From positions 9,936-73,935 of the IMG/VR virus record IMGVR_UViG_3300032040_000005: a DNA stretch of 64,000 nucleotides; one strand, given 5' to 3'. Numbering within the stretch: the first letter of the stretch is position 1; the number at the start of each line of letters is the position of its first letter. Below are positions 1 to 64,000 of the stretch, in pieces. This stretch comes from a virus (Duplodnaviria; Caudoviricetes). Both the position numbers and the translations under genes were made by a program. Below the pieces are notes generated by a model. It saw nothing but the letters and a program-made list of their open reading frames with translations. It searched no databases and had not been told where the DNA came from.

Positions 1-1801
1 CCAACTGTGCTTTGAGTGCAGTAATGGACTCAGGAGATGTTTCTTTTATCCGTGTATTCAGTTCCGTGATCTCACTGTCCAGACGCTCATCCAGACGATC
101 CAATGCTTTACGACTGTTCTCCTGGATCTCCGGTGTGTCTGTTTTACCAGCAGCAGACACAATCAGAGCCTCGCCCACTTTACCCAGGTCACCTTTGAAC
201 TCTGGGTCCAGTAACGTATCGATGTCGCCGCTGGTGACCAGTTCTTCTACAGCATCGCGGGCTTCTTTTGTGCTGGACGCTTCTACACGTGCATCCTGTG
301 CACGTTTCGCTCGACGGGCAACAGGGTCACCCCGCAATTCACCGGCGATAGCCAACGACTTACCAATGCCGCCACCAATCATGGAGGCTTCAAAGATATT
401 GGCACCGTCTACATCGGTACGCAGATCCGAGTACGTTTCTTCTACGGCTGTTTGAAACCCTTCTGTTGCGCCTTCGCCAACCGTCTTACCGGCAACCTTG
501 CCTGTTTTCTTAACCAAGCCACGTGCCAGCCTAGACGCGATGCCTTTCTTAACGACATCCACAGCCGTATCCGCTGCTGTGCTGCTACCAACGAACCCAC
601 GCAGGAACGAAGCGTCCATCATGTGTTCGGCAGCAGCCGCCGTCATGCTGATAGCAAAGACTTTCTGACCGTCTGCTTTACTGAACACAGCACCGTCATT
701 CTCATCTCGATACCGTTGCAATGCTTCACGGTAAATGTCTACACCGTAACCAATGTTGCTTGCTGCCATTAACGGCCTAGCAACCGCACCCAGGGCCAGG
801 TCTACAGAGGACTCACTCAGGTACTCAGCCAAAGCCGCAGGGTTATTCCATACATCGCCAGCACCTTCAAACGTGAGCTTAGCGATGCCTTCAGCACCTT
901 TAAGAAGGGCCGTTGTCATATCCCCTGCTTCATAAGCTTTATCCGCTTCATCAAACACAGCCGAGTGCTTGGCAAAGGTTGCTTCAAAATCAGCACTCAT
1001 GGCTTGCTTGTTTAACGGGTTAACCAAACCATCAATGAACTCGTTCTCATTAAAGAACTCATCAAAGTCACCGGCCTTGTCAAAATTACTCAAGGCATCC
1101 CGCATCAGTGCACGGTTAGAGTTGCCGGTACGGCTACGCGCTGCCGTGGACAATTGAGTACCGTCAGCATCCAGCTTGGCATTCTGTTCATCGTTCAGAG
1201 GAACCAGGGAAGACTCTGCTTTATCAAACGCGGCCATACGCTCAGTCAGGTCATCTTCATTAAGCTCACCACGCAGGTTATCCGCTAACGCACTGGTACG
1301 GGCTTTCTGGATCGACGCCTTTTGCATGTTGTAACGCATGTCATTGGCGTAGAGTTCCCGTGCCTCGTCATCGACACGGTTCATCTTGTTCTGGCCTGAT
1401 AGCGTCAGGGGCATACCCACGAAGTTGCCAGCAGCTCGTGCACCACTAACAGCGACACCGCCTGTCAATTGCTTGGCTTGGCCACTAAACGATCCCAGCT
1501 CAGCATCTGTCGCCCACGACTTCTCTTCGCGTACTTCCTGCTCAGCGAGGTAATCATTAGCAGACTCCTGGCGTTTACCCAGGGAACGGTTATTAGATTC
1601 AAGCAAGTCACGGGCGGTGATACGCTCACCCGCTGCTATTTTTTCACTAGGGGATTTATACAATTGCTCCGCTGTTTGTCGTACACCGTTACCACCCATT
1701 AAGGCACGTTTGGCTTCTGCTCTCTCAGCAACTTTACGTTGCTTCTGCTCTGCCAGGTCTGGTGCTTCAAACCCGTTCAACATGCTTGGTCGGTTAGGCA
1801 T
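1..1801 (-). CDS. Virion-encapsidated RNA polymerase (N4 gp50-like), N-terminal ~600 aa; runs off the window
   Basis: Missing from the ORF track because it has no stop in the window. Hand translation from ATG 1801 (MPNRPSMLNGFEAPDL...) is open to base 2, has no Cys and contains EGATEGFQTAVEE. It lies directly downstream of the gp51-gp59-like block, as vRNAP does in N4. Confidence 0.8.
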   Translation of the reverse strand, partial: MPNRPSMLNGFEAPDLAEQKQRKVAERAEAKRALMGGNGVRQTAEQLYKSPSEKIAAGERITARDLLESNNRSLGKRQESANDYLAEQEVREEKSWATDAELGSFSGQAKQLTGGVAVSGARAAGNFVGMPLTLSGQNKMNRVDDEARELYANDMRYNMQKASIQKARTSALADNLRGELNEDDLTERMAAFDKAESSLVPLNDEQNAKLDADGTQLSTAARSRTGNSNRALMRDALSNFDKAGDFDEFFNENEFIDGLVNPLNKQAMSADFEATFAKHSAVFDEADKAYEAGDMTTALLKGAEGIAKLTFEGAGDVWNNPAALAEYLSESSVDLALGAVARPLMAASNIGYGVDIYREALQRYRDENDGAVFSKADGQKVFAISMTAAAAEHMMDASFLRGFVGSSTAADTAVDVVKKGIASRLARGLVKKTGKVAGKTVGEGATEGFQTAVEETYSDLRTDVDGANIFEASMIGGGIGKSLAIAGELRGDPVARRAKRAQDARVEASSTKEARDAVEELVTSGDIDTLLDPEFKGDLGKVGEALIVSAAGKTDTPEIQENSRKALDRLDERLDSEITELNTRIKETSPESITALKAQL

Positions 1802-1804
1802 AAC

Positions 1805-3325
1805 TTAGTTTTTCCCTTTACGTAATTGCTCATTTAATTTCTTTTGATTATCACGTGCATCAATAACAGTTTGGCGGCGTAGCTTATTCAGTTCGTTCTT
1901 CCTAACTGTATTACCCTTCTGAGCAGTAAACAATTGCAGTTGTCTTGCTTCAGCATTCAACCAGTTTAAATACTCTCGCTGATAACCGCGCTTGAGGGCC
2001 GTAACATCTAAGTCTTTATCTTCATCACTGAACCATTCATTAGTAACACTTGAGTTAACGGCACGTTGTCCTATAAGTCCCCAAGGCACTTCTAAACCAT
2101 TAACAGATGGATTATTTTCATTAAGCTTACTTAAATCGTCAGTAAATGCAACTGAACCGTTATCTGCTTCAAGCACATTAGAACGGCCCGTCCTACGAGG
2201 CGCACTCGCTTTAACAGAGCCATCTACCAATCCAGAAATAAACTCTTTAGCGTCACCCATCTTTTCAGCAATGTTTACATCGTCTGTCATATCAACAGCT
2301 TGTTTAATAGCATCGCTTTCTGTAGTACGATTTTCATCCGTCCAAGCCATGTACTCAGGTGTTTGTATGGCTCGTTCTACTTCTGCCATATCCGCATCTA
2401 ACTTAGCTACTTCAACTTGGTATGTTTCATCTGCTTGTACCTGTACATTCTCTACTACTGCCTCTTGTCCTGGTAGTAAACCAAAGCGACTTGCATATCC
2501 AGGGGCAGCATTAGCCGTTAGGTCACGTCGTTGTGTTGGTGATAGCAATGCACCACGAGGATCAGTGCCTAAGAAATTTGTTGTTCCTGCGCGAGCTTCA
2601 GATGCTGAACCCCATTCTGATCCCATTTCATCTAAGTCTGCTGTTAGACTTTCATAAGCGTTTTCACGCGTTATCTTTTTGTTCCGTTCTGTGAGCATGA
2701 ACTTTCTGTCGGCACGTTCATTAGCCAACCTTTCTTGTTTATTTGCGTAGCTTTCATCAGCGCGTCTGTCACCCTTAGAGGCAGACAGTCTTGTTTCCAA
2801 ATTGCTCAGCAATCTACTCTTCTCAGAGTCACTGGCAGCGGAGTCATTAATAGCCTTTTCTTCAGTCGTTCTTATACCGGCTAAGACTTTTTTAGACTGC
2901 CCCAGGTCTATGTCAGCGATCCTGCGACTGAGGGGATCAGAGATGCGTTTGTCTTCACGACCAGTCATCATCTGGTCGTAGTTATAATCATCCGTTTCAC
3001 GTCCCTGTAGACCAGATACCCGATCACGTATGGCATCCACACCCACCTTGTCCTGGTCGATCATCGAACCATATTGGTCACGTTGTTGAGCCAGGTCACC
3101 CGATTGCTGTGCTGCGGCAAGTTCTTCAGAGGTGCCATACTTCTGTAGTTGTCCCAAGAAGTCCTGCGTATTACGGTCTGTGCGTCCTTTCTCCCAATCG
3201 TCCTTCGTGGCTTGTACAGTGTCCAATGCACCCGTAAAGGATTCCTGGGCCTGTCCCATCATGTCAGCAGCCCCGCTAAAGTCTGGGGCTGCTACGTTGC
3301 GCCATGTAATCGGAGATCTGGCCAT
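1805..3325 (-). CDS. Internal virion/ejection protein (N4 gp51-like)
   Basis: 506 aa, Cys-free, helical. The N-terminus PITWRNV is typical of this position; synteny with N4. Confidence 0.65.
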   Translation of the reverse strand: MARSPITWRNVAAPDFSGAADMMGQAQESFTGALDTVQATKDDWEKGRTDRNTQDFLGQLQKYGTSEELAAAQQSGDLAQQRDQYGSMIDQDKVGVDAIRDRVSGLQGRETDDYNYDQMMTGREDKRISDPLSRRIADIDLGQSKKVLAGIRTTEEKAINDSAASDSEKSRLLSNLETRLSASKGDRRADESYANKQERLANERADRKFMLTERNKKITRENAYESLTADLDEMGSEWGSASEARAGTTNFLGTDPRGALLSPTQRRDLTANAAPGYASRFGLLPGQEAVVENVQVQADETYQVEVAKLDADMAEVERAIQTPEYMAWTDENRTTESDAIKQAVDMTDDVNIAEKMGDAKEFISGLVDGSVKASAPRRTGRSNVLEADNGSVAFTDDLSKLNENNPSVNGLEVPWGLIGQRAVNSSVTNEWFSDEDKDLDVTALKRGYQREYLNWLNAEARQLQLFTAQKGNTVRKNELNKLRRQTVIDARDNQKKLNEQLRKGKN

Positions 3326-3326
3326 A

Positions 3327-3839
3327 TTACTTAATCCCGTTTTGCTTCATGTAGGCATTAGCCTTTTGATGCTGCCCTGGTTGTGAGGCGTTACGATTCA
3401 ACTGACGGTCACGCATCTCAGCATTGGTGGTTCGCTTCTGTGCGTTATAGTTTTTATTGAACGACTCTTTCTGGAAGTTCAATTGATCCTTCGCAGCACC
3501 CAGTTGTTTAAAACCAAAGTACGCACCCATGCCAGCTTGTACGCCGCCCAATGCAAGGTTGCCCCAACCATCTGCACCAAACATACTTGTATCTGCGGAG
3601 TCACTATTAAAATTACCTGCATCAAGTCCATCAGAGAATGAATTAATACCGTTTCCATTTGGAGACTGAGGCGCATAACCGAAGTTGGGATCAAGCCCAC
3701 CCATAGCATCGTTGGGTTGATTATCAAACCCGCCCATTGCCCACTGGTTATTCATTTTTGGTGCCGACATCCCAGACTTAAAGTTAAGCGGCGAGTTAAA
3801 ACCAAACTTATTCGTACTATACATATAGCGTATCCCCAA
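3327..3839 (-). CDS. Internal virion/ejection protein (N4 gp52-like)
   Basis: 170 aa, Cys-free, Gly-rich hydrophobic segment followed by a KKQLNFQKESFNKNY-type tail; synteny. Confidence 0.65.
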   Translation of the reverse strand: MGIRYMYSTNKFGFNSPLNFKSGMSAPKMNNQWAMGGFDNQPNDAMGGLDPNFGYAPQSPNGNGINSFSDGLDAGNFNSDSADTSMFGADGWGNLALGGVQAGMGAYFGFKQLGAAKDQLNFQKESFNKNYNAQKRTTNAEMRDRQLNRNASQPGQHQKANAYMKQNGIK

Positions 3840-6114
3840 CCGAGTCGTTAAACGTCGGTAGTTGTGTGTTTATATCAACATACGATTCTATATAATCATA
3901 CTGCACTATGCCTATATTTCCTGAGTGTACCGTTCTGTTGTAAAGAGCATCGGGTGTTTCTCCTGCAATATTCATTGGCTCCTGTCTTATAAATGATCTT
4001 GGGTCCAGCAACGGGTATTGATTTAACAGGTCGTTTACTTCCTCCAACTCTTTGAACTTCTCTTCTGCCAGTAGATTGAACTCTTGAGACTCTGCTTTGT
4101 AATCCATTAAAACGTCATGAGCGGCGGATGCTTCTGCGGCTTGTAAGTTGGATGCTACAAACATCGCCTTACTCCAATCACCCCCTGTCGCCATTTGGTA
4201 AACAGCCACTACTACAGCCACTATAGACGCGATGAACGTGCCCTCTAATCCGAGTTCTTTGATAACAACTTCAAATCCTTTCTGTAGCACCATTCCAATG
4301 AGGTAACTGGTAATTAGGTTTGTGGCTACGATGAGTGCAACAGTCCCTATGGCAGCAGCGGTTGCAGCAGCCCCTGTTGCAACCGCCACATCCGCCATGG
4401 CCAGTGACAATGGTGTACCCGCGCCTGCAGTAAAAACCATAATCGCTATGGCTACAATCGCGATAACAACAGTCAGTACACCCGTCTGATACCACTTCGT
4501 CCGTGTAACTGTTTTGGCATTAAATACAAAGTGCAGCGAACGGTAGTACAACTCTTCTTTCATATCGAAACGCATGGTCTGACAGATTTCGTAATCCAGT
4601 GGAATCAATATCTTGCCACTACTGATTTCACCAAGGACGACCTTACCTTCTGCCACGGCATGTACCATCTTCAAGCCATCCACTACGTATTCGTAATACA
4701 ATCCAGGTGTTACTTGGAACTGGTACGCCAGAACAGATGCTTCGTAATAAACAACAACAGTCTCGTAAGTGTCAGGGTCTTCAAAGGTTTCACCAGGTAT
4801 CCTACGAGTGACTGTATTTGACTTCGTGATTGATCGGTCCACTTGTTTGTATGTACCAACTTCACCGATGCTTCCTACGGTGTTGTTACGGTACATTCGT
4901 GAGTAACTTAACGTAGCACTGAAATCAGAATCCTGGATCACCAACGCACGGCCTTCACTCACAGCGTCCTGGCCAAAGTTGTTGCTTGCGTTACCAAAGA
5001 CAGAGTGCGGGCTTTCTCTGTAGAGCCAGTCGAAGAACTTGTACAGGTATTCAGCTTCCGCAGGGTTGTCTGTTTGAGGCGGCACACCCATCATCATCAC
5101 AGCCTGCTCTATCTTGTCGGCCTCTGGGTTTTCATTAATCGCATCACCCATAGTCTGATAATCCATGTTGATGTCGTTCATCAACTGAACCGATGTTTTG
5201 TACGCTTCTGTGCCCCACTGACTTTCCGCCGTCATGTTCTTGCTTCCAGACCGGAAGAAGAAGATGGGGAAAAACGAACCCGATCCCACAGGGGTTGCGG
5301 TGTAAACGAGATCCAGTAACGGGTACTCGCGTGAGCCGTCTTTATAGGTGAAGTACCCTCGCTTATAGACACCGCCCTCAACGTACTGGTACTTCATTTG
5401 GAAGTAGTCGGTCCCGTCATCCAGGCCGTCAAAATCCATGAAGAGTTCTGTCTCCGTACCGTTCGCATCCACCAGGTACACCGTGGCACCGTCATTGATG
5501 TTTTCACCGATGAGCCAGTTGGGTTCAGGGCTACCCTGCCGATTCGGCATGTATCTGTCGTGTGGGTGCCTGCCCCATACAGCCAGCGTAGAGGCATCCG
5601 GTATCTGCTCTTCTTCCGGCGTGCCTTCCGCACTCAGACTCGTCGTATCCACATGCCCGACGATGTTCTTTACCCATGTGGTGGCTCCTGTGGACTCCGA
5701 CAGCGCCGTTACCTGATTACTGAACTCAATGTACCCATAGTCTTCTGTCAGTATCTGCCAGGCTCTGTGGATGTTGTTCAGGGGACCGTAGTGGAAGTAA
5801 TCCACAGTGATGGGCAAACCTAACTGACTTTCGACCGTGTTACGCACAGCCGTCAGACCGTCATACTCAGATTTCATATTATGGTTCGGAGTGCCATAGT
5901 AATAATCACCCCGCTTCGCTTTTGCGTAGATGTTATTTACTTTGACAATGTGACTGCTCAGCATTTTGTTCACGATGGACTCAGGCACCGGAACATTCTC
6001 AAAGATGGAATCCACAAGGGCTTTCTGTTTTAGGCTGACGATGTTTTTGTCCTCAAACACCCTTACGATTTCCGTACTCACATGCACTTTTCGTTTGCTG
6101 CTGAACCATCCCAT
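3817..6114 (-). CDS. Structural protein (N4 gp53-like)
   Basis: 765 aa with a long C-terminal hydrophobic region; synteny. Confidence 0.65.
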   Translation of the reverse strand: MGWFSSKRKVHVSTEIVRVFEDKNIVSLKQKALVDSIFENVPVPESIVNKMLSSHIVKVNNIYAKAKRGDYYYGTPNHNMKSEYDGLTAVRNTVESQLGLPITVDYFHYGPLNNIHRAWQILTEDYGYIEFSNQVTALSESTGATTWVKNIVGHVDTTSLSAEGTPEEEQIPDASTLAVWGRHPHDRYMPNRQGSPEPNWLIGENINDGATVYLVDANGTETELFMDFDGLDDGTDYFQMKYQYVEGGVYKRGYFTYKDGSREYPLLDLVYTATPVGSGSFFPIFFFRSGSKNMTAESQWGTEAYKTSVQLMNDINMDYQTMGDAINENPEADKIEQAVMMMGVPPQTDNPAEAEYLYKFFDWLYRESPHSVFGNASNNFGQDAVSEGRALVIQDSDFSATLSYSRMYRNNTVGSIGEVGTYKQVDRSITKSNTVTRRIPGETFEDPDTYETVVVYYEASVLAYQFQVTPGLYYEYVVDGLKMVHAVAEGKVVLGEISSGKILIPLDYEICQTMRFDMKEELYYRSLHFVFNAKTVTRTKWYQTGVLTVVIAIVAIAIMVFTAGAGTPLSLAMADVAVATGAAATAAAIGTVALIVATNLITSYLIGMVLQKGFEVVIKELGLEGTFIASIVAVVVAVYQMATGGDWSKAMFVASNLQAAEASAAHDVLMDYKAESQEFNLLAEEKFKELEEVNDLLNQYPLLDPRSFIRQEPMNIAGETPDALYNRTVHSGNIGIVQYDYIESYVDINTQLPTFNDSVGDTLYV

Positions 6115-6131
6115 ACCCGTTCCTTCTTATG

Positions 6132-6154
6132 AAAAAAGGGGCCGAAGCCCCTTT
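6132..6154 (-). terminator. Rho-independent terminator
   Basis: On the - strand AAAGGGGC-TTCG-GCCCC followed by a T6 tract, downstream of the 6196..6942 gene. Confidence 0.75.
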
Positions 6155-6195
6155 AATGTTATACCTACTTATTTACATGCCTTGTCATCAAGTTC

Positions 6196-6942
6196 TTATT
6201 GAATCGGTATGGTGGCCCCGATACCTGTGAGCATCGCGTTAATCGCTGAACCAATGTGAGCATCTGTTAGTCCGGTTTCAAACGTATTCACAGTGCCTGA
6301 ACTGTCCATTGTTTTCCGCACGTTCCAGGAATCAGACATCAGCTTACCAACTTTGAGTTCTGAGTCTCGCAAGTAGCCCGCAGTCTGTGCGGTGTACAGG
6401 AGCTTCTGCTTACCGATGACACTGTTATCGGCAACACCGTCGCCGGTTACCTGGGCCGACTCTGTAACCTTCTTCTGGGCCAGCAGTGCAGTCTCAGCTA
6501 CGGTCTTCAGTTTCTGTTGCACGATCAGATCAAACTCAGCTTCCAGTTTGCACTTCTGTGCTGTCAGTACCGTTCCTTCGATAATGGCATTCGCAGTTTG
6601 CTCGTTGATCAAGGCTGTTTGCGCCTCAATCTGCTTACCTTGTTTAGTGGCGTTCCCCGTCTGCTCAGTAATAAGATTCTGGTTCAGGGTTTCCGTTGCA
6701 ACCTGCTTGGTCAGTAGCTGTGCTTCAAGATCCGTCCGTTGCTCTGCCAACAGGAATTGCAACGAGCGATCCATGACCGCTTGTAAGGCACCGAGGTAGA
6801 CCGTGGCATACTCACTACCTTTGATACGGCTCTTCTCATACTCTTTAACCAGATGGGTCTCCGTGGACCGCATGAGTTGATCGAAGACACCGTTACCACT
6901 TATTTCACCGGTGGTTAGGTCTGATACTGTAATTTCTGCCAT
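6196..6942 (-). CDS. Structural protein (N4 gp54-like)
   Basis: LTTGEISGNGVFDQLM N-terminus, coiled-coil middle region; synteny. Confidence 0.7.
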   Translation of the reverse strand: MAEITVSDLTTGEISGNGVFDQLMRSTETHLVKEYEKSRIKGSEYATVYLGALQAVMDRSLQFLLAEQRTDLEAQLLTKQVATETLNQNLITEQTGNATKQGKQIEAQTALINEQTANAIIEGTVLTAQKCKLEAEFDLIVQQKLKTVAETALLAQKKVTESAQVTGDGVADNSVIGKQKLLYTAQTAGYLRDSELKVGKLMSDSWNVRKTMDSSGTVNTFETGLTDAHIGSAINAMLTGIGATIPIQ

Positions 6943-6966
6943 GGTCTATCCCCATCCTTCCGTCAA

Positions 6967-7497
6967 TTAAGCTGTAGCAGTGCCTTTGGCCATGGCTTGT
7001 CGTTGAGCCAGATCAGCCAATTCTTGCTTGGTCAATGGCTCCAAGACTTCCACGCTGTACGCACGGATCAGTTTGCTCTCACGGATCTGACGGCCACGTT
7101 CGTCCTTCTTGCTGACAAACACCTGGGTCATCTTCCGTTTAATCATCTTCAAGACGATTTTGGGCACGTGCCATTCCACATCAAACGGCACACACTCTTT
7201 AAAGGTGCCAACCACACGGTTACCGGTGCAGAAGATTTCGCTTGTGTACTCTTTCTTACTGGGGTCCATGCAGGCAATGCGTACACGCACCAGCTCGGAA
7301 CACTCACGCTTCAGTTCCACGCGACTTGCTGTTACCGGCTTTTTTGCCGGTTCTTTGGAAACATCTGTCATTGCTTCGTCCACTTTGGATTGCAGATTTG
7401 CCAGGGTAATATCCTTGCGGTACTTCACTCCCATGACATCAGCCTTGTCCTTCAGTACATCCAGTTCACTCGGTAGTTCTTGCTCAAAATCTTCCAT
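6967..7497 (-). CDS. Conserved N4 gp55-like protein
   Basis: Lies downstream of the capsid gene. MEDF (7497) is the more likely start than 7515. Confidence 0.65.
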   Translation of the reverse strand: MEDFEQELPSELDVLKDKADVMGVKYRKDITLANLQSKVDEAMTDVSKEPAKKPVTASRVELKRECSELVRVRIACMDPSKKEYTSEIFCTGNRVVGTFKECVPFDVEWHVPKIVLKMIKRKMTQVFVSKKDERGRQIRESKLIRAYSVEVLEPLTKQELADLAQRQAMAKGTATA

Positions 7498-7560
7498 TAC
7501 ATTGACTCCAATCATTCAAGAGTTAGTTGGGTGAAGGGCGTTAACCCCTCACCCGTTACA

Positions 7561-8745
7561 TCACATCGGTGCAGAGGTCTTAGCTACTGCAATGCGTTCA
7601 CCGCGTTCCAGCAGGAAGCCGTAGTACCACTTGATGGACATGAAGCCAGTCTCGCCGTAAGGGTCGATGGCATAGGACTCAGAGGAACCAGGAGCAGCGT
7701 GCTTGATCTTGAACTTCACGGTCTTACCATCGGTCTGGAAACCAATAGTGGAGAAGGAAGCATCACCGACAACCAGCATGGGAAACACGTCGAAGTTGCC
7801 GCCTGTGGCAAAGTGAGTGGTGTTACCAGTATCAACAGCACCGGCACCTTCCCACTTCATCATCTCGGGTACGACAACGATGCGGAACTTACCAACCGTA
7901 CCTATCTCACCGTTCAACACAGTGCCACCAGCGGCGTACTTCTCAACGGAAGTGAACGCGGCGACACCGTGCAAATCGACCATGCCTTCAATCATGAGCT
8001 GAAGTTCTGAGCCAATGTACATAACGCGGCCACCAGGCAGAGTCTTGGTATCCACAAGACGGGTGCCTGTGATTACTTTGGTCTGCTTAGGGGTACGGTT
8101 GTTGTCCAGATCAATGGACAGACGCAACAGATCGGTGTAGTCAATTTCTGACGTACCATCAATCTCAATATCATCAGTGGCGGTACCACCGAACTTGATA
8201 ACACCAGGGGAGTTCAGCAGGTCGATTTGCAAAGCATCCTCTGTGACCTCGTTTGCACCACTCAACATTTCACGGTTGATGTGCATCTGAAGATCAGCGT
8301 CAGAATCAAAATCAACGGATTCCTGGCTGTACTCATCGAAGAAACCAAATTTCGCAATGGTGCCTTCGATCTCGACACGTTTGAAACCAACACGGTTAAC
8401 ACGGCCACCGGTTTCAGACAGCACAGGCATCTTGCCCGCAATGGTGCCTACGTCTTTGCTGGAACCATAAAGGTTACCATTAGCAATGACGGCACCAGAG
8501 GCATCAATACCCTGGTCGTTGATGTTGGCATCGTCCAGCATCGGCAAGTAGTGATACTTACGCATGGTTTTACCCATGTTCTTAGGCATGGACACGGTGT
8601 TTGCCAACTGGCCGAAGTATTGTTCTTTCCGCATCTCAATAAGAGCTTTCTTATTGTATGAATCAATACGGATCTGGGAACCAACGCCGGATTCTACTGC
8701 ACCATCACCTTTTACATTACCTGGATCGTTATAAGTACGTGACAT
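7561..8745 (-). CDS. Major capsid protein (N4 gp56-like)
   Basis: 394 aa with N4-type motifs MPKNMGKT, LSETGGRVNRVGF and DPYGETGFMSIKWYYG. Confidence 0.92.
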   Translation of the reverse strand: MSRTYNDPGNVKGDGAVESGVGSQIRIDSYNKKALIEMRKEQYFGQLANTVSMPKNMGKTMRKYHYLPMLDDANINDQGIDASGAVIANGNLYGSSKDVGTIAGKMPVLSETGGRVNRVGFKRVEIEGTIAKFGFFDEYSQESVDFDSDADLQMHINREMLSGANEVTEDALQIDLLNSPGVIKFGGTATDDIEIDGTSEIDYTDLLRLSIDLDNNRTPKQTKVITGTRLVDTKTLPGGRVMYIGSELQLMIEGMVDLHGVAAFTSVEKYAAGGTVLNGEIGTVGKFRIVVVPEMMKWEGAGAVDTGNTTHFATGGNFDVFPMLVVGDASFSTIGFQTDGKTVKFKIKHAAPGSSESYAIDPYGETGFMSIKWYYGFLLERGERIAVAKTSAPM

Positions 8746-8760
8746 AAGTTAAACCTTTTC

Positions 8761-9945
8761 TTACAGGAATTTATCATTAAACTCCGCCTCAAACTGTTCA
8801 TCTGACATACCCAAAGGGTCATAATCTTCTGAAGAATTTTTAGCAGGTTTGTTGCGTGTGGAGCTTGCAGCTCGCTTTTTATCTTTGAGTTTTGGATCAA
8901 CTTTGGCCTTACTCTTGGTAACCACTTTCGGGGCGGGTGCCTTTGAATCCTGTTTTACCAGGTCATTCAATTGGCCGCCCTCACTCATGGAATAACCAAC
9001 TTGGTGATAGGCTTCGATGTCCGACAACTCTCCTAAGCGACCAAACGTGCGTTGTTTCTCAACCTCGGCAATGACACGCGCATACACACCACTGGCCATG
9101 TGTGTGTTAATCGTTTCAAGCGCCGTTGGGTTATTAGCAACATGTTGTTTGCTGGCTTCGTCCCACTTATTGCTGACAACATCAATGGTTTCTGTATATG
9201 TAGGCGTGTCCTGGATTCTCTCCAGCACCTCATCCAGAACCATCTCACGATCATCCACAGTGTAAGTTTCGGGTTTGTATTCACTTTCACTTTCAGCATC
9301 AAAATCAAACGTATCAATGCCGGAGTCTTTAACCAGTTTCTGAATCGCGCCTTTATCACCTTTGTGTAGGTCGATCAAGAAACTGAGTTTGTCATCCCCA
9401 AGAAGTCCGTTGTTCTCAAGGAGTTTCAAAGTCTTCATAGACGGTTTAAGTGCAGACATCTTCTTGTTGTAGTTGGCACCCATCTGCATAAGCTGACGGG
9501 CTTCGTCTACTGTCTGTACTTTCATCTCTTTACCATTAGCTTTGAACGGTGCTAACAGCTTTCCATATTCACTTTCAAAATCGACAGTCTCTGATTCTTT
9601 ATCCGCATCAGATTCCCCGGCCTCTTCTTCTGAGCCAGGATCTGAATCATCACCGGCATCGTCGTCTTCATCCTGGTCAGTGTCAGCCGCATCATCTTCT
9701 TCAGTTTCATCGGCATCATCAGAGTCTGTATTTGTTTCTTCTTCTACATCAACAGACTCGTCTGCCTCTGCCTCCGGCTCGGCAGTCTCATCTGTTGCAT
9801 AATCTTCTTGGGTGTCGGTATCAGAGTCTTCACCCACAAAGGCTTGTTCGTACTCGGCTGGATCGTATTCCGCAAAGGCTTCATCGGACATGGCCAGAGG
9901 GTCGCGTACTTCCGTCCGGTCATTGGTCGTGGTGGTTACACTCAT
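8761..9945 (-). CDS. N4 gp57-like protein (often annotated tape measure; probably scaffold)
   Basis: Very acidic N-terminal third, FKANGK motif, position between portal and capsid genes. Confidence 0.7.
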   Translation of the reverse strand: MSVTTTTNDRTEVRDPLAMSDEAFAEYDPAEYEQAFVGEDSDTDTQEDYATDETAEPEAEADESVDVEEETNTDSDDADETEEDDAADTDQDEDDDAGDDSDPGSEEEAGESDADKESETVDFESEYGKLLAPFKANGKEMKVQTVDEARQLMQMGANYNKKMSALKPSMKTLKLLENNGLLGDDKLSFLIDLHKGDKGAIQKLVKDSGIDTFDFDAESESEYKPETYTVDDREMVLDEVLERIQDTPTYTETIDVVSNKWDEASKQHVANNPTALETINTHMASGVYARVIAEVEKQRTFGRLGELSDIEAYHQVGYSMSEGGQLNDLVKQDSKAPAPKVVTKSKAKVDPKLKDKKRAASSTRNKPAKNSSEDYDPLGMSDEQFEAEFNDKFL

Positions 9946-10286
9946 GCGTCATCTCCATCACGGCGAATGGCATCAATGTCTGCTTCCGATTCAGCAATAG
10001 CTTCTTTAGCCATTTCCGCTTTACGACCAATCTCATTAAGAAACTGGGTAAACGAGCCAATAGCGTCAATGTCCCGCAAGATACGTTCTTGCACTTGTGG
10101 CGATTGTGTATTCCCATCTGCCTTTGCATGAACAAGACGAACGGCTTCAGCACTTAGATACTGATCAACGACCAGCTTTTTAAAGTCACGGTTCTTTTCA
10201 AGACGCCCGAGAGCTTTAGCCAAATCTACCATGTCGTTAAGTTCTTTAATGTTCAGCTCAAGTTCAACAATGTCGTTATGGCTCAT
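9942..10286 (-). CDS. N4 gp58-like protein
   Basis: 114 aa with a RLEKNRDFKKLV motif; synteny. Confidence 0.65.
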   Translation of the reverse strand: MSHNDIVELELNIKELNDMVDLAKALGRLEKNRDFKKLVVDQYLSAEAVRLVHAKADGNTQSPQVQERILRDIDAIGSFTQFLNEIGRKAEMAKEAIAESEADIDAIRRDGDDA

Positions 10287-10371
10287 AATAAATCCAGTTC
10301 CTTTAAATTAAGTACAGTAGTTATCAAGACACGAAGATAATGAATTAAAAAACAAAATATCCATTTATTTA

Positions 10372-12516
10372 TTAACTAACCTTATCAAAGAACGATTTAA
10401 TGTCTTTAGAACGTTCAGCATCACGTTTCAAGTTGTATTCGAGAACCTTAGTTCTACCTTGTGCTTCAGCTTGTTCACCTTGCTTTTCTAAATCACGTTC
10501 TTGCTTAACACCGGACTCTTGCTCTACGTAATCCAGGTTCTTCTGGTCTGTATCACTTTGCTTATTAGCCGCACTAGCTTGACTTGTTTCGGCATCAGCA
10601 TAGTTTTCAACAGTGCGTGATTTGATCTCTTCGATCTCAGCCATTAACTTTTGTACTTCAAGTTCCTGAAGCTTTTGTGCCATCGGATCTGGTTTAGGTT
10701 CAAAGGTTTCAATCTTATGAGCTAGTGTCGGCATCTTACGAAGTGTGCTGATCTCAGCAAGTATGATCTTACGCAACTCGGGATCTTCACTGGGGCCTAA
10801 CGTCTGCAACATGAATGCAAGTTCGCTGGCTTTCTTTTCATCTTCTTCTGCGGTGGATATAGTGATCTTCAGGTCATACTCACCTTTCAGCTCACCTTGC
10901 CTAATAGAAACAAACTCGTCGTTGGTAACACGGACTACTTGTTCTTCTTCCATGAACTCACTGTTCATTGAGATGAACTTCTTACCGATTTCAACAAGTC
11001 CCGCAGACAAACGACGAAGTATCCCCATCTCACGTTTAGAAGACGCTTCGAGTGCACCACGTACACCCGCCGCTACATCACCAAAGGACGCACCCGATAC
11101 ACCCTGGTCATAGGACTTCACACCGGTAAGGGATTCAGCTTCCTGGTTCTGTTGTTGCAGCATGTACATGGCGCTGTTGGGAATCTCAGGGAACGTATGC
11201 ATATACATACCCTGGCGGGGATCTACGTTTTGGTTGAACTCGTAATCCTGACCCTTTTTCCACCGGCGTTTGTTTACAACATCCAAAGCGTCTTTACGCA
11301 TACCCTGCTGACCATTAGCAGAGCGACCCATAATGTCGATCATGCCTCGGGTAACTGCGCCCAATACTTTCTGGTTCTCTTCCAGCAAGGCACCGTCAGG
11401 TTCGCCATGAATAGACTTGCGTTTAGGAAGGTAGGAAACAGTAATGAAAGGAATCTGTTGATCTGGGAAAGGGTTTTCTTCCATGCGGATAAGCGTGTCA
11501 CCTACCCAGGCTGCTACTATAGGCTTAACAACACCACTACCATCAATATCCCAAAATCCCCAATACTCATAAACGACAATCCTCTTACGGGCCTCATCGT
11601 TAAAACGAAAGCTACTGTCATCGTTTGATCCGTGATCTGGTTCTGCCAATGGTGAATGCGACGAAACATTGATCTTATCGAGGTTTGAATATTTTCCATC
11701 TTTCTCAAGCTCCGACATAGAAGATTCAAAGTTGTAAATCACAAACGCTGCTTTCTTAATGTCACCATTACAGGTCGGGTCGATAATTACATTGCGGTAG
11801 TCACACACTTCAACAAACGGTTGGTTCTTAACAGTACGAGTACGGGTTTCTTCTGCGTACCCTGTAATGTCAGGACGAACAGGCTGTCCATTTTCTAACG
11901 TAAGGTCATGAGCATCTCGGAGTTCTTCGGGGACATCGTTGTAATACTCGCTGGGGTTCTCTGCCTTCATCTGAGCCAGTTCTTTGTGCAATGCAGCAGC
12001 TTCTGGATCAACGACAAACGTTACCTGTGGAAATACATCGGTATACTCTTCTTCTTCAAAGTCCCAACCAGTACGGCAAATGATAGTGCCTTCGTCCACA
12101 CCGGTACGCACGTACTCATCAATGAATTTTACTTTATCAATGACAGTACGGAACTGGCTGTTCAACAGTACCTGGTTCTGCCTTGCCCCTTCCTTGTCTT
12201 CCCACGTAACAGGGGCGACATCAAATAGATCATCGGTACTGAGATACGGTTCTGACAACGCAGCGTATCGCCACTCTGCTTGTTTGCGAATCAACTTAGG
12301 AACAAGTTGTGAACGTCCCTCCGGTGATTTAACCTTCGCTGAACCTTCGATATTCAGATTGTCCAAATAGGTCTTTACCTTGGACACTTGAGTATCATGA
12401 TCATTACGTGCTTCTGTTAGGTCTGCTTTCAGATCACGTACTGTGGGTTCCTTCTTCCACTTAGTAAGAGGCTTGTGTTCAATACCATCATCAACCCGCT
12501 GATCATCTTCAGTCAT
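10372..12516 (-). CDS. Portal protein (N4 gp59-like)
   Basis: 714 aa; LTKWKKEPTVRDLK, PKLIRKQAEWRY and EAESLTGVKS motifs; C-terminal coiled coil. Confidence 0.9.
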   Translation of the reverse strand: MTEDDQRVDDGIEHKPLTKWKKEPTVRDLKADLTEARNDHDTQVSKVKTYLDNLNIEGSAKVKSPEGRSQLVPKLIRKQAEWRYAALSEPYLSTDDLFDVAPVTWEDKEGARQNQVLLNSQFRTVIDKVKFIDEYVRTGVDEGTIICRTGWDFEEEEYTDVFPQVTFVVDPEAAALHKELAQMKAENPSEYYNDVPEELRDAHDLTLENGQPVRPDITGYAEETRTRTVKNQPFVEVCDYRNVIIDPTCNGDIKKAAFVIYNFESSMSELEKDGKYSNLDKINVSSHSPLAEPDHGSNDDSSFRFNDEARKRIVVYEYWGFWDIDGSGVVKPIVAAWVGDTLIRMEENPFPDQQIPFITVSYLPKRKSIHGEPDGALLEENQKVLGAVTRGMIDIMGRSANGQQGMRKDALDVVNKRRWKKGQDYEFNQNVDPRQGMYMHTFPEIPNSAMYMLQQQNQEAESLTGVKSYDQGVSGASFGDVAAGVRGALEASSKREMGILRRLSAGLVEIGKKFISMNSEFMEEEQVVRVTNDEFVSIRQGELKGEYDLKITISTAEEDEKKASELAFMLQTLGPSEDPELRKIILAEISTLRKMPTLAHKIETFEPKPDPMAQKLQELEVQKLMAEIEEIKSRTVENYADAETSQASAANKQSDTDQKNLDYVEQESGVKQERDLEKQGEQAEAQGRTKVLEYNLKRDAERSKDIKSFFDKVS

Positions 12517-12582
12517 TAAGAATAGTCCCTATGTCATGTACAATTGTGTATATGGTAAGTAAATAAAATAAGGAGTGTTGAA

Positions 12583-13011
12583 ATGAATATCGTACCCATG
12601 CACAAAGATTTTAAGTTACCCACTAAGTCGTCCACCAAAGCAGGGGCGTATGATTTGTATATGCCTGATGGCGGTAAACTCTATAACCAGGCACCCAATG
12701 GTATGATGTGTGGGCTAGGCTTTGCAGCGGCGGTTCCTGATGGACATGTAGCACTGTTGTTACCGCGATCAGGTAAAGGTGCTAAAGATGGTTTATCTTT
12801 GAATAATACGGCGGGTGTTATTGACCCTGATTACACGGGCGAATGGGTTGTGTACCTTCGTAACCGTAATATGCGACCCTTTACATGGGAAGCAGGTGAA
12901 CGATTGATCCAGATGCTCATTGTTAAAACAGAAGAAGTGGACTTCAACATCGTTGATAGTCTTAACCCAACCGAACGCGGCCAAGGCGGCTTTGGTTCAA
13001 CAGGAGAGTAA
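12583..13011 (+). CDS. dut: Trimeric dUTPase
   Basis: AGAYDL, PRSG, GVIDPDYTGE, ERLIQ and RGQGGFGSTG motifs. Confidence 0.95.
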   Translation: MNIVPMHKDFKLPTKSSTKAGAYDLYMPDGGKLYNQAPNGMMCGLGFAAAVPDGHVALLLPRSGKGAKDGLSLNNTAGVIDPDYTGEWVVYLRNRNMRPFTWEAGERLIQMLIVKTEEVDFNIVDSLNPTERGQGGFGSTGE

Positions 13012-13013
13012 GT

Positions 13014-13250
13014 ATGGAAGGTTTTACAGAGTACGAAAGCAAACCCGTTACACGTACGGCTTATCGGGTTAAGCCTAATGACACTATATTCTTTAATAGG
13101 GATTCTACTTTCACAATTGATGTGGGAGGTGGGCTGGTCACCTTCAAGGCACATGAAAACGTATTCCCAGGGGATTTCATCATCTATCTATCAGATGATG
13201 ACATTTACCATTGCCGTGAAGCCGTTTTCCTAGACAGGAACTTTGTGTAA
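13014..13250 (+). CDS. Hypothetical protein
   Basis: 78 aa ORF coupled to dut. Confidence 0.55.
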   Translation: MEGFTEYESKPVTRTAYRVKPNDTIFFNRDSTFTIDVGGGLVTFKAHENVFPGDFIIYLSDDDIYHCREAVFLDRNFV

Positions 13251-13251
13251 T

Positions 13252-13281
13252 ACGGGGTGGCCCCGCTAGGGGCCGTCCCGT
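13252..13281. terminator. Hairpin between convergent genes
   Basis: GGCCCC-GCTA-GGGGCC core stem (13259-13274) with outer ACGGG/CCCGT pairing. No long U tract. Confidence 0.5.
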
Positions 13282-13282
13282 A

Positions 13283-13936
13283 TTACACCCAACCACGTTC
13301 ACTGAAACGATCCACAGTCTCAGTCTGATCTATCCCATACCCTGCCTGCTCCAACTTCTGACACGCCAGCTCGTACTTGGAGGCGTAGTTGTTGCCTGTG
13401 TGGAACGCACTCTCCATACCTACTGGGTTCAACACACGACTGGCCATGTACATAATCAATGGCTCCAGGTGCGTGTACGGCAGATCCACCTCAACCTGTT
13501 GTGGCAACTTGTACTTATTCATGGAACCAAGAAGTGCATGGTTCGCACGGTAGAACACCTGTAGCACCGGTGATTCGAGATCCCCATACAACGTGACGGG
13601 CACATCGAGCGTCCTGTAATCAGGCGTGTGCAGCGACTCAGGCTCATTGAGGACGTTTATCACATACTCGTTATCCGTCAGGTCACGTACTGACTCGATA
13701 CGCAGCAGGTCTTCTGCCTCGATACGGTAGCTCCGCTGACCCTCTACCAAGTTCAGGACTGTCATACGCTCTTTCAGGTGAAACCGTGTGTGCAGTGCTG
13801 TGAGGCCCATATTCGCGTGGGTTATCAGCATGCCCTTGCGGCTCTCATCCAAAGGCTCACCATTACTGGTATCACCCATGTAGACGGTACGCAGTTCACC
13901 ATGACTCAGTTGGTCAATAACATTCTGTAGATTCAT
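13283..13936 (-). CDS. Head-tail adaptor-like virion protein (N4 gp67-like)
   Basis: 217 aa, LTALHTRFHLKE and C-terminal RFSERGWV; immediately downstream of TerL. Confidence 0.7.
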   Translation of the reverse strand: MNLQNVIDQLSHGELRTVYMGDTSNGEPLDESRKGMLITHANMGLTALHTRFHLKERMTVLNLVEGQRSYRIEAEDLLRIESVRDLTDNEYVINVLNEPESLHTPDYRTLDVPVTLYGDLESPVLQVFYRANHALLGSMNKYKLPQQVEVDLPYTHLEPLIMYMASRVLNPVGMESAFHTGNNYASKYELACQKLEQAGYGIDQTETVDRFSERGWV

Positions 13937-13950
13937 AACGGTTTCCTTTA

Positions 13951-16900
13951 TTAAACAATGTAAGAGGACATGCGGGAATCTTCTTCCTCGTCATCATCCA
14001 CTTCCCATAAACCACTTCCATCGCGGTCTGACAGGTCGCCTGTCTCAGTAGGCTTCCACGCTGTTAGTAGAGGCAACATACTGATTGTGTCTATAAAGTC
14101 ATCGTGTTTGGATCGGAAACCCCCTTTGGACGCCAGCGATATTTCGTTCATGCATTCAATCAGTTCAGGAGAAGCTTTTTTCTCGATAGGGAAAAAGATC
14201 TTGTTCATCTTGAATTGCGGAACAATCACGTTGAAGCGTTCCAGCTTATTGGTGGTGGGACGTAACCCAGGCTTACCGTTGTTGTTCTCGGACACCAGCG
14301 GGAAGTACACGTTGCGACGCATCATTTCATTCATGATCCAGGGTATGAAACCGCCCTGCTGACCACTGACCTCAATACCCACACCCTGGGGCCGGTACTC
14401 CTGAGCCAGTCTGAACAGATCGTTCACGTTCTTGTCCATAAGCTGGCGCTTACAGATCCCATCTACCCACAACCAGTCACCGTTGTTGTTGTAGGCCCAC
14501 ACACTGATCACAGAGTAATCCGACTTCTCGGACTCACTGGTTGCAAAGTCGGTGGTGATGTAGAAGTTGAAGACATTCTTGTTGTTCAGGATGTTGCGGA
14601 GTGAGTACCACATGATCTCGCTGTCTTGAACCAGTCGATCCTCTTCCGACATGATCCGCAGCATAAGCTCCTGGTTAAAGGTCTCAACGCTGCCCTCAAG
14701 CACCGCCATGTCATACGCGGCCTTCACATACTCGTAAGGGAAACGGTCTGGCCAGCTACCCCGGAACTCTTCCTTGGTGCAGGGGAACTGCTCACACACG
14801 GGAAACACGTTGACCTGCCAGGCACCGGACTCAACCGCTTTGTACAACGGATCTTTCGCGTTGAACGCCGTACCGGACCAGATGATCATGTTCAGCGTGG
14901 GATGCAGTGCGTAGGTCACCGCTTTCTTAACCGTGTCCTCTACGGCACCTATGACCGTTGCAGAGCGTGCATCTTCATCCGATATTAAGTCATCCAGCAC
15001 CGCTAACCCTGGCCGTATGCCCATCTCTTTGGCACCACGTACACCGGTATTGTGGGTACGGAAGTATTCCCCGGTAAGGAACTGACGCTCTTCATTATCT
15101 ACCGCAATACACTGACTGGGTTCATCAGCAATGCGTGTGATTGACGCAACCGCTACTTTGTCACCTTTACGATCAAAGCGTTGTCTATCACGCTTACGGG
15201 GTAGACGGAACATGTCTTCATTAAGCCATATCTCCGTACAGAAAGGCTTTTTACACCGTTGTGCGGTGGCACCGAGAGAACGTACTAGACGTTCCGTATC
15301 TGCAAGGAGTCGTGGTGACACACTACAGAAATTGGTGCGACCTGATTTGCATACGGTCCCATCCGTATCCATAAGCCCTTGAAGCAACGCCTGGCGTTGC
15401 TCAATGGAACCACGAAAGTAGACTTCGGGAATGAACTTATCGTTACCGTGTACACCCAGATCCATTGCCTTGAGTGCTGGGCCTAGTCTTCGGATGGATT
15501 GTGTCCACGTATTCGGATTACGCGTGTCAAACCGGCCCTTACCAAACTCGTAAGGGATGTGTTGCTGGTAGGTCGGCAGGTCGTCGATGTGGGTTGTTAA
15601 TTCAACCGAGCATGAAGGCTTCTGAATACGACCGTCGCCAAGAACCACGCCCAATGTATAAGGATCAACTGGTAGCACTTTTTCCGTGTAGTCCAGTGGC
15701 TGAGCATTCTTGACAAAGACCAGACTCTTGCTGGATGTACCACGGTGGCCCAAGTTACCTTTTTTAGTGTGGATCAGTGGTTGCTGTAACAACTCCTTGG
15801 TGGTGAGATTCTTATCTTCCCACCGTACAGTGTTATTGGGATTGGTATTGATCACTACCGAATTGATATGATCTTCGCTGACTTTGATCGAGCGACCATC
15901 TACCAACCGCAGTTCGTACATTGGTTTAAGGAATACACCACTCTTTTGCGTGATTGAGGTTAGTTCACCATCCGCACCAAATATCCGATCACCCACCTGA
16001 CACTCGCCTATCGTGGTAGTACCCATATCGGTGTACAGGACACTATCCAACGATAGAGCTTTTGCTCCGTACCCTTTTACAATGAAGACTTGCCCATCAC
16101 GGTTACGGAACTCCCAACGGGTGTCCGTGAACTTGATCACAGGCAGGTACCTCATCAAGAACTCAGAGTTGTCCCTACGGAACTCCAGGTTCTTACGCAT
16201 GTTCTTCACGCCGTTCTCAATGGAGTCTGACACGTAGATAGCCAGCCGTACTTTACCGAAGCCAGGTATCAAGCTGTACACCGCTATAAACAGGAACAGG
16301 TACTCACCCATGACCGTTGTGTTGTGTGTCACTACGTACTCACCCGCTAAGAACGTATACCCAGGCGAGTTAACGGACAGGCACTGACTCGGTACTTGAG
16401 CGATTGGCTCAATAGCCACCAAGGGCACCCGTAACCCACAACTGAAGTGTTGGCGCTCAGCCTTTCTGGGCAAGCGGAACAACGGTAAGTTCAGGCGTAC
16501 GTTACACCGGTAGGCGTCATTCATAGGGACAACCTGAGCTGTACCACCCAAGGAAAGAACTAGCTCACGCACATCCATCGCTAGGCGATACGAGTTAGAT
16601 GTAAACGCACAACACCCATTCTTATATACCGTACCATCCGTATCCATGAGACCTTGCAAGACTGCAAGACGCTGCTCGACAGAACCTAGCTTATATATCT
16701 CTGGTACGAATTTTTGGTTACCATGGCAAGCCAAGCCTAATGTCTTGAAGTGCTTACCTAGTCCCAGCAGCCCAACCCGCCCAACAGAAGGAAAGCGCTT
16801 GTCCAACAAGATCTTTCCACATTCGGTTGGAATGTGTTTGATCAAATGAGGTAGGTCATCAACATGCCCATGTAGACGGCAAGACCCCACCTTTCGATCC

Positions 16901-17595
16901 ATAGAACCATCGCCAACAGCGAGGCCCAAGGTATAGGGGTCAATTGGAAGCACCTTTTCTGGGTAGTCGACCGGCCCAGCCAAAGGAATCCAGACACGAT
17001 TCTCTTTACCCTTTGGATTCTTAGCGGTTTTGTTCCGACTTGTCGTCAGCTTGAGCTTCAGTAACTCGGACGTTGTCAGATCTCGGCGATCCAGGTAATT
17101 GACTCTTTTTCCTGCCACGCGCTTCTGGCGCTGATGGATCACGGTATTGATATGATCTTCGCTGACCTTCAGCATACGCCCGTCTTCAAGAACCAATTGG
17201 TACATAGGCTTGTTGAAAACAACACTCTTGGCTGTCACATCGGCGGGCGCACCATCCTCACCAAAGACTTGTTCGCCCACTTGAATATTTGCAACCGATT
17301 TCCAACCAGCAGGCGTCGGCAGCATTGTGTCCCGGGCTAGTGCCTTCGCCATGCCACGGTGGCACAGGTTCGCAATCCGTGTACCGCCCTGGTACAGCGT
17401 ATCGAGCATGTAGTAATGAACCACCGGTGTAAGGTGTTCCTCACCTTCGGAACCGTTCACCAACTTAATGAACGTCACAAACTCCAATGCGAAGTCACTG
17501 GGTACATACCCTGGATTGACTTCATAACTCACAGCATTCAGGTAATCCTCTACCCCCATAATACTCTTGAACGCATCCGCTACCGGATCAGTCAT
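13951..17595 (-). CDS. terL: Terminase large subunit (N4 gp68-like) with two inteins; ~536 aa after splicing
   Basis: Removing the inteins restores HRGMAK|TT (Walker A) and GYGAK|TGVRG. Also LAVLDD (Walker B), a nuclease TTDFA motif and HDDFID. Confidence 0.93.
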   Translation of the reverse strand: MTDPVADAFKSIMGVEDYLNAVSYEVNPGYVPSDFALEFVTFIKLVNGSEGEEHLTPVVHYYMLDTLYQGGTRIANLCHRGMAKALARDTMLPTPAGWKSVANIQVGEQVFGEDGAPADVTAKSVVFNKPMYQLVLEDGRMLKVSEDHINTVIHQRQKRVAGKRVNYLDRRDLTTSELLKLKLTTSRNKTAKNPKGKENRVWIPLAGPVDYPEKVLPIDPYTLGLAVGDGSMDRKVGSCRLHGHVDDLPHLIKHIPTECGKILLDKRFPSVGRVGLLGLGKHFKTLGLACHGNQKFVPEIYKLGSVEQRLAVLQGLMDTDGTVYKNGCCAFTSNSYRLAMDVRELVLSLGGTAQVVPMNDAYRCNVRLNLPLFRLPRKAERQHFSCGLRVPLVAIEPIAQVPSQCLSVNSPGYTFLAGEYVVTHNTTVMGEYLFLFIAVYSLIPGFGKVRLAIYVSDSIENGVKNMRKNLEFRRDNSEFLMRYLPVIKFTDTRWEFRNRDGQVFIVKGYGAKALSLDSVLYTDMGTTTIGECQVGDRIFGADGELTSITQKSGVFLKPMYELRLVDGRSIKVSEDHINSVVINTNPNNTVRWEDKNLTTKELLQQPLIHTKKGNLGHRGTSSKSLVFVKNAQPLDYTEKVLPVDPYTLGVVLGDGRIQKPSCSVELTTHIDDLPTYQQHIPYEFGKGRFDTRNPNTWTQSIRRLGPALKAMDLGVHGNDKFIPEVYFRGSIEQRQALLQGLMDTDGTVCKSGRTNFCSVSPRLLADTERLVRSLGATAQRCKKPFCTEIWLNEDMFRLPRKRDRQRFDRKGDKVAVASITRIADEPSQCIAVDNEERQFLTGEYFRTHNTGVRGAKEMGIRPGLAVLDDLISDEDARSATVIGAVEDTVKKAVTYALHPTLNMIIWSGTAFNAKDPLYKAVESGAWQVNVFPVCEQFPCTKEEFRGSWPDRFPYEYVKAAYDMAVLEGSVETFNQELMLRIMSEEDRLVQDSEIMWYSLRNILNNKNVFNFYITTDFATSESEKSDYSVISVWAYNNNGDWLWVDGICKRQLMDKNVNDLFRLAQEYRPQGVGIEVSGQQGGFIPWIMNEMMRRNVYFPLVSENNNGKPGLRPTTNKLERFNVIVPQFKMNKIFFPIEKKASPELIECMNEISLASKGGFRSKHDDFIDTISMLPLLTAWKPTETGDLSDRDGSGLWEVDDDEEEDSRMSSYIV
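15049..16059 (-). mobile_element. Intein 2 (337 aa) with LAGLIDADG endonuclease
   Basis: Begins ALSLD, VSEDHIN, LGVVLGDG and LQGLMDTDG helices, PSQCIAV, ends RTHN before Thr. Confidence 0.9.
16321..17343 (-). mobile_element. Intein 1 (341 aa) with LAGLIDADG endonuclease, inserted in TerL Walker A
   Basis: Begins ALARD, block B VSEDHIN, LGLAVGDG and LQGLMDTDG helices, block F PSQCLSV, ends VTHN before Thr. Confidence 0.9.
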
Positions 17596-17855
17596 ACGAT
17601 CACACCGCGTAAATGGAATGAAGAACCGTTTTGGACGCCATAACCTTTAAGAGGGTGCAACTGCATCATTAGACGTTTTAGCATTACTGCGTCTACAGCA
17701 GGTTGCACGTTCACATGAATAGGTCTTTTGCCTTCCCACTTAGGTTGAGGGAATACGTTGTAATGTAAGTTACCCCTAGTGACATTACTGCGTGACCGAA
17801 CTTTCCCGCTTTCGTATGTCAGAGTGTACGTGTAGGTCTGTTCTTCAGCACTCAT
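17592..17855 (-). CDS. Hypothetical protein
   Basis: 87 aa, overlaps both neighbours by 4 bp (coupled translation). Confidence 0.55.
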   Translation of the reverse strand: MSAEEQTYTYTLTYESGKVRSRSNVTRGNLHYNVFPQPKWEGKRPIHVNVQPAVDAVMLKRLMMQLHPLKGYGVQNGSSFHLRGVIV

Positions 17856-18556
17856 ACAGACTCTCCGGTTTCATTATCGTAAGTGATCTTTGCATGGGCT
17901 GCTTCTTGAGCCGTTAACTGCCCTGCCTGGATTTGTGTGCGTAGTTGTTCCGTTAATGCGGATGTAGCATCACGCAATGCAGAGATAGAACTGTCTTCAT
18001 TCGTGGCTACTGATAACTCGACCTTCTGGCTCTCAGGCATCTTCAGGTGAGTCATTATGGAGTTGGCCGCATCACTCCGGACCTTTTCACTGTTCGCATG
18101 TTGCATTAGATCAACTTGAGTATTAATCGCCTTCTGGAAGTTATCCTGGTTCAGTATCCAACTGGGCACCAGCGACTGCTCCATGATGAGCGTGACCATC
18201 TTCGACTTGTTATACGCCGTTACATAGCTCGCCATATCCTTTGGCAATACCTTACGCACAGTCCAATCAGCAATCTTATCGGGGAAGGTGACCGTAAACG
18301 CCGCCATGTTCGTCCTACCCATTAACTTCTGGCTAACGTACTTAACGGCATCAATGTAGTTGGTAAGCCTGAACTTACCGTCCTGCATCACGTGCGTATA
18401 CGACATCAGGTTCTCTCGGTACACCTCATGCATATCTGGGTCATGCAACAACACGTTCATTTTATCAATCAGTTCTTTGTTAACTGACTTCTTCAATCGT
18501 GCGGGAAGTGCTTCTTTAAATTGCTCAACCGATAACGCGCTCATACGCTTCCTCAA
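17852..18556 (-). CDS. N4 gp69-like protein (candidate terminase small subunit)
   Basis: YIDAVKYVS, AYNKSKMV and SEKVRSDAANSIMTHLK motifs; upstream of TerL. Confidence 0.7.
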   Translation of the reverse strand: MRKRMSALSVEQFKEALPARLKKSVNKELIDKMNVLLHDPDMHEVYRENLMSYTHVMQDGKFRLTNYIDAVKYVSQKLMGRTNMAAFTVTFPDKIADWTVRKVLPKDMASYVTAYNKSKMVTLIMEQSLVPSWILNQDNFQKAINTQVDLMQHANSEKVRSDAANSIMTHLKMPESQKVELSVATNEDSSISALRDATSALTEQLRTQIQAGQLTAQEAAHAKITYDNETGESV

Positions 18557-18657
18557 GTAGTAATAGAGTATCGGCTGACTATAGAGAAGTTATTTATTAA
18601 ATGCTGACAAAAAAGAACCCCGCATATAGCGAGGTCTTTCAATACCGAACCAGTTAA

Positions 18658-19113
18658 TTAATAAGGTGCCATGTTGTACGGGCGAATATCCAACGTCCAA
18701 CTGTTGTGTCGATCCATGAGTTCCATTACACGCTTGAACGCTTTACGTGAGTTCATCACCGATGGAACATACTCACCGGACCTATTCTGTGTAATCTTAT
18801 AATCAAGACCCACACCGATACATCCTGCAAGATCACCCATCCAATTAGCGGGATGAACCATAATGAATGTTCGACCAGGCACGTCTGTTACTTCCCAACC
18901 TTCTGGGAACTCACCACCACTGGTTCGCTGTACTACAGGTGAATGTCGTTTAGTAAGTTCATACACACCGTCTGGAATACACGAAACATAGGTTTCATTG
19001 TCTAACCAGGGTCTTTCAATGGTGTAGAACTTCTCGTAGGTAGGAAACTCCAATACACCAAAGGTTCCCCAGGGTGTAAATGCATTGCGGTCTAAACGTA
19101 GGTTGTTACTCAT
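18658..19113 (-). CDS. DUF5675-like protein, putative L,D-peptidase-fold endolysin
   Basis: GTFG...TIERPW...SCIPDGVY...IMVHPAN...GCIGVG pattern with a His/Cys pair. MSNN start chosen. Confidence 0.6.
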   Translation of the reverse strand: MSNNLRLDRNAFTPWGTFGVLEFPTYEKFYTIERPWLDNETYVSCIPDGVYELTKRHSPVVQRTSGGEFPEGWEVTDVPGRTFIMVHPANWMGDLAGCIGVGLDYKITQNRSGEYVPSVMNSRKAFKRVMELMDRHNSWTLDIRPYNMAPY

Positions 19114-19334
19114 GACTCCCTCAATATTAAGAACAAAGAGAGTTATATATACCAACCTAATAACAGAAGTTCTTATTATTATTTTTCATAAGGTCAAAAA
19201 TATAAAAATAATATTTTGAAACTTTTTACAGAAAAACATAATTGGGTATAGGTGTAGGACTGTCAGGTACGGAACTACTAAACCAAACCACCCCCCGTAC
19301 CTACTACTCCTACACACTATGGACACCACCCACC

Positions 19335-19352
19335 GCTGTCGCGAGACCAGTG
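19335..19352 (+). promoter_or_regulatory. Early repeated motif copy 1 (GCTGTCGC-sAnAnCArT)
   Basis: One of four aligned copies; lies upstream of the first early ORF. Confidence 0.55.
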
Positions 19353-19385
19353 GATATATCCCTATTACTACCGGAGTACATCACC

Positions 19386-19574
19386 ATGTTCAAAGCAATG
19401 GCCCAGCTATGGTCAGCACTCGCAGTCCTCTTCGGTGCAGTGGAGCGCTTAGCCTCCGCAACAGATCACCTCGCAGCATACGCAGAGGAATCAGCAGAAG
19501 GTTGGACCACAACCGCCAGAGTCGAACGACGCAAAGCCTTAGCTATCCTCGAAGCAGAGGATGCACCAGCCTAA
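19386..19574 (+). CDS. First early protein (small, helical)
   Basis: MFKAMAQLWSALAVLFGAVERLA...; internal ATG of the listed 19242 ORF. Confidence 0.6.
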   Translation: MFKAMAQLWSALAVLFGAVERLASATDHLAAYAEESAEGWTTTARVERRKALAILEAEDAPA

Positions 19575-19731
19575 CTACCAGCCTACTCCTAACGGAGTGG
19601 GCTTAGTTCTTCTACACAAGTAAACCTCTACACACTACACACACTACCTAGAGTCAGTGAGGGTGTGGGAGAGATAGATAACCTAGTAAAGAGTCAGTGT
19701 ACTTAGTTCAACTAAGACACAGTAAATGCAG

Positions 19732-19755
19732 ATACGCTCCGCGTATGATTGTGAA
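19732..19755 (+). promoter_or_regulatory. vRNAP-type hairpin promoter (6-bp stem, TCC loop = template GGA)
   Basis: ATACGC-TCC-GCGTAT-GAT-TGTGAA; same architecture as N4 vRNAP promoters. Confidence 0.7.
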
Positions 19756-19786
19756 CTCTGAATAGTACACACACTAGGAGCTACCT

Positions 19787-20008
19787 ATGTCAGCACCACT
19801 GAAACTATGGATACCTACACGTATCAACATGTATGAAGAGTTCCCTGCACTGCATACTTACTTAACAACAGCTAAGAACGATAGTTATATAGGTGAGGAT
19901 AGTGAGGGAGATCTTAGTAGATGTAGTTCTAAATCTAATTTAGTTGGTTTAGTTTCTAAATCCGATACACCATCAACATCAAATGTCATTCCGATATTCA
20001 ACCGATAG
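19787..20008 (+). CDS. Hypothetical early protein
   Basis: 73 aa with an AGGAG RBS. Confidence 0.5.
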   Translation: MSAPLKLWIPTRINMYEEFPALHTYLTTAKNDSYIGEDSEGDLSRCSSKSNLVGLVSKSDTPSTSNVIPIFNR

Positions 20009-20084
20009 GCTAACCACATGATCAACCAACTTAAACTAACCAGTTGATGGTGAACTCGACAAAGATAAAGAGTTACAAGTATCA

Positions 20085-20351
20085 ATGGAGAAGTTAAGCA
20101 GTGAATATGTTGTTTACCTAACAGTAGCTCAGACCACTCAACTGCGTAATCACCTAACAACTATATTGGAGTTACCTAAACCAATGTACCGTTACACGAT
20201 TAAGTCTTTCTCTGGTGATGCTTTCACTGTAATCAGTTCAGGTACTGTTGATAAAGCCGGACTGGAATTGTTGCGTGTATCTACACCTGCTGGCTGTTCA
20301 TTCTCTTATGGGTTAATACCTGTATGCAACGATGATCATTGCAAATACTAA
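20085..20351 (+). CDS. Hypothetical early protein (possibly frameshifted from ATG 20018)
   Basis: 88 aa ORF; see findings. Confidence 0.4.
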   Translation: MEKLSSEYVVYLTVAQTTQLRNHLTTILELPKPMYRYTIKSFSGDAFTVISSGTVDKAGLELLRVSTPAGCSFSYGLIPVCNDDHCKY

Positions 20352-20353
20352 TG

Positions 20354-20371
20354 GCTGTCGCCAAAGCAATA
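20354..20371 (+). promoter_or_regulatory. Early repeated motif copy 2
   Basis: GCTGTCGCCAAAGCAATA. Confidence 0.55.
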
Positions 20372-20411
20372 GAAGATAGGCACTACTGCCTGTTGTCACG
20401 GAGTATTCGTT

Positions 20412-20576
20412 ATGTGTAAATTCCATGTTTGGCCTTGTGACACTACGTGTGCAGATGAAGATCTTGAAGATATGTTGAGTTTCATGTCTGATGACTACTT
20501 AACTTACACAGACTGTGGTGATGGCTCTGACCATGAACACACCTACAACGAGGTTGCTACTCTTCTGAGTCTGTAA
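20412..20576 (+). CDS. Small acidic hypothetical protein
   Basis: MCKFHVWPCDTTCADEDLEDMLSFMSDDY..., 54 aa, GGAG RBS; below the ORF-track cutoff. Confidence 0.5.
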   Translation: MCKFHVWPCDTTCADEDLEDMLSFMSDDYLTYTDCGDGSDHEHTYNEVATLLSL

Positions 20577-20766
20577 CACCTGCCATTCGTAAGTAACGCA
20601 ATCCTGTGGTACTGCTACTCTGGAGTAGTTGTTATGTTCCACATCACTGAATCTGAAGCTCGTGGTTTGTTATCACGCCACGGCTATCACGTCGCACATA
20701 AGCAGCCTATTCGTGCTGCTGTGTGTAAGTACATACTCAAACATTCTTACTCTTAGGAAGATAGTT

Positions 20767-21114
20767 ATGACCATTACATTAGCAACACTCGCACAGGCCA
20801 CACCTCAACAAGTATTTAACCAAGTGCGTGATCACTTGTTGAAGCAGGCAAAGAAATCCAAGTATGGGGATGTGTGTTTGTACCACATTGAGACAGGTGC
20901 GAAGTGTGCTGCTGGTTGCCTTATATCAAATGAAGAGTATATGCCATGGTATGAGCGTAACTCATGGTCTTCGATGGTACATGACTTTGATGAGGTTCCA
21001 AACGCTCATTACGAGCTAATCGTTAGCCTTCAGAATGTGCACGATGACGGTTTACCAGAACATTGGGAAGGCCAACTTAAACACATTGCTACCTCGTTCC
21101 TGCTAACTTTCTAA
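20767..21114 (+). CDS. Hypothetical early protein
   Basis: AGGAAG RBS before MTITL; KCAAGCLI motif. Confidence 0.6.
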   Translation: MTITLATLAQATPQQVFNQVRDHLLKQAKKSKYGDVCLYHIETGAKCAAGCLISNEEYMPWYERNSWSSMVHDFDEVPNAHYELIVSLQNVHDDGLPEHWEGQLKHIATSFLLTF

Positions 21115-21138
21115 TACCCTTCTTAGTTAGTCAACTCG

Positions 21139-21156
21139 GCTGTCGCCACACCAATG
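21139..21156 (+). promoter_or_regulatory. Early repeated motif copy 3
   Basis: GCTGTCGCCACACCAATG. Confidence 0.55.
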
Positions 21157-21193
21157 AAATACACACCAGCATTCTTATGATTGGGAGTTTGTC

Positions 21194-21382
21194 ATGCCTG
21201 TAACAAATGCAATACCCGTAGAGTTATTCGCATATGCAGTTACAAAAGAACTGCCTGATGGCACCACAGAGTTACTTGAGTGTGGCCAAGCTGGGCAAGA
21301 ACACATGAACAAATTATTCCTAAAGCCTCACGTCACTATAACCGTAAGCTACTCAGGATGGGATACACCATGCGTACTTTAA
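21194..21382 (+). CDS. Hypothetical protein
   Basis: 62 aa with a GGGAG RBS. Confidence 0.5.
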   Translation: MPVTNAIPVELFAYAVTKELPDGTTELLECGQAGQEHMNKLFLKPHVTITVSYSGWDTPCVL

Positions 21383-21537
21383 AACCTTTAGAAGACCGCT
21401 TTCATGTCACTGTCTACGATGACAGTGGTGCAGTTATTAACTTTGAGAATTTGACTTGGGATGAGTACAACGAGTTCCAGCTCAATCACATGGATGATGA
21501 TCTCGATTTCGCCATCAATGTAGGGGCCTACCGATGA
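21370..21537 (+). CDS. Hypothetical protein
   Basis: MRTLKPLEDRF..., 55 aa, overlaps the previous gene. Confidence 0.45.
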   Translation: MRTLKPLEDRFHVTVYDDSGAVINFENLTWDEYNEFQLNHMDDDLDFAINVGAYR

Positions 21538-21671
21538 ACCTAGCAAATATTATCTTCACGTTTTGTTTGTTAACCGTGTTCACGGTGATTGCTATTCACG
21601 TTGACAAAAGCGTCAAGAAGAAACGCAAAGTGTCATATCGAGGCAACCGCTCAAGAATTACGTGGCTTTAA
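21534..21671 (+). CDS. Small membrane protein
   Basis: 45 aa, hydrophobic helix followed by a basic tail; ATGA overlap with the previous gene. Confidence 0.45.
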   Translation: MNLANIIFTFCLLTVFTVIAIHVDKSVKKKRKVSYRGNRSRITWL

Positions 21672-21921
21672 CAAGACTTTACAAACATTAACTTCCTGTT
21701 ATGCTGTGCCCTCTTTATAGGGCATGTATAAGGAGAATATACATGCAACTCACTGTTCTTAATTATATATGTCCTGCGTGTGGTTACACGTGGGAAGACA
21801 GTTTTACCGATTGTTCCGTCATGCCTTTGTGTGCTTGTCCATCCTGTGAGCAACCCGTGCATGGTTGTATCCATAATTAAGCATCCGCTGTTAACCAAAT
21901 AGACAGATAAGGATGACAGCG

Positions 21922-21939
21922 GCTGTCGCCAGAACAATG
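21922..21939 (+). promoter_or_regulatory. Early repeated motif copy 4
   Basis: GCTGTCGCCAGAACAATG. Confidence 0.55.
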
Positions 21940-22000
21940 AAATAAGGGCATGGCGCTGTTGTCGTGTCCTCACAGAATATCTACTTATTGGAGAATTACC

Positions 22001-22303
22001 ATGGCTTTTCAAACCACAGCAGTTAACCAAAATACCTCTGCAAAGGTCGTTGGTCAGAACGAGAACTGGAAGTCCGATGCCTTCCTGAATGTGTACATCC
22101 CAACCCGTCAAGGTGGGCGTCGTAAGTTGGGAACAATCGGTCTTAAAGTCTCCAAGCCCATGGAGAAACAGCTTCTGGATTTCATCAACGAGCACGGTGA
22201 CGTAGCCCTTGCACAACTGAAAGATCGCATCGAGCTGGACTTCCAGCGTGCCGATGGCGACAACGGTGATGAGCTGGCATTGGGTATCGACGCTACCGCT
22301 TAA
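22001..22303 (+). CDS. Conserved N4-like early protein (gp1-like)
   Basis: NWKSDAFLNVYIP..GGRRKLGTIGL motif recalled from N4-like early genes; GGAGA RBS. Confidence 0.55.
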   Translation: MAFQTTAVNQNTSAKVVGQNENWKSDAFLNVYIPTRQGGRRKLGTIGLKVSKPMEKQLLDFINEHGDVALAQLKDRIELDFQRADGDNGDELALGIDATA

Positions 22304-22324
22304 ACTGGTAAAACACTCGTTAAC

Positions 22325-22353
22325 AAAAGGCTGCCCGAAGGCAGCCTTTTTTT
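22325..22353 (+). terminator. Rho-independent terminator (probably bidirectional)
   Basis: AAAAGGCTGCC-CGAA-GGCAGCC followed by T7. Confidence 0.8.
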
Positions 22354-22375
22354 GTTTCTATTCTCGGAGATTGCC

Positions 22376-22561
22376 ATGAATAAGTACCCTTTGATTAAGC
22401 TGCTGTCTGATTCCTTTGGCGGGTTCCAGTCCGCTAACAAGTCGAAGAAGAAACGCCTGACCAATTATGAGAAGCAGGTGGCGGAGCAGTCCATTCTGCG
22501 AGCGAAGGACAAGCGTGCAGCACGTAATGCCAAGCGTGCACGCACTCAAGGGGAGTCCTGA
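22376..22561 (+). CDS. Small basic hypothetical protein
   Basis: GGAGA RBS, 61 aa. Confidence 0.55.
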   Translation: MNKYPLIKLLSDSFGGFQSANKSKKKRLTNYEKQVAEQSILRAKDKRAARNAKRARTQGES

Positions 22562-22926
22562 TGAAAGAACTTAAAGTAATCGTAGCCGGTGGTCGTGAGT
22601 TCAACGACTACGACAGACTCAGTGCTGACCTGTTCAATTACGCAGAGTCCCTTGGTGATGAAGTAGGCATGTCCATTGTAACGGGTATGGCTCGTGGAGC
22701 TGATGCATTGGCGTACAGGTTTACACTGAATGAAAGCGTCAAAGTCTACGAGTTTAAGCCTGACTGGGATGGTCTGGGTAAGCGTGCAGGCTTTGTGCGT
22801 AACGCTGAAATGGCTGAGTTCGCAGATAGGCTGATCGCGTATTGGGACGGTGAATCACGTGGCACAGCCCACATGATCCAGACCATGCAGAAAATGGGTA
22901 AACCCGTCACAGTCATCAGTTACTAA
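22561..22926 (+). CDS. SLOG-family (DUF2493/YspA-like) protein
   Basis: IVAGGREF, TGMARGAD, AGFVRN and WDGESRGTAHMI motifs. Confidence 0.8.
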   Translation: MKELKVIVAGGREFNDYDRLSADLFNYAESLGDEVGMSIVTGMARGADALAYRFTLNESVKVYEFKPDWDGLGKRAGFVRNAEMAEFADRLIAYWDGESRGTAHMIQTMQKMGKPVTVISY

Positions 22927-22935
22927 GGATTAGAT

Positions 22936-23175
22936 ATGAACGCTATGCAGATTGCAAATGCTCAAAAGCCTCGCACAATTGGTGAGCTGCAAGCTTACCT
23001 AACTAAACTGGAAAAAGCATGGTCCGAACAAGACAGTAAATTTCTCGGCAAGTTCACTGACCAATCCCTTTACATGTCTATATTAGGTAAGGGTATAGCC
23101 CACGCGGAGTTCAGTTACCACCCAGAGTTTGGACTGATTGTCTTCCCTAATGTAACTATCCATCCTGATTTGTAG
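22936..23175 (+). CDS. Hypothetical protein
   Basis: 79 aa ORF in the early operon. Confidence 0.55.
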   Translation: MNAMQIANAQKPRTIGELQAYLTKLEKAWSEQDSKFLGKFTDQSLYMSILGKGIAHAEFSYHPEFGLIVFPNVTIHPDL

Positions 23176-23195
23176 AGTTAACAAGGAGTTGATCT

Positions 23196-23396
23196 ATGGG
23201 TTTTAGAGAATGTATACGCGCTGATATTGATGCGTTCTACGAGAACGGTATAGGTTCGCTGGACGGTTTCCGCATATACATTTCAGACCCTTGTGCATGG
23301 CCTTATGTGAAGCATCCACGAAAGCCTACGCGGAAATACTTGCTACGCAAGAAAGCCAAAGCCCAGCGGGTTGCCAAACGCATCAACAGGGACTGA
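23196..23396 (+). CDS. Hypothetical protein
   Basis: 66 aa with an AAGGAG RBS. Confidence 0.55.
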   Translation: MGFRECIRADIDAFYENGIGSLDGFRIYISDPCAWPYVKHPRKPTRKYLLRKKAKAQRVAKRINRD

Positions 23397-23399
23397 ATA

Positions 23400-24317
23400 A
23401 TGACAAAGCTCATGCTTCCACGGGACATCCAGCTTACGAATGAGTACATGTATTCGCGTAAGTTCATCGACGGTTACATTGACCAAGAGATCCGTGAGAA
23501 TCCCGAGGTGGAAGCCAAGGTCATGCAGGGCGTAGTCCTGCTGACCGACTGGCTGGCCAAGGATCACGGTTACCCATCCAAAAACAACCGCCTTACACAG
23601 CTCGCAGACATAGAGATTGAGCCATTGGTTAGGTCTCTGTTCGTGGGTGTGGCTTACTGCCAGACTTCTGAGCTGTTCACCAGTGTCTCAGCTCAACTGG
23701 CCAGCCGACTGAAGTTCGATGATAAGGCAGACAGCATCCTGACCGCCGCTGAGATGCTGGCTGTGCTGTGCGAGACCGATGCCTTCGACATTGTGAAAGC
23801 CAACCCCAGCGCTTCTCTTGTAATCCTCTCGCGCATCCCTATCAGTCAGCAACTTGTGCGGTATGTGGAGCAATCAGGCTACCTGCCACCCATGATGTGC
23901 GAGCCAGAAGAACTGGTGAACAACTATGACAGTGGTTACCTCACCCACAACGATTCACTGGTGCTTGGACGTGGTAATGGTCATGCAGGTGATCTCTGTC
24001 TGGATGTACTGAACAAGCGTAACAAGGTGCCTATGAGGCTCTGTACGGAGTTCTTATCTAAGGTCGAGGAAACGCCCACCTTTGAGCTGGATACTGCGGA
24101 GAAAGTACAGCAGTGGGCACAGCACAAGACTGAGAGCTACCAGAGGTATTTATTGGTAGCGAACCAGGGTAATAGGTTCTGGTTGACCAACAAGGTAGAT
24201 ATGCGTGGACGCCTGTACACACAGGGGTATCACATCAATGTGCAGTCAACAGCTTTTAAAAAGGCAATGATTGAATTTGCTGATGAAGAGCTGGTTGAAG
24301 GAGTTCCGCAGCAATGA
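23400..24317 (+). CDS. RNA polymerase II subunit 1 (N4 gp15-like)
   Basis: YLPPMMCEP and C-terminal KVDMRGRLYTQGYHIN (T7-like DxRGR motif). Confidence 0.9.
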   Translation: MTKLMLPRDIQLTNEYMYSRKFIDGYIDQEIRENPEVEAKVMQGVVLLTDWLAKDHGYPSKNNRLTQLADIEIEPLVRSLFVGVAYCQTSELFTSVSAQLASRLKFDDKADSILTAAEMLAVLCETDAFDIVKANPSASLVILSRIPISQQLVRYVEQSGYLPPMMCEPEELVNNYDSGYLTHNDSLVLGRGNGHAGDLCLDVLNKRNKVPMRLCTEFLSKVEETPTFELDTAEKVQQWAQHKTESYQRYLLVANQGNRFWLTNKVDMRGRLYTQGYHINVQSTAFKKAMIEFADEELVEGVPQQ

Positions 24318-24847
24318 GTAAAAAGAACGCTGACAAAGTGAAAGAGAACGCACGTAAATATGGGCTTACCTATGGCAAGCCTGTCCATGATGTTGCTATT
24401 AACCAAGCATTACGGCCTGACCTGTACATATGCGATGACATACTATACGACCGCGAGATAGCCTTTAAGCGTTTGGCTGATGCAATGGAACCTTACTTTT
24501 TACGTGAACTGGAGCGTTCTGTGGACCCTGTAAGGAATACGGCTGAAGCCCCAGAAACCATGAATCTCTATCACTGGTCTTCTACCGTGCTGGAAAACTG
24601 GAGCAAAGGCGGCATCATCGTAATGGCTGAGAACGTGGAACAGGCACGCGATAAAGTCTACGCACAGTTCAAGCCGCTTGAAGACGGTAACCCATTTGAA
24701 GATTTCACCTTGCAAATCATGCACGTTCAGGACGATGGGGACTACCAGACCGAGTACACGGACAAACTCAACGAGCTTCGTAAAGACCTCAACCAAGAAC
24801 CCGCCGTCATAGAAAGCGGTGTGGTTCTGATACGCGGATCTGATTAA
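24314..24847 (+). CDS. Hypothetical protein between the RNAPII subunits
   Basis: 177 aa, coupled to RNAP subunit 1. Confidence 0.55.
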   Translation: MSKKNADKVKENARKYGLTYGKPVHDVAINQALRPDLYICDDILYDREIAFKRLADAMEPYFLRELERSVDPVRNTAEAPETMNLYHWSSTVLENWSKGGIIVMAENVEQARDKVYAQFKPLEDGNPFEDFTLQIMHVQDDGDYQTEYTDKLNELRKDLNQEPAVIESGVVLIRGSD

Positions 24848-24912
24848 CACTAAACACAACCAGCGTTCTGTTGGTTGTGTACCTAACACCTTCCCAAATT
24901 GGAGCAATACTT

Positions 24913-26166
24913 ATGCAGTTGTTCACTGGATGGCAGTACCTGTTAATTGATGCAGCGAATAATTACGGCCTGGATAAGAAAGAGTTCGACACCCGTATTG
25001 CGTGGGCTGAAGAGAATCTGGATCAACTGGAGGTGTTAGGTGAAGACGCAGGCAAATGGAAAGAATACCCATTGTTCGTCAAAGCCGTCATGGCCATACG
25101 CAAAGCACAAGCTGGTCTGCCTACTGGTCATCGGGCCGGTGCTGACGCGACTGCTTCAGGTATGCAGATTATGTCTGCACTCACTGGTTGTCATCCCGGC
25201 GCATGGGCTACAAATCTGGTCGATCCTAATAAGCGAGTGGATGCGTACACGGAATGCACAAAGCTGATGCAGAAATGCATACCAACACTGCCTGATACGG
25301 CCCGAGCTGACATCAAGGATGCCGCGATGACTGTGTTATATGGTTCAAAGAAGCGACCTAAAGAGATATTCGGTGAAGACTCGGAAGAGCTGAACGTCTT
25401 CCATAAGTCCATGGGTATCCTCTGCCCAGGTGCTGTGAAGTTACTGGGTGAACTGCGTAACGCGTGGATACCCTTCGCAAAGTTCCATACCTCTACATTG
25501 CCTGATGGCTTTGTAGCCCGCATGAAAGTCATGGAAGAGGTGAAATCCAGACTGGAAGTGGATGAACTGGATCATGCCACTTTTACCTACATCTACTACG
25601 TAAACGAAGGCAAAGAGAAGGGATTATCGCTCATTGCGAACACCGTCCACGGCGTCGATGCGTACATCCTTCGGTGTGTGGATCGCCGATGCAACTATGA
25701 TCCAGAGCTTATCAACTGGGCATACAGTTACATCGAGATGCTACTTGAAGAACGTGCCGTGGGTATGCACGAGCCAGTGGATAACACCTTCCTGAATCCA
25801 GATTTCAATCGGTTGATGGAGCGTTACGAAGCATCGCAAATGCCTGACATACGTATCCTCAACTACGCGCAAGAGTATGAGATGCGTGCAATGTCTACGA
25901 CTCACCTGAAGCAACTCGCTTCCATGTGTTCAATGATGCTTGAACATAAACCTTTCCCTGTCCTGACAATCCACGATGATTTCAGTGCCTCAGCAAACAA
26001 CATGAACTGGGTGCGACTGCACTACAGAGAGATACTGGCTCAGATTGCAGAGTCTACGATGCTGGATGATATATTCACGCAACTGTTAGGTGTCAAAGGT
26101 AAGTACCAGAAAGAGTCCTACAACCTCGCAGACAAGATTAGAAAGTCCAACTACGCACTTTCTTAA
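24913..26166 (+). CDS. RNA polymerase II subunit 2 (N4 gp16-like)
   Basis: Motif A DATASG, motif B R...K...MTVLYG, motif C TIHDDF. Start MQLFTGWQY. Confidence 0.92.
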   Translation: MQLFTGWQYLLIDAANNYGLDKKEFDTRIAWAEENLDQLEVLGEDAGKWKEYPLFVKAVMAIRKAQAGLPTGHRAGADATASGMQIMSALTGCHPGAWATNLVDPNKRVDAYTECTKLMQKCIPTLPDTARADIKDAAMTVLYGSKKRPKEIFGEDSEELNVFHKSMGILCPGAVKLLGELRNAWIPFAKFHTSTLPDGFVARMKVMEEVKSRLEVDELDHATFTYIYYVNEGKEKGLSLIANTVHGVDAYILRCVDRRCNYDPELINWAYSYIEMLLEERAVGMHEPVDNTFLNPDFNRLMERYEASQMPDIRILNYAQEYEMRAMSTTHLKQLASMCSMMLEHKPFPVLTIHDDFSASANNMNWVRLHYREILAQIAESTMLDDIFTQLLGVKGKYQKESYNLADKIRKSNYALS

Positions 26167-26169
26167 CAG

Positions 26170-26193
26170 CCGAACTCCGTTCGGTTTTGTGAC
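26170..26193 (+). promoter_or_regulatory. TCC-loop hairpin promoter-like site
   Basis: CCGAAC-TCC-GTTCGG-TTT-TGTGAC. Confidence 0.6.
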
Positions 26194-26204
26194 TGTGAAA
26201 CTTT

Positions 26205-26240
26205 GAGATCATTCCTTCGGGAGTGGTCTCTTATTTTTAT
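26205..26240 (+). terminator. Rho-independent terminator
   Basis: GAGATCATTCC-TTCG-GGAGTGGTCTC followed by a T-rich tract. Confidence 0.75.
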
Positions 26241-26358
26241 TTACTGCAAAAGATAGTCAGTTAGTCAGTCAACTCAAAGTTACCCCTACCGATATACCAA
26301 AGTTACCAAAACACCCTTTTTTCACTATACGTACCCTATAGGGTATCTGGAGATTATC

Positions 26359-26823
26359 ATGACCGTAAAATGTCTAAATAGAATAACCCAACGAATAATT
26401 GTCCGTAACTTCACTACCAAAGCAGCGAACCAAACTGAATTAGCTGAAGCGTTTCAAGTACACCGCAGAACCATCCAACGTGTGTTGATTGATCATGGAA
26501 TCATTCACTACAACACACGTGGCCCGAAGTCAGTCACCCCGCGAGTACAAGTAGAACGTAAGCAACAGATACTGGATCTCGTACCCGCAACCCATAACAC
26601 CACACTGGACGGCATCAACATCATCCACGTTGCACGTGCTCATGGTCATACCGCTGAGTCACTGGACTCCGCCTTGAGCTTGCCTGCCTTTGATCGAGCC
26701 AGTGTTGAATTGCACCTGTCTATGCTGGAGCACGAGGAATACAGTAAGATTATTCAGGTTGTAACCCGAGTCCGTAATCTACAACACGCTCGGGCTATTG
26801 AACAGCGAGCAGCCAATGCGTAA
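26359..26823 (+). CDS. HTH-containing hypothetical protein
   Basis: NQTELAEAFQVHRRTIQRVL helix-turn-helix. Confidence 0.6.
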   Translation: MTVKCLNRITQRIIVRNFTTKAANQTELAEAFQVHRRTIQRVLIDHGIIHYNTRGPKSVTPRVQVERKQQILDLVPATHNTTLDGINIIHVARAHGHTAESLDSALSLPAFDRASVELHLSMLEHEEYSKIIQVVTRVRNLQHARAIEQRAANA

Positions 26824-27136
26824 TACACCCAACACACTTTTCCCTACTCTATCCAGTACAGAAGATGCTCGGGAGTATGCAATGTCCATGCTACCCATCA
26901 TCTCTGCTAACGATGCCAACGTGGCACTCAACGTCTACCGCAACACTATATTGGATGAAGTCAGTCAACAGGTGCGAGGTACTTACTCAGTAACCGAAGA
27001 AACTCTTAAACGTTTTGAGGATTTCAAAATGGTGCCCGCACCAGGGAGTGAAAGCGAATTTGCATTACAAAGATTGGCTTACAACCAAGCCATTTGTCAC
27101 ATCATCGCATTCTTCAAAGCCCGTCTAGGAGCTTAA
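26816..27136 (+). CDS. Hypothetical protein
   Basis: MRNTPNTLFP..., overlaps the previous gene. Confidence 0.55.
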   Translation: MRNTPNTLFPTLSSTEDAREYAMSMLPIISANDANVALNVYRNTILDEVSQQVRGTYSVTEETLKRFEDFKMVPAPGSESEFALQRLAYNQAICHIIAFFKARLGA

Positions 27137-27137
27137 T

Positions 27138-27353
27138 ATGCCCACCGTTTATGAACTCGCAGAACAGACTTACCCTGGTGTCACGTTTGATTCAGCACTA
27201 CCACAAGACTGGGTAAACGCCATGCAAGCCCGTGGCTTTGATGTACGCGGTCATTTTGTGACTCTGTACCCCAAAGACGCGCTCGCATACATGGCACCCA
27301 TTACGCCTGAAGGTATCCGCATGGCAGCTATTGTTGCCAGCTATCCAGCATAA
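27138..27353 (+). CDS. Hypothetical protein
   Basis: 71 aa with an AGGAG RBS. Confidence 0.55.
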   Translation: MPTVYELAEQTYPGVTFDSALPQDWVNAMQARGFDVRGHFVTLYPKDALAYMAPITPEGIRMAAIVASYPA

Positions 27354-27361
27354 AGGAACAG

Positions 27362-27532
27362 ATGATGCTTACTATCATTAACGTAGAAGAAATACTAGAA
27401 AAAGTCCGGGCTTTACGTGTTCCAACGGAAAACGAGAATGGATACGACGAAGCTATTGAAGGCTACAACGAAGCAATAGACATGGCCGTTATTGTGATCG
27501 CATATTACATAGCTAAGGAACACTCACAATGA
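27362..27532 (+). CDS. Hypothetical protein
   Basis: 56 aa, AAAGGAA RBS, ATGA overlap with the ligase gene. Confidence 0.5.
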   Translation: MMLTIINVEEILEKVRALRVPTENENGYDEAIEGYNEAIDMAVIVIAYYIAKEHSQ

Positions 27533-28668
27533 TTAAGCAAGCCGGTATTGTACAAGGGTCCAGCTACGTCAGGCTGTACCAGAATCACGGTAAATCCATT
27601 GGTTACTGGGAAGCCTGGGTCGAAGACAGTGGCAATGTCATTATCCAGTACGCCAAGCAGCTCCAGGGCAAGGTTGTTCATAAAGAGTATCAAGCCTTTG
27701 CCAAGAACGAAGGTAAGGCCAACGCAACCACTCCCTATGAGCAAGGCGTATTGGAAGTGGCCAGCAAAGCCAACAAGAAAATCGACAAGGGGTATGTGTA
27801 CACCGTCGAAGAAGCAACCGAAGCACCCAGCACCAACAGCCTGGGCCTGAAGAAACCGATGCTGGCCACGCCACTGGAGAAGGTCAAGCCAGAGAAGATC
27901 GACTGGAGCAGTGCCTATGTACAACCAAAGCTGGACGGTCACAGAGCCTTGTACTCGGACGGTGTGTTGTACTCACGCCAGGGTAAGGTACTGGATCTTC
28001 CTCACATTGTGGAAGCCATTGAAGCAGCCGGCATCGAAGACATGCACCTGGATGGTGAACTGTACATCCACGGTAAGTCACTTCAGGAAATGTCGAAGCT
28101 GATCAAGAAGCACCGGCCTGAGTCGCTGTACATTGAATACCACATCTACGACCAGATCGGAGATGCACCGTTCATCGACCGTATCGCATCATTGGGAACC
28201 AGCGTTCCACAGTGGCCTGCCATAACCCGGCTCAAAGCTGTCCCCACGCACCAGGTCAGTTCACTGGATCACCTTATGGAGTTCCACGCCTATTATCGTG
28301 ACAGAGGTTACGAAGGCACCATGCTGCGATTTGGTGATGACCATTACCAGGACGGTAAACGCTCACGCACCCTGCTGAAAATGAAAGAGTTCCAAGACGA
28401 AGAGTTTGAGATTGTCGGTGTGAACGAAGGTAAGCCCTACGTTACTGAACAGGGTACGTTCAGAGTGCCGGTCTATGTCTGTCAAGTAGGTAACGACCCA
28501 GAAAAGACTTTCACAGTTACAGCCCCTGGAACCATGTACGAGAAGGATGAACATTGGACTCATCGCCAAGAAGCTATCGGCCATTTCCTGACCGTTAAAT
28601 TCCACTACTACAGCGAAGCCGGTATTCCCCAGTTGCCCGTAGCCCTCCGGTTTTACGAAACCATCTAG
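27529..28668 (+). CDS. ATP-dependent DNA ligase with an N-terminal WGR-like domain
   Basis: QPKLDGHR (KxDG), LDGELY, GYEGTMLR, LLKMK and OB-fold TVKF...GIPQLP motifs. Confidence 0.9.
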   Translation: MIKQAGIVQGSSYVRLYQNHGKSIGYWEAWVEDSGNVIIQYAKQLQGKVVHKEYQAFAKNEGKANATTPYEQGVLEVASKANKKIDKGYVYTVEEATEAPSTNSLGLKKPMLATPLEKVKPEKIDWSSAYVQPKLDGHRALYSDGVLYSRQGKVLDLPHIVEAIEAAGIEDMHLDGELYIHGKSLQEMSKLIKKHRPESLYIEYHIYDQIGDAPFIDRIASLGTSVPQWPAITRLKAVPTHQVSSLDHLMEFHAYYRDRGYEGTMLRFGDDHYQDGKRSRTLLKMKEFQDEEFEIVGVNEGKPYVTEQGTFRVPVYVCQVGNDPEKTFTVTAPGTMYEKDEHWTHRQEAIGHFLTVKFHYYSEAGIPQLPVALRFYETI

Positions 28669-28675
28669 AATCCAG

Positions 28676-28698
28676 GCGTCATCCTGACGCTCTGTGAG
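28676..28698 (+). promoter_or_regulatory. TCC-loop hairpin promoter-like site (variant)
   Basis: GCGTCA-TCC-TGACGC-TC-TGTGAG; A:T closing pair and a spacer 1 nt shorter. Confidence 0.45.
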
Positions 28699-28731
28699 TT
28701 AACAACCCCCACACATTAAAAGGTAAATACC

Positions 28732-29778
28732 ATGGGTATCCCTGTAAAACTCCCAGATGCTCGGGAGATGATAGAGCAGTGCCTGTTCGCTAAGATCGTA
28801 CCGTATGTGACCGGACCACCTGCTTGTGGCAAGTCAGCCGTTGTCCATCAAATGGCGGAAGATTTTAACCTCAAACTGATCGACTTACGATTAGCGGGTG
28901 CTACCCCAGAAGATATGACGGGTTACGCACGAATCCACCCAGACCAGGATAAAGCCGGTCACGTACCCATGGATACTTTCCCCGTTGAAGGTGATCCTCT
29001 TCCCATTAACCCAGTTACTGGTGAGGCCTACAGCGGTTGGTTGCTGTTTCTGGATGAGCTACCACTCGCCAGCGATGACGTACTCAAAGCCTGCTACAAA
29101 CCCATACTCGATCACATGGTAGGTATCTACCCACTACATGAGCGCCTTGCCATTGTTGCCGCAGGTAACCGTGCAGAAGATAACGCCATGGCTGGTGATA
29201 TTGATAACACGGCTCTGCTTTCTCGCATGGCTCACATTGAAACCTGTGTTGATGTCCAAGCCTGGCTAGTGTGGGCACGTGCTAATGGCGTGGATTACCG
29301 CATCACCAGCTTTATCGAGCACAAACCTGATCTACTGTTTAAGTTTGATCCAGACAACGTGGACGTTACTTTTGCGTCCCCACGTACTTGGGAATTTACC
29401 AGCCGCCTTATCAAAACCAAAGATAAGTTGGTTCCGTTAGACAAAATACTCTTGTCAGGCGTGATCTCAGAAGGTGTAGCACGAGAGTTCTACGGATACA
29501 CCCAACTGGAACAAGACCTGCCCAAAATCGCTGACATCGTTGCCGACCCCCTAAACACAGAAGTCCCCAGGGACCCATCCTGTTTGTGGATGATCACAGG
29601 CATCTTAGGACACTACGCAGACGAGAATAACATTAAGAAACTCATGCAATACATTAACCGTATCGCACGTGAGTTCCAGTTTGTCACTATGCGGGAAGTG
29701 CTTGCACGCTCACCCACACTTCAACAACACCCTGCCTTGGATAGCTGGTTATTGGCCAATGGGCACGACCTGTTTTAA
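28732..29778 (+). CDS. MoxR-like AAA+ ATPase (N4 gp24-like)
   Basis: GPPACGKS (Walker A), LFLDE (Walker B), VAAGNR, ALLSR and SPRTW. Confidence 0.85.
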   Translation: MGIPVKLPDAREMIEQCLFAKIVPYVTGPPACGKSAVVHQMAEDFNLKLIDLRLAGATPEDMTGYARIHPDQDKAGHVPMDTFPVEGDPLPINPVTGEAYSGWLLFLDELPLASDDVLKACYKPILDHMVGIYPLHERLAIVAAGNRAEDNAMAGDIDNTALLSRMAHIETCVDVQAWLVWARANGVDYRITSFIEHKPDLLFKFDPDNVDVTFASPRTWEFTSRLIKTKDKLVPLDKILLSGVISEGVAREFYGYTQLEQDLPKIADIVADPLNTEVPRDPSCLWMITGILGHYADENNIKKLMQYINRIAREFQFVTMREVLARSPTLQQHPALDSWLLANGHDLF

Positions 29779-29791
29779 GGAGAACAGTTTT

Positions 29792-30301
29792 ATGTTCGTC
29801 CACGAGAAAGCACAGTTCTACGCCAAAGCTGCCCATACGGCCATCGGTCAAGTACGTAAGTACACCGGTGAGCCATACCACACACACCCAGAGGCCGTTG
29901 CTGAATTGGTACGGTATATAGGTGGGTCGCTTAACATGGTCGCAGCGGCACACTTGCACGACGTTATCGAGGATACGGAAATCACTGAGGAAGACTTGCT
30001 CCAAGACTTCAGCAAAGAAGTTGTTGATCTTGTTGTCTGGCTTAGTGATTTGCAGACACCCGATGTAGGTAATCGAAAAATCCGTAAGTACAACGAACGG
30101 TGCAAACTTGCCGAGGCTCCTGCCGAAGCACAGACCATCAAACTCGCTGACTTAATTCACAACTCATATTCCATCACCGCTCACGACCCTGAGTTTTCTA
30201 TTATCTATCTAAAAGAGATGCGTGCAACGCTGTCTGTCATGGCAAAAGGTGATAGCAGGTTGCATGACTTAGCCATGGAGATTGTTAACCGACCGGAGTA
30301 A
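29792..30301 (+). CDS. HD-domain small alarmone hydrolase (Mesh1/SpoT-HD-like)
   Basis: AH..QVRKYTGEPY..HP, HLHDVIED and IKLADLIHN; no synthetase domain. Confidence 0.8.
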   Translation: MFVHEKAQFYAKAAHTAIGQVRKYTGEPYHTHPEAVAELVRYIGGSLNMVAAAHLHDVIEDTEITEEDLLQDFSKEVVDLVVWLSDLQTPDVGNRKIRKYNERCKLAEAPAEAQTIKLADLIHNSYSITAHDPEFSIIYLKEMRATLSVMAKGDSRLHDLAMEIVNRPE

Positions 30302-30303
30302 TC

Positions 30304-31410
30304 ATGATTGAACAACAGAAACAACTGGATCATGCAAAGATTCAGTTGATGACGCACAAGAGTATGATTTTCATTACTTACGTGTGTTACTCACTTAAAC
30401 ACATCTGGGACGAGAGATTACCCTACTTTGCTGCCACTAACGGGGTGTACATAAAGTACAACCCAACGATGTGGTTGACGCTTGATGCGGATGAACAGTT
30501 ATTCGTTCTCCTACACGAAACCTGGCACGTGGCCTTCTCACACATGGCAAGACTGCACACACGGGACATGCTCAGATTCAATTACGCTGCGGATTACGTC
30601 ATCAATTACATGCTGGTTCAGTCAGGTTTCAAAATGCCGAAGGGTATGCTCTACGATGAACAATACGCGGGTATGTCTACCGAAGAAGTCTACGACCTAC
30701 TGACTCCAGAGGATTGTACTGACGACTCAGTGGGTGACCTGGAACCTTCCGGCGAAACAACGGATGAAATACGGGAAGCCAAAGAGAAGTTGGATGAGAT
30801 CCTGGTACGCGCCTCTATACACGCAAACTCGAAAAACATTGGTTCGGATGAAATACCCAGTGAAATCACCCTCTACATTGATTCACTCATCAACCCCACT
30901 GTGCCGTGGACACGCCTACTACGTCGGTTCGCATCAAAGCTGATTAAATCAGGACGGTCTTTCAAACGTCCCAACCGCAGATCGCCTAAAAACATCATAC
31001 TCCCTGTCCGTTTCACATCCGCACTCACAGACATAGCGATTGCGGGGGATATATCTGGGTCAGTCACTGACAAGACCTTCACACAGTATCTCTCAGAAGC
31101 GTACTACGTGCTGTCCAAGCTCAAGCCTACCAGCATGACGTTTATACAATTCGACACCGTGTTGCAGCAGGTGGACGTAGTTACGGACGTTAAAGAACTG
31201 ATGGACGTAAAGCTCCACGGCAGAGGTGGTACGAAGATTGATCCAGTTATTGACTGGGCTGCGGAGAACAAGCCTAACGTCATCGTTATCTTAACCGACG
31301 GAATGTTCTACTTACACCGTCCTGATCCTGGAGTACCCGTTATCTGGGCCATCAGTGACAACCCTCATTTCACAGCGCCTTTCGGGACTGTGATTCATTT
31401 AAAAACATAA
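30304..31410 (+). CDS. Metallopeptidase plus VWA-like protein (N4 gp25-like)
   Basis: HETWH (HExxH), DISGS MIDAS, GRGGT and LTDG. Confidence 0.85.
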   Translation: MIEQQKQLDHAKIQLMTHKSMIFITYVCYSLKHIWDERLPYFAATNGVYIKYNPTMWLTLDADEQLFVLLHETWHVAFSHMARLHTRDMLRFNYAADYVINYMLVQSGFKMPKGMLYDEQYAGMSTEEVYDLLTPEDCTDDSVGDLEPSGETTDEIREAKEKLDEILVRASIHANSKNIGSDEIPSEITLYIDSLINPTVPWTRLLRRFASKLIKSGRSFKRPNRRSPKNIILPVRFTSALTDIAIAGDISGSVTDKTFTQYLSEAYYVLSKLKPTSMTFIQFDTVLQQVDVVTDVKELMDVKLHGRGGTKIDPVIDWAAENKPNVIVILTDGMFYLHRPDPGVPVIWAISDNPHFTAPFGTVIHLKT

Positions 31411-31421
31411 AGGTAAGCCTC

Positions 31422-32666
31422 ATGGGTATCACACTAACCGAAGGACAACAGACCGCTTATGAGGATTTTGCGAAATTCATCCTGAGCGACGATCAAACAG
31501 TATTTGTTTTAGAAGGGTACAGCGGAACCGGTAAAACCACACTGGTTGAACGCATCCTGGAGTTTGTTCCTAAACTTCTAGAAGACTACAAGACGGCTCA
31601 CCCTACCAACCCCATTACCTGGGAGATTGCTCTTACCGCGACCACCAACAAAGCGGCTGAGGCTTTCTCGCACATCACAGGCGAGGAAGTCAGGACCATC
31701 CACAGCACCCTGGGCCTGCGTGTCCATAAGGACTTCAAAACAGGCATCACATCCCTGAAATTCCGTGGGAATGCGGAGTCTGTTTTTAACACCATCCTGT
31801 TTATTGACGAAGCCAGTTACATCGACAAGGCGCTACTAAGTCTGATCTTTGAGGGGACAGAAGACTGCAAAATTGTCTTCATAGGGGACCCTGCACAACT
31901 GCTCACAGTGGGCTGTACCAAGTCTCCTGTATTCGGCCAGGGCTTCCCTACTGCCAAACTCACAGAGGTGGTCAGACAAGCCAAGGGCAACCCTATCATT
32001 GAACTGGCGACAGAGTTTCGTAACACCGTTAACACCGGTGATTTCTTCAGTTTCGTACCTGACGGTGTACACATTCAGGTATTGGATCGAGACACGTTTG
32101 AAGCGGAAATCATCAAAGAGTTTGATGACCCTACCTGGGTGCATAACCGATCCAAGGTGCTGGCATGGACGAACAAAACCGTCATCCAGTACAACCACGC
32201 TATACGCGATGTCGTGAAAGGTGCCCCGGATTTCATAGACGGTGATTACGCAATCTGCAACTCCTACGTAGCCCATAAGAAAGGCGGTATCAAGACCGAC
32301 CAACTGGTGTGCATCACAGACATTGAAGATGGCGTCAGTAAAGAAGGCGTGCCTGGCAGACTGTACACACTGGATCACGAATACAGTTTCTTCATGCCCA
32401 TCAACATTGAAGACAAAAAGGCGTTACAGAAACAGGCAAAGGCAGCTTCCAATTACAAACTTCTCTCCATGATAGATGGATGGATTGACTTACGTGCGGC
32501 TTACGCATGTACCATTAATAAAGCACAGGGTTCTACTTACGATAAAGTATTCATAGACCTTGACGACATTAAAAAATGCAACAGTGGTAATCAAATTGCA
32601 CGGATGCTGTACGTAGGCGTTAGTCGGGCAAGGCTCATTGTTTACTTATGTGGTGACCTTATTTAA
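31422..32666 (+). CDS. Dda/RecD-like SF1 DNA helicase
   Basis: GYSGTGKT, FIDEAS, GDPAQL, VVRQ, KAQGSTY and YVGVSRA. Confidence 0.9.
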   Translation: MGITLTEGQQTAYEDFAKFILSDDQTVFVLEGYSGTGKTTLVERILEFVPKLLEDYKTAHPTNPITWEIALTATTNKAAEAFSHITGEEVRTIHSTLGLRVHKDFKTGITSLKFRGNAESVFNTILFIDEASYIDKALLSLIFEGTEDCKIVFIGDPAQLLTVGCTKSPVFGQGFPTAKLTEVVRQAKGNPIIELATEFRNTVNTGDFFSFVPDGVHIQVLDRDTFEAEIIKEFDDPTWVHNRSKVLAWTNKTVIQYNHAIRDVVKGAPDFIDGDYAICNSYVAHKKGGIKTDQLVCITDIEDGVSKEGVPGRLYTLDHEYSFFMPINIEDKKALQKQAKAASNYKLLSMIDGWIDLRAAYACTINKAQGSTYDKVFIDLDDIKKCNSGNQIARMLYVGVSRARLIVYLCGDLI

Positions 32667-32681
32667 TTCGAGGCGTTTATC

Positions 32682-33200
32682 ATGGCAGAGGAACTGTTAT
32701 ACGATCCTAAAACAAAACAAGCAATCAAAGATCTACTGTTTGCTTTTCTATACGATCCCGCTAAGGACGCTCTAAGAAAGCGCCTTAAAGTGATCATCAT
32801 CAACAATTCGCACTTACACGGTAATGCACAAAACTGGCTCTCTTACAAAGGTGAAAGCTACTCGTATGGGTCACAACACAGAACCAGACCTATGAACAGG
32901 TTGAAAGAGTCTCTTAAACCCATCATGGATGATTACGTCAGCGACCTGGCTTACATCAATGAAAACGAGTTACCCTACGTACTTGGTTTCATAAACCAGA
33001 CACTGAATGCTTCCAGCAGTCTTCAGGACTATTTAACAATATTCCCTCAGTCTATTCATAAACCCTTAAAAGGGTTGATTGATAATTGTGGGTGCAGAGT
33101 AAATAAACTCACACCCGAGACTGTTGAAGACATCAAGACACGTAATGAAACACCCATCGCAATGATGAAAAAACGAATGGTACTCAACCTGCTTCTATAG
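32682..33200 (+). CDS. Conserved N4-like protein upstream of the DNA polymerase
   Basis: 172 aa; synteny. Confidence 0.55.
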   Translation: MAEELLYDPKTKQAIKDLLFAFLYDPAKDALRKRLKVIIINNSHLHGNAQNWLSYKGESYSYGSQHRTRPMNRLKESLKPIMDDYVSDLAYINENELPYVLGFINQTLNASSSLQDYLTIFPQSIHKPLKGLIDNCGCRVNKLTPETVEDIKTRNETPIAMMKKRMVLNLLL

Positions 33201-33229
33201 GGGTTCTTGCCCTACCCCATGAGGCACTT

Positions 33230-35890
33230 ATGCGGCACATTGTCTTCGAAGAATCAGACGCACATCCCATAGCCCTTCTAATCAAAGCATCTGCTTTTGA
33301 TCGCACTGAAATAGAAGCTACGTACATGCCTACGTTAATCAATAACGGTATACCTAAGCGTGACGTAGTGGTTATGAGTCTTGCTTATAACCAAGCAGGT
33401 AAGGCACCCACCAAGTACATTGCAAATTACCTGGAAGATCTCTTACCGGCTTTGGACAGTATTGGTACAAAGGTTATCTATTGTGCCGATGCTGCCTACT
33501 TTAATGCCCTCACCAAAGGCAAGAAAGCATCATCAAACCTGGGTTACGTTAACCCTTGTAAAATGCTTGGGTACGAGCACATGGAAGTCATCCTGGGCGT
33601 GAACCACAAGTCCCTGATGTACAACCCAGCCAACGAACCCAAACTCACTATGTCCCTTCAGACTCTGGTGGATCATGTGGGTGGCCAGCACGTTGACCCG
33701 GGTAAAGACGTTATCAAGTATGCGTATTACCCAGACACTCTTGCAGACATTCAGACTGCACTCAATGGATTGCACATCTATGACGAACTCACCTGTGACA
33801 TTGAAACCTTCAGCTTGCGATTTAACGAAGCAGGAGTGGGGACTGCTTCGTTTTGTTGGAATGAGCATGAAGGGATCTCCTTCGCCGTGGACTATGTACC
33901 CCTTCCAGAGAGAAATGATCAGGGCCATTATGGCGAGCAAGTCCACAACCCAGAAATCAAGCGGATGCTCCGTGAGTTCTTCGAGTCCTACAAAGGTACG
34001 TTTACGTGGCACAACAGTCCTTTCGATACCAAGATACTGATCTACGAACTGTGGATGCAGAATCTGCTGGACATCAAAGGCATGTTGGATGGTTTGCACG
34101 TGCTGCACAGCCGAATCCATGACACCAAGATCATCGCGTACCTGGCCACCAATACGACCGCCGGTAACAAGCTCAGCCTGAAGGATCTGGCTCATGAGTT
34201 TGCAGGCAACTACGGTATGGGCGACGAGATCAAGGATATTCGTTTAATCCCACTGCCCAAGCTGTTGGAATACAATCTGACGGATGGTTTGTGTACCTGG
34301 TTCGTCAGGAACAAGTACCAGCCCATGATGATCGCTGACCTACAGGATGAGATCTATCAGGACATCATGATGCCTTCCCAGAAGGTCATCACACAGATGG
34401 AACTGACGGGTATGCCTCTGAATCCTGACAAGGTTCAGTACGCACGTAGAAAGTTGGAAGGTATCAAGGCTGAGCAAGAGAAGGCCTTTGTCGATCACCC
34501 TGTCATACGCGCTCTGGAGAAAAAGCTTACGTACCAGGCCTGGGATAAAGACTTCACAGACCGCAGGGACAAGGCTAAGAATCCTGACAAGATTCTGCCG
34601 AAAGATCGAGCCAACTTCCCAAACACAGCCTTCAATCCCAACTCCAATCAGCAGTTGCAGAAACTGTTGTATGAAGAGATGGGCCTACCTGTCATCGACA
34701 AAACGAAGACTAAGCAGCCTGCAACCGGTGCCAAGACCGTCGTTAAGTTGTTGAACCATACCGATAACCAGGAGTACATCCGTACCCTTGAAGCCGTCAT
34801 GGCCTGGTCACAGGCTGAGAAAGTTCTGTCCACCTTCATTACGGCTTTCGAGCGAGCCATTGATAAAGGGGATGGTGTTGTCTATCTACACGGTAGCTTC
34901 AATTTGGGCGGGACGGTCTCTGGTAGATTAAGCAGTTCGCAACCTAACCTCCAGAATCTGCCTTCGGGCTCAGTACATGGAAAATTAATAAAAGAGTGTT
35001 TCGAGGCACCACATGGCAGTCTCTTTGTTGGTGCAGATTTCAACTCACTTGAGGATTATATCTCAGCACTCACAACCGGAGACCCCAATAAACTAGCTGT
35101 ATATTTATCTGGGTACGACGGACATTGCTTACGCGCCTTTTCCTATTTTCCTGAAAAGTTACCGGGGATTATTGACACAGTTGATTCAATTAACTCAATC
35201 AAAAAGAAATTTCCTGAAATACGTCAACTATCAAAGACGCCAACGTTTGCTTTAACTTATTCGGGTACTTACATCACATTGATGAAAAACCTCGGATTTG
35301 ATAAAGAGACTGCTAAAAAGATCGAGGCTGCATACCATGAGTTGTATCAGGTCAGTGATGCGTGGGTACAGGCTAAGTTGGATCAGGCTTCTATTGATGG
35401 CTACGTAACGGTGGCCTTCGGCTTGCGCCTACGCACACCGTTACTGGGTCAGATTATTCGTGGGAGAGGAAGAGTTCCCTACGAAGCAGAAGCCGAAGGA
35501 CGTACTGCGGGCAACGCGCTTGGACAATCTTATGGAATACTTAATAACAGGGCAATGAATGAATTTATGTCCCGCGTTTGGAACAGTAGATTCTGTTACG
35601 ACATTAAGCCTGTTGCTATGATTCATGACTCGATATATCTTCTAATAAGCGACAATATTGATGTTGTAGAGTGGGTTAATAAAGAACTTATAAAAGCCAT
35701 GAAGTGGCAAGACCTTCCTGAATTGAAACACGATAGTGTTAAATTAGGTGCTGAGTTGGACATTCACTACACGAATTGGAGTCAACCAGTAACCATCCCA
35801 AATAACGCAACAACATCTGAAATCCGTAAATTATGTAATGAGGGGAAACATGCCTATGAAAAAAAGATGCAGGAGGTGCGAGCAGCATAA
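33230..35890 (+). CDS. DNA polymerase, family A (N4 gp39-like)
   Basis: Exonuclease CDIET; GTVSGRLSS..PNLQN, GADFNSLE, RQLSKTPTFALTY and MIHDS. Confidence 0.93.
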   Translation: MRHIVFEESDAHPIALLIKASAFDRTEIEATYMPTLINNGIPKRDVVVMSLAYNQAGKAPTKYIANYLEDLLPALDSIGTKVIYCADAAYFNALTKGKKASSNLGYVNPCKMLGYEHMEVILGVNHKSLMYNPANEPKLTMSLQTLVDHVGGQHVDPGKDVIKYAYYPDTLADIQTALNGLHIYDELTCDIETFSLRFNEAGVGTASFCWNEHEGISFAVDYVPLPERNDQGHYGEQVHNPEIKRMLREFFESYKGTFTWHNSPFDTKILIYELWMQNLLDIKGMLDGLHVLHSRIHDTKIIAYLATNTTAGNKLSLKDLAHEFAGNYGMGDEIKDIRLIPLPKLLEYNLTDGLCTWFVRNKYQPMMIADLQDEIYQDIMMPSQKVITQMELTGMPLNPDKVQYARRKLEGIKAEQEKAFVDHPVIRALEKKLTYQAWDKDFTDRRDKAKNPDKILPKDRANFPNTAFNPNSNQQLQKLLYEEMGLPVIDKTKTKQPATGAKTVVKLLNHTDNQEYIRTLEAVMAWSQAEKVLSTFITAFERAIDKGDGVVYLHGSFNLGGTVSGRLSSSQPNLQNLPSGSVHGKLIKECFEAPHGSLFVGADFNSLEDYISALTTGDPNKLAVYLSGYDGHCLRAFSYFPEKLPGIIDTVDSINSIKKKFPEIRQLSKTPTFALTYSGTYITLMKNLGFDKETAKKIEAAYHELYQVSDAWVQAKLDQASIDGYVTVAFGLRLRTPLLGQIIRGRGRVPYEAEAEGRTAGNALGQSYGILNNRAMNEFMSRVWNSRFCYDIKPVAMIHDSIYLLISDNIDVVEWVNKELIKAMKWQDLPELKHDSVKLGAELDIHYTNWSQPVTIPNNATTSEIRKLCNEGKHAYEKKMQEVRAA

Positions 35891-36473
35891 ATCATTCGAT
35901 GCTTTTTCTGTAGCTTCCTCCAACGCTGATGGGTACACAAACACATGTAAACCGTGTGTTTGTGTACGTAACCGTGAATACTGGCGAACTCCAAAGGGGC
36001 GTATCAGTTACATACATAATAGCCAACGGTCTTCATCATTAGTCCGTAACCATCCTGCGCCTACATACTCAATTACTGAGTTATACCATTGGGCTGATGA
36101 TAACGGGTTATTAGCACTTGTTCGGTCTTGGGCCAAAGCTGGTTATCCAAAGCGGTTAGCTCCTTCTGTAGACCGACTTGACGATGAGTTTGGTTATTCA
36201 TTAACAAACATACGTTTGGTTACTTGGGAACAGAATAATGAAAAAGCCTATGCAGACCGTAAAAGCTGTAAACGGATAACCAAACAAAACCGAAAGATCC
36301 AACAGTTAACGATGTGTGGGATGTCGATAGCCACATTCGATTCAATAGCACAAGCTAGTAGGATCACAGGCGTCACACGTACAAACATATCTCCCGCTGC
36401 TAACCCAAATCACCCATGTACCCAGGCAGGTAACTATGTTTGGCGTTATCACGTCGAACCTATAGAGGAATAG
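35850..36473 (+). CDS. Free-standing HNH-like homing endonuclease with C-terminal NUMOD1-like domain
   Basis: N-terminal CxxC...CxxC, PSVDRLD..GY...NIRLVTW...N, FDSIAQASRITG...YVWRY. Overlaps the pol stop. Confidence 0.7.
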   Translation: MPMKKRCRRCEQHKSFDAFSVASSNADGYTNTCKPCVCVRNREYWRTPKGRISYIHNSQRSSSLVRNHPAPTYSITELYHWADDNGLLALVRSWAKAGYPKRLAPSVDRLDDEFGYSLTNIRLVTWEQNNEKAYADRKSCKRITKQNRKIQQLTMCGMSIATFDSIAQASRITGVTRTNISPAANPNHPCTQAGNYVWRYHVEPIEE

Positions 36474-36476
36474 TTT

Positions 36477-36812
36477 ATGAGAGCACTACTTGTAACATCG
36501 GAAAGCATTTCAGAAGTCCTCCTTGATCCAGAAGACATACTGGAGTCCATGTACGGACATTTAAACTGCGACCTAGTAGAGGGTGCAGGCTATCCAGACC
36601 ACACACACGCAGCCTGGGCAGATGAAGAAGGCATGTTCAAACTCTGTGACGGGTTTCAGGTCAACAACGTCAAGTGGGTACCTGGCGGGCAGTTCGTAGG
36701 TAAGTTACTGGTTACAGGCTTTGATGCTGATACCGGCGATACCACTGCTGCCACCATGAGTGTTGATGATCTTCAATCCATGATTCATACAGGAGAGCTT
36801 CGATTTGGTTAA
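36477..36812 (+). CDS. Hypothetical protein
   Basis: 111 aa with a DEEG motif. Confidence 0.55.
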   Translation: MRALLVTSESISEVLLDPEDILESMYGHLNCDLVEGAGYPDHTHAAWADEEGMFKLCDGFQVNNVKWVPGGQFVGKLLVTGFDADTGDTTAATMSVDDLQSMIHTGELRFG

Positions 36813-37047
36813 ATTCTATATCTATTCCACACCCAACTGTTCCTTCTGTACCCGAGCCAAAAAGCTGGCTGAACAGAGAGGGCTTCAGTACAAAGTCATC
36901 GACCTGACCCAAGATGAGTCTGCTAAAGCGTGGTTCAAATCCCAAGGCTTCAAAACTGTCCCTCAGATATACGCCGGTGCTGAATACATTGGCGGGTATT
37001 CTGAGCTAGTGTCTTACGTTAAAACAGAAGAGATTCATCACACATGA
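36805..37047 (+). CDS. Glutaredoxin
   Basis: CSFC active site, TVPQI and IGGY. Confidence 0.9.
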   Translation: MVKFYIYSTPNCSFCTRAKKLAEQRGLQYKVIDLTQDESAKAWFKSQGFKTVPQIYAGAEYIGGYSELVSYVKTEEIHHT

Positions 37048-37274
37048 TCACTCAAGCTGCTATTGCACTATTCGGTTTAACCGCCATTTGGTTCTCACAA
37101 TCTGGTAAACCCAAGCAACGAAAGTGGGCACCTGTACTCGGATTGTGTAGTCAACCTTTCTGGTTCTACGCAACCTATTCAGCTGAGCAATGGGGCATCT
37201 TTGTATTGGCCGCATTCTATACCCTGGCTTGGTGCCGTGGTATCAAAACACATTGGTTTACGGAACCGACATGA
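37044..37274 (+). CDS. Small membrane protein
   Basis: 76 aa, about three hydrophobic segments. Confidence 0.55.
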   Translation: MITQAAIALFGLTAIWFSQSGKPKQRKWAPVLGLCSQPFWFYATYSAEQWGIFVLAAFYTLAWCRGIKTHWFTEPT

Positions 37275-37765
37275 TAAAGCCACATAAAGTTAAGTTCCAT
37301 CCCTTCTACTGGGCCATTGTAGAGGCCGCAGCAGCACAGTCTGTTGCAACCCGACATAAGGTAGGGGCTGTGCTTGTAATGCCTACAGGCATGATCTCAA
37401 CCGGCTGGAATGGTTCTCCATCAGGACTCCCTGATGAATGCGAGACTTGGGATGATACGCTTCAGCGATACAAAACAAAGCCAGAGACTGTTCACGCTGA
37501 GAGGAATGCAATAGACAAGATGACGCGTGAAGGTGTGTCCACCAAAGGCTCTGTATTGTTTGTCACGCGTGCACCTTGCTTTGAATGTGCTAAGGCACTC
37601 ATGGGCCTGGGCCTGGAAGCGGTGTATTACCGTGAGGAACACGATGATATGCGTGGACTGGAACTACTTCACCATGCCGGTATTCGCACAGATCATGAAG
37701 CACCGCCTGTAGTGCGACCACCACCACCACCCACTAAACCTGAGCGATACAACTTAGCGGCTTAG
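37271..37765 (+). CDS. dCMP deaminase
   Basis: KVGAV, TGWNG, HAERNAI and APCFECAK zinc-deaminase motifs. Confidence 0.9.
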   Translation: MIKPHKVKFHPFYWAIVEAAAAQSVATRHKVGAVLVMPTGMISTGWNGSPSGLPDECETWDDTLQRYKTKPETVHAERNAIDKMTREGVSTKGSVLFVTRAPCFECAKALMGLGLEAVYYREEHDDMRGLELLHHAGIRTDHEAPPVVRPPPPPTKPERYNLAA

Positions 37766-37810
37766 AAGTCCTCCGGCCTTTCTATGCTTTTTTGGATTAA
37801 GGAACCTACC

Positions 37811-38050
37811 ATGCTATTCCACACCACAGTGGATGGCATCCCCTGCCAGTGCCTTGTTACCGCGTACTACCCTTCTATACCGATGCGTATTACCGGCTCG
37901 GGTATGGGCGATGCTGACCCACCTGAAGATGAAGTCTTTGAATACACTCTCTATGACCGTAAAGGTTATCCAGCACCCTGGCTTGAGAGTAAATTAACCC
38001 GTGACGATGATGATCGTCTTCTTACCGAATACAAACAATTGGATCACTAA
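37811..38050 (+). CDS. Hypothetical protein
   Basis: AAGGAA RBS, 79 aa. Confidence 0.55.
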   Translation: MLFHTTVDGIPCQCLVTAYYPSIPMRITGSGMGDADPPEDEVFEYTLYDRKGYPAPWLESKLTRDDDDRLLTEYKQLDH

Positions 38051-38053
38051 ATT

Positions 38054-38263
38054 ATGTTGCTCAAAGATATGCTGAAAATTATTCACCGCCGTGTACGTCA
38101 AGACTGTTTTATGGATGTCGTAGAAGAGTCTGGTAATTCCGTTACCACCGTATGGAAATGGCGTAATGATCCACCTGATAAACCAAGTCTATTGGTTTTC
38201 TCACGATTTGCTCGTTACTGCGGGCTGAACCCTACAATTGATCAACTGGGAGAATTGCAGTGA
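38054..38263 (+). CDS. Small XRE/Cro-like HTH protein
   Basis: VVEESGNSVTTVWKWR...PS HTH-like pattern. Confidence 0.45.
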   Translation: MLLKDMLKIIHRRVRQDCFMDVVEESGNSVTTVWKWRNDPPDKPSLLVFSRFARYCGLNPTIDQLGELQ

Positions 38264-38655
38264 ACAATAAGGATACGATTCTACATACCGAAAAGATCCG
38301 CAATCGTTTGATTGATATGTCTAACGCTGTCTTGGTTTCACTAGATGTAGCCGGTTTGTTTGTCTTACGGGCGGAAGATTATGAACTACGTAAAAATATT
38401 GAAAAAGGTTATGAGGCTTTATGTGACGCACAACAGTTCTTCAATAAAGCAGATGCCCTCAATGCCGAGCGAGCCAATGCTGCTCAAGCTGCCCTTACTT
38501 ACCAGACTCAACAACAAGCAGACAAGGGTCCTAGCTTTCATCGCAGTGAGCTTATTGCAAAAATCGCGGAAGCCATGGCCTCTGCTGATACTGGATCTGT
38601 TACTACTATTAAGATCCGCTCAGGGGGATACACAGTTAACACCAAGACTGGTTAA
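38260..38655 (+). CDS. Hypothetical protein
   Basis: 131 aa with a GTG start. Confidence 0.5.
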   Translation: MNNKDTILHTEKIRNRLIDMSNAVLVSLDVAGLFVLRAEDYELRKNIEKGYEALCDAQQFFNKADALNAERANAAQAALTYQTQQQADKGPSFHRSELIAKIAEAMASADTGSVTTIKIRSGGYTVNTKTG

Positions 38656-38764
38656 ACTTACTAAGTAGAACCAGTATTACTTATAAGTTTACTTCACCCC
38701 TTTCATCTGTGATTGTTATTGATTAGTATACTAATACTCAAATAAACCTATTAGGAACTTATCA

Positions 38765-38980
38765 ATGGCAATTGCTATCCCCTCAAAGTTTGACTTGCAT
38801 ACAGACAGCGTCATTATCGGACACGCTGAAATCGTTTCTGTTTACAGGAAGGGCAGACTTCATTGGGCTTTACCTGGTAGTGGTTACACCACATCTAAAG
38901 TATTTGCGACTACTTATGCAGGGCGACTTAATCGTATGATCCTGCGTAATATGGAACGTCTTAACACCAACCTGCTCTAA
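38765..38980 (+). CDS. Hypothetical protein
   Basis: 71 aa; WALPGSG motif. Confidence 0.55.
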   Translation: MAIAIPSKFDLHTDSVIIGHAEIVSVYRKGRLHWALPGSGYTTSKVFATTYAGRLNRMILRNMERLNTNLL

Positions 38981-39007
38981 CCAGATTTACCTACATTCGT
39001 ATAACAC

Positions 39008-39035
39008 AGAACTTACAATACGTAAGTTCTTTTTT
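39008..39035 (+). terminator. Rho-independent terminator
   Basis: AGAACTTAC-AATAC-GTAAGTTCT followed by T tract. Confidence 0.65.
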
Positions 39036-39054
39036 ACGCGTCTAGGAATTTATT

Positions 39055-39390
39055 ATGGATATTAAACACAGCACAGAGTTACTGGATTTCGTAGGCGCAA
39101 TCATTGTCAGCGTTATCTCAGGTATCATATCTATTGCTCGCAGAGTTACTGCGGGACACAAAGCATCTATACTTTGGGTCATTAGTGAATTTATGATGGC
39201 CATTATGTCCGGTTACCTGATGTACACCGCTTACCCGCATATACGTGAATCCATGCCCGCATGGTTTACGTTGCCTATTGCAGTGGCTTTCTCAGCTCAC
39301 GTAGGTGGTAAAGTATTCCAGGAAGTTGAGAGTGCCCTCATTAGGAAATACACATCTGTTATCGGTATACGCCCATGCGACCATAGATAA
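39055..39390 (+). CDS. Putative holin
   Basis: 111 aa with three hydrophobic segments (SVISGIISI, EFMMAIMSGY, AFSAHVGG). Confidence 0.55.
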   Translation: MDIKHSTELLDFVGAIIVSVISGIISIARRVTAGHKASILWVISEFMMAIMSGYLMYTAYPHIRESMPAWFTLPIAVAFSAHVGGKVFQEVESALIRKYTSVIGIRPCDHR

Positions 39391-39449
39391 ACTCTTCACA
39401 CCCCCAGGAGTAGGTGGGGCTAATAATCTGCTTCAGCATAGGCTTTTTT

Positions 39450-39767
39450 ATCCTCGCCATTCGTATGTGGTGGGTGGATTGATACGTTAAGCGTGGTTAC
39501 CCCTTCGGGACAACTGCTGTGCTTATCGAGGATTGAAACCAGAGTGACTGTGTATTGTAGCCCCTGAGTACCGTTAACCCGCGATTCGTCACACGGTTAT
39601 CAAACGTCATACAGGGTCTACCCTTACCCCTTCCCGATCTATTTTATTTATCAGAGAGTATCGAAACAGCCTCTTGCGTTCAGACCCGTTGCAAGCGATG
39701 TGTTACAAAACTGTAGAGAGTCGGAACGGGGTGACTCCCTATAAGTTGTACGTGTTTCGGTACTCCC
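39450..39767 (+). ncRNA. Candidate structured non-coding RNA
   Basis: ORF-free region with several complementary helices, many closed by G-U pairs that work on the + transcript; see findings. Family not recognised. Confidence 0.45.
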
Positions 39768-39794
39768 CCATAAATAAACCAAAGGAATTACATT

Positions 39795-40289
39795 ATGTCA
39801 GTTAGTAGAGAAAAGTTTGAACGTCGTTTCCCAAAACCTATAGGAGTCGGCTTTAACCAAGAGCTTCAGAGGTACGAAGCCAGCGTTTATAGCGAGCCAT
39901 CTGTTAGTAAATACAACGCTATTTGGAATGGATGGCAAGCATCCCGCGCACAGGATGGCGGGGAGCCGGTGGCTGATTTTGAAATCGAGTGTGATTGTGG
40001 CGACTTTTACCGGGCTGACAGTTTCGGTGCAGGGTTTATCGCCGGCGTAGGTATGTGTGAAAACTGTCTGACAACGCACACCTCAGTCCACCCGCCCAGC
40101 GCCGTGGTGCCGGAGTGGATTAAGTGCAGCGAGCGAATTACAGAGAATAGATGCCTCGCGTACACACCGAATGACGACCCCGGAATAATGTTCAGAATTG
40201 TACCGGCTAGATTGTTAAAACAGTCTTCTGATGTAACCCACTGGATGCCACTGCCACAACCACCAAAAAAGCAGGAGCAAGAATCGTGA
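39795..40289 (+). CDS. Eaa/DUF551-domain protein
   Basis: C-terminal WIKCSER...VTHWMPLPQPPK; internal CDC...CENC zinc ribbon. Confidence 0.7.
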   Translation: MSVSREKFERRFPKPIGVGFNQELQRYEASVYSEPSVSKYNAIWNGWQASRAQDGGEPVADFEIECDCGDFYRADSFGAGFIAGVGMCENCLTTHTSVHPPSAVVPEWIKCSERITENRCLAYTPNDDPGIMFRIVPARLLKQSSDVTHWMPLPQPPKKQEQES

Positions 40290-40771
40290 CCAAAACACCT
40301 GAAACAATCTACCTGATCCATGGCGGGTATGATGGCGAGCAAGGGCTTGTGTGGTGCGACGATCCAGCGCCAGATTCGTATTGTGATCCAGCCGCGGCGG
40401 TTAAGTATGTGCGTGCTGATGTTGCAATGGAGTTGAGGCGGCTTGCCTCAATGCGGAGTCGGGCACAAGTGACCGAACTGGTGACGGCTTTGCGAGATGC
40501 CGCAGACATAATCCTGGCCGATGCTAACACAGAGCAGAACTACGGCTCGCTTTGTCGCATAGGCAACGTACTGGACAAGGACTCATCCGCTGCATGGCTA
40601 CTGCGGCAAAAGGCTGAGAAGTTAGACGAGGTGGCGAAGCTTGTATTAGATGCGGGTGATTTGGCAACTGTGGCAAGCATCTACGAAGGGCTAATGAGCA
40701 ATGCTGCCAGCTTACGCCAAGCCGCCGCTGAGGCCGACAAGGCCGACAAGGCGGGAAGTGGTAATGAGTGA
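40286..40771 (+). CDS. Hypothetical prophage-type protein
   Basis: MTKTPETIYL...VWCDDP...AVKYVRAD. Confidence 0.6.
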   Translation: MTKTPETIYLIHGGYDGEQGLVWCDDPAPDSYCDPAAAVKYVRADVAMELRRLASMRSRAQVTELVTALRDAADIILADANTEQNYGSLCRIGNVLDKDSSAAWLLRQKAEKLDEVAKLVLDAGDLATVASIYEGLMSNAASLRQAAAEADKADKAGSGNE

Positions 40772-41042
40772 TGTGACCTGCCCATACTGTGAAGCTGAAC
40801 AAGAGATAAACCACGACGATGGTTACGGCTATGAAGAAGGCGAGAAGCATGAACAAGAGTGCTTTACTTGCGAGCGAGAGGTCAATTTCACAACTTCAAT
40901 CAGCTTCAACTATGACGTTTTCTGCAAAGACGGCGACCACGTAATGGAACCCTTCGGTGACAAGTGGCCACTTATGTATGAGTGCGAAAACTGTAACTTC
41001 TTTGAACGCAGAAAGGATGAAACCAATGAAAGAGCTACATGA
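40764..41042 (+). CDS. Zinc-ribbon protein
   Basis: CPYC, CFTC and CENC motifs. Confidence 0.6.
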   Translation: MSDVTCPYCEAEQEINHDDGYGYEEGEKHEQECFTCEREVNFTTSISFNYDVFCKDGDHVMEPFGDKWPLMYECENCNFFERRKDETNERAT

Positions 41043-41241
41043 AAGCAAAGGTAAAAAGGGCGGGCGTTGTAATGTAACTGCCTGTCAGCAACCAGGTGCC
41101 TGGTATTTCAACAAATCTACCAGGGCTTACTACTGCCAAGAATGTGCCAACGAGGTAAACTATTTTGGTGGCCGATCACTCACTTTGGAGTTGTACGGTA
41201 CGCCTCTATTGTGTGAACTGGATGAAACCAATGACGGATAG
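41026..41241 (+). CDS. Small Cys-rich protein
   Basis: CNVTAC...YYCQECA. Confidence 0.55.
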   Translation: MKELHESKGKKGGRCNVTACQQPGAWYFNKSTRAYYCQECANEVNYFGGRSLTLELYGTPLLCELDETNDG

Positions 41242-41440
41242 AAGCATGAAAAATCTGTATGAAAAATTCTGTAATGGTGATCCTATTACTGATGAGCAGC
41301 TTGACGAAGGCATCAGATTTTTCCATATGTTGACAATCAAACTCTCCAGCTTGGGACCAGTTTTCCGTTTAGCACAAAATGAATCAAATAGAGTGCTTAG
41401 TAGGTTGCAAGATTATTATGATGCCAGGAATGAAACATGA
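41231..41440 (+). CDS. Hypothetical protein
   Basis: 69 aa, coupled to the previous gene. Confidence 0.55.
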   Translation: MTDRSMKNLYEKFCNGDPITDEQLDEGIRFFHMLTIKLSSLGPVFRLAQNESNRVLSRLQDYYDARNET

Positions 41441-41583
41441 TCTTCATTTCCTTTGTACTATTCATGACCTTGGGAATGTTGATGGAATCGCAAGGTCTAA
41501 CAGACCTCGTAGCCTATGCCTTCATGGGTTACGCGTGTGGAGCCATTGGTTTTAACAAACAAAACTTTCTAACAGCGAGCTAG
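41437..41583 (+). CDS. Small membrane protein
   Basis: 48 aa hydrophobic ORF; ATGA overlap. Confidence 0.4.
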   Translation: MIFISFVLFMTLGMLMESQGLTDLVAYAFMGYACGAIGFNKQNFLTAS

Positions 41584-41586
41584 TTT

Positions 41587-41742
41587 ATGGAGAATGAAAC
41601 CAGGTACAACATCGTAACGGATGATGATGAGATTTTAGAGTATGATCTCGATCTGTTCTTAGCTGAAACCCTGCTCTGCTCTCACATCAACGGTGGAGCT
41701 GATGCTTACATTGAAATTATCGAACCAGAGGACACACAATGA
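41587..41742 (+). CDS. Small acidic protein
   Basis: 51 aa; ATGA overlap with xis. Confidence 0.45.
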   Translation: MENETRYNIVTDDDEILEYDLDLFLAETLLCSHINGGADAYIEIIEPEDTQ

Positions 41743-41987
41743 ATCCAATACTTAATCCCGCCTACGTTCAAATCCCAAAGAAAGAAGCTGCCACCATTTT
41801 AGGCATCAGTGTCTCTGAATTGGATCGTCGTAGAATCAGTGACGACCGCTGCCCGAATGGTTTCAAAGAGCGTGATGATAAAATGGCTCCGGTGAAGTTC
41901 CGACTCTCGGACATCTACACGTACTCCGAAGCCATTATGAACAGTGCTATTCCGGCTACTCAGTTAAAAGGTGCATCGGTCTCTTAG
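41739..41987 (+). CDS. xis: Excisionase / recombination directionality factor (AlpA-like HTH)
   Basis: KKEAATILGISVSELDRRR...CP.G...VKFRLSDI winged HTH; convergent with int and overlapping it by 32 bp. Confidence 0.75.
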   Translation: MNPILNPAYVQIPKKEAATILGISVSELDRRRISDDRCPNGFKERDDKMAPVKFRLSDIYTYSEAIMNSAIPATQLKGASVS

Positions 41988-43185
41988 GCTTACCCTTACC
42001 CGTTTCTAAATAATCCAGATAATCCGCGTACCAACACATCATTTCCCGGCGCTTATCCAAATACTGTGCCTGGTTATATACCCCAGCGTCACCGCCTTCA
42101 ACGTGTGCTAACTGCATCTCTACGTAGTCTTTATCCCAACGGTGTTCACGTAACAACGTGCTGGCTGTGTGCCTTGCACCGTGACCTACAAGCTTGCCTT
42201 TGTACCCGACTAACCGCAGACACTTATTAATCGTGTTCTCGCTCATCGTGGGGTTCTTAGTACCAAAGCCTGGGAACACATACTTACCCCGTCCTGACGT
42301 TTCATGCATGGTTCGCAGTTCAGCCACTGTTTGAGGTGCCAACGGGATAAGGTGATCTCGACGCATCTTCATTTTTGCAGCGGGTATCGTCCATAAGGCG
42401 TTATCCAAATCCATATCAACCCATTCACTAAATCGTGCCATGCCTGGGCGACACGCTGTACGCAGCACCAGGCGTGTCATGGTTAAGGTGATCTGTTTAC
42501 TCGTAGACTTTCTAAGGGCCATAAGGAAAGCCGGCAACTCGTCTTCTAATAGATGAGGGTGCGGCGTTTCCTGATGACCTTGTTGAGCCAGATGACGTAA
42601 CTCACTTGCGGGGTTTACAGTGCAATGGCCTTGAGCCATCGCCAGTGAGAATATTTGATTGATCCAGAGTCTTACTTTACCGGCAATGGCACCGGCACCC
42701 CGGGCTTCCATCTTTGATTGGATCGCCGCACAGTCTAATCGTGTGACTGCATCCAACGCTTTGTGGCCAATGGCCGGATAGATGTCTTTGTTCAAATACA
42801 ACTCATATTGATAAAGGCTACCCGCTACGCGGCCTGCCTTTATCTTACGGTCATACCAGTCTTCAGCGGCTTCTTTAAAAGTCATCTTTTCTTGTATACC
42901 CGAACCCAAGTGTACAAGATCTTCACCGTCTGAGGATTGGCTCAGCAGCTCTTTAGCATTCTCGCGGGCCAACTTACCGGAGACTCGCGGGTATCCGCCC
43001 AGACCTTTCCAGGCCCATTTACCGTTGGGACGCTTATACCGTAAGACCCAGGACTTGCCACCGTTAGTCTTCACACGGAAGTACAAACCTTCGCTGTCAC
43101 GCTCCTGGTAATCCGTGGTGTCTGGCTCTAAGGCGTTGAGAACACTGTCTGCCAGGGGACGCCGCTTAATCGCTGATCGCTTCAT
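41956..43185 (-). CDS. int: Tyrosine integrase, P4 family, with N-terminal arm-binding domain
   Basis: GLYFRV...KSWVLRY arm domain; catalytic R (ACRPG), HGAR, LAH and Y (YNQAQY) all present. Confidence 0.93.
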   Translation of the reverse strand: MKRSAIKRRPLADSVLNALEPDTTDYQERDSEGLYFRVKTNGGKSWVLRYKRPNGKWAWKGLGGYPRVSGKLARENAKELLSQSSDGEDLVHLGSGIQEKMTFKEAAEDWYDRKIKAGRVAGSLYQYELYLNKDIYPAIGHKALDAVTRLDCAAIQSKMEARGAGAIAGKVRLWINQIFSLAMAQGHCTVNPASELRHLAQQGHQETPHPHLLEDELPAFLMALRKSTSKQITLTMTRLVLRTACRPGMARFSEWVDMDLDNALWTIPAAKMKMRRDHLIPLAPQTVAELRTMHETSGRGKYVFPGFGTKNPTMSENTINKCLRLVGYKGKLVGHGARHTASTLLREHRWDKDYVEMQLAHVEGGDAGVYNQAQYLDKRREMMCWYADYLDYLETGKGKPKRPMHLLTE

Positions 43186-43197
43186 GTACCTCTCCTT

Positions 43198-43432
43198 GTA
43201 TACCCGAACCGGAAGTATACACAGAGGTATACACGAAAGGTACTACTGCTGTGGGTAAGCAGGAAGAGGCTTGAGGGCTTGATTAGGGCTTAACGATATG
43301 ATTTAGAAGGGTATTTGTGAGGTCTGAGGAGGTGTGAAAATCTTCCGGTGGTAGCGGCGGGCTAACCCAAACCGCGCTTGTAAAACAGGTGCTTACAACT
43401 CAATAACAGTTCTGTGTACAAGCGTGTGTACA
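43198..43432. promoter_or_regulatory. Putative attP: arm-type repeats flanking a tRNA-3'-like core (43347-43361)
   Basis: GTATACAC at 43215 and 43227; TGTGTACA at 43413 and 43425 (both 12-bp period, roughly inverted relative to each other). Core on the - strand is CCCGCCGCTACCACC. Confidence 0.55.
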
Positions 43433-43475
43433 CGCTTTTCTCTACTAAGATTCTGATATTACGGGTGACCTATAG

Positions 43476-43499
43476 AAAAAGCCCCCAGTAAAGGGGGCT
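43476..43499 (-). terminator. Rho-independent terminator ending the tail/lysis operon
   Basis: On the - strand AGCCCCC-TTTACT-GGGGGC followed by TTTTT. Confidence 0.7.
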
Positions 43500-43536
43500 G
43501 TCTGTGCGAGAAGACTACGTGGGGATAGCCCCACGG

Positions 43537-43938
43537 TCAACCTGGCTTGGCTTTCATCCTGTTCACCACGCCTTCCAGGGCACCGCCACCAAAGTAGAAA
43601 GCAGCCACAAGGGCCACCGGTGTACCGAGTGTCGCGTTGTTTAGTTGGCCTACCTCTTTAGCCGCTTGCGTTAGCTGGGCACCATAGACCGGATCAACCA
43701 TACCTGCTGCCAGCATGAATCCAGCACACAGTACCCAGATGAGTACGAAGGGAATCGCAAGCACCAGCATCAACAGACGCTGTGCAATCTTAAAAGGTTC
43801 GTACCCTTTGAGCAGGCTCAGGAATCCTTTAGACTTTTCCTCATCTGTGTAGAACGCAGCATCGACGCCATTGTAAATACCATCGGCTGCTTTCTTGATG
43901 ACGTTCTCATTACCGAACAGTGTTGCAAATATCCCCAT
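43537..43938 (-). CDS. Putative holin (GTA 3TM-holin-like)
   Basis: FYTDEEK motif, two hydrophobic helices, FYFGG near the C-terminus. Confidence 0.6.
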   Translation of the reverse strand: MGIFATLFGNENVIKKAADGIYNGVDAAFYTDEEKSKGFLSLLKGYEPFKIAQRLLMLVLAIPFVLIWVLCAGFMLAAGMVDPVYGAQLTQAAKEVGQLNNATLGTPVALVAAFYFGGGALEGVVNRMKAKPG

Positions 43939-43955
43939 ACCGTTCTCCTGTTGGT

Positions 43956-44201
43956 TTACTGCAATGCCAGCATTTGCTTGGCATACCGTACATCAGCTTC
44001 AAAGCTCACCAGACAATGATCCATTTGCCAAAAGAATGTTGCGTTAATAATATTCCGTGCTTTATTCCACCCTGGCTTGTGCCGGTTAACGTAACACCGA
44101 GCTGAGACGGTCTGATCGTGATGACCCAACAGGATAAAGAGGTTCACGGTCTGGCTACACCAGGCCGCTACTCGTGAGAGAAAGCCGATCATATCGACCA
44201 A
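43956..44201 (-). CDS. Hypothetical protein
   Basis: 81 aa; DQTVSARCY...FFWQMDHC. Confidence 0.55.
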   Translation of the reverse strand: MVDMIGFLSRVAAWCSQTVNLFILLGHHDQTVSARCYVNRHKPGWNKARNIINATFFWQMDHCLVSFEADVRYAKQMLALQ

Positions 44202-44283
44202 ACCATGGTAGGCAATACAGCGTACATAGTGCCACCAGTTTCGCTAGTTACAGTGTTACAGTTGGATCGGTAAAAGTGGATTT

Positions 44284-44877
44284 TCATAATGCTGACGCCT
44301 GTATGAACAGGTCATCTAGTTGTGTATCTGTCAACCCCAACGCTGCACCTAATAGTGACACTAATTGTTTACCTCTATCCACATACTGAGAGTATTCCCA
44401 TTCAATAGTCGCATTGGTTTTGTCCGGCTCCGTCATAGCTGCTAACGCACCTTCCACATCTTGCAGCAAAGCGTTAACCGCCAAAGCCAGTCTGGCCTGC
44501 CTCATGGTCACCCTGTCAGGTGTTATATTGGTCGGGTAATATGTGAGGTCGGGTACATCGGTATTGACCCAGTAGTCGGCCAGTACTTTTGCCAGTTTCT
44601 TCAGCATTGAATGCTGGGCTTCATTTTCTGGGTCACCCTGTAATGAGGCAATCTCACTACCAAATGTCGGGTAGTGTGTTTTCATAATCTCTTCAATAAT
44701 GGTGTTACGATCCGACAACTTATCAACACGAGCCGTTTGGTACGTATATGCAGTCTCAGCGGTACCCTCTACATTCGTTCGTGACAGCACCTTTTTATTA
44801 AAGTTAATCAAGAGTCTGCGACCCATGACTTGATACGTGTTCAGCTCTACTGGGGATTCTGTCGTTGAGTTAGACAT
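44284..44877 (-). CDS. Two-domain protein; C-terminal half resembles tail-fibre assembly chaperones
   Basis: C-terminal VTMRQARLAL...IEWEYS...LGLTDTQLDDLFIQA; overlaps the RT stop by 8 bp. Confidence 0.55.
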   Translation of the reverse strand: MSNSTTESPVELNTYQVMGRRLLINFNKKVLSRTNVEGTAETAYTYQTARVDKLSDRNTIIEEIMKTHYPTFGSEIASLQGDPENEAQHSMLKKLAKVLADYWVNTDVPDLTYYPTNITPDRVTMRQARLALAVNALLQDVEGALAAMTEPDKTNATIEWEYSQYVDRGKQLVSLLGAALGLTDTQLDDLFIQASAL

Positions 44878-45829
44878 TCATTAGTACCTCTCTTCCTGGT
44901 TGCCAAAGTCCTTTATTGTTTAATGGTTTTATCCACCCCCAATAAGCGGTAATACTCATTATCCATTTAATACGCACAGACTCCAGATATCTATATTTTA
45001 TAGTAGCGCGTAGACGAGTACAGTCGCTGAAAAAGACGTACCCACAAAAATCTAAACCATTGCTGGCCAGGGATTGAATAATCCAAGTGGGTTTAATTAT
45101 AAGTCCTAGTTTATTCACCTGTTGCTCAATTCTTTTTTGTGCTGACCTTAACCATTTTTTACAAGAACCCAATACAATAAGATCATCGCAGTAACGGAAG
45201 TAATACTTCACTTTTAAGTTTTGTTTTGCGTACCAATCCACAGTAGATAAAACCATATTACCCAGCATCTGGGATATGTAATTGCCTATGGGGAGCCCTT
45301 CAACACTTTCAATAATATTATCCAGCAATACGAGAGTACGTGGGCATTTTATATGACGCCGAACGCATAGCTTGCTGATCTGCTGTTTCACCGATGGGTA
45401 GAACTTCTTAATGTCCATTTGCAGATAGTAGGTAGGCCTGCCTTTCCGTATGGCTTTCTGCACACGTCGTCGTGCGTCTGAGGTGCCACGGCCCTTCAGT
45501 GATTGAAAAGTGTCCCTTATCAGTGAACGTTTCCAGATATCACCAACAACTTGCATAATGGCGTGGTGAACAATTCGATCTGGGAAATAAGGCAGTACGT
45601 GTATCACACGAAGCTTACTGCCTTCTACCCGTTCCATAACGCGATACTCGTTGGTTTGATACGTACCATTCATAAGTTGATCGTGTAGCTGCTGGAGGTA
45701 AAACTCCTCGTGCTTATTAACCTCCACCACTTCTTTATAATGGCCCTTACCTTTTGAGGCTTTTTTATGAGCCTCATGTAAATTGTCCATAGATGCGATT
45801 TCATCAAAAAGATTACCGTACCGTTTCAT
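44870..45829 (-). CDS. DGR reverse transcriptase (Brt-like)
   Basis: 319 aa; KGRGT, MDIKKFYPSV, DGR-type LPIGNYISQ (GxxxSQ), RYCDD, GLDFCGY; no maturase or endonuclease domain. Confidence 0.95.
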   Translation of the reverse strand: MKRYGNLFDEIASMDNLHEAHKKASKGKGHYKEVVEVNKHEEFYLQQLHDQLMNGTYQTNEYRVMERVEGSKLRVIHVLPYFPDRIVHHAIMQVVGDIWKRSLIRDTFQSLKGRGTSDARRRVQKAIRKGRPTYYLQMDIKKFYPSVKQQISKLCVRRHIKCPRTLVLLDNIIESVEGLPIGNYISQMLGNMVLSTVDWYAKQNLKVKYYFRYCDDLIVLGSCKKWLRSAQKRIEQQVNKLGLIIKPTWIIQSLASNGLDFCGYVFFSDCTRLRATIKYRYLESVRIKWIMSITAYWGWIKPLNNKGLWQPGREVLMNV

Positions 45830-45944
45830 AGCTATCCTTTAATGCTATACAGCGCCCAAGCGTTTCAGACCAACACGGTTTACTAAGCTTTTGTGGGATG
45901 CGTTTACGCCTTTCGGCGGGATTCTTTGTTTTCCAATATTCTAT

Positions 45945-46060
45945 AGCAAGCTGCCTGGCGATACTCCGATTCCGATTGCCTGAGCCATTATTCACATTGA
46001 CGTAAGAAGGACTGACATTCGTACCATTCGAGGTGTTACCACCTACATGAGCTATCTTCC
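45945..46060 (-). repeat. DGR template repeat (TR), 116 nt
   Basis: Rich in AAT/AAC codons in the VR frame; matches VR at every non-adenine position. Confidence 0.95.
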
Positions 46061-46117
46061 GTGCCTAACAAAGAACCCCTCATTTTAAGTCATTATTCTC
46101 CTTAATTATTTAATAGA

Positions 46118-49100
46118 TTATTGAATTTTGGAAAAAGCAAGCCGCCCGGCGATACCCCGATACCGAAGGCCCGAGCCATCAGTCACACCGACGCAAGAAG
46201 GACCGACATCCGCACCATGCGAGGCGCTACCACCCACAAGAGCCATCCTCCAGCCTGAAGACTGGTAGTAATAATCAGCAAACGCGGTAGATGAATTACC
46301 GCTTGAATCGGTTACAACATCACCGAGGGTATTATGCTGCACATTGCGGATATAACCATTAGCACCTGGTGCAGCTACACCCAGTTGTGTGTACCCGACA
46401 GTGGTATCATCAACGAAGCTGGCGATGTCATTACTGACATACCATACCCGTGCATTGACGTTAAACCCGTCGCAGAATTGCCAAGCGTTACCCCAGAAGT
46501 TTTCGATACCCCGGTAATTCATCCATGCAGTATCTCGTACAGAACTAACCACGCCACCTGAACCATTACCAATAATATTGGATTTACCAGCGACCGAGTG
46601 AGGTGAATCTGTTTGACTGGATGACGAAGCCGGATACCCTGTGCTAACACTGTTGTTACCGGCTGCTAAGAGTGCTTGACCGTCGAACCCACCGTACTCC
46701 ACAAAGAACAGCAGTTTTATCAAGGACCACTGCCAGAACGTCATCTGCGACCAATTGGAGCCCCGGTTACTGGCCAATTGTCGCATCTGTGCGCGGGTCA
46801 CACCAACCATCGGATACTTACCAGATACAGAACCTAAAACATCAGCCGTGTAGTCTACTCTTGAATCATTGTTGTCGAGGTTCAGACCATCAATGTATGT
46901 TAGACCACTGGTGTCATACACGGATGCATGATACGCACCTACATAGATCGCCTGCTTTTCGCTTGATGGGTTGGTGTAATACCACATGTCTACAGCAGGG
47001 TCGCGTTGTAACGTACCACCGATTGCGAATGCAGGGTGCAACACAAAACCTGATCTAGGGTAATCACTGATTTCCCGCTTAACATCACCATTAAATAGTG
47101 TGGATACCCGTACATAACACTTGGGGATTTCAACCATGACCTGACCATCGGTACCATCCAGAACGGCAGCAGTCCCGTCGGCTTTCAGCGTTGAGTCGTT
47201 CAGGCTAAGGTAATAGTTCACCGTGCCATCATCATTCAACAGGCAACGACGCATCCGTTCGTGGATCTGTGTGACACCTGTGGAACCGGCATATCTGCTG
47301 TATACGTCTGAAGTTGGGTCCCAAACCATATTGGCAGAGATTCTTGGTTCATAACGATTATCCCCTACCAGCTGTATAACAGACGCATCCGGATACTTGT
47401 CTGCTGTACCTGATTCAGCTTCAGCAAAGGTGGCTTTCTCAACAGAACCTGCCGCCTCAGTGGTGGCTAAGCCGGCCACTTTAAGCCATGCAGTGCCTGA
47501 GTAGACCCGCACCTCGTTGGCAACCGTATTGAAGTAGAGATCCCCGGGCGTAACATTTACCGTAGGCGCTGACGCCAGTGGCCCATGATATTGGTTCTGA
47601 AACGTGGTCAGTGAGCTTGCGGCATTGGTTGCACTGGTACTTGCGGCAGAGGCCGAGCCAGAAGAGTTACTCGCAGACGTGGCGGCATTACTGGCAGAGG
47701 TACTGGCATTGGATGCAGACCCTCCGGCATTGGTTTCAGACGTTGCCGCGTTGGTTTCGCTGGTAGACGCTGCCGTAGCACTGGCACCACCCTTGGAAGC
47801 ATAGTGCCGGCCCGAGAACTTACCCGTCTCAACGGCAACATCAACAGCCGCATTGGCCCAGTTATCGGCTTTGGTTTCACTGGTGGTTGCGTTGGTTGCA
47901 GAGGTGCTGGCATTAGAGGCTGAAGTAGCTGCGTTAGTTTTGCTTGTCGCAGCGGCTGAGGCTGAACCCGTTGCGTTGGTTTCACTCGTTTTAGAGGCCG
48001 TCTCTGACGCACTGGCCTTGGCTGCGTGATGCAGAGCAGAGAACTTGCCTGTCTCTACAGCGGTGTTTTCCAACGCTTCAGCCCACTGGTTCGCTTTGTT
48101 CTGAGACCCCAGAGCAGCGGTCTCAGAGTTGCCCGCGTTGGTTTCCGAGGTGCCTGCATTACCTTCGGAGATATAAGCTGCACTGGCAGAACCAGAAGCG
48201 TTGGTTTCACTGGTGCTGCTGGCGGTCTGTGATGCCGCTGCTGCGGTCTCACTGGCTTTAGCGGCAGTTGCTGCCGTGGTGGCAACATCTTCCGGTGCCA
48301 CCCAGAAAGAGCCGGAGTAGAACTTCAGGAAATTATCCGTGGTATTGAAATACACCGCACCGGTTACCAAAGCATTACCGTCGTTGTCCACGGTTGGGTC
48401 CGAGGCTTTATCCCCCAGGTACTGATCACCGAACTGATCGAACAGACTCTCAGCACTGTTCTTAGCCGCGACGGCACCGGTCTCTGCCGTCTGTGCAGCG
48501 GTCGCTGAACTGCTGGCCGCACTGGCGCTGCCACTGGCATTGGTTTCGCTGGTCGCAGCATTACCGGCAGATAGGGAAGCTGCTGACTCAGAACCAGACG
48601 CATTGGTCTCCGATAGAGCAGCGGCAGTCTCAGAGCCACTGGCGTTGGTTGCACTGACACCCGCATTGGTCTCGCTCAGCGCCGAAGCAATGGCCGAGTC
48701 CTCTGACTTGATGGCGTGGTGCAAAGAAGAATACTGACCCGTCTCAACGGCCACATCTTCCAGTTCCTCTGCCCACTTCTCTGATTTGTTCTCAGATGCC
48801 AGGGCGCTAGATGCGGAACTATCGGCTGCGGTGCGATCTTGTCCAGTGGCCACCCGATCTGTAGCCGTAGCGTCGGAGTCCTGCTGCGTCACTACTCGGT
48901 CGGCGGCAGTGGCGGTTGCATCATCACCTGTGGCACTCCTGTCTATACCTGTTTGAGCTGCATCAGCAGCCGTATCCAAGGTGTCTTGGTTGGTAGCAAC
49001 TCGATCCAACCCCGTCTGTACTGCATCAGCAGATGTATCAACTCGATCCAAGTTAGTTTGGAAGCGGTCTGCTGCTGTATCCAAGGTATCTTGGTGGGTG

Positions 49101-49756
49101 GCTGCTAAGTCAGCAGCCGTATCTATCGTGTCCTGATTCGTTGCAACGAGGTCAGCTCCTGTCGCCACAACAGCGTTATCAGCATTAGTTTCACTGACCG
49201 CTGACGCATCTTCGGAGGCCTGGGCAGCGACCACATTGGCGTCTGTTGCTGCTTTGTTGGTGGCCACTTCCGCCCGATCCGCTTCAACGGCATCACGAGT
49301 AGCATACAAGGCGTCCAGAGCCTCAGCCGGAACGGTATTACCATCCAATACAAACGACCCTTCTGGTTGATCCAGTTGCACACGAACGGTCTGATCCAGT
49401 ATGTCTACCAAGCTTTGCGCCTCGGTTAAAACACTGATTCGTCCGTTCAGGAGAGTGATTTCTTTCCCGTTAAGCTGACGTCTTAGGTTCAGGTAGTAGT
49501 GGCCTTGGGACAAACCCGCTGTCAGAGTTTTATCCAGAACTATGTAGAAAGTACCCAGGACCGCATCGGCTGGGTAAATCGTAAGTGACGGGATATACAG
49601 TTCAGCGTCTGTATCAACCGTAAGCGGATTACGCTTCAGGGTGACTTCCAGACCCCAGTTGGTAATGTCCGATGGGTTGTTAGCCTCATCGGTTACCGTA
49701 AATCGGGCTGCAAAGTCATCGCCCTGATATACTTTAAAAAGTGTCTGGTCTTTCAT
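46118..49756 (-). CDS. Long tail fibre / receptor-binding protein, DGR target (Mtd-like C-type-lectin C-terminus)
   Basis: N-terminal YQGDDF anchor-type domain, long Ala/Ser/Thr repeats, NYRGIENFWGNAWQFCDG, then VR ALVGG...GRLAF. Confidence 0.9.
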   Translation of the reverse strand: MKDQTLFKVYQGDDFAARFTVTDEANNPSDITNWGLEVTLKRNPLTVDTDAELYIPSLTIYPADAVLGTFYIVLDKTLTAGLSQGHYYLNLRRQLNGKEITLLNGRISVLTEAQSLVDILDQTVRVQLDQPEGSFVLDGNTVPAEALDALYATRDAVEADRAEVATNKAATDANVVAAQASEDASAVSETNADNAVVATGADLVATNQDTIDTAADLAATHQDTLDTAADRFQTNLDRVDTSADAVQTGLDRVATNQDTLDTAADAAQTGIDRSATGDDATATAADRVVTQQDSDATATDRVATGQDRTAADSSASSALASENKSEKWAEELEDVAVETGQYSSLHHAIKSEDSAIASALSETNAGVSATNASGSETAAALSETNASGSESAASLSAGNAATSETNASGSASAASSSATAAQTAETGAVAAKNSAESLFDQFGDQYLGDKASDPTVDNDGNALVTGAVYFNTTDNFLKFYSGSFWVAPEDVATTAATAAKASETAAAASQTASSTSETNASGSASAAYISEGNAGTSETNAGNSETAALGSQNKANQWAEALENTAVETGKFSALHHAAKASASETASKTSETNATGSASAAATSKTNAATSASNASTSATNATTSETKADNWANAAVDVAVETGKFSGRHYASKGGASATAASTSETNAATSETNAGGSASNASTSASNAATSASNSSGSASAASTSATNAASSLTTFQNQYHGPLASAPTVNVTPGDLYFNTVANEVRVYSGTAWLKVAGLATTEAAGSVEKATFAEAESGTADKYPDASVIQLVGDNRYEPRISANMVWDPTSDVYSRYAGSTGVTQIHERMRRCLLNDDGTVNYYLSLNDSTLKADGTAAVLDGTDGQVMVEIPKCYVRVSTLFNGDVKREISDYPRSGFVLHPAFAIGGTLQRDPAVDMWYYTNPSSEKQAIYVGAYHASVYDTSGLTYIDGLNLDNNDSRVDYTADVLGSVSGKYPMVGVTRAQMRQLASNRGSNWSQMTFWQWSLIKLLFFVEYGGFDGQALLAAGNNSVSTGYPASSSSQTDSPHSVAGKSNIIGNGSGGVVSSVRDTAWMNYRGIENFWGNAWQFCDGFNVNARVWYVSNDIASFVDDTTVGYTQLGVAAPGANGYIRNVQHNTLGDVVTDSSGNSSTAFADYYYQSSGWRMALVGGSASHGADVGPSCVGVTDGSGLRYRGIAGRLAFSKIQ
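46136..46251 (-). repeat. DGR variable repeat (VR), 116 nt, at the 3' end of the tail fibre gene
   Basis: 22 mismatches to TR, all at TR adenines (16 to G, 3 to C, 3 to T). Confidence 0.95.
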
Positions 49757-49853
49757 AAAAATACCCCTAACCGTTAATCAACAATCAGGGGTTATGGTAA
49801 AGGAATGGTTTTGGGGTTGCCTATTTAATTTACGGCAACTCGAATACTGCTTT

Positions 49854-50954
49854 CTACAGTATTCGAGTTGCCGTTAGCATTAGGGTGACTGTGCCAGTAT
49901 ACCAAGTGCTACTACTGTTGGTATTGCTAGCAGTTATTTTCATTGTGCCCTGCGTTACTCTCATATTAATTGTCATTATTGGCACAATAACATCTACCGG
50001 TTCTGATGCTCTTATGACTCCTAGTGTACTAGCAGCGGAAAGAATACCGTTAGAATTGGTAATTGTAGCTGTAAAAAGGTAAACACCTTCAGAGGGAATA
50101 TACCCTAACGTCACCGATGAACCACCTCTAAACTCCCATACATTTTTACTGAAATTTTGTGTGTTCTGTATTCCGCTTATAGCCAAGTCCTTGTATGTAT
50201 CTGCAATAGTCTTAGTACCTTTTTTTATTAAACCTCTTCCATTCATTAGACTTAATTGGTAATTACCTGGCGTAGCCACACTATTAATAAACTGTACTCT
50301 CATTCCACCACTTAGCTTTCCTTGGTAATCAATCGAATTCATTAACTCCCCAAAACACAGAAAAGGTACACTACTCAATTCAACACCACCAACATTAAAA
50401 GTATTTTTTGTTATCTCAATACTTGTTCTTGAAAACCTAAAACTATCTAGAGTATCTACACCTTTAATATCTACATCAAAGGCCACAAAGTATAAGGAAT
50501 TCATTGGGTTTTGACTCCGTATCCCCAACTGCCTTGTACTAGGTAACCAGTTATTTTGTCTGCTTCTACCATCAGAGTATACAAAAGTACCTGTAGTCAG
50601 TAGACCTCCGTAGCTCTGGTCTACTTCTACAGCCCTATTCATTTGGATAGTGTCATTTACAAAAGCAATAAAAGTACGTCGGTTCCCTGTCGCACTCCCA
50701 AATAGGTAATTTTTAAGTAGAGTCATTGTTGGGGAATTGCTAAGTGTAATTGCGATTTCATACATTCCGTCACTGCCATGGGTGTATGCGTATTCGCTTG
50801 GGTCAGGGTCAAATACCTGAAATCCTGTATAGTTTATATCGCTGTGAAGGACTGTATTAGTTGTAGGCTGACCTTTAATTATTGATAGGTCAGTGTATCC
50901 CCGAGTTAAATGCAAAAGTGGTTTACCATTTTCTTTACCAATAAAAATACTCAT
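49854..50954 (-). CDS. AT-rich putative tail/receptor-binding protein
   Basis: 366 aa, beta-rich, located between two tail genes. Confidence 0.5.
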   Translation of the reverse strand: MSIFIGKENGKPLLHLTRGYTDLSIIKGQPTTNTVLHSDINYTGFQVFDPDPSEYAYTHGSDGMYEIAITLSNSPTMTLLKNYLFGSATGNRRTFIAFVNDTIQMNRAVEVDQSYGGLLTTGTFVYSDGRSRQNNWLPSTRQLGIRSQNPMNSLYFVAFDVDIKGVDTLDSFRFSRTSIEITKNTFNVGGVELSSVPFLCFGELMNSIDYQGKLSGGMRVQFINSVATPGNYQLSLMNGRGLIKKGTKTIADTYKDLAISGIQNTQNFSKNVWEFRGGSSVTLGYIPSEGVYLFTATITNSNGILSAASTLGVIRASEPVDVIVPIMTINMRVTQGTMKITASNTNSSSTWYTGTVTLMLTATRIL

Positions 50955-50964
50955 AAATTAGCTC

Positions 50965-52572
50965 CTAGCCTATATAGATGAACTTATTATCTAGGTCCAC
51001 CACAAAGTCCCCAGAAGCAGATGACATTTTTCCCGCAGTAACCTCACCTAAATCGGCTGTAATTGCAGCCAATGCCGTGACGTTTACCTCATCTGCTATT
51101 ATTTTTTTACCTCTGAAATTCTCAGCGGTAAGGTCAAACACAACTGCTTTGTTCATGAAGACTTCGCCATTCGCAACAATAAAGGGGTATGTTTTACTGC
51201 CTAGCTTACCAATCCAGAATCTATCAACATCAAAGCCAGCTTCAACGGTGCCTGTGCCACTGTCCGTGGCCAACCCAAAACCACCTACAAGCGTATTGCC
51301 ATTAATGTCCACCTGTACCTTCACGGTGTACTCAGCGCTCAGGACATCTAACGCATCCTTGTAGCTCACCATCCGTTGCTCAACGTTGGCTGTACCACCC
51401 TCACCATCGACAATCTGTACACCCTTCACCACTTCAGCGACAGAAGACATACCGAGCCAAGTGCCGCCACCTGCGGTACACAGTGCCCGTGTGTTCTTTG
51501 CAGCGTCAGGGTGTCCGTCGATCATGCAGAAACCGACCTGGGTGTTGCTGAAGTCCTGTACTGTGCCTGCCACCGTGTTACCGATGTACATATCCATAAG
51601 GGACCATAAATCACCGTCCCATACGTAACCCTGGTCTCCATCAGCAGAGTCAAACCAGACATCATCAAGGTTCTGGGCAATAGGGGCACCCACCTGACGA
51701 AACACGTTCAACCCTTGTTGAGCCTTCTCCACGTCCCAGGCATTACCACTCCAGCGGTACAACGTATTACCGTCATCAATGTCTACCCACAGATCATTCC
51801 GGTAAGTTGTAGAATCCGGTGGCGGTGTCGTCTGGAAAAACACCTGAGCCTTACGACCTACAGACGCTTCCAATGTGTCTATGCTTTGAGCCATAGCCGT
51901 ATCAGCATTAGCACGTGCAATCACTTCTTGCGTGATCAGCGCCATGCTCTGGTCAGCGACAGCACCTACCACATTGATTTGCTGGATCTGTGCTGAATCA
52001 CTTGTTTCTAAACGTGCAACCTCATTAACAAGAACCGTACCTACACCGTCTACCTGTGTCTGGAAATCTGCCAGGGCAATCAACAACTCTTCATATTGAA
52101 CTTGAGAATTAGAGATATTGGTTAACAGGTCTGCACGTATGGACTCAATTCTATTTATTTCTGAACTCAGTGATGTTGCCAGTTGGCCTTGTGAGATCTG
52201 ACCACTTAACATCGCTATAGTTTGTTCAATAGTAGGACGTGCCATAGCAGAAGCAGGCCCAGTCAAATCACCTACCGTACCGTTCACAGATACAATCTCG
52301 ATCCAGTAGTAATAACGGATGGCCGCACTTGGGTCTATTCTGTCGTAATGGATTTCACCCGTAACCGTCTTTAGTTTTACTTTAGTTAATGGATCAGCAT
52401 TACTACTACGATATAGCAGTACATGCGAGACTGCCTCCGGCAGTAATTGTGGATATGTCCAAAATACATCTATACCTCCAAACGCAGGTACAGCTTGTAA
52501 TATTGAGTTATTTAAATCAGGATCACCAGGCTTCGGGAAGTTACCGAAACCTGTTCCGCACGAATCAGCCAT
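50965..52572 (-). CDS. Tail tip / central fibre protein (DUF1983-like C-terminus)
   Basis: Fn3-like N-terminus, coiled coil, YTVKVQ...VGGFGL...FDVDRFWIG...PFIVANGEVFMN. Confidence 0.7.
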   Translation of the reverse strand: MADSCGTGFGNFPKPGDPDLNNSILQAVPAFGGIDVFWTYPQLLPEAVSHVLLYRSSNADPLTKVKLKTVTGEIHYDRIDPSAAIRYYYWIEIVSVNGTVGDLTGPASAMARPTIEQTIAMLSGQISQGQLATSLSSEINRIESIRADLLTNISNSQVQYEELLIALADFQTQVDGVGTVLVNEVARLETSDSAQIQQINVVGAVADQSMALITQEVIARANADTAMAQSIDTLEASVGRKAQVFFQTTPPPDSTTYRNDLWVDIDDGNTLYRWSGNAWDVEKAQQGLNVFRQVGAPIAQNLDDVWFDSADGDQGYVWDGDLWSLMDMYIGNTVAGTVQDFSNTQVGFCMIDGHPDAAKNTRALCTAGGGTWLGMSSVAEVVKGVQIVDGEGGTANVEQRMVSYKDALDVLSAEYTVKVQVDINGNTLVGGFGLATDSGTGTVEAGFDVDRFWIGKLGSKTYPFIVANGEVFMNKAVVFDLTAENFRGKKIIADEVNVTALAAITADLGEVTAGKMSSASGDFVVDLDNKFIYIG

Positions 52573-52681
52573 GTTACTACCTCATACCGAATACATAATG
52601 TGACTTCATTGTACGAGGTTGTCATATAACTATTTTGAAATATCACTCACGCACTAACCTTGAAACCAATGGAAACCGATT

Positions 52682-53422
52682 ATGAACGTTGATTACCTAG
52701 ACCACATGGGAACAGACTTGACCGTAGTTAATGCTGCACGAGTTTCATTCGATACCGTATCCACAGAACTGAGTAAGAAAGACATCGGACTTATTAACTT
52801 CCTGGCACGTGGCTGTATGTCCAAAGACTGGGATGCTGCTGTCAAAGATATGCTAGGACGGACTAACAATCCTGATGACATTAATGAAGTTGAAGGGATG
52901 CTCAAGTGGGCCAAGAACATGCCCACCCACTGGTCACCCTTCGCACACGCCATGATCTCTATGCGTGAAACCGTACCCATCTTCGTAGCCCGTCAACGCT
53001 TCAAGCACATGGTTGGCTTCACGTACAATGAAACGAGTCGTCGCTATGTTGATGATACGCCTGAGTTTCATGTACCTGACGTATGGCGTGCTCGCCCTGT
53101 AGGCGGTATCAAACAGGGTAGTGGTGGTGTTCATGCAGCTAACGATTATCAACAAGGACAGTACGCAAGTTTTTGTGAGCACGCGCTGGACCTCTACCAT
53201 TCCATGATTGAACAGAACGTGGCACCTGAACAAGCACGTATGGTTCTGCCGCAATCCATGCTCACCACTTACTGGGTAACCGGTTCGTTGTATGCCTGGG
53301 CCAACGCCTATATCCAGCGAAGCGATGCACACGCACAAGTTGAAATACAAGACTTGGCCAAACAGTGGAATACTATTATAGAACCTCTGTTCCCACATTC
53401 CTGGGCTGCACTCACACAATAA
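52682..53422 (+). CDS. thyX: Flavin-dependent thymidylate synthase
   Basis: HWSPF, PIFVARQRFKH..GFTYNETSRRY, PEQARMVLPQS, HAQVEI. Confidence 0.95.
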   Translation: MNVDYLDHMGTDLTVVNAARVSFDTVSTELSKKDIGLINFLARGCMSKDWDAAVKDMLGRTNNPDDINEVEGMLKWAKNMPTHWSPFAHAMISMRETVPIFVARQRFKHMVGFTYNETSRRYVDDTPEFHVPDVWRARPVGGIKQGSGGVHAANDYQQGQYASFCEHALDLYHSMIEQNVAPEQARMVLPQSMLTTYWVTGSLYAWANAYIQRSDAHAQVEIQDLAKQWNTIIEPLFPHSWAALTQ

Positions 53423-53472
53423 AATAAGAAATACCCATACCCACTTAGATACCCTAGTAGGTTCACCCACAG

Positions 53473-53500
53473 AAGGTCAGTAGATTACTGACCTTTTTAT
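53473..53500 (+). terminator. Rho-independent terminator
   Basis: AAGGTCAGTA-GAT-TACTGACCTT followed by T tract. Confidence 0.7.
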
Positions 53501-53517
53501 TTTGTTTTGGAGACATT

Positions 53518-55758
53518 ATGACAACAGTAACATCACCCAATAACCTATCAACCGGTAAAGATATGCTGGCTGATTCCAAGTTCTATATGGGTTATTCACG
53601 GTTTATTACTGACGAAGACCGTTACGAAACATGGACAGAATCCGTTACCCGTGTCATGGACATGCACCGTGATAAATACAAGCATCTTATGACGCCTGAA
53701 CTGGAAGTGATGATCCAGTTTGCCCAGGATGCTTACACAGACAGCAGTGTGTTGGGTGCCCAGCGTGCTCTGCAATTTGGTGGACCTCAGATCTTCCAAC
53801 ACGAAGCCAGGCTTTATAATTGTTCAGCGGCACACTTGGATCGTCCCGAGTTCTTCCAAGAAGCCATGTACCTACTGCTCTGTGGTTGTGGCGTAGGCTT
53901 CTCAGTGCAGAAGCACCACGTTGCCAAGCTGCCAGACTTCGCCCCACGCAAAGAGGATGCTGCACGTCTGCACGTCATCGACGACAGCATTGAGGGATGG
54001 TCAAACGCCTTTGGTGTCATGATCTCCAGCTTCATCCCCGAGGGTGAGCACGCCCCTTTCCCAGAATACCAAGGGCACCACGTACTCTTTGATTACTCAG
54101 AGATCCGCCCCAGAGGTGCCTACATCTCCGGTGGCTTCAAAGCCCCTGGCTCAGACGGACTACGGGCGTCCCTGACCAAATGTGAAGACCTGTTGGTGAA
54201 AGCCACCAAAGCGAGTAAGCACCTTAAACCGATCCAAGCCTATGACTTTGTAATGCACATGGCCGATGCCGTTCTATCAGGTGGTGTACGTCGCAGTGCA
54301 ACCTTGTGCATGTTCAGCTTCGATGACGACGAGATGATGAAGGCCAAGACCGGCAACTGGTTCAAGGACAACCCGCAACGGGGTCGATCCAATAACTCAG
54401 TGACCCTGGTCCGTGGTCAGGTGACTTATGAGCAGTGGATCAGTATCAAAGCGTCTGTTGAACAGTTCGGTGAGCCAGGCTTTATCTGGACCGATTCAGC
54501 GGAATTTACCTTCAATCCATGTGTGGAAATAGGAATGCTTCCTGTTACCCATGACGGTCGCTCTGGCTTCCAGGTTTGTAATTTATCGGAGATCAACGGC
54601 GGAGCCTGTGATACCTCAGACAAGTTCTTCGATGCGTGTCGCGCTGGTGCCATCTTAGGAACCCTGCAAGCGGGCTACACCAACTTCACTTACCTGACTC
54701 AAGCAACCCAGGACATCGTGGAGCGTGAAGCTCTCATAGGCGTATCCGTGACAGGTTGGATGAACAACCCAGATGTTCTGTTTAACGTAGACAACATGCA
54801 ACGCGGTGCTGGCATTGTTCGCGCCACTAATAAGAAAGTGGCTCACTTGCTCGGGATCAACCCAGCCGCACGGACGACATGCGTAAAACCATCGGGCAAT
54901 GCCTCTGTGCTGCTCGGTACGGCCTCTGGTATTCACGGTGAGCATTCACCTGCCTACTTCCGCAACGTCCAGATGAACGACACTGATGGCACTCTGGAGC
55001 TGATCCAATCCACGAATCCAGAGATGGTTGAAACCAGCGTCTGGAATCCTAACGGCACAGATAAGATTGTGTCGTTCCCTGTGGTGTCAGACCCTGCTTC
55101 CATCTATAAGGGCGACCTGCAAGGTGTGAAGCAACTGGCCTACGTCAAGCTGGTTCAGCAGAACTGGATCGAGCATGGCACTAACCCAGAGCTGTGCACC
55201 GATGACCGTATCCGTCACAACGTATCCAACACCATTGATGTGGACGACATGGATAAGGTCTTCGACTACATCTGGGAGAATCGGTACGATTTTGCAGGCA
55301 TCAGCCTCATGGCCTCGACAGGCGATAAAGCGTATCCGCAAGCGCCATTCACACAAGTACGCACAGCCACTGAGATCCAGGAACTCTATGGTCCAGCGGC
55401 TTTGTTCGCATCCGGCTTGATCGTGGATGGACTGCACGCCTTCACAGGCAACCTGTGGGACGCATGTTCAACAGCCCAAGCGTTGGGTGTGGATCTGAGT
55501 CAGCACGGTAGCCACGACCTTCTCAAGCGTGACTGGGTACGCAGGGCGGTGCAGTTCTCAGACAACTACTTCGGTGGGGATATGCAGAAGATGAACGACT
55601 GTCTCAAGGACTGTCACCTCATCCACAAGTGGGAAACCATCAAGCGAACTATGACACCCATCGACTTCACACGTGAGCTGGGCAAACAGGAGTACACCGA
55701 CATCTCAACGATGGGCGCTCAGGCCTGTGCAGGAGGCAGTTGCGAGGTGAGCTTTTGA
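53518..55758 (+). CDS. nrdJ: Class II (adenosylcobalamin-dependent) ribonucleotide reductase
   Basis: LYNCS, GGVRRSA, NPCVEI, CNLSE, VKPSGN and C-terminal ACAGGSCE; no beta-subunit gene in the window. Confidence 0.88.
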   Translation: MTTVTSPNNLSTGKDMLADSKFYMGYSRFITDEDRYETWTESVTRVMDMHRDKYKHLMTPELEVMIQFAQDAYTDSSVLGAQRALQFGGPQIFQHEARLYNCSAAHLDRPEFFQEAMYLLLCGCGVGFSVQKHHVAKLPDFAPRKEDAARLHVIDDSIEGWSNAFGVMISSFIPEGEHAPFPEYQGHHVLFDYSEIRPRGAYISGGFKAPGSDGLRASLTKCEDLLVKATKASKHLKPIQAYDFVMHMADAVLSGGVRRSATLCMFSFDDDEMMKAKTGNWFKDNPQRGRSNNSVTLVRGQVTYEQWISIKASVEQFGEPGFIWTDSAEFTFNPCVEIGMLPVTHDGRSGFQVCNLSEINGGACDTSDKFFDACRAGAILGTLQAGYTNFTYLTQATQDIVEREALIGVSVTGWMNNPDVLFNVDNMQRGAGIVRATNKKVAHLLGINPAARTTCVKPSGNASVLLGTASGIHGEHSPAYFRNVQMNDTDGTLELIQSTNPEMVETSVWNPNGTDKIVSFPVVSDPASIYKGDLQGVKQLAYVKLVQQNWIEHGTNPELCTDDRIRHNVSNTIDVDDMDKVFDYIWENRYDFAGISLMASTGDKAYPQAPFTQVRTATEIQELYGPAALFASGLIVDGLHAFTGNLWDACSTAQALGVDLSQHGSHDLLKRDWVRRAVQFSDNYFGGDMQKMNDCLKDCHLIHKWETIKRTMTPIDFTRELGKQEYTDISTMGAQACAGGSCEVSF

Positions 55759-55958
55759 CCTCTGACCGTATGCAGGTGCTGAGCCAGCTTAACCGTACAG
55801 TGACGCACAGGTGCCCTCAATGTGGGGCACCGGTGGCGTGTGCAGCAGAACTGGGAAGAAGTGCAAGCTCATGCTGGTGCATGGAACTTGAGCATCGTGC
55901 GTTTGATGAAGCATCTACTGAGTGCCTGTGTCTTCACTGCCTCTCAGATACTCACTAA
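55755..55958 (+). CDS. Cysteine-rich CWC-family protein
   Basis: CPQCG...C...CWC...CLCLHCL; exact start uncertain. Confidence 0.6.
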   Translation: MTSDRMQVLSQLNRTVTHRCPQCGAPVACAAELGRSASSCWCMELEHRAFDEASTECLCLHCLSDTH

Positions 55959-55969
55959 AAATCTTTGCA

Positions 55970-56020
55970 CTGAAGGGGCAAGCGGATTAGGCGTAGCCGG
56001 TTCCGCGTAGTCCCCTTCAG
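55970..56020. repeat. Interrupted hairpin with GTA triloop
   Basis: CTGAAGGGG/CCCCTTCAG, GCGGA/TCCGC and GGC-GTA-GCC nested stems. Confidence 0.6.
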
Positions 56021-56051
56021 AATATAAATTAAATACCTGTAGGAGCACGTA

Positions 56052-56441
56052 ATGGAATACTTTCAACTAGATGATGCAGATTTTACAGGGTTCTCTCCTG
56101 AATCGTATACGGTACCATTAGACACCCGTGGTTACATTTACATGGTTCATGACTACACAGATCCTGATTTTATCAAGATTGGTCGAACCACTAATCTGCA
56201 CAAAAGGGTAACAAGTTACAACACAGACAGACCCAGAAACTCAGTGCAGATCGTCGCGGTCACAGGACTGTTCTCGGACGCTGTTGAAGTAGAGAAACGT
56301 ATTTTCTCAAGTATTAATACTTACCACGAAGCTGTACCCAGTAAAGGGACCAAGGAATGGTATGAGATAGCACTTAAAGAACGCTTCCTTACTCTAATGG
56401 CTCAGGCTGAGTCTTATTTTGAGATGGAGAAGGTAACCTAA
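56052..56441 (+). CDS. T5orf172/GIY-YIG-like nuclease-domain protein
   Basis: GYIYMV...FIKIGRT.N...R...VEKRI...KEWY. Confidence 0.75.
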   Translation: MEYFQLDDADFTGFSPESYTVPLDTRGYIYMVHDYTDPDFIKIGRTTNLHKRVTSYNTDRPRNSVQIVAVTGLFSDAVEVEKRIFSSINTYHEAVPSKGTKEWYEIALKERFLTLMAQAESYFEMEKVT

Positions 56442-56459
56442 CCGTACCCTACCGCTTAG

Positions 56460-56770
56460 AGAAAGTGAGGTAATGACTTGTAAGGTGTAGGCGAAGCCGA
56501 GAACCTTACAAGTCATTACAGTTAACTTATTTAGTTGATAAATAATTAATTAATAACTTCACACACTCCCCTACGCCCACCGCCTACGCCCACCGCCTGC
56601 GGCTAAGGCGTAGGGGAGTGTGAAGGCTTAGAGGTGTAGGGGTTCTCCGAACCCTATTGTGCATTCTTGCGAAGCTATTGCGGAGCGTCTTCGAGGCGAA
56701 GCCGAGAAGACAGGGGATAACACCTGGGGTCCGAAGGATCTCAGGGGGTATTCCCCCTATATAACTACGT
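56460..56770. other. Origin-like region: long inverted repeats, AT-rich spacer, cluster of GNA mini-hairpins
   Basis: 17-bp IR 56470-86/56503-19; AT tract 56521-56560; 16-bp IR 56562-77/56607-22; GC-GNA-GC-type hairpins; TCC hairpin at 56640. Confidence 0.5.
56640..56663 (+). promoter_or_regulatory. TCC-loop hairpin promoter-like site
   Basis: GGGTTC-TCC-GAACCC-TAT-TGTGCA. Confidence 0.6.
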
Positions 56771-56835
56771 CGTTCTGTGCAAATTCCTATGTAAATCAAC
56801 AACTTAAACCCTAAATTCAACCAAATGAGGTCATT

Positions 56836-57225
56836 TTGCCGACTACTATTCGATCAATTGATGACATGCCATTTCTTAAAGCCCGTCTTGGTAAAGCCCG
56901 ATCTGACCGTGTACGTTACGCGAGTCAGTCCGATACCACCAAACAGAAAAATACCACCAACGTTAAAAACACCGTCATTGATGCAATGCAATTCGTCAGC
57001 CCGCACGCAGCCGGTTGTAAAGTTGGCGATGTATTACAAGGTGCAGCAAACATGGATTACCAGTCCAAACCATTAAGCGTTTCACGTCTTTATAACATCC
57101 TGCAACAAGTAGAAATGGTCAACACCCGTGAAGTCATAAGCATGATGGGAATTGATCAACGTCAAGCACAACGTTATGTACGTGCTATTAAGTTTGCTAT
57201 GCCGCATATATCTTTATTGGTTTAG
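56836..57225 (+). CDS. Hypothetical protein with C-terminal HTH
   Basis: VNTREVISMMGIDQRQAQRYVRA; TTG start. Confidence 0.5.
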   Translation: MPTTIRSIDDMPFLKARLGKARSDRVRYASQSDTTKQKNTTNVKNTVIDAMQFVSPHAAGCKVGDVLQGAANMDYQSKPLSVSRLYNILQQVEMVNTREVISMMGIDQRQAQRYVRAIKFAMPHISLLV

Positions 57226-57288
57226 TGCTTACACTGTACGAAGCATTCAACTAAGATGGTTATCAAATAACTATCACAGAGAGATAAT

Positions 57289-57669
57289 ATGAGAAAATGC
57301 AAAACCATTAACTGTACCTGGGGTATACCTACTGATATTTCCGAAGACTTCTGTAGTGAGTGCCGCCCAAGAATTAACAAAGAATCTGCAAATGATAACG
57401 CAACAACATCAGGTGCAGACAATGATTATTGGGTAGCACACATCAAAGACCCAAAACGTGTAGAGCCTTGCAGTATTGAGTGTGATGATCTGATCGAACA
57501 CTTCCAGATGAACTACCAACAAGGTGAAGCCTTTAAAGCCCAATGGCGTGACGGCATGTTACGCATTGGTATGGGTAAACCTGGTGACAGTCACATACGC
57601 AATGCAGAAAAGGCACACTACTACGCAGGCCGCAACCTGGTCGTGGAACAGCGTAAACTCGATTCATAA
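57289..57669 (+). CDS. DUF3310-like protein with N-terminal zinc ribbon
   Basis: DLIEHFQMNYQQGEAFK..WR...EKAHYY. Confidence 0.55.
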   Translation: MRKCKTINCTWGIPTDISEDFCSECRPRINKESANDNATTSGADNDYWVAHIKDPKRVEPCSIECDDLIEHFQMNYQQGEAFKAQWRDGMLRIGMGKPGDSHIRNAEKAHYYAGRNLVVEQRKLDS

Positions 57670-57746
57670 CCCGTAAACCCCCCGCAGTAAACCCACCAGC
57701 CACTTTTGTGGCTATTTTTGTCGCTAAAATAAATAAGGACACTGTT

Positions 57747-58721
57747 ATGCGCAAATACCTGAACAACTTATCAGTGCCTCTTTCCATGGCCGTGTTCTTA
57801 GCAACGGATACTTACGACCACGATGAGGACACTATCTCAGTTACTACACTGATCAAACCTGTGCGCCAAGTTATATTGGCTGGACGTGTACCCGCGTCCC
57901 AGGGACTGGTTGATATTAGTGGTTTGGTTAAATCCCGTATGGGTACATCAATCCACGATGGTATTGAGCGTGCGTGGGTAAACAACAAAGACGCTGCTAT
58001 GAAAGCACTGGGTTACCCTCAACGCGTTATAGACCGTGTTGTTGTAAACCCTGACCCTGAAAAAGTCACCAAAGACCAGATTCCTGTGTATCTGGAAATC
58101 AGAACCAAGAAGAAAATAATGGGGCGCATTGTCTCGGGTAAGTTTGATTTTGTAGCAGAAGGCTCACTGGAGGATTTTAAATCAACGTCAGTGATGGCCT
58201 GGACAAAGAAAGACCGTGAGCTTAATTACAAACTACAGGGTTCCCTGTACCGATGGCTTAATCCAGAAATCATTACCGATGACACCATGGGTATTACGTT
58301 CCTGTTTACAGACTACCAAGCCTACCGGTCCAAGACTGATCCCGATTACCCACCACACGCAACGCCTCAGAAACGTATTCCACTGATGTCAGTGGAAGCC
58401 ACTGAAGAGTATGTGAAGTCCAAAATTCGGTTACTGGATCAACACCAGGATACGCCAGAAGAGAACCTACCTCTGTGCCCTGACGAAAGCCTATGGCGTA
58501 AGGAAACCGTCTACAAGTATTACAGCAACCCTGAGAAAACCCAACGGGCTACCAAAGATTTCAAGACCGATAAACAGGCTGCGTTACTACATGCAGCCAA
58601 AGCCGGTAAAGGTTTTGTGAAAGAAATCCCCGGCACTGTACTGGCGTGTAAATACTGCGATGCCTTCCCACTCTGCTCACAAAAAGACGCCCTCATAGCT
58701 GACGGCTCACTGACACTGTAA
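57747..58721 (+). CDS. PD-(D/E)XK exonuclease (N4 gp42-like)
   Basis: SGKFDFV...LEDFKST, YRWLNP and C-terminal CKYC..FPLCSQ. Confidence 0.75.
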   Translation: MRKYLNNLSVPLSMAVFLATDTYDHDEDTISVTTLIKPVRQVILAGRVPASQGLVDISGLVKSRMGTSIHDGIERAWVNNKDAAMKALGYPQRVIDRVVVNPDPEKVTKDQIPVYLEIRTKKKIMGRIVSGKFDFVAEGSLEDFKSTSVMAWTKKDRELNYKLQGSLYRWLNPEIITDDTMGITFLFTDYQAYRSKTDPDYPPHATPQKRIPLMSVEATEEYVKSKIRLLDQHQDTPEENLPLCPDESLWRKETVYKYYSNPEKTQRATKDFKTDKQAALLHAAKAGKGFVKEIPGTVLACKYCDAFPLCSQKDALIADGSLTL

Positions 58722-58735
58722 ACAAGGAATACCCA

Positions 58736-60925
58736 ATGACTGAAGAAACCCTTTCGATCCGTCCCTTTGAGGATATGGATCACCACCCAATGTCTGAAAA
58801 GTTAGTGGGTATTCTGTGTAATAAAACGCAGAACACAGACCCACTCTTCTTTCGTGTACTGGCCGCTTATTACTTCTCGGTAGTGGCCACCATGATGCGC
58901 TGCACCGTGAAGACTCACGAATCCAGGCACCCTATCCCTGTTAACCTCTATGCCATAAGTCTGGCTACATCGGGTGCTGGTAAAGGTAAATCCACATCCA
59001 TCATTGAAAACCAGATCATTGGGCAGTTCCGCGAACGTTTCACCGAAGAAACCTTTGAGATACTGGCTCAAGAGAATATTCCTAAGATTGCGTATGCACG
59101 CTCTATTCGTAAGCAGACCGATCCAGATGAAGAGCTGACCGCCGCTAATACAGAGTTCACAAACACCGGTCCCTTGGTGTTCAGCTTTGATAACACCACC
59201 GAAGCGGCACTCAAGCAGATGCGTCACAAATTGCTGATGGCAAACTCAGGTTCCATGAATCTTCAGATTGATGAGATTGGTTCTAACCTGACGGGTTCCG
59301 TGGAAGCATTGAACGCCTACCTGGAGTTGTACGACGTAGGTAAAATCAAACCTAAGCTCGTCAAGAATACCAGGGAGAACCTGCGTAACGAGGACATCCA
59401 AGGCATTACACCCACCAACATGATGTTGTTCGGTACACCCTCTAAGTTGCTCAACGGCAGCAAAGTAGAGGAAGAGTTCTACTCCATGCTGGACACAGGG
59501 TTTGCCAGACGGTGCTTTTTTGCTTACGCCAAAAACCACACACGGGACTTGGGACTTTCTGTGGATGATCTCTACGCACTCCTAACAGACTCAAGCTCTA
59601 ACGGTTCAATGGAGTCCATTGCGGATCACCTTGAAAACCTTGCTGACATCATCAACATCAAGAAAGTCATCGTGATGAGTGTCCGTGTCGCCAAGCTGTT
59701 TCTGCTGTACAAGTTGCAGTGTGAACGGTTAGCTGACGAGCTACCCGAGCACGAGGAAATGAAGAAAGCGGAAATCTCTCACCGTTACTTCAAAGCTATG
59801 AAGCTCGCAGGCACCTACGCGTTTGTGGACGATGCCACTGAGATCAGTGAACAGCATTTTGAAAACGCTGTGAAACTGGCTGAAGAATCAGGGGATGCTT
59901 TCACCAACCTGCTCGCACGTGATCGTAACTACGTCAAACTGGCTCGTTACATTGCTTGTGTAGGGCGTGAGGTTACTCAAGCTGATTTGGTTGAGGATCT
60001 GCCTTTCTACCCTAAAGCGGTTAACCAGCAACGTGACATGATGGCCCTGGCCATTGCTCACGGCTATCAGAACAACATCATTATCAAATCGATGTTCAAC
60101 GATGGTATCCAATTCCTACGGGGTGAAACTCTACAGAGGACCGACCTTTCAACCATGAAAGTCTCTTACAGCGGTGACATCGCTGTAGGGTATAGCAGTG
60201 TCAGAGGAGCTTTCAAAGACCTTCACACCATGGTTCAGGCACCAGGGGTACATTGGATCAATCACCACCTGAAAGCCGGTGACAAGGACGAAGGGCATCG
60301 TCAGGAAGACGACTGCATCCCAGGCTTCAACCTGGTTGTCATCGACGTAGATGGCGGTGTCAGCCTCGACAGTGCAAAGGCACTCCTGAAGGACTACAAG
60401 TTCTTGCTGTACACCACCAAGCGTCACGACCCAGCCGGTGAACATCGCTTCAGAATCATTTTCCCAATCAACTATGAGCTGAAGCTAGACGCCAAGGACT
60501 TCAAGGAGTTCATGACCAACGTGTACGCATGGCTTCCCTTTGAAGTGGATGATGGTACCAATCAGCGTGCTCGCAAGTGGATGTCCCACCCAGGGGGCTA
60601 CGAGTACAACGACGGGCTTTTGTTAGATGCCTTACCGTTCATACCCAAGACCTCTAAGAACGAAGAGCGTAAGCGCCTGGTCGATTCTCAGCAGTCTATG
60701 GACAACCTTGAGCGGTGGGTCATCAACACCACCGGTGACGGTAACCGTAACAACCAACTGATCAAGTATGCCTACATCCTGGTGGATGTTGGGTTTGATT
60801 TTGAAGGTGTGCGTACCCGCCTGTGTGATCTGAACGACAAGCTACCGGACAAACTCACGGAAGCTGAGCTCATGAGTACCATCATGATAACGGTCTCAAA
60901 AGCCTTAGCCAAACAAGTTTCTTAA
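58736..60925 (+). CDS. DNA primase (N4 gp43-like)
   Basis: SGAGKGKS, VIDVDG, YTTKRH...RFRII and TGDGNRNNQL. Confidence 0.8.
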   Translation: MTEETLSIRPFEDMDHHPMSEKLVGILCNKTQNTDPLFFRVLAAYYFSVVATMMRCTVKTHESRHPIPVNLYAISLATSGAGKGKSTSIIENQIIGQFRERFTEETFEILAQENIPKIAYARSIRKQTDPDEELTAANTEFTNTGPLVFSFDNTTEAALKQMRHKLLMANSGSMNLQIDEIGSNLTGSVEALNAYLELYDVGKIKPKLVKNTRENLRNEDIQGITPTNMMLFGTPSKLLNGSKVEEEFYSMLDTGFARRCFFAYAKNHTRDLGLSVDDLYALLTDSSSNGSMESIADHLENLADIINIKKVIVMSVRVAKLFLLYKLQCERLADELPEHEEMKKAEISHRYFKAMKLAGTYAFVDDATEISEQHFENAVKLAEESGDAFTNLLARDRNYVKLARYIACVGREVTQADLVEDLPFYPKAVNQQRDMMALAIAHGYQNNIIIKSMFNDGIQFLRGETLQRTDLSTMKVSYSGDIAVGYSSVRGAFKDLHTMVQAPGVHWINHHLKAGDKDEGHRQEDDCIPGFNLVVIDVDGGVSLDSAKALLKDYKFLLYTTKRHDPAGEHRFRIIFPINYELKLDAKDFKEFMTNVYAWLPFEVDDGTNQRARKWMSHPGGYEYNDGLLLDALPFIPKTSKNEERKRLVDSQQSMDNLERWVINTTGDGNRNNQLIKYAYILVDVGFDFEGVRTRLCDLNDKLPDKLTEAELMSTIMITVSKALAKQVS

Positions 60926-60941
60926 TTCCTTAATCGTATAG

Positions 60942-60965
60942 GGGTGCTCCGCACCCTTCTGCGAA
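60942..60965 (+). promoter_or_regulatory. TCC-loop hairpin promoter-like site
   Basis: GGGTGC-TCC-GCACCC-TTC-TGCGAA. Confidence 0.6.
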
Positions 60966-60992
60966 TTTGTCACAATTTTTCGGGACCATATT

Positions 60993-61727
60993 ATGAAACA
61001 AGAATTAGTTAACGATTACCTAGTCTTATTGATGGGTGAATCCGCGTCAGGCAAGTCTGCCTCACTCAGAGATCTTAAAAACCCAGAAGGGGTTATGTAT
61101 TTGAACACGGAAGCAGGGAAACGCTTACCCTTCCGAGCCAAATTCAAGTCTTTTAAAATCACAGACCCGTTCCAGATTATCGAGGCGTTTGCAGAAGCTG
61201 AGAACATGCCTGACATACATACCATTGTCATAGACAGTATGACGTTCATGTTGGATATGTTTAAATCGTTGTACGTCCGTAACTCCACCAACGGTATGAA
61301 AGCTTGGGACGACTTTGCAGAGTTCTTTAAGGACTTAATGCAGCAAAAAGTAGCCGCATCCACCAAGAACGTTTTGTTCACTGCCCACACGCTGGACACA
61401 TACAACGAAACCAAGATGTGTATGGAAACCAAGATTGCAGTTCCTGGCTCACTCAAGAACAATGGACTGGAATCTTACTTTTCTTTGTGCATCGCCACCA
61501 AGAAAATGAAAGTAACAGACCTGGCTAAATACAAATCAGACCTGTTAACCATCACACCGCAAGAAGAAGCACTGGGCATTAAGTACGTGTACCAAACACA
61601 ATTAACCAAATCCACAGTGAATGAACGTATCCGTGGTCCTATGGGTATGTTTGATGAAAACGAAACGTTTATAGATAACAATATGCAACTGGTCTTTGAT
61701 CGGCTGCACGAATATTATAGTGACTGA
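60993..61727 (+). CDS. Sak4-like AAA ATPase (N4 gp44-like)
   Basis: GESASGKS, LNTEAGK, IVIDS and RGPMGMF. Confidence 0.8.
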   Translation: MKQELVNDYLVLLMGESASGKSASLRDLKNPEGVMYLNTEAGKRLPFRAKFKSFKITDPFQIIEAFAEAENMPDIHTIVIDSMTFMLDMFKSLYVRNSTNGMKAWDDFAEFFKDLMQQKVAASTKNVLFTAHTLDTYNETKMCMETKIAVPGSLKNNGLESYFSLCIATKKMKVTDLAKYKSDLLTITPQEEALGIKYVYQTQLTKSTVNERIRGPMGMFDENETFIDNNMQLVFDRLHEYYSD

Positions 61728-61788
61728 TTCTCAACTCAGTGAACTAAACACGTAAACCAAACCAAACCAAAACTTAAAGGTAATTATT

Positions 61789-62529
61789 ATGTCACTTCTA
61801 GCCAATGTTAAAACCGACTCTACCATCAATGCTGAAACCGATTTCATCGGTGGCGGCGGTGTATGGGAATCCGGTCTGTACCCTTTTGAAATCACCATGG
61901 CTTACCTGGAAAAGAAAGTATCCGGTGCCCTGTTCCTGAACATCGACATTAAGAGCGACCAAGGTAAAACTCACCGCGAAAACTTGTGCCTGGCTTCAGG
62001 TGATGCCAAAGGCAACAAGAACTTCTACGAAAATGCCAAGGGCGAGCGTAACTACCTGCCAGGCTTTAACACCGCAAACAGTATTGGCCTGCTGTGTGCC
62101 GGTAAAGAAGTGAGTGAGTTGGATACCGAAATGAAACTGATCGGTGTGTACAACTTTGAAGCCAAGAAAGAAATCATGACTGAAAAAGAAGTTGTGACCG
62201 AGTTGCTGGGCAAGCGCGGCGTAGCCGGTGTACAGAAGCAGATCGTTGATAAGAACGCCAAAGGCGATGACGGTAAGTACCACGCCACCGGTGAAGTTCG
62301 TGAAACCAACGAGATCAACAAGGTGTTCCGTGAGAAGGATCTGCTGACCACGGCTGAAATCATTGCTCAAGCAGAAGAGCCTAAGTTCTACCACATCTGG
62401 GACGGTAAATTTACCGGTGTCACCCTGAACAAAGCCTCTGCCGCGAACGATGCCAACGGTGCTTCAGGTGCTCCCAAAGCAGTCGCCGGTGCCAGCACTA
62501 AGCCTAAGCAGTCACTCTTCGGTAACTAA
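61789..62529 (+). CDS. ssb: Single-stranded DNA-binding protein (N4 gp45-like)
   Basis: NYLPGF, NEINKVF and C-terminal SLFG; synteny. Confidence 0.8.
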   Translation: MSLLANVKTDSTINAETDFIGGGGVWESGLYPFEITMAYLEKKVSGALFLNIDIKSDQGKTHRENLCLASGDAKGNKNFYENAKGERNYLPGFNTANSIGLLCAGKEVSELDTEMKLIGVYNFEAKKEIMTEKEVVTELLGKRGVAGVQKQIVDKNAKGDDGKYHATGEVRETNEINKVFREKDLLTTAEIIAQAEEPKFYHIWDGKFTGVTLNKASAANDANGASGAPKAVAGASTKPKQSLFGN

Positions 62530-62534
62530 AACCC

Positions 62535-62570
62535 GAGTCAGACTGCTTCGGTAGTCTGGCTCACTTTTCT
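62535..62570 (+). terminator. Rho-independent terminator
   Basis: GAGTCAGACTGC-TTCG-GTAGTCTGGCTC followed by TTTT. Confidence 0.75.
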
Positions 62571-62584
62571 ATGAAGGAGGTAAT

Positions 62585-62752
62585 ATGCCTGAACAAGAAG
62601 TGCTTACAGAAGATATGACAGCGTTCCTGAATAAGTTGCAGGACTCTGGAATCATCAATATGTATGGGGCACTACCGTACCTCGAAACCAACTTTTCCTT
62701 ATCCAAAGAAGACGCCGTAACAGCGTTTACTGAATGGATGCACTCTTTTTGA
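62585..62752 (+). CDS. Small hypothetical protein
   Basis: AAGGAGG RBS; LQDSGIINMYGALPYL; 55 aa. Confidence 0.6.
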   Translation: MPEQEVLTEDMTAFLNKLQDSGIINMYGALPYLETNFSLSKEDAVTAFTEWMHSF

Positions 62753-63006
62753 TGCCGAGTAACCTAAAGCTCTACCAGTGCATTAAACAAGTACACGCTG
62801 AGCCTATGACCTTCGGTAATTTCTCAGTGTCCATTCGCAAAGTGCGTGACATGGGGCAGATTGATCCCACCACGCCTGGCTTTCACGTTGTTTACAGCCT
62901 GGGTACACAGGATGAGTACCACTCCTGGTCACCCAGGCAGGCGTTTGACGAGGGTTACATTTACCTACCCGCTAACACTAAAAAGCCGCCAGGTAAGCTC
63001 TCATGA
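62752..63006 (+). CDS. Hypothetical protein
   Basis: KQVHAEPM...PGFHVVY...YHSWSPRQAFDEGY. Confidence 0.6.
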   Translation: MPSNLKLYQCIKQVHAEPMTFGNFSVSIRKVRDMGQIDPTTPGFHVVYSLGTQDEYHSWSPRQAFDEGYIYLPANTKKPPGKLS

Positions 63007-63027
63007 ACCATGACTAAAGGTATTTGA

Positions 63028-63525
63028 ATGGAAGGTTACCTAGCCATAGACCCAGGCGTAAGCGGTGCTCTGGTTATTGTGAACGCACACAACAAGATCG
63101 TTGACCACCTGCTGATGCCCACCATTAAGGTGGGTACAAAGAACAGGGTTAACGCCGCTGCCATCGGTGCCTGGCTGTCGCAGTGGCCAGGGCTTTCGCA
63201 CGCTTACCTGGAACGAGTCCACTCCATGCCCAAAGACGGAGGTGCTGCTGCATTCACCTTCGGTCACGCTGCGGGCATTGTAGAAGGCATTGTTGTAGGT
63301 GCTGGCGTGCCGCTTACCCTGGTCACACCACAAGCGTGGAAGAAACACCACGGCCTCATAGGCACCGAGAAAGACGCAGCCAGATCCAGAGCTATACAGC
63401 TCTATCCTGATTTCAGATTGTTGGATCTTAAAGGCAAAGGCCAAGCCGTGTCTGACGCCATTATGATTGCACTTTATGGAATCCACTCCCAAAAACTGAA
63501 CACCCCTCAAGAGATCCCGTTATGA
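63028..63525 (+). CDS. RuvC-like Holliday junction resolvase
   Basis: LAIDPGVSGA, YLERV, FTFG, VTPQAWKK and DAIMIA. Confidence 0.85.
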   Translation: MEGYLAIDPGVSGALVIVNAHNKIVDHLLMPTIKVGTKNRVNAAAIGAWLSQWPGLSHAYLERVHSMPKDGGAAAFTFGHAAGIVEGIVVGAGVPLTLVTPQAWKKHHGLIGTEKDAARSRAIQLYPDFRLLDLKGKGQAVSDAIMIALYGIHSQKLNTPQEIPL

Positions 63526-63926
63526 AAATCCAAGTTACTATGAACCAACAAGCCATCACAGAAGCCATCCGCGACTACGTGGTTAAGAACGGCATGACCA
63601 GCCCCGTACAGGATGTTGAGTTCACCGTCACCCGTAAAGGCGGGACCAGTATCAGTGCTGAAGTTATCCTCGGTAACGACGCTGTTACAACCGGCGTAGG
63701 CCAGGCAAAACCAGGTGCGGATAAGACAGTCGTAAGCAAACGTCCCCCTGCTGCCGCCAAAACACCCGTAGAACCTGTGAAGGAGCCTGAAGTAGAAACT
63801 CCTGAAGTAGCTGAAGTGCCTGCACCGGTTGAAGCTGAAGAGAAGCCACCGTTTGACGTAGACGACGAAGCTGAAAACGACAGCACTAAAGAAGAACCGG
63901 CATTGAGTAAGAAGTTGTTTGGTTAA
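63522..63926 (+). CDS. Conserved N4-like hypothetical protein
   Basis: MKIQVTM.Q..I..AI N-terminus, low-complexity acidic tail. Confidence 0.6.
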   Translation: MKIQVTMNQQAITEAIRDYVVKNGMTSPVQDVEFTVTRKGGTSISAEVILGNDAVTTGVGQAKPGADKTVVSKRPPAAAKTPVEPVKEPEVETPEVAEVPAPVEAEEKPPFDVDDEAENDSTKEEPALSKKLFG

Positions 63927-63938
63927 TAGGTGGATTCT

Positions 63939-64000
63939 ATGACACTTCTAAAAGCAATAGGTACAGGTGTAATCGCTGCATTGATTACGGCCCTCGCATT
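63939..64000 (+). CDS. Start of a small membrane protein (partial)
   Basis: MTLLKAIGTGVIAALITALA; runs off the window. Confidence 0.45.
   Translation, partial: MTLLKAIGTGVIAALITALA

What the first reader, a model, noticed from the sequence alone, without database searches (positions are those of the whole stretch)
41739..43432. Integrase, excisionase and attP-like site: a temperate N4-like phage
Seen: an intact P4-family tyrosine integrase, a convergent AlpA-like xis and an att-like intergenic region inside a genome with vRNAP, RNAPII and the N4 capsid/portal/terminase set. Established: N4 and its well-studied relatives are lytic. Inference: this phage can lysogenise, which also fits the known enrichment of DGRs in temperate phages.
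Basis: partly seen in the sequence, partly recalled or inferred. Interest (0 to 1): 0.88.

Follow-up and report, generated by a model that had tools for sequence, protein, structure and literature searches.

The report
Temperate N4-like phage, tRNA-Leu attachment site
This 74-kb N4-like phage carries a working-looking integration module, and relatives are found inserted at tRNA-Leu genes in bacterial chromosomes, so this "strictly lytic" phage family has temperate members, as a 2023 metagenome survey already proposed.

Summary
Observation confirmed; interpretation supported, but the idea is not new.

**What is in the window**
- The window is 64 kb of a 73,935-bp circularly assembled N4-like (Schitoviridae) genome.
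- It carries an intact three-domain P4/CP4-type tyrosine integrase (41956-43185, minus strand).
- An 82-aa winged-helix gene (41739-41987) converges on it.
- A 315-bp attP lies at 43186-43500.

**The attachment site**
- It equals the 3' end of tRNA-Leu(CAA) genes.
- Conserved arm-type repeats flank it.

**Evidence for integration**
- A bacterial contig family carries a decayed copy of this int-xis-att module (88% nt identity). It sits at tRNA-Leu(CAA) between 14-bp direct repeats identical to the core.
- A related brine-metagenome contig has the empty site.
- A sister phage (integrase 62%, portal 71% identical) is a complete 73-kb prophage with an intact vRNAP gene, inserted at tRNA-Leu(UAG). 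Both junctions, a 22-bp repeat and an exact empty attB allele were recovered.

**Limits**
- The window's exact phage was seen only in its free form.
- No repressor was recognised.
- "AlpA-like" holds only at fold level.
- Zheng et al. 2023 (PMC10654107) already reported N4-like IMG/VR genomes with adjacent integrase and DGR, and N4-like proviruses. The att sites are the new part here.

The parts
41739..41987 (+). 82-aa winged-helix DNA-binding protein, the probable excisionase / recombination directionality factor. It is the last gene of the rightward operon. Its ATG overlaps the stop of the upstream ORF, and its 3' end overlaps the int 3' end by 32 nt.
   Evidence: ORF. No Pfam or PHROG hit for this copy. 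Orthologs hit phrog_66 'excisionase and transcriptional regulator' weakly, E about 4e-4, and HTH_17 below its cut-off. AlphaFold model pLDDT 87. Best Foldseek PDB matches are MerR-family wHTH, RdfS excisionase 8dgl and P2 Cox 4lhf, at E 0.035-0.2. It sits next to int in every relative examined.
41956..43185 (-). P4/CP4-57-type tyrosine integrase, 409 aa, intact.
   Evidence: Pfam Arm-DNA-bind_3, Phage_int_M and Phage_integrase. phrog_1. NCBIfam PRK09692, E 2.2e-58. Catalytic R246, K273, H335, R338, H361 and Y370 are invariant. The N-terminal domain matches CP4-like integrase 3jtz.
43197..43233 (.). P' arm. Three arm-type sites: two direct TGTATAC copies 12 nt apart, plus one inverted copy that runs into the int ribosome-binding site.
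   Evidence: Motif scan. The sites keep the same positions relative to the int ATG in L082, L083, the G003 attL, L085 and the L221 scar.
43349..43362 (-). attP core (14 bp), identical to the last 14 nt of tRNA-Leu(CAA) genes, CCA included. It is the crossover region.
   Evidence: Invariant in the attP of L082, L083, L271 and L188. It is the 3' end of tRNA-Leu(CAA) in metagenome contigs. It is the direct repeat flanking the integrated remnant in L291, and occurs once in the empty site L157.
43414..43433 (.). P arm. Two arm-type sites (TGTACAC) 12 nt apart.
   Evidence: Equivalent pairs occur in L082, L083 and the G003 attR.
43480..43499 (-). Intrinsic-terminator-like hairpin ending the leftward operon just before attP.
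   Evidence: It is retained in the attR-side fragment of the remnant L291.
43186..43500 (.). The whole attP region (P' arm, core, P arm).
   Evidence: This is exactly the interval at which the sister provirus record G003 is opened. The remnant L291 is also split here: window 41739-43375 on one side and 43349-43564 on the other.
43537..43938 (-). 133-aa membrane protein (phrog_9646) flanking attP on the P side. Its homolog is the last prophage gene before attR in the sister prophage.

Best explanation
This is a functional site-specific integration module belonging to an N4-like (Schitoviridae) phage. It lets the circularised 74-kb genome insert into the 3' end of a host tRNA-Leu(CAA) gene.

**Proposed mechanism (inferred).**
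- The integrase's N-terminal arm-binding domain binds the TGTA(T/C)AC repeats on both arms of attP.
- Its core-binding and catalytic domains exchange strands within the 14-bp core (window 43349-43362).
- That core is identical to the last 14 nt of the tRNA gene, so the tRNA stays intact after insertion.
- The 82-aa winged-helix protein encoded convergently with int most likely acts as the excisionase/directionality factor.
- It is the last gene of the rightward operon, so it would be made whenever the lytic programme runs. That would bias the reaction away from integration.

**Shown here.**
- The module is intact.
- The core is the sequence duplicated around an integrated relative of this module.
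- An empty attB exists.
- A sister phage of the same clade exists as a complete prophage.

**Inferred, not shown.**
- That the window's own phage integrates today.
- The role of the 82-aa protein.
- How the prophage is kept silent and how it is induced.
For: **1. Intact integrase.** Three domains and an invariant R-K-H-R-H-Y set.

**2. attP architecture.**
- The 14-nt core equals the tRNA-Leu(CAA) 3' end.
- The arm motif occurs 6 times in 315 nt against 29 times in 64 kb, at positions conserved across relatives.

**3. Integrated relative of this module.**
- L291 5359-6989 matches window 41739-43375 at 87.7% nt identity and abuts the body of a tRNA-Leu(CAA) gene.
- L291 288-490 matches window 43349-43564 at 84% identity and abuts host DNA.
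- Both junctions carry the same 14-bp core.
- The host flanks are contiguous in L157, a contig whose JGI identifier is adjacent to that of a contig carrying this same phage.

**4. Sister prophage G003.** Integrase 62% and portal 71% identical.
- The IMG/VR 'provirus' record is opened exactly at the homologous intergenic region.
- attL lies beside tRNA-Leu(UAG) downstream of folD; attR lies before tig-clpP-clpX-lon.
- The direct repeat is an exact 22 bp.
- The empty attB allele has 100% identical flanks in contigs that encode the identical Tig protein.
- The vRNAP reading frame is uninterrupted at 3,727 aa.

**5. attL scar.** tRNA-Leu(CAA), a homologous P' arm and the first ~15 int codons lie in a 94-kb marine contig, L221.

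**6. Recombination breakpoint at the core.** Two related phages (L083, L271) are 100% identical for about 450 nt up to the last base of the core. Identity drops abruptly beyond it; the whole aligned tract averages 76.6%.

**7. Not an assembly artefact.** The same gene order is found on 19 contigs from several samples.
Against: - No integrated full-length copy of the window's exact phage was found. Its integrase and the 133-aa flank protein occur only on phage-sized or short contigs with attP intact.
- The integrated copy closest to the window is a decayed remnant: int is frameshifted, and an IS element and an autotransporter gene lie inside it. It proves a past integration, not present activity.
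- No CI-type repressor, S24 peptidase or above-threshold HTH_3 protein was found in this genome or three relatives.
- No LexA boxes were found above chance.
- The 82-aa protein is not a member of Pfam AlpA or HTH_17 by HMM. The fold matches have weak E-values (0.035 and higher), and the same fold serves transcription factors and small terminase subunits.
- The window's identity to the tRNA is 14 nt, shorter than the 27 nt in L083/L271.
Confidence: 0.85

Rival explanations
1. The module is a relic. The window's phage descends from temperate ancestors but now lives as an obligately lytic (or only pseudolysogenic) phage, and int/attP is no longer used for stable lysogeny.
For: Only free, attP-intact forms of this exact phage were recovered. 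The T-arm part of the tRNA-like segment has five mismatches, leaving a 14-nt identity. No repressor was recognised. The nearest integrated copy is a pseudogenised remnant.
Against: The integrase ORF is intact and keeps every catalytic residue. Arm sites, core, the int ribosome-binding site and the xis-like gene are all conserved. The remnant in L291 has the same degenerate T-arm segment and the same 14-bp repeat, so 14 bp was enough for integration in this lineage. Failing to see a rare integrated form in assembled contigs is weak evidence.
Confidence: 0.1
2. int-xis-attP belongs to a separate small mobile element (a satellite or integrative island) that has inserted into, or been mis-assembled with, an N4-like genome. 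It mobilises only itself.
For: Integrase relatedness does not track core-gene relatedness. G001 has one of the closest integrases (75%) but the most distant portal (61%) and vRNAP (about 30%). Integrases about 55% identical, with the same small wHTH gene, occur in unrelated 45-55-kb viral contigs. So the module is exchanged between phages.
Against: In the sister prophage attL and attR bracket the entire 73-kb N4-like genome, vRNAP included. The module sits at the same place in all the N4-like relatives checked: between the rightward DNA polymerase/early-gene block and the leftward tail-fibre block. The repeat scan of 41500-44000 found no direct repeats bracketing the module. The arrangement recurs on 19 contigs from several samples.
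Confidence: 0.03
3. The integrase serves a function other than lysogeny, for example resolving replication multimers or inverting a segment.
For: No repressor was found. The exact phage was seen only in free form.
Against: The arm-binding N-terminal domain, the complex attP with arm sites, and a core identical to a tRNA 3' end are the hallmarks of integrative, not Xer- or invertase-type, recombinases. Relatives are integrated at tRNA genes.
Confidence: 0.02

Closest known systems
N4-like 'subfamily SF8' uncultured genomes with adjacent integrase and DGR, and integrated N4-like proviruses (Zheng et al. 2023, mSystems, PMC10654107)
   Same: IMG/VR high-quality N4-like genomes that carry an integrase and a DGR side by side in one island. 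The authors proposed them as evidence for lysogeny in Schitoviridae. The window's genome is an IMG/VR record with exactly this arrangement and may be one of their four.
   Different: The paper's main text has no occurrence of 'attP' and mentions tRNA only in its host-prediction methods. It gives no att junctions or empty-site alleles for this clade; its integrated examples are mostly Moraxella proviruses of other subfamilies. I could not check its Table S4, which is not held. Identity with the published genomes is therefore unverified.
Satellite phage P4 integrase / CP4-57 IntA family, integrating into tRNA-Leu (leuX) (from my own knowledge)
   Same: The same three-domain integrase type, an attP with arm-type repeats, a core equal to the 3' end of a tRNA-Leu(CAA) gene, and a small wHTH partner gene.
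   Different: Sequence similarity is distant: the NCBIfam PRK09692 score of 198 bits is far below its 434-bit cut-off. The cargo here is a 74-kb N4-like virus with its own three-polymerase transcription scheme, not a satellite or an island.
Coliphage N4 and cultured Schitoviridae (Pollock, FSL SP-058/076, Pylas and others)
   Same: Giant virion RNA polymerase, two-subunit RNAPII, and N4-type portal, major head protein and TerL; genome about 70-74 kb.
   Different: Portal identity is at most 57%. The int-xis-attP region has no DNA match in the GenBank phage collection, and the best integrase matches there are 41-64-kb Pseudomonas phages. I did not test cultured members for integration modules; the paper says the family was regarded as strictly lytic.
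RdfS / Xis / P2 Cox-type excisionases (MerR-like winged-helix directionality factors)
   Same: The predicted fold of the 82-aa protein (strand, helix-turn-helix, wing, C-terminal helix) matches RdfS 8dgl and P2 Cox 4lhf. The gene is linked to int.
   Different: No significant sequence-family membership. The family of about 33 clusters is unannotated. Function is untested.

Membership tests
Schitoviridae (N4-like phages) | Giant virion-encapsidated RNA polymerase gene | tested here: met
   A single minus-strand ORF of about 3,700 aa spans contig 640-11736. Its central 1,500 aa hit phrog_2206 'virion RNA polymerase', E 1.5e-169.
Schitoviridae (N4-like phages) | Two-subunit RNAPII plus N4-type portal, major head protein and large terminase; genome about 70-75 kb | tested here: met
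   phrog_2166 and phrog_2051 (RNAPII), phrog_1216 (portal), phrog_1357 (major head protein) and TerL families. Genome 73,935 bp, CheckV 100%. Portal 57% identical to phage Pollock.
P4/CP4-57-type tyrosine integrases | Domain architecture Arm-DNA-bind_3 (DUF4102), then SAM-like core-binding domain, then Phage_integrase catalytic domain | tested here: met
   All three Pfam domains score above their cut-offs.
P4/CP4-57-type tyrosine integrases | Catalytic R-K-H-x-x-R-H-Y residues | tested here: met
   R246, K273, H335, R338, H361 and Y370 are invariant in a 9-sequence alignment. Assigning them to catalytic roles rests on my knowledge of the family's motifs.
P4/CP4-57-type tyrosine integrases | attP next to int, with a core identical to a tRNA 3' end and flanking arm-type repeats | tested here: met
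P4/CP4-57-type tyrosine integrases | Recombination activity | not testable with these tools
   Needs an attP x attB assay.
AlpA (PF05930) / HTH_17 (PF12728) excisionase-type regulators | Match to the family HMM above its cut-off | tested here: not met
   The window protein has no Pfam hit even at E 10. Two orthologs reach 16-18 bits against HTH_17, whose cut-off is 27. PF05930 was never reported.
AlpA (PF05930) / HTH_17 (PF12728) excisionase-type regulators | MerR-like winged-helix fold | tested here: met
   Model pLDDT 87. Top Foldseek hits are MerR-family domains and RdfS excisionase, probability 0.99 but E only 0.035-0.05. Language-model features point to HTH_17 (0.93, 179 shared features) and DUF1233 'putative excisionase'; these are leads only.
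AlpA (PF05930) / HTH_17 (PF12728) excisionase-type regulators | Controls the direction of recombination | not testable with these tools
   Only genetic linkage with int is shown.
Temperate phage (integrative lysogeny) | Integrated copies with attL/attR direct repeats and a matching empty attB | tested here: met
   Met for the clade. The sister prophage G003 has a 22-bp repeat and an exact empty allele. A decayed remnant 88% identical to the window's module has the 14-bp repeat, and L157 has the empty site. Not met for the window's exact phage, which was seen only with attP intact.
Temperate phage (integrative lysogeny) | Repressor / immunity function | tested here: inconclusive
   No Peptidase_S24 and no HTH_3 above cut-off in G000-G003. 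Many small ORFs of unknown function remain.
Temperate phage (integrative lysogeny) | Inducible, with virion production from lysogens | not testable with these tools
   Needs a cultured lysogen.

The most novel reading that the evidence does not exclude
Lysogeny in these N4-like phages is maintained without a classical CI-type repressor.

**Reasoning from what is known of N4 (my own knowledge, not tested here).**
- Early genes can only be read by the RNA polymerase that the virion injects.
- Middle genes need the early-encoded RNAPII.
- Late genes need a middle-gene activator.

An integrated genome would therefore be silent by default. The lysis-lysogeny choice would be made at the vRNAP-to-RNAPII hand-over, with the xis-like gene riding on the lytic operon. 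Induction would then need an unusual trigger, such as host-polymerase expression of vRNAP or RNAPII.

Nothing I found excludes this: no S24/CI, HTH_3 or LexA-box signal. But an unrecognised repressor among the many small ORFs is at least as likely.
Probability: 0.2. Interest if true: 0.8.

Novelty: new member of a known kind. Interest (0 to 1): 0.5.

Why it matters
N4-like phages are a textbook example of strictly lytic phages and are widely proposed for therapy on that basis. A 2023 survey claimed temperate members, resting mainly on the presence of integrase genes and on provirus calls.

For one clade, this analysis supplies:
- a defined attP, with its core and arm sites;
- the attB, a tRNA-Leu gene;
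- clean attL/attR junctions with an exact empty allele for a complete sister prophage;
- an integrated remnant of the window's own module.

Two consequences follow.
- Lysogeny of an N4-like phage becomes directly testable by PCR across the predicted junctions, plasmid recombination assays, or induction of natural lysogens.
- It raises a real mechanistic question: how does a phage whose early transcription depends on an injected virion polymerase establish, maintain and leave the prophage state?

It also means an N4-like classification alone does not guarantee a lytic lifestyle.

Tried and rejected
- **Contigs laid on the window.** Logan contigs of four brine, aquatic and permafrost runs were laid on 41500-45500. 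Where contigs bridge the core (three of the runs) they carry the attP form, and no loose ends or joints lie at 43349-43362. Contigs drop rare variants, so this is not evidence against integration.
- **Exact-protein look-ups.** The window's integrase and 133-aa flank protein, and the integrases of L082, L083 and L218, were found only in phage-form contexts.
- **IMG/VR scans.** A scan for the inferred excised attP of the sister prophage and a scan for a predicted window-type attL hybrid each gave 0 hits.
- **Scan of 301 genomes.** The full 25-nt tRNA 3' end gave one 2-mismatch hit, which served only to identify the tRNA type.
- **GenBank phage collection.** DNA searches for the module found no match.
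- **The 82-aa protein.** A PDB sequence-profile search gave nothing meaningful. hhalign against the small ORF beside the integrase of Pseudomonas phage FBPa19 gave probability 3%.
- **Other scans.** Rfam found nothing real in 41000-46500. ARAGORN found no tRNA gene in the window. LexA-box counts were at chance. The sigma-70 promoter scan found no convincing int promoter.
- **Host naming.** The Atlas look-up of the Tig protein gave only 'Pseudomonadota'. 'Brine metagenome' is the label of the runs that hold the phage; several of them may be its source sample.
- **tmRNA reading.** I first considered the core a tmRNA-like 3' end. I rejected this once ARAGORN called tRNA-Leu(CAA) on the matching loci.
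- **Published table.** I could not verify whether this genome is one of the four published SF8 genomes, because the table is not held.
Full report
**What the window is.** The window is bases 9936-73935 of a 73,935-bp IMG/VR virus record that CheckV scores as 100% complete. Its 'direct terminal repeat' is only 127 bp. I read that as a circular-assembly overlap, not as true N4-type ends.

The genome is clearly N4-like:
- a single minus-strand ORF of about 3,700 aa runs off the left edge of the window, and its centre matches phrog_2206 'virion RNA polymerase' at E 1.5e-169;
- both RNAPII subunits, an N4-type portal, the major head protein, TerL, DNA polymerase and the N4-type primase are present.

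The portal is at most 57% identical to cultured Schitoviridae. The int region has no DNA match in the GenBank phage collection.

**The observation.**
- ORF 41956-43185 (minus strand, 409 aa) is an intact tyrosine integrase. It has the Arm-DNA-bind_3, Phage_int_M and Phage_integrase domains, and R246, K273, H335, R338, H361 and Y370 are invariant among nine relatives.
- ORF 41739-41987 (plus strand, 82 aa) converges on it and overlaps it by 32 nt.
- The 82-aa ORF has no Pfam hit at any threshold, and its roughly 33 homologous clusters are all unannotated.
- Two orthologs weakly hit phrog_66 'excisionase and transcriptional regulator' and, below cut-off, HTH_17.
- An AlphaFold model (pLDDT 87) is a strand-HTH-wing-helix domain. 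Its best PDB matches are MerR-family DNA-binding domains, the RdfS excisionase and P2 Cox, with high Foldseek probability but weak E-values.
- So 'AlpA-like xis' holds as a fold-level and positional statement, not as family membership.

**The attachment site.** The 43186-43536 gap has a terminator-like hairpin at its far end (43480-43499). It holds six copies of TGTA[TC]AC in 315 nt, against 29 in the whole 64 kb:
- a pair 12 nt apart at 43414-43433;
- a pair plus an inverted copy at 43197-43233, running into the int ribosome-binding site.

I aligned the int-upstream regions of related phages (L082, L083, L271, L188). One 14-nt block is invariant, at 43349-43362 on the plus strand, while the flanks diverge. 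In L083 and L271 the identity extends to a perfect 27-nt tRNA 3' end.

On 33 loci examined, ARAGORN calls the gene tRNA-Leu(CAA) in most and tRNA-Met in a few.

**Integration is real in this clade: a complete sister prophage.** The integrase finds three other N4-sized viral records. One of them, G003, has an integrase 62% and a portal 71% identical, and IMG/VR classes it as a provirus.
- The record is the N4-like genome opened exactly between the int start codon and the homolog of the 133-aa gene, which is the window's attP interval.
- Exact-protein look-ups recovered both junctions in long bacterial contigs:
  - lpxH-ppiB-glnS-cysS-glcB-folD, then tRNA-Pro/Arg/His/Leu(UAG), then int (a 367-kb contig);
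  - tail fibres, then the 122-aa gene, then tig-clpP-clpX-lon-hupB-ppiD (a 165-kb contig).
- These junctions recur in six or more assemblies.
- The junctions share an exact 22-bp repeat that is the tRNA-Leu(UAG) 3' end.
- Contigs encoding the identical Tig protein carry the uninterrupted site. Their flanks are 100% identical to the left side of attL and the right side of attR.
- The prophage keeps an uninterrupted 3,727-aa vRNAP frame.

This also disposes of the satellite idea, because the att sites bracket the whole virus.

**Integration is real for the window's own module.** A homolog of the 82-aa protein (88% identical) lies in bacterial contigs L291-L298.
- L291 5359-6989 matches window 41739-43375 at 87.7% nt identity and ends against the body of a tRNA-Leu(CAA) gene beside flagellar genes.
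- L291 288-490 matches window 43349-43564 at 84% identity (core, P arm, terminator and the end of the 133-aa gene) and abuts host DNA.
- Both junctions carry the same 14-bp core.
- Between them lie only about 6.7 kb, including an IS transposase and an autotransporter gene, and the int is frameshifted. This is a decayed remnant.
- The two host flanks are contiguous, at 92% identity, in L157. That 118-kb contig has a JGI identifier adjacent to that of a contig carrying this very phage. The shared project is my inference.

Two further traces exist:
- an attL scar in a 94-kb marine contig, made of tRNA-Leu(CAA), a homologous P' arm and about 15 int codons;
- a recombination breakpoint exactly at the end of the core between two related phages.

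**What is not shown.** The window's exact phage was found only with attP intact:
- its integrase and flank protein occur on 19 contigs, none longer than phage size;
- where Logan contigs of the four runs laid bridge the core, they carry only the attP form;
- two hybrid-junction scans of IMG/VR were empty.

No S24/CI-type repressor, above-threshold HTH_3 protein or LexA box was found. How the prophage is silenced and induced remains open. That is a real puzzle for a phage whose early genes are, in N4, read only by an injected polymerase.

**Known or new.** Zheng et al. 2023 (PMC10654107) mined IMG/VR and reported the following:
- 54 N4-like genomes or proviruses with lysogeny genes;
- four high-quality genomes of 'subfamily SF8' with integrase and DGR adjacent in one island;
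- 40 integrated N4-like proviruses, mostly in Moraxella.

The window fits the SF8 description and may be one of those four, but I could not check their table. Their main text has no occurrence of 'attP' and mentions tRNA only in the host-prediction methods.

The concept is therefore published. The attP anatomy, the tRNA-Leu attB, the junction/empty-site sets and the fold of the small partner protein are what this analysis adds.

**Verdict.**
- Observation confirmed.
- Interpretation supported at about 0.85 for integrative capacity.
- Novelty: a new, better-documented member of a known kind.
- Interest is moderate. It rests mainly on making lysogeny of an N4-like phage experimentally tractable.

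Noticed in passing
window 13951-17595 (-): The large terminase is 1,214 aa, about twice the usual size. It has Hint, LAGLIDADG_3 and homing-endonuclease matches between its terminase halves, which suggests one or two inteins.
   Followed up: partly
L083 9380-9838 versus L271 1580-2035: Two related N4-like phages are 100% identical for about 450 nt (the 123-aa gene and P arm) up to the last base of the att core. Identity drops abruptly beyond it; the whole aligned tract averages 76.6%. This looks like module exchange by site-specific recombination at att.
   Followed up: partly
L221 146-470 (94-kb TARA scaffold): tRNA-Leu(CAA) is followed by a P' arm homologous to L082/L083 and the first ~15 codons of an integrase, then unrelated bacterial genes. 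This looks like the scar of a lost element of this integrase lineage.
   Followed up: partly
L291 566-4097: Inside the decayed prophage remnant sit an IS (rve) transposase and a 738-aa autotransporter gene between the two att copies.
   Followed up: no
G000:C1 1-127 and 73809-73935 (window 63874-64000): The record's 'direct terminal repeat' is exactly 127 bp. That looks like an assembler k-mer overlap of a circular assembly rather than genuine N4-type terminal repeats.
   Followed up: partly
window 44870-52572, compared with L268, L269 and L141: The leftward block next to attP is a variable tail-fibre cassette. The window and the L218 type have a DGR reverse transcriptase with a 1,212-aa target. 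L269 has an RCC1/WD40 fibre. G003 has Laminin_G_3 and Peptidase_S74 fibres, and no RT was called in the ~10 kb of L268, L269 or L141 that was read.
   Followed up: no
L085 about 9800-9830; L086 3635-3718; L002: Other members of this integrase lineage carry different tRNA 3' ends at the same distance upstream of int. L085 has a tRNA-Phe-like end. A 37-kb prophage has tRNA-Leu(UAG), and its Zymobacter copy L002 shows only the partial tRNA end.
   Followed up: no
window 39055-39390 (+): A holin (phrog_6854, E 4e-32) lies in the rightward block upstream of the DUF551/xis genes.
   Followed up: no

Follow-up and report, generated by a model that had tools for sequence, protein, structure and literature searches.

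The window, a 64,000-nt stretch of a virus genome from brine metagenomes, carries a genuine and most likely working diversity-generating retroelement (DGR). It is read here, with a probability of roughly 0.85, as a functional-type element of the Avd-less target-TR-RT architecture that occupies the native locus of the long tail fibre in an N4-like phage; the phage genome (74 kb) is complete, and its lineage bears an integrase. DGRs are the best-known systems of targeted hypermutation, and phage DGRs that act on fibre tips are textbook knowledge. The DGR of the window phage is a well-documented further example, because this type of element and its integrase-adjacent occurrence in N4-like genomes were published already; the headline, that an N4-like phage can carry a DGR, is not new since it was reported in a 2023 survey (PMC10654107). 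The new observations are a cassette (fibre tip, TR, RT and downstream gene) common to the N4-like phage and a co-occurring siphovirus, two near-identical siphovirus contigs that differ solely at TR-adenine sites of the VR, non-adenine TR differences between lineages that are mirrored in the cognate VR, and an acidic protein of about 100 aa with unknown fold that follows the RT where no Avd is encoded. Coordinates of the features are compiled in Table 1.

Table 1. Features of the DGR locus and its surroundings (window coordinates).
Feature	Position	Strand	Remarks
Tyrosine integrase	41956..43185	-	Pfam Phage_integrase, Arm-DNA-bind_3; N4-like backbone, outside cassette
Terminator-like hairpin	43480..43499	-	7-bp stem, 6 GC pairs, T tract
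Acidic 197-aa protein	44284..44877	-	Overlaps RT stop by 8 nt; pI 4.8
N-domain of 197-aa protein, ~res 1-105	44563-44877	-	RT-linked candidate accessory
DGR RT, 319 aa	44870..45829	-	Pfam RVT_1; phrog_1423, E 2e-93
TR-RT spacer of presumed DGR RNA	45830..45944	-	Conserved stem at 45855-45897
TR	45945..46060	-	31 adenines; last 14 nt = candidate IMH* (45945-45958)
Long tail fibre, DGR target, 1212 aa	46118..49756	-	ORF; PHROG tail and tail-fibre families
VR	46136..46251	-	Encodes fibre residues 1169-1207
Candidate IMH	46136..46149	-	GC-rich final 14 nt of VR, CCGGGCGGCTTGCT; inferred
Receptor-binding tip, cassette-borne, ~res 807-1212	46118..47284	-	DGR-type C-type-lectin / FGE-like fold
N4-type tail fibre/adaptor	50965..52572	-	Heads reverse-strand fibre island; context

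The TR and the VR form a direct repeat of 116 nt with 81% identity. On the minus strand the two copies differ at 22 of the 116 positions, all of them TR adenines, and no non-adenine difference was found. The changes comprise 16 A>G, three A>T and three A>C; for 22 mismatches to land without exception on the 31 adenines among 116 positions, the probability is about 7e-17. The VR occupies part of the last 45 codons of the fibre ORF, and the TR follows this target gene directly, at a distance of 75 nt. Nearly all TR adenines (28/31) stand at codon positions 1 and 2, with eight AAY codons and a single codon that can be converted to a stop. Both the DGR reported in the initial annotation (RT, TR, VR and 22 of 31 adenines changed) and the placement of its VR at the C-terminus of a 1212-aa fibre were confirmed.

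The RT had been assigned to the DGR type from the motifs GxxxSQ and YCDD, and this assignment held. Its best PDB match was the BPP-1 bRT (8ub7, E 3.8e-34), in which IGSLTSQ and YMDD stand opposite IGNYISQ and YCDD of the window RT; the IGxxxSQ and YxDD signatures place it in the DGR clade. All close RT relatives adjoin TR/VR pairs with adenine-only mismatches (6/6 cassettes of the RT clade). Other classes of RT were tried and rejected: the scores for group II intron RTs (TIGR04416, 88 bits against a cut-off of 300), defence DRTs (Drt3a, 59 against 200) and retron RTs (St85, 52 against 235) stayed below their cut-offs, and the best PADLOC model was a generic RT. An RT-profile scan of bacterial genomes returned no relative of more than 52% identity, from a mixed list of mostly Bacteroidota and other anaerobes.

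In the fibre, an N-terminal anchor (residues 4-110) is followed by a shaft rich in heptads, and the C-terminal tip has a lectin fold. In the N4-like relative G018, the corresponding place holds a separate ORF of 117 aa that matches residues 4-109. The tip belongs to a family of at least 912 proteins that is without a Pfam model. An AlphaFold2 model of the C-terminal 410 aa reached a pLDDT of 90.3 and places the VR, at the 3' end of the target ORF, on a predicted C-type-lectin scaffold. The best Foldseek matches in the PDB were Thermus aquaticus TaqVP (5VF4; E 4.8e-11, TM 0.44-0.50), followed by Mtd (1yu0-1yu4). TaqVP, the closest solved structure, was also the only PDB profile match, with the VR motif aligned; it differs in being a cellular protein rather than a phage fibre, with 16% identity to the tip. 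The N4-type fibre/adaptor at the head of the fibre island is 38-42% identical to the tail fibres of LUZ7 and LIT1-type Schitoviridae and takes the position of LUZ7 gp59, and the island is syntenic with those of LUZ7 and G018.

The whole genome (73,935 bp) is complete, with a terminal repeat of 127 bp. It encodes a 3699-aa vRNAP (genome coordinates 643-11739; 44% identical to a 3588-aa ORF of G018), an N4-type RNAPII (phrog_2051/2166), and portal and major capsid proteins (phrog_1216, phrog_1357), the portal being 57% identical to those of the Schitoviridae isolates Escherichia phage Pollock and Salmonella FSL SP-058. The earlier designation as an N4-like phage is borne out by these genes and the genome size of about 74 kb with terminal repeat; the giant vRNAP, the N4-type RNAPII, portal and major capsid genes and a size within about 70-75 kb are those of the Schitoviridae (N4-like phages). 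The implied novelty, a DGR in a lineage best known for lytic phages without such elements, was overstated. The integrase is 75% identical to that at the same place in the RT-less relative G018 and is also found in G004, G008 and G010, so that the closest N4-like relatives share it, and DGRs were recorded in the 2023 survey (PMC10654107). That survey listed, within a proposed subfamily SF8, four N4-like UViGs in which a DGR adjoins an integrase, one of the four being from a non-marine saline habitat; its main text gives gene presence only and does not describe TR/VR, target, cassette origin or activity. Like the SF8 UViGs, the window genome is an IMG/VR N4-like genome whose integrase and DGR share an island, and it may be one of the four or a close relative. 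DGRs are rare among N4-like phages: the survey had four such genomes, and the RT was found in 0/48 N4-like IMG/VR records, a count that shows rarity and not uniqueness because most of these records are fragments and near-identical ones may be missing from the set.

The cassette has been transferred between phages. Its nucleotide identity to the copy in the co-occurring siphovirus is 82%, and homology with the siphovirus contigs L001 and L002 begins at position 47284, the tips sharing 75% aa identity. More distant versions were found in a myovirus-like contig, in a lambda-like contig and in Yersinia phage fEV-1; in a megablast search, the locus matched nothing among GenBank phages. The phage fEV-1 (LT992259) resembles the window in its architecture of fibre g27, RT g29 and g30, in RT (45% identity) and tip (44%), in a 109-nt TR/VR pair with adenine-only mismatches, and in a homologous N-domain in g30; it differs in its backbone, that of a 38.6-kb dwarf myovirus. 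The main text of the paper describing this phage makes no mention of its DGR. The non-adenine TR differences between the window and L001 are mirrored in the respective VRs in 6/6 cases, and L001 and L002, compared over 15,344 nt, share 99.987% identity, their sole two differences being VR sites opposite TR adenines. Together, these patterns show transfer from TR to VR since the lineages diverged, and at the sequence level they are evidence of natural activity in this family of cassettes. The window phage acquired the cassette (fibre tip, VR, TR, RT and small downstream gene) by horizontal exchange with unrelated tailed phages of the same brine habitat. It offers a clean natural case in which a whole DGR cassette, receptor-binding domain included, was exchanged between co-occurring phages of different morphotypes.

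In a DGR, the IMH of the VR as opposed to the IMH* of the TR sets which way sequence is transferred. The diverging 3' flanks of the two repeats had been taken for IMH and IMH*. Homology does stop after ...GCTTGCT in both copies, as had been described, but the flanks merely mark the end of homology, and a better candidate is formed by the last 14 nt within the repeat. These are GC-rich in the VR (CCGGGCGGCTTGCT) and read CCAGGCAGCTTGCT in the TR. The 14-mer is the same in the VRs of the window and L001, though A is present in both TRs. Terminal TR adenines are G in the VR in 10/10 cases (window, L001, L008 and fEV-1; 8 independent positions), as compared with an A>G share of 54% within the VR bodies. 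The GC-rich 3' end of the VR is therefore treated as a putative IMH.

Transcription of the fibre operon would run through TR and RT. The RT would copy the TR RNA into cDNA, misincorporating opposite adenines, and the cDNA would replace the VR, anchored probably at the GC-rich 14-nt 3' end. On the face of the C-type-lectin tip that binds the ligand, up to 21 codons would be recoded, enough for about 3e16 proteins, and with a recoded tip the phage could change its receptor specificity. Since the VR consensus was identical in every sample examined, receptor switching is a step that we infer.

In the BPP-1 DGR (mtd-avd-TR-brt), mismatches are likewise adenine-specific, the VR likewise lies at the 3' end of a receptor-binding fibre gene with C-type-lectin fold, and the VR 3' end is also GC-rich; bRT is the best solved relative of the window RT and Mtd is among the top fold matches. 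The initial annotation had claimed the BPP-1 signature, which stands for the adenine-only TR/VR pattern and fails for the accessories. The window element lacks avd, which encodes a basic four-helix bundle of the PF05635 type (no PF05635 match in the whole genome at E values up to 10), and no hairpin was found 3' of the VR, where BPP-1-type DGRs have a hairpin or cruciform right after the IMH, the 101 nt downstream folding at -4.6 kcal/mol (z +1.45). It further differs in a TR that directly follows its target, in an RT only about one third identical, in another, acidic small protein after the RT, and in the N4-like podovirus that carries it. Avd-less target-TR-RT elements correspond to Architecture A / Lineage 3 of Wu et al. 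2018 (PMC5758913), who left open the question how Avd-less DGRs work and described an acidic CH1 accessory in Lineage 3a. This lineage includes the DGRs of crAss-like phages, which share gene order and lack of Avd with the window and have RTs 39-43% identical to its RT; the predominance of Bacteroidota and other anaerobes among relatives in genomes is a further point in common. One difference is that in the subclade of the window, defined by RT identities of 44% or more, a gene for a protein of about 100 aa that overlaps the RT stop is conserved; the crAss-like phage cr52_1 lacks it.

An assembly chimera, in which the assembler joined a cassette from the abundant siphovirus to an N4-like genome, is suggested by the co-occurrence of the 82% identical copy at about fourfold greater depth in the same runs, by assembly graphs that break within the shared region, and by the JGI contig L010, whose start adjoins the VR. 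It is nevertheless extremely improbable. In three runs (X1, X3 and X6), contigs identical to the window run across the cassette border at 44883 as well as the one at 47284, covering 44000-45100 and 47195-48000, the latter within a 53.8-kb contig; window-identical pieces were at N4-backbone depth in all four runs, X4 included. Depths of the window copy were 67-74 (X1) and 229-257 (X6), as against 269-289 or 925-987 for the siphovirus copy, from which (L001) it differs by 18% throughout. A 22.7-kb JGI contig from thymidylate synthase to integrase is 100% identical, and two JGI assemblies agree at 100%. Coverage breaks had been named earlier as the sign of a chimera; the cassette was found at backbone depth with its borders crossed. 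It is also unlikely that the element is a relic which diversified the fibre in the past and whose RT no longer homes in a population with fixed VR. Such a state would fit the VR consensus, which showed no variation across four runs from four studies (released 2019-2024) and two JGI assemblies, and the absence of Avd, which BPP-1 requires. The identical consensus is weak evidence on activity because only contigs were compared, in which minor VR variants cannot be counted, and a stable consensus is expected of a low-frequency process without selection. Against a relic, the RT ORF is uninterrupted and keeps its catalytic motifs (dN/dS 0.08 versus L001), the TR is intact, TR substitutions have been copied to the VR since the split from L001, and in the sister cassette two recent differences are confined to the VR. 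A DGR that is probably still active in the window phage is therefore preferred.

The role of the protein encoded after the RT is more evenly contested. A small acidic protein of about 100 aa follows the RT in 7/7 informative contexts; in the window it forms the N-domain of the 197-aa protein, the C-domain (residues 113-196) belonging to the separate family phrog_6034. It is modelled with an alpha/beta structure, and its gene, which overlaps the RT stop codon, is translationally coupled to the RT. N-domain homologues comprise 233 clusters and stand immediately after the RT in L001, L006, L008, fEV-1, L103 and L104. The confident model (pLDDT 93.4, alpha/beta) had no PDB match. For the N-domain, family searches in Pfam, NCBIfam, PADLOC and PHROGs gave no match, Foldseek against the PDB reached E 0.04 at best (TM 0.2), a wide VIA-align search yielded a best Z of 5.1 on helices only, and ESM Atlas features pointed to unnamed viral clusters only, below 0.9; small ORFs beside the RT had no Pfam or NCBIfam match. 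There is a nearly even chance that the protein is a tail-fibre assembly factor or chaperone travelling with the fibre tip, the RT working alone. In phage tail-fibre modules, chaperones are normally encoded immediately downstream of the fibre genes. The N-domain was observed solely together with the fibre-tip family of the window, the crAss-like phage cr52_1 (RT 42%, tip 23% identical) does without it, and an accessory gene is absent from 29% of DGRs (PMC5758913). Opposed to this, the gene overlaps the stop codon of the RT and never that of the fibre in every case, and it stays beside the RT across sipho-, myo- and podovirus backbones. We tentatively propose, as a possible alternative, that a large clade of phage DGRs devoid of Avd uses the protein in its place as an undescribed accessory subunit; the self-contained cassette of this clade (lectin tip, TR, RT and accessory) would then pass between sipho-, myo- and N4-like podoviruses as a plug-in module for receptor switching. 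As a conserved RT-coupled protein it is a testable candidate for the mechanism of Avd-less DGRs, and compact Avd-less cassettes are of engineering interest as parts for targeted mutagenesis.

The terminator-like hairpin closes a transcription unit of fibre, TR, RT and the 197-aa, 81-aa and 133-aa proteins; sigma-70-like sites were no more frequent than expected by chance. Folding of TR plus spacer was no better than that of shuffled sequences, and RNAalifold found no consensus structure in the TR-RT spacers of six cassettes. Weak support for an RNA structure comes from the spacer stem motif CCCACAA[A/G]AGC ... GCT[T/C]GGG, which is conserved in the window, L001, fEV-1 and L008 and shows one compensatory change, from A-U to G-C, in fEV-1.

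The repeat pair described in the initial annotation is present at the positions given there, read on the minus (coding) strand (table). The template region (TR) and the variable region (VR) differed at 22 of 116 positions, and the claim that only TR adenines are changed was borne out for 22 of 22 differences (31 A in TR; 16 A>G, 3 A>T, 3 A>C; hypergeometric probability of all mismatches falling on adenines by chance, 7e-17). The tail fibre ORF (46118-49756; 1212 aa) contains VR in its final 45 codons. Codon position 1 or 2 holds 28 of the TR adenines, eight codons are AAY, and a stop can be reached by mutation from just one variable codon; the 21 variable codons (residues 1169-1207) theoretically permit about 3e16 proteins. 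Between the fibre stop and TR (46085-46103, minus strand), a strong Shine-Dalgarno-like AAGGAG is followed by the two-codon ORF ATG ACT TAA.

Coordinates of the element, its neighbours and related cassettes
Feature	Position	Strand	Remarks
RT, 319 aa	44870-45829	-	Pfam RVT_1; phrog_1423, E 2e-93
TR	46060→45945	-	repeat comparison
VR	46251→46136	-	repeat comparison
197-aa ORF, pI 4.8	44284-44877	-	overlaps RT stop by 8 nt
Terminator-like hairpin	43499-43480	-	end of unit: fibre, TR, RT, 197-aa, 81-aa and 133-aa ORFs
Integrase	41956-43185 (window); 17144-18388 (L096)		75% aa identity to RT-less relative G018, same position
Cassette, myovirus-like contig L006			RT identity 54%
Cassette, lambda-like contig L008			RT identity 45%
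Cassette, dwarf myovirus Yersinia phage fEV-1			RT identity 45%

The closest solved relative of the RT is bRT of Bordetella phage BPP-1 (8ub7, E 3.8e-34), whose motifs IGSLTSQ and YMDD align with IGNYISQ and YCDD. Scores for group II intron, retron and DRT types were far under the curated cut-offs for each. No Pfam family covers the fibre tip (C-terminal 410 aa); the family to which it belongs numbers at least 912 proteins, most of them metagenomic. An AlphaFold model of the tip built on 41 family members (pLDDT 90.3, pTM 0.92) matched the diversity-generating retroelement (DGR) variable protein TaqVP best in the PDB (5vf4, E 4.8e-11, TM 0.44-0.50), followed by five BPP-1 Mtd variants and then by FGE and EgtB. 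TaqVP was also the sole match of a profile-sequence search of the PDB, with the VR motif aligned. These matches identify the tip as a DGR-type C-type-lectin domain.

The diverged flanks had initially been taken for IMH and IMH*; the repeat's own final 14 nt are a better candidate. In VR they read CCGGGCGGCTTGCT in both the window and the siphovirus contig L001, with CCAGGCAGC... (window) and CCAGGCAAC... (L001) as TR counterparts. Terminal TR adenines are G in VR in 10/10 cases in four cassettes (8/8 with window and L001 counted as one lineage), versus an A>G share of 54% in the VR bodies. The candidate 14-mer would resemble the arrangement in BPP-1, where a GC-rich IMH is set against IMH*.

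Present-day activity of the DGR was considered probable from sequence comparison (about 0.85-0.9). The dN/dS of the RT versus L001 is 0.08, and where the TRs of window and L001 differ with A in neither (six positions), the VR of each follows its own TR every time, which requires TR-to-VR copying after the two lineages split. Comparison of related contigs at VR, as proposed earlier, was also informative: over 15,344 nt the siphovirus contigs L001 and L002, which come from two metagenomes, differ at just two positions, each of them in VR and facing a TR adenine. These three observations stand against a relic that is no longer active, which was regarded as unlikely. Such a relic would fit the VR consensus of the phage, which is the same across four runs from four studies and the two JGI contigs; this invariance counts against activity or is neutral, as contig consensus is blind to minor variants.

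The initial doubt about a chimeric assembly was removed, since window-identical contigs span both cassette borders in the brine metagenome runs X1, X3 and X6 (44000-45100 and 47195-48000, the latter inside a 53.8-kb contig in X1 and X6) and window-identical pieces have backbone depth, not siphovirus-copy depth, in all four runs including X4. Two JGI assemblies show 100% identity, over 13.3 and 12.1 kb. An independent, circularly permuted assembly of the same phage (L010, JGI 3300034171 contig, 74,088 bp) has its end at window position 46366, a short way upstream of VR, which would fit problems of the assembly graph at either the VR/TR repeat or the shared cassette.

The source record, of which the window is bases 9936-73935, is a 73,935-bp IMG/VR genome with a 127-bp terminal repeat and a 3699-aa ORF. 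Its RNAPII, portal and capsid genes are of N4 type; identity is 57% for the portal against Schitoviridae isolates and 44% for the vRNAP core against G018, the nearest complete relative. The minus-strand block 41956-52572 is the counterpart of the reverse-oriented fibre island in LUZ7-type phages: gp59 of LUZ7 is matched by a 535-aa protein, and conservation extends to the holin and the primase/exonuclease flanks. The island of G018 contains a 583-aa fibre, 435 aa, 117 aa (matching the N-terminus of the 1212-aa fibre), a 1082-aa fibre, 135 aa (matching the 133-aa ORF) and the integrase; an RT is absent from G018. Conservation of the integrase at this place, and its occurrence in three other N4-like relatives (G004, G008, G010; G008 is classed as provirus by IMG/VR), assign it to the N4-like backbone, to which the DGR was added, and point to an integrase-bearing N4-like subclade.

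Nucleotide similarity of L001 and L002 to the window (82% identity) is confined to 47284-44822 (fibre tip, VR, TR, RT, start of the next gene); their other genes (Dit, J-like fibre, DNA polymerase, deazaguanine genes) mark a siphovirus. The L001-type cassette co-occurs with the phage in brine/aquatic metagenomes at about 4-fold greater depth (X1-X6, window 44822-47284), which makes exchange within one community plausible. L006, L008 and fEV-1 carry more distantly related forms of this cassette on other backbones, each with a TR/VR pair whose differences are A-only. In fEV-1 (LT992259, 3919-7556) the full DGR comprises fibre g27, a 109-nt VR/TR, RT g29 and g30; g28, a small annotated gene, overlaps TR, and the main text of the paper describing fEV-1 mentions neither RT nor DGR. 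Among carriers of this RT clade, G050 (111 kb) and G066 (a fragment) each encode a distant portal of N4 type. The 111.4-kb phage IMGVR_UViG_3300023238_000006 combines an N4-type portal (37% identical), a DGR of the same RT clade and a 1866-aa ORF with only a weak vRNAP-like match.

Unlike in BPP-1, no Avd homologue was found in the whole genome and no hairpin in the DNA 3' of VR. Homologues of the first ~105 residues of the 197-aa protein (N-domain) are small ORFs directly after the RT in L001 (44%), L006, L008 and fEV-1 (g30). A profile search gave 233 clusters, mostly of 100-110 aa; four distant members were examined, two of which directly follow an RVT_1 gene and two of which lie at contig ends with the upstream part missing, so that the N-domain follows the RT in 7/7 informative contexts. 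The modelled N-domain (pLDDT 93.4; four strands, three helices) had no convincing PDB match, and no library searched contained a known family for it. Avd itself, a basic helical bundle, was ruled out by this fold and the pI of 4.8. The protein may be an accessory replacing Avd, or may equally be a fibre chaperone travelling with the tip; crAss-like phage cr52_1 has a 42% identical RT and no N-domain protein. Residues 113-196 are phrog_6034, a separate widespread family that usually stands alone (viral proteins of ~130 aa), here fused as the C-terminal 85 aa (44284-44562, minus strand) to the RT-linked N-domain.

The core of the initial interpretation was right, but the accessories of the element differ from those of BPP-1 and the claim is not new as a category. 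In the set of Wu et al., 29% of DGRs are of the Avd-less target-TR-RT kind, and one lineage lacks Avd throughout (PMC5758913). Of four N4-like genomes reported in 2023 to carry integrase and DGR next to each other, one comes from a non-marine saline habitat (PMC10654107). The other literature searched gave no description of an N4-like DGR, and a survey including a positive control detected the RT in 0/48 N4-like IMG/VR relatives. The element adds a well-characterised new member to the Avd-less phage DGRs, in a host lineage that is rare but has been reported before; the transfer of the cassette between morphotypes and the protein family coupled to the RT deserve further work.

The large terminase (13951-17595, minus strand; 1214 aa) is about twice the usual size and probably holds one or two inteins, because LAGLIDADG and Hint/homing-endonuclease matches lie between its terminase segments.
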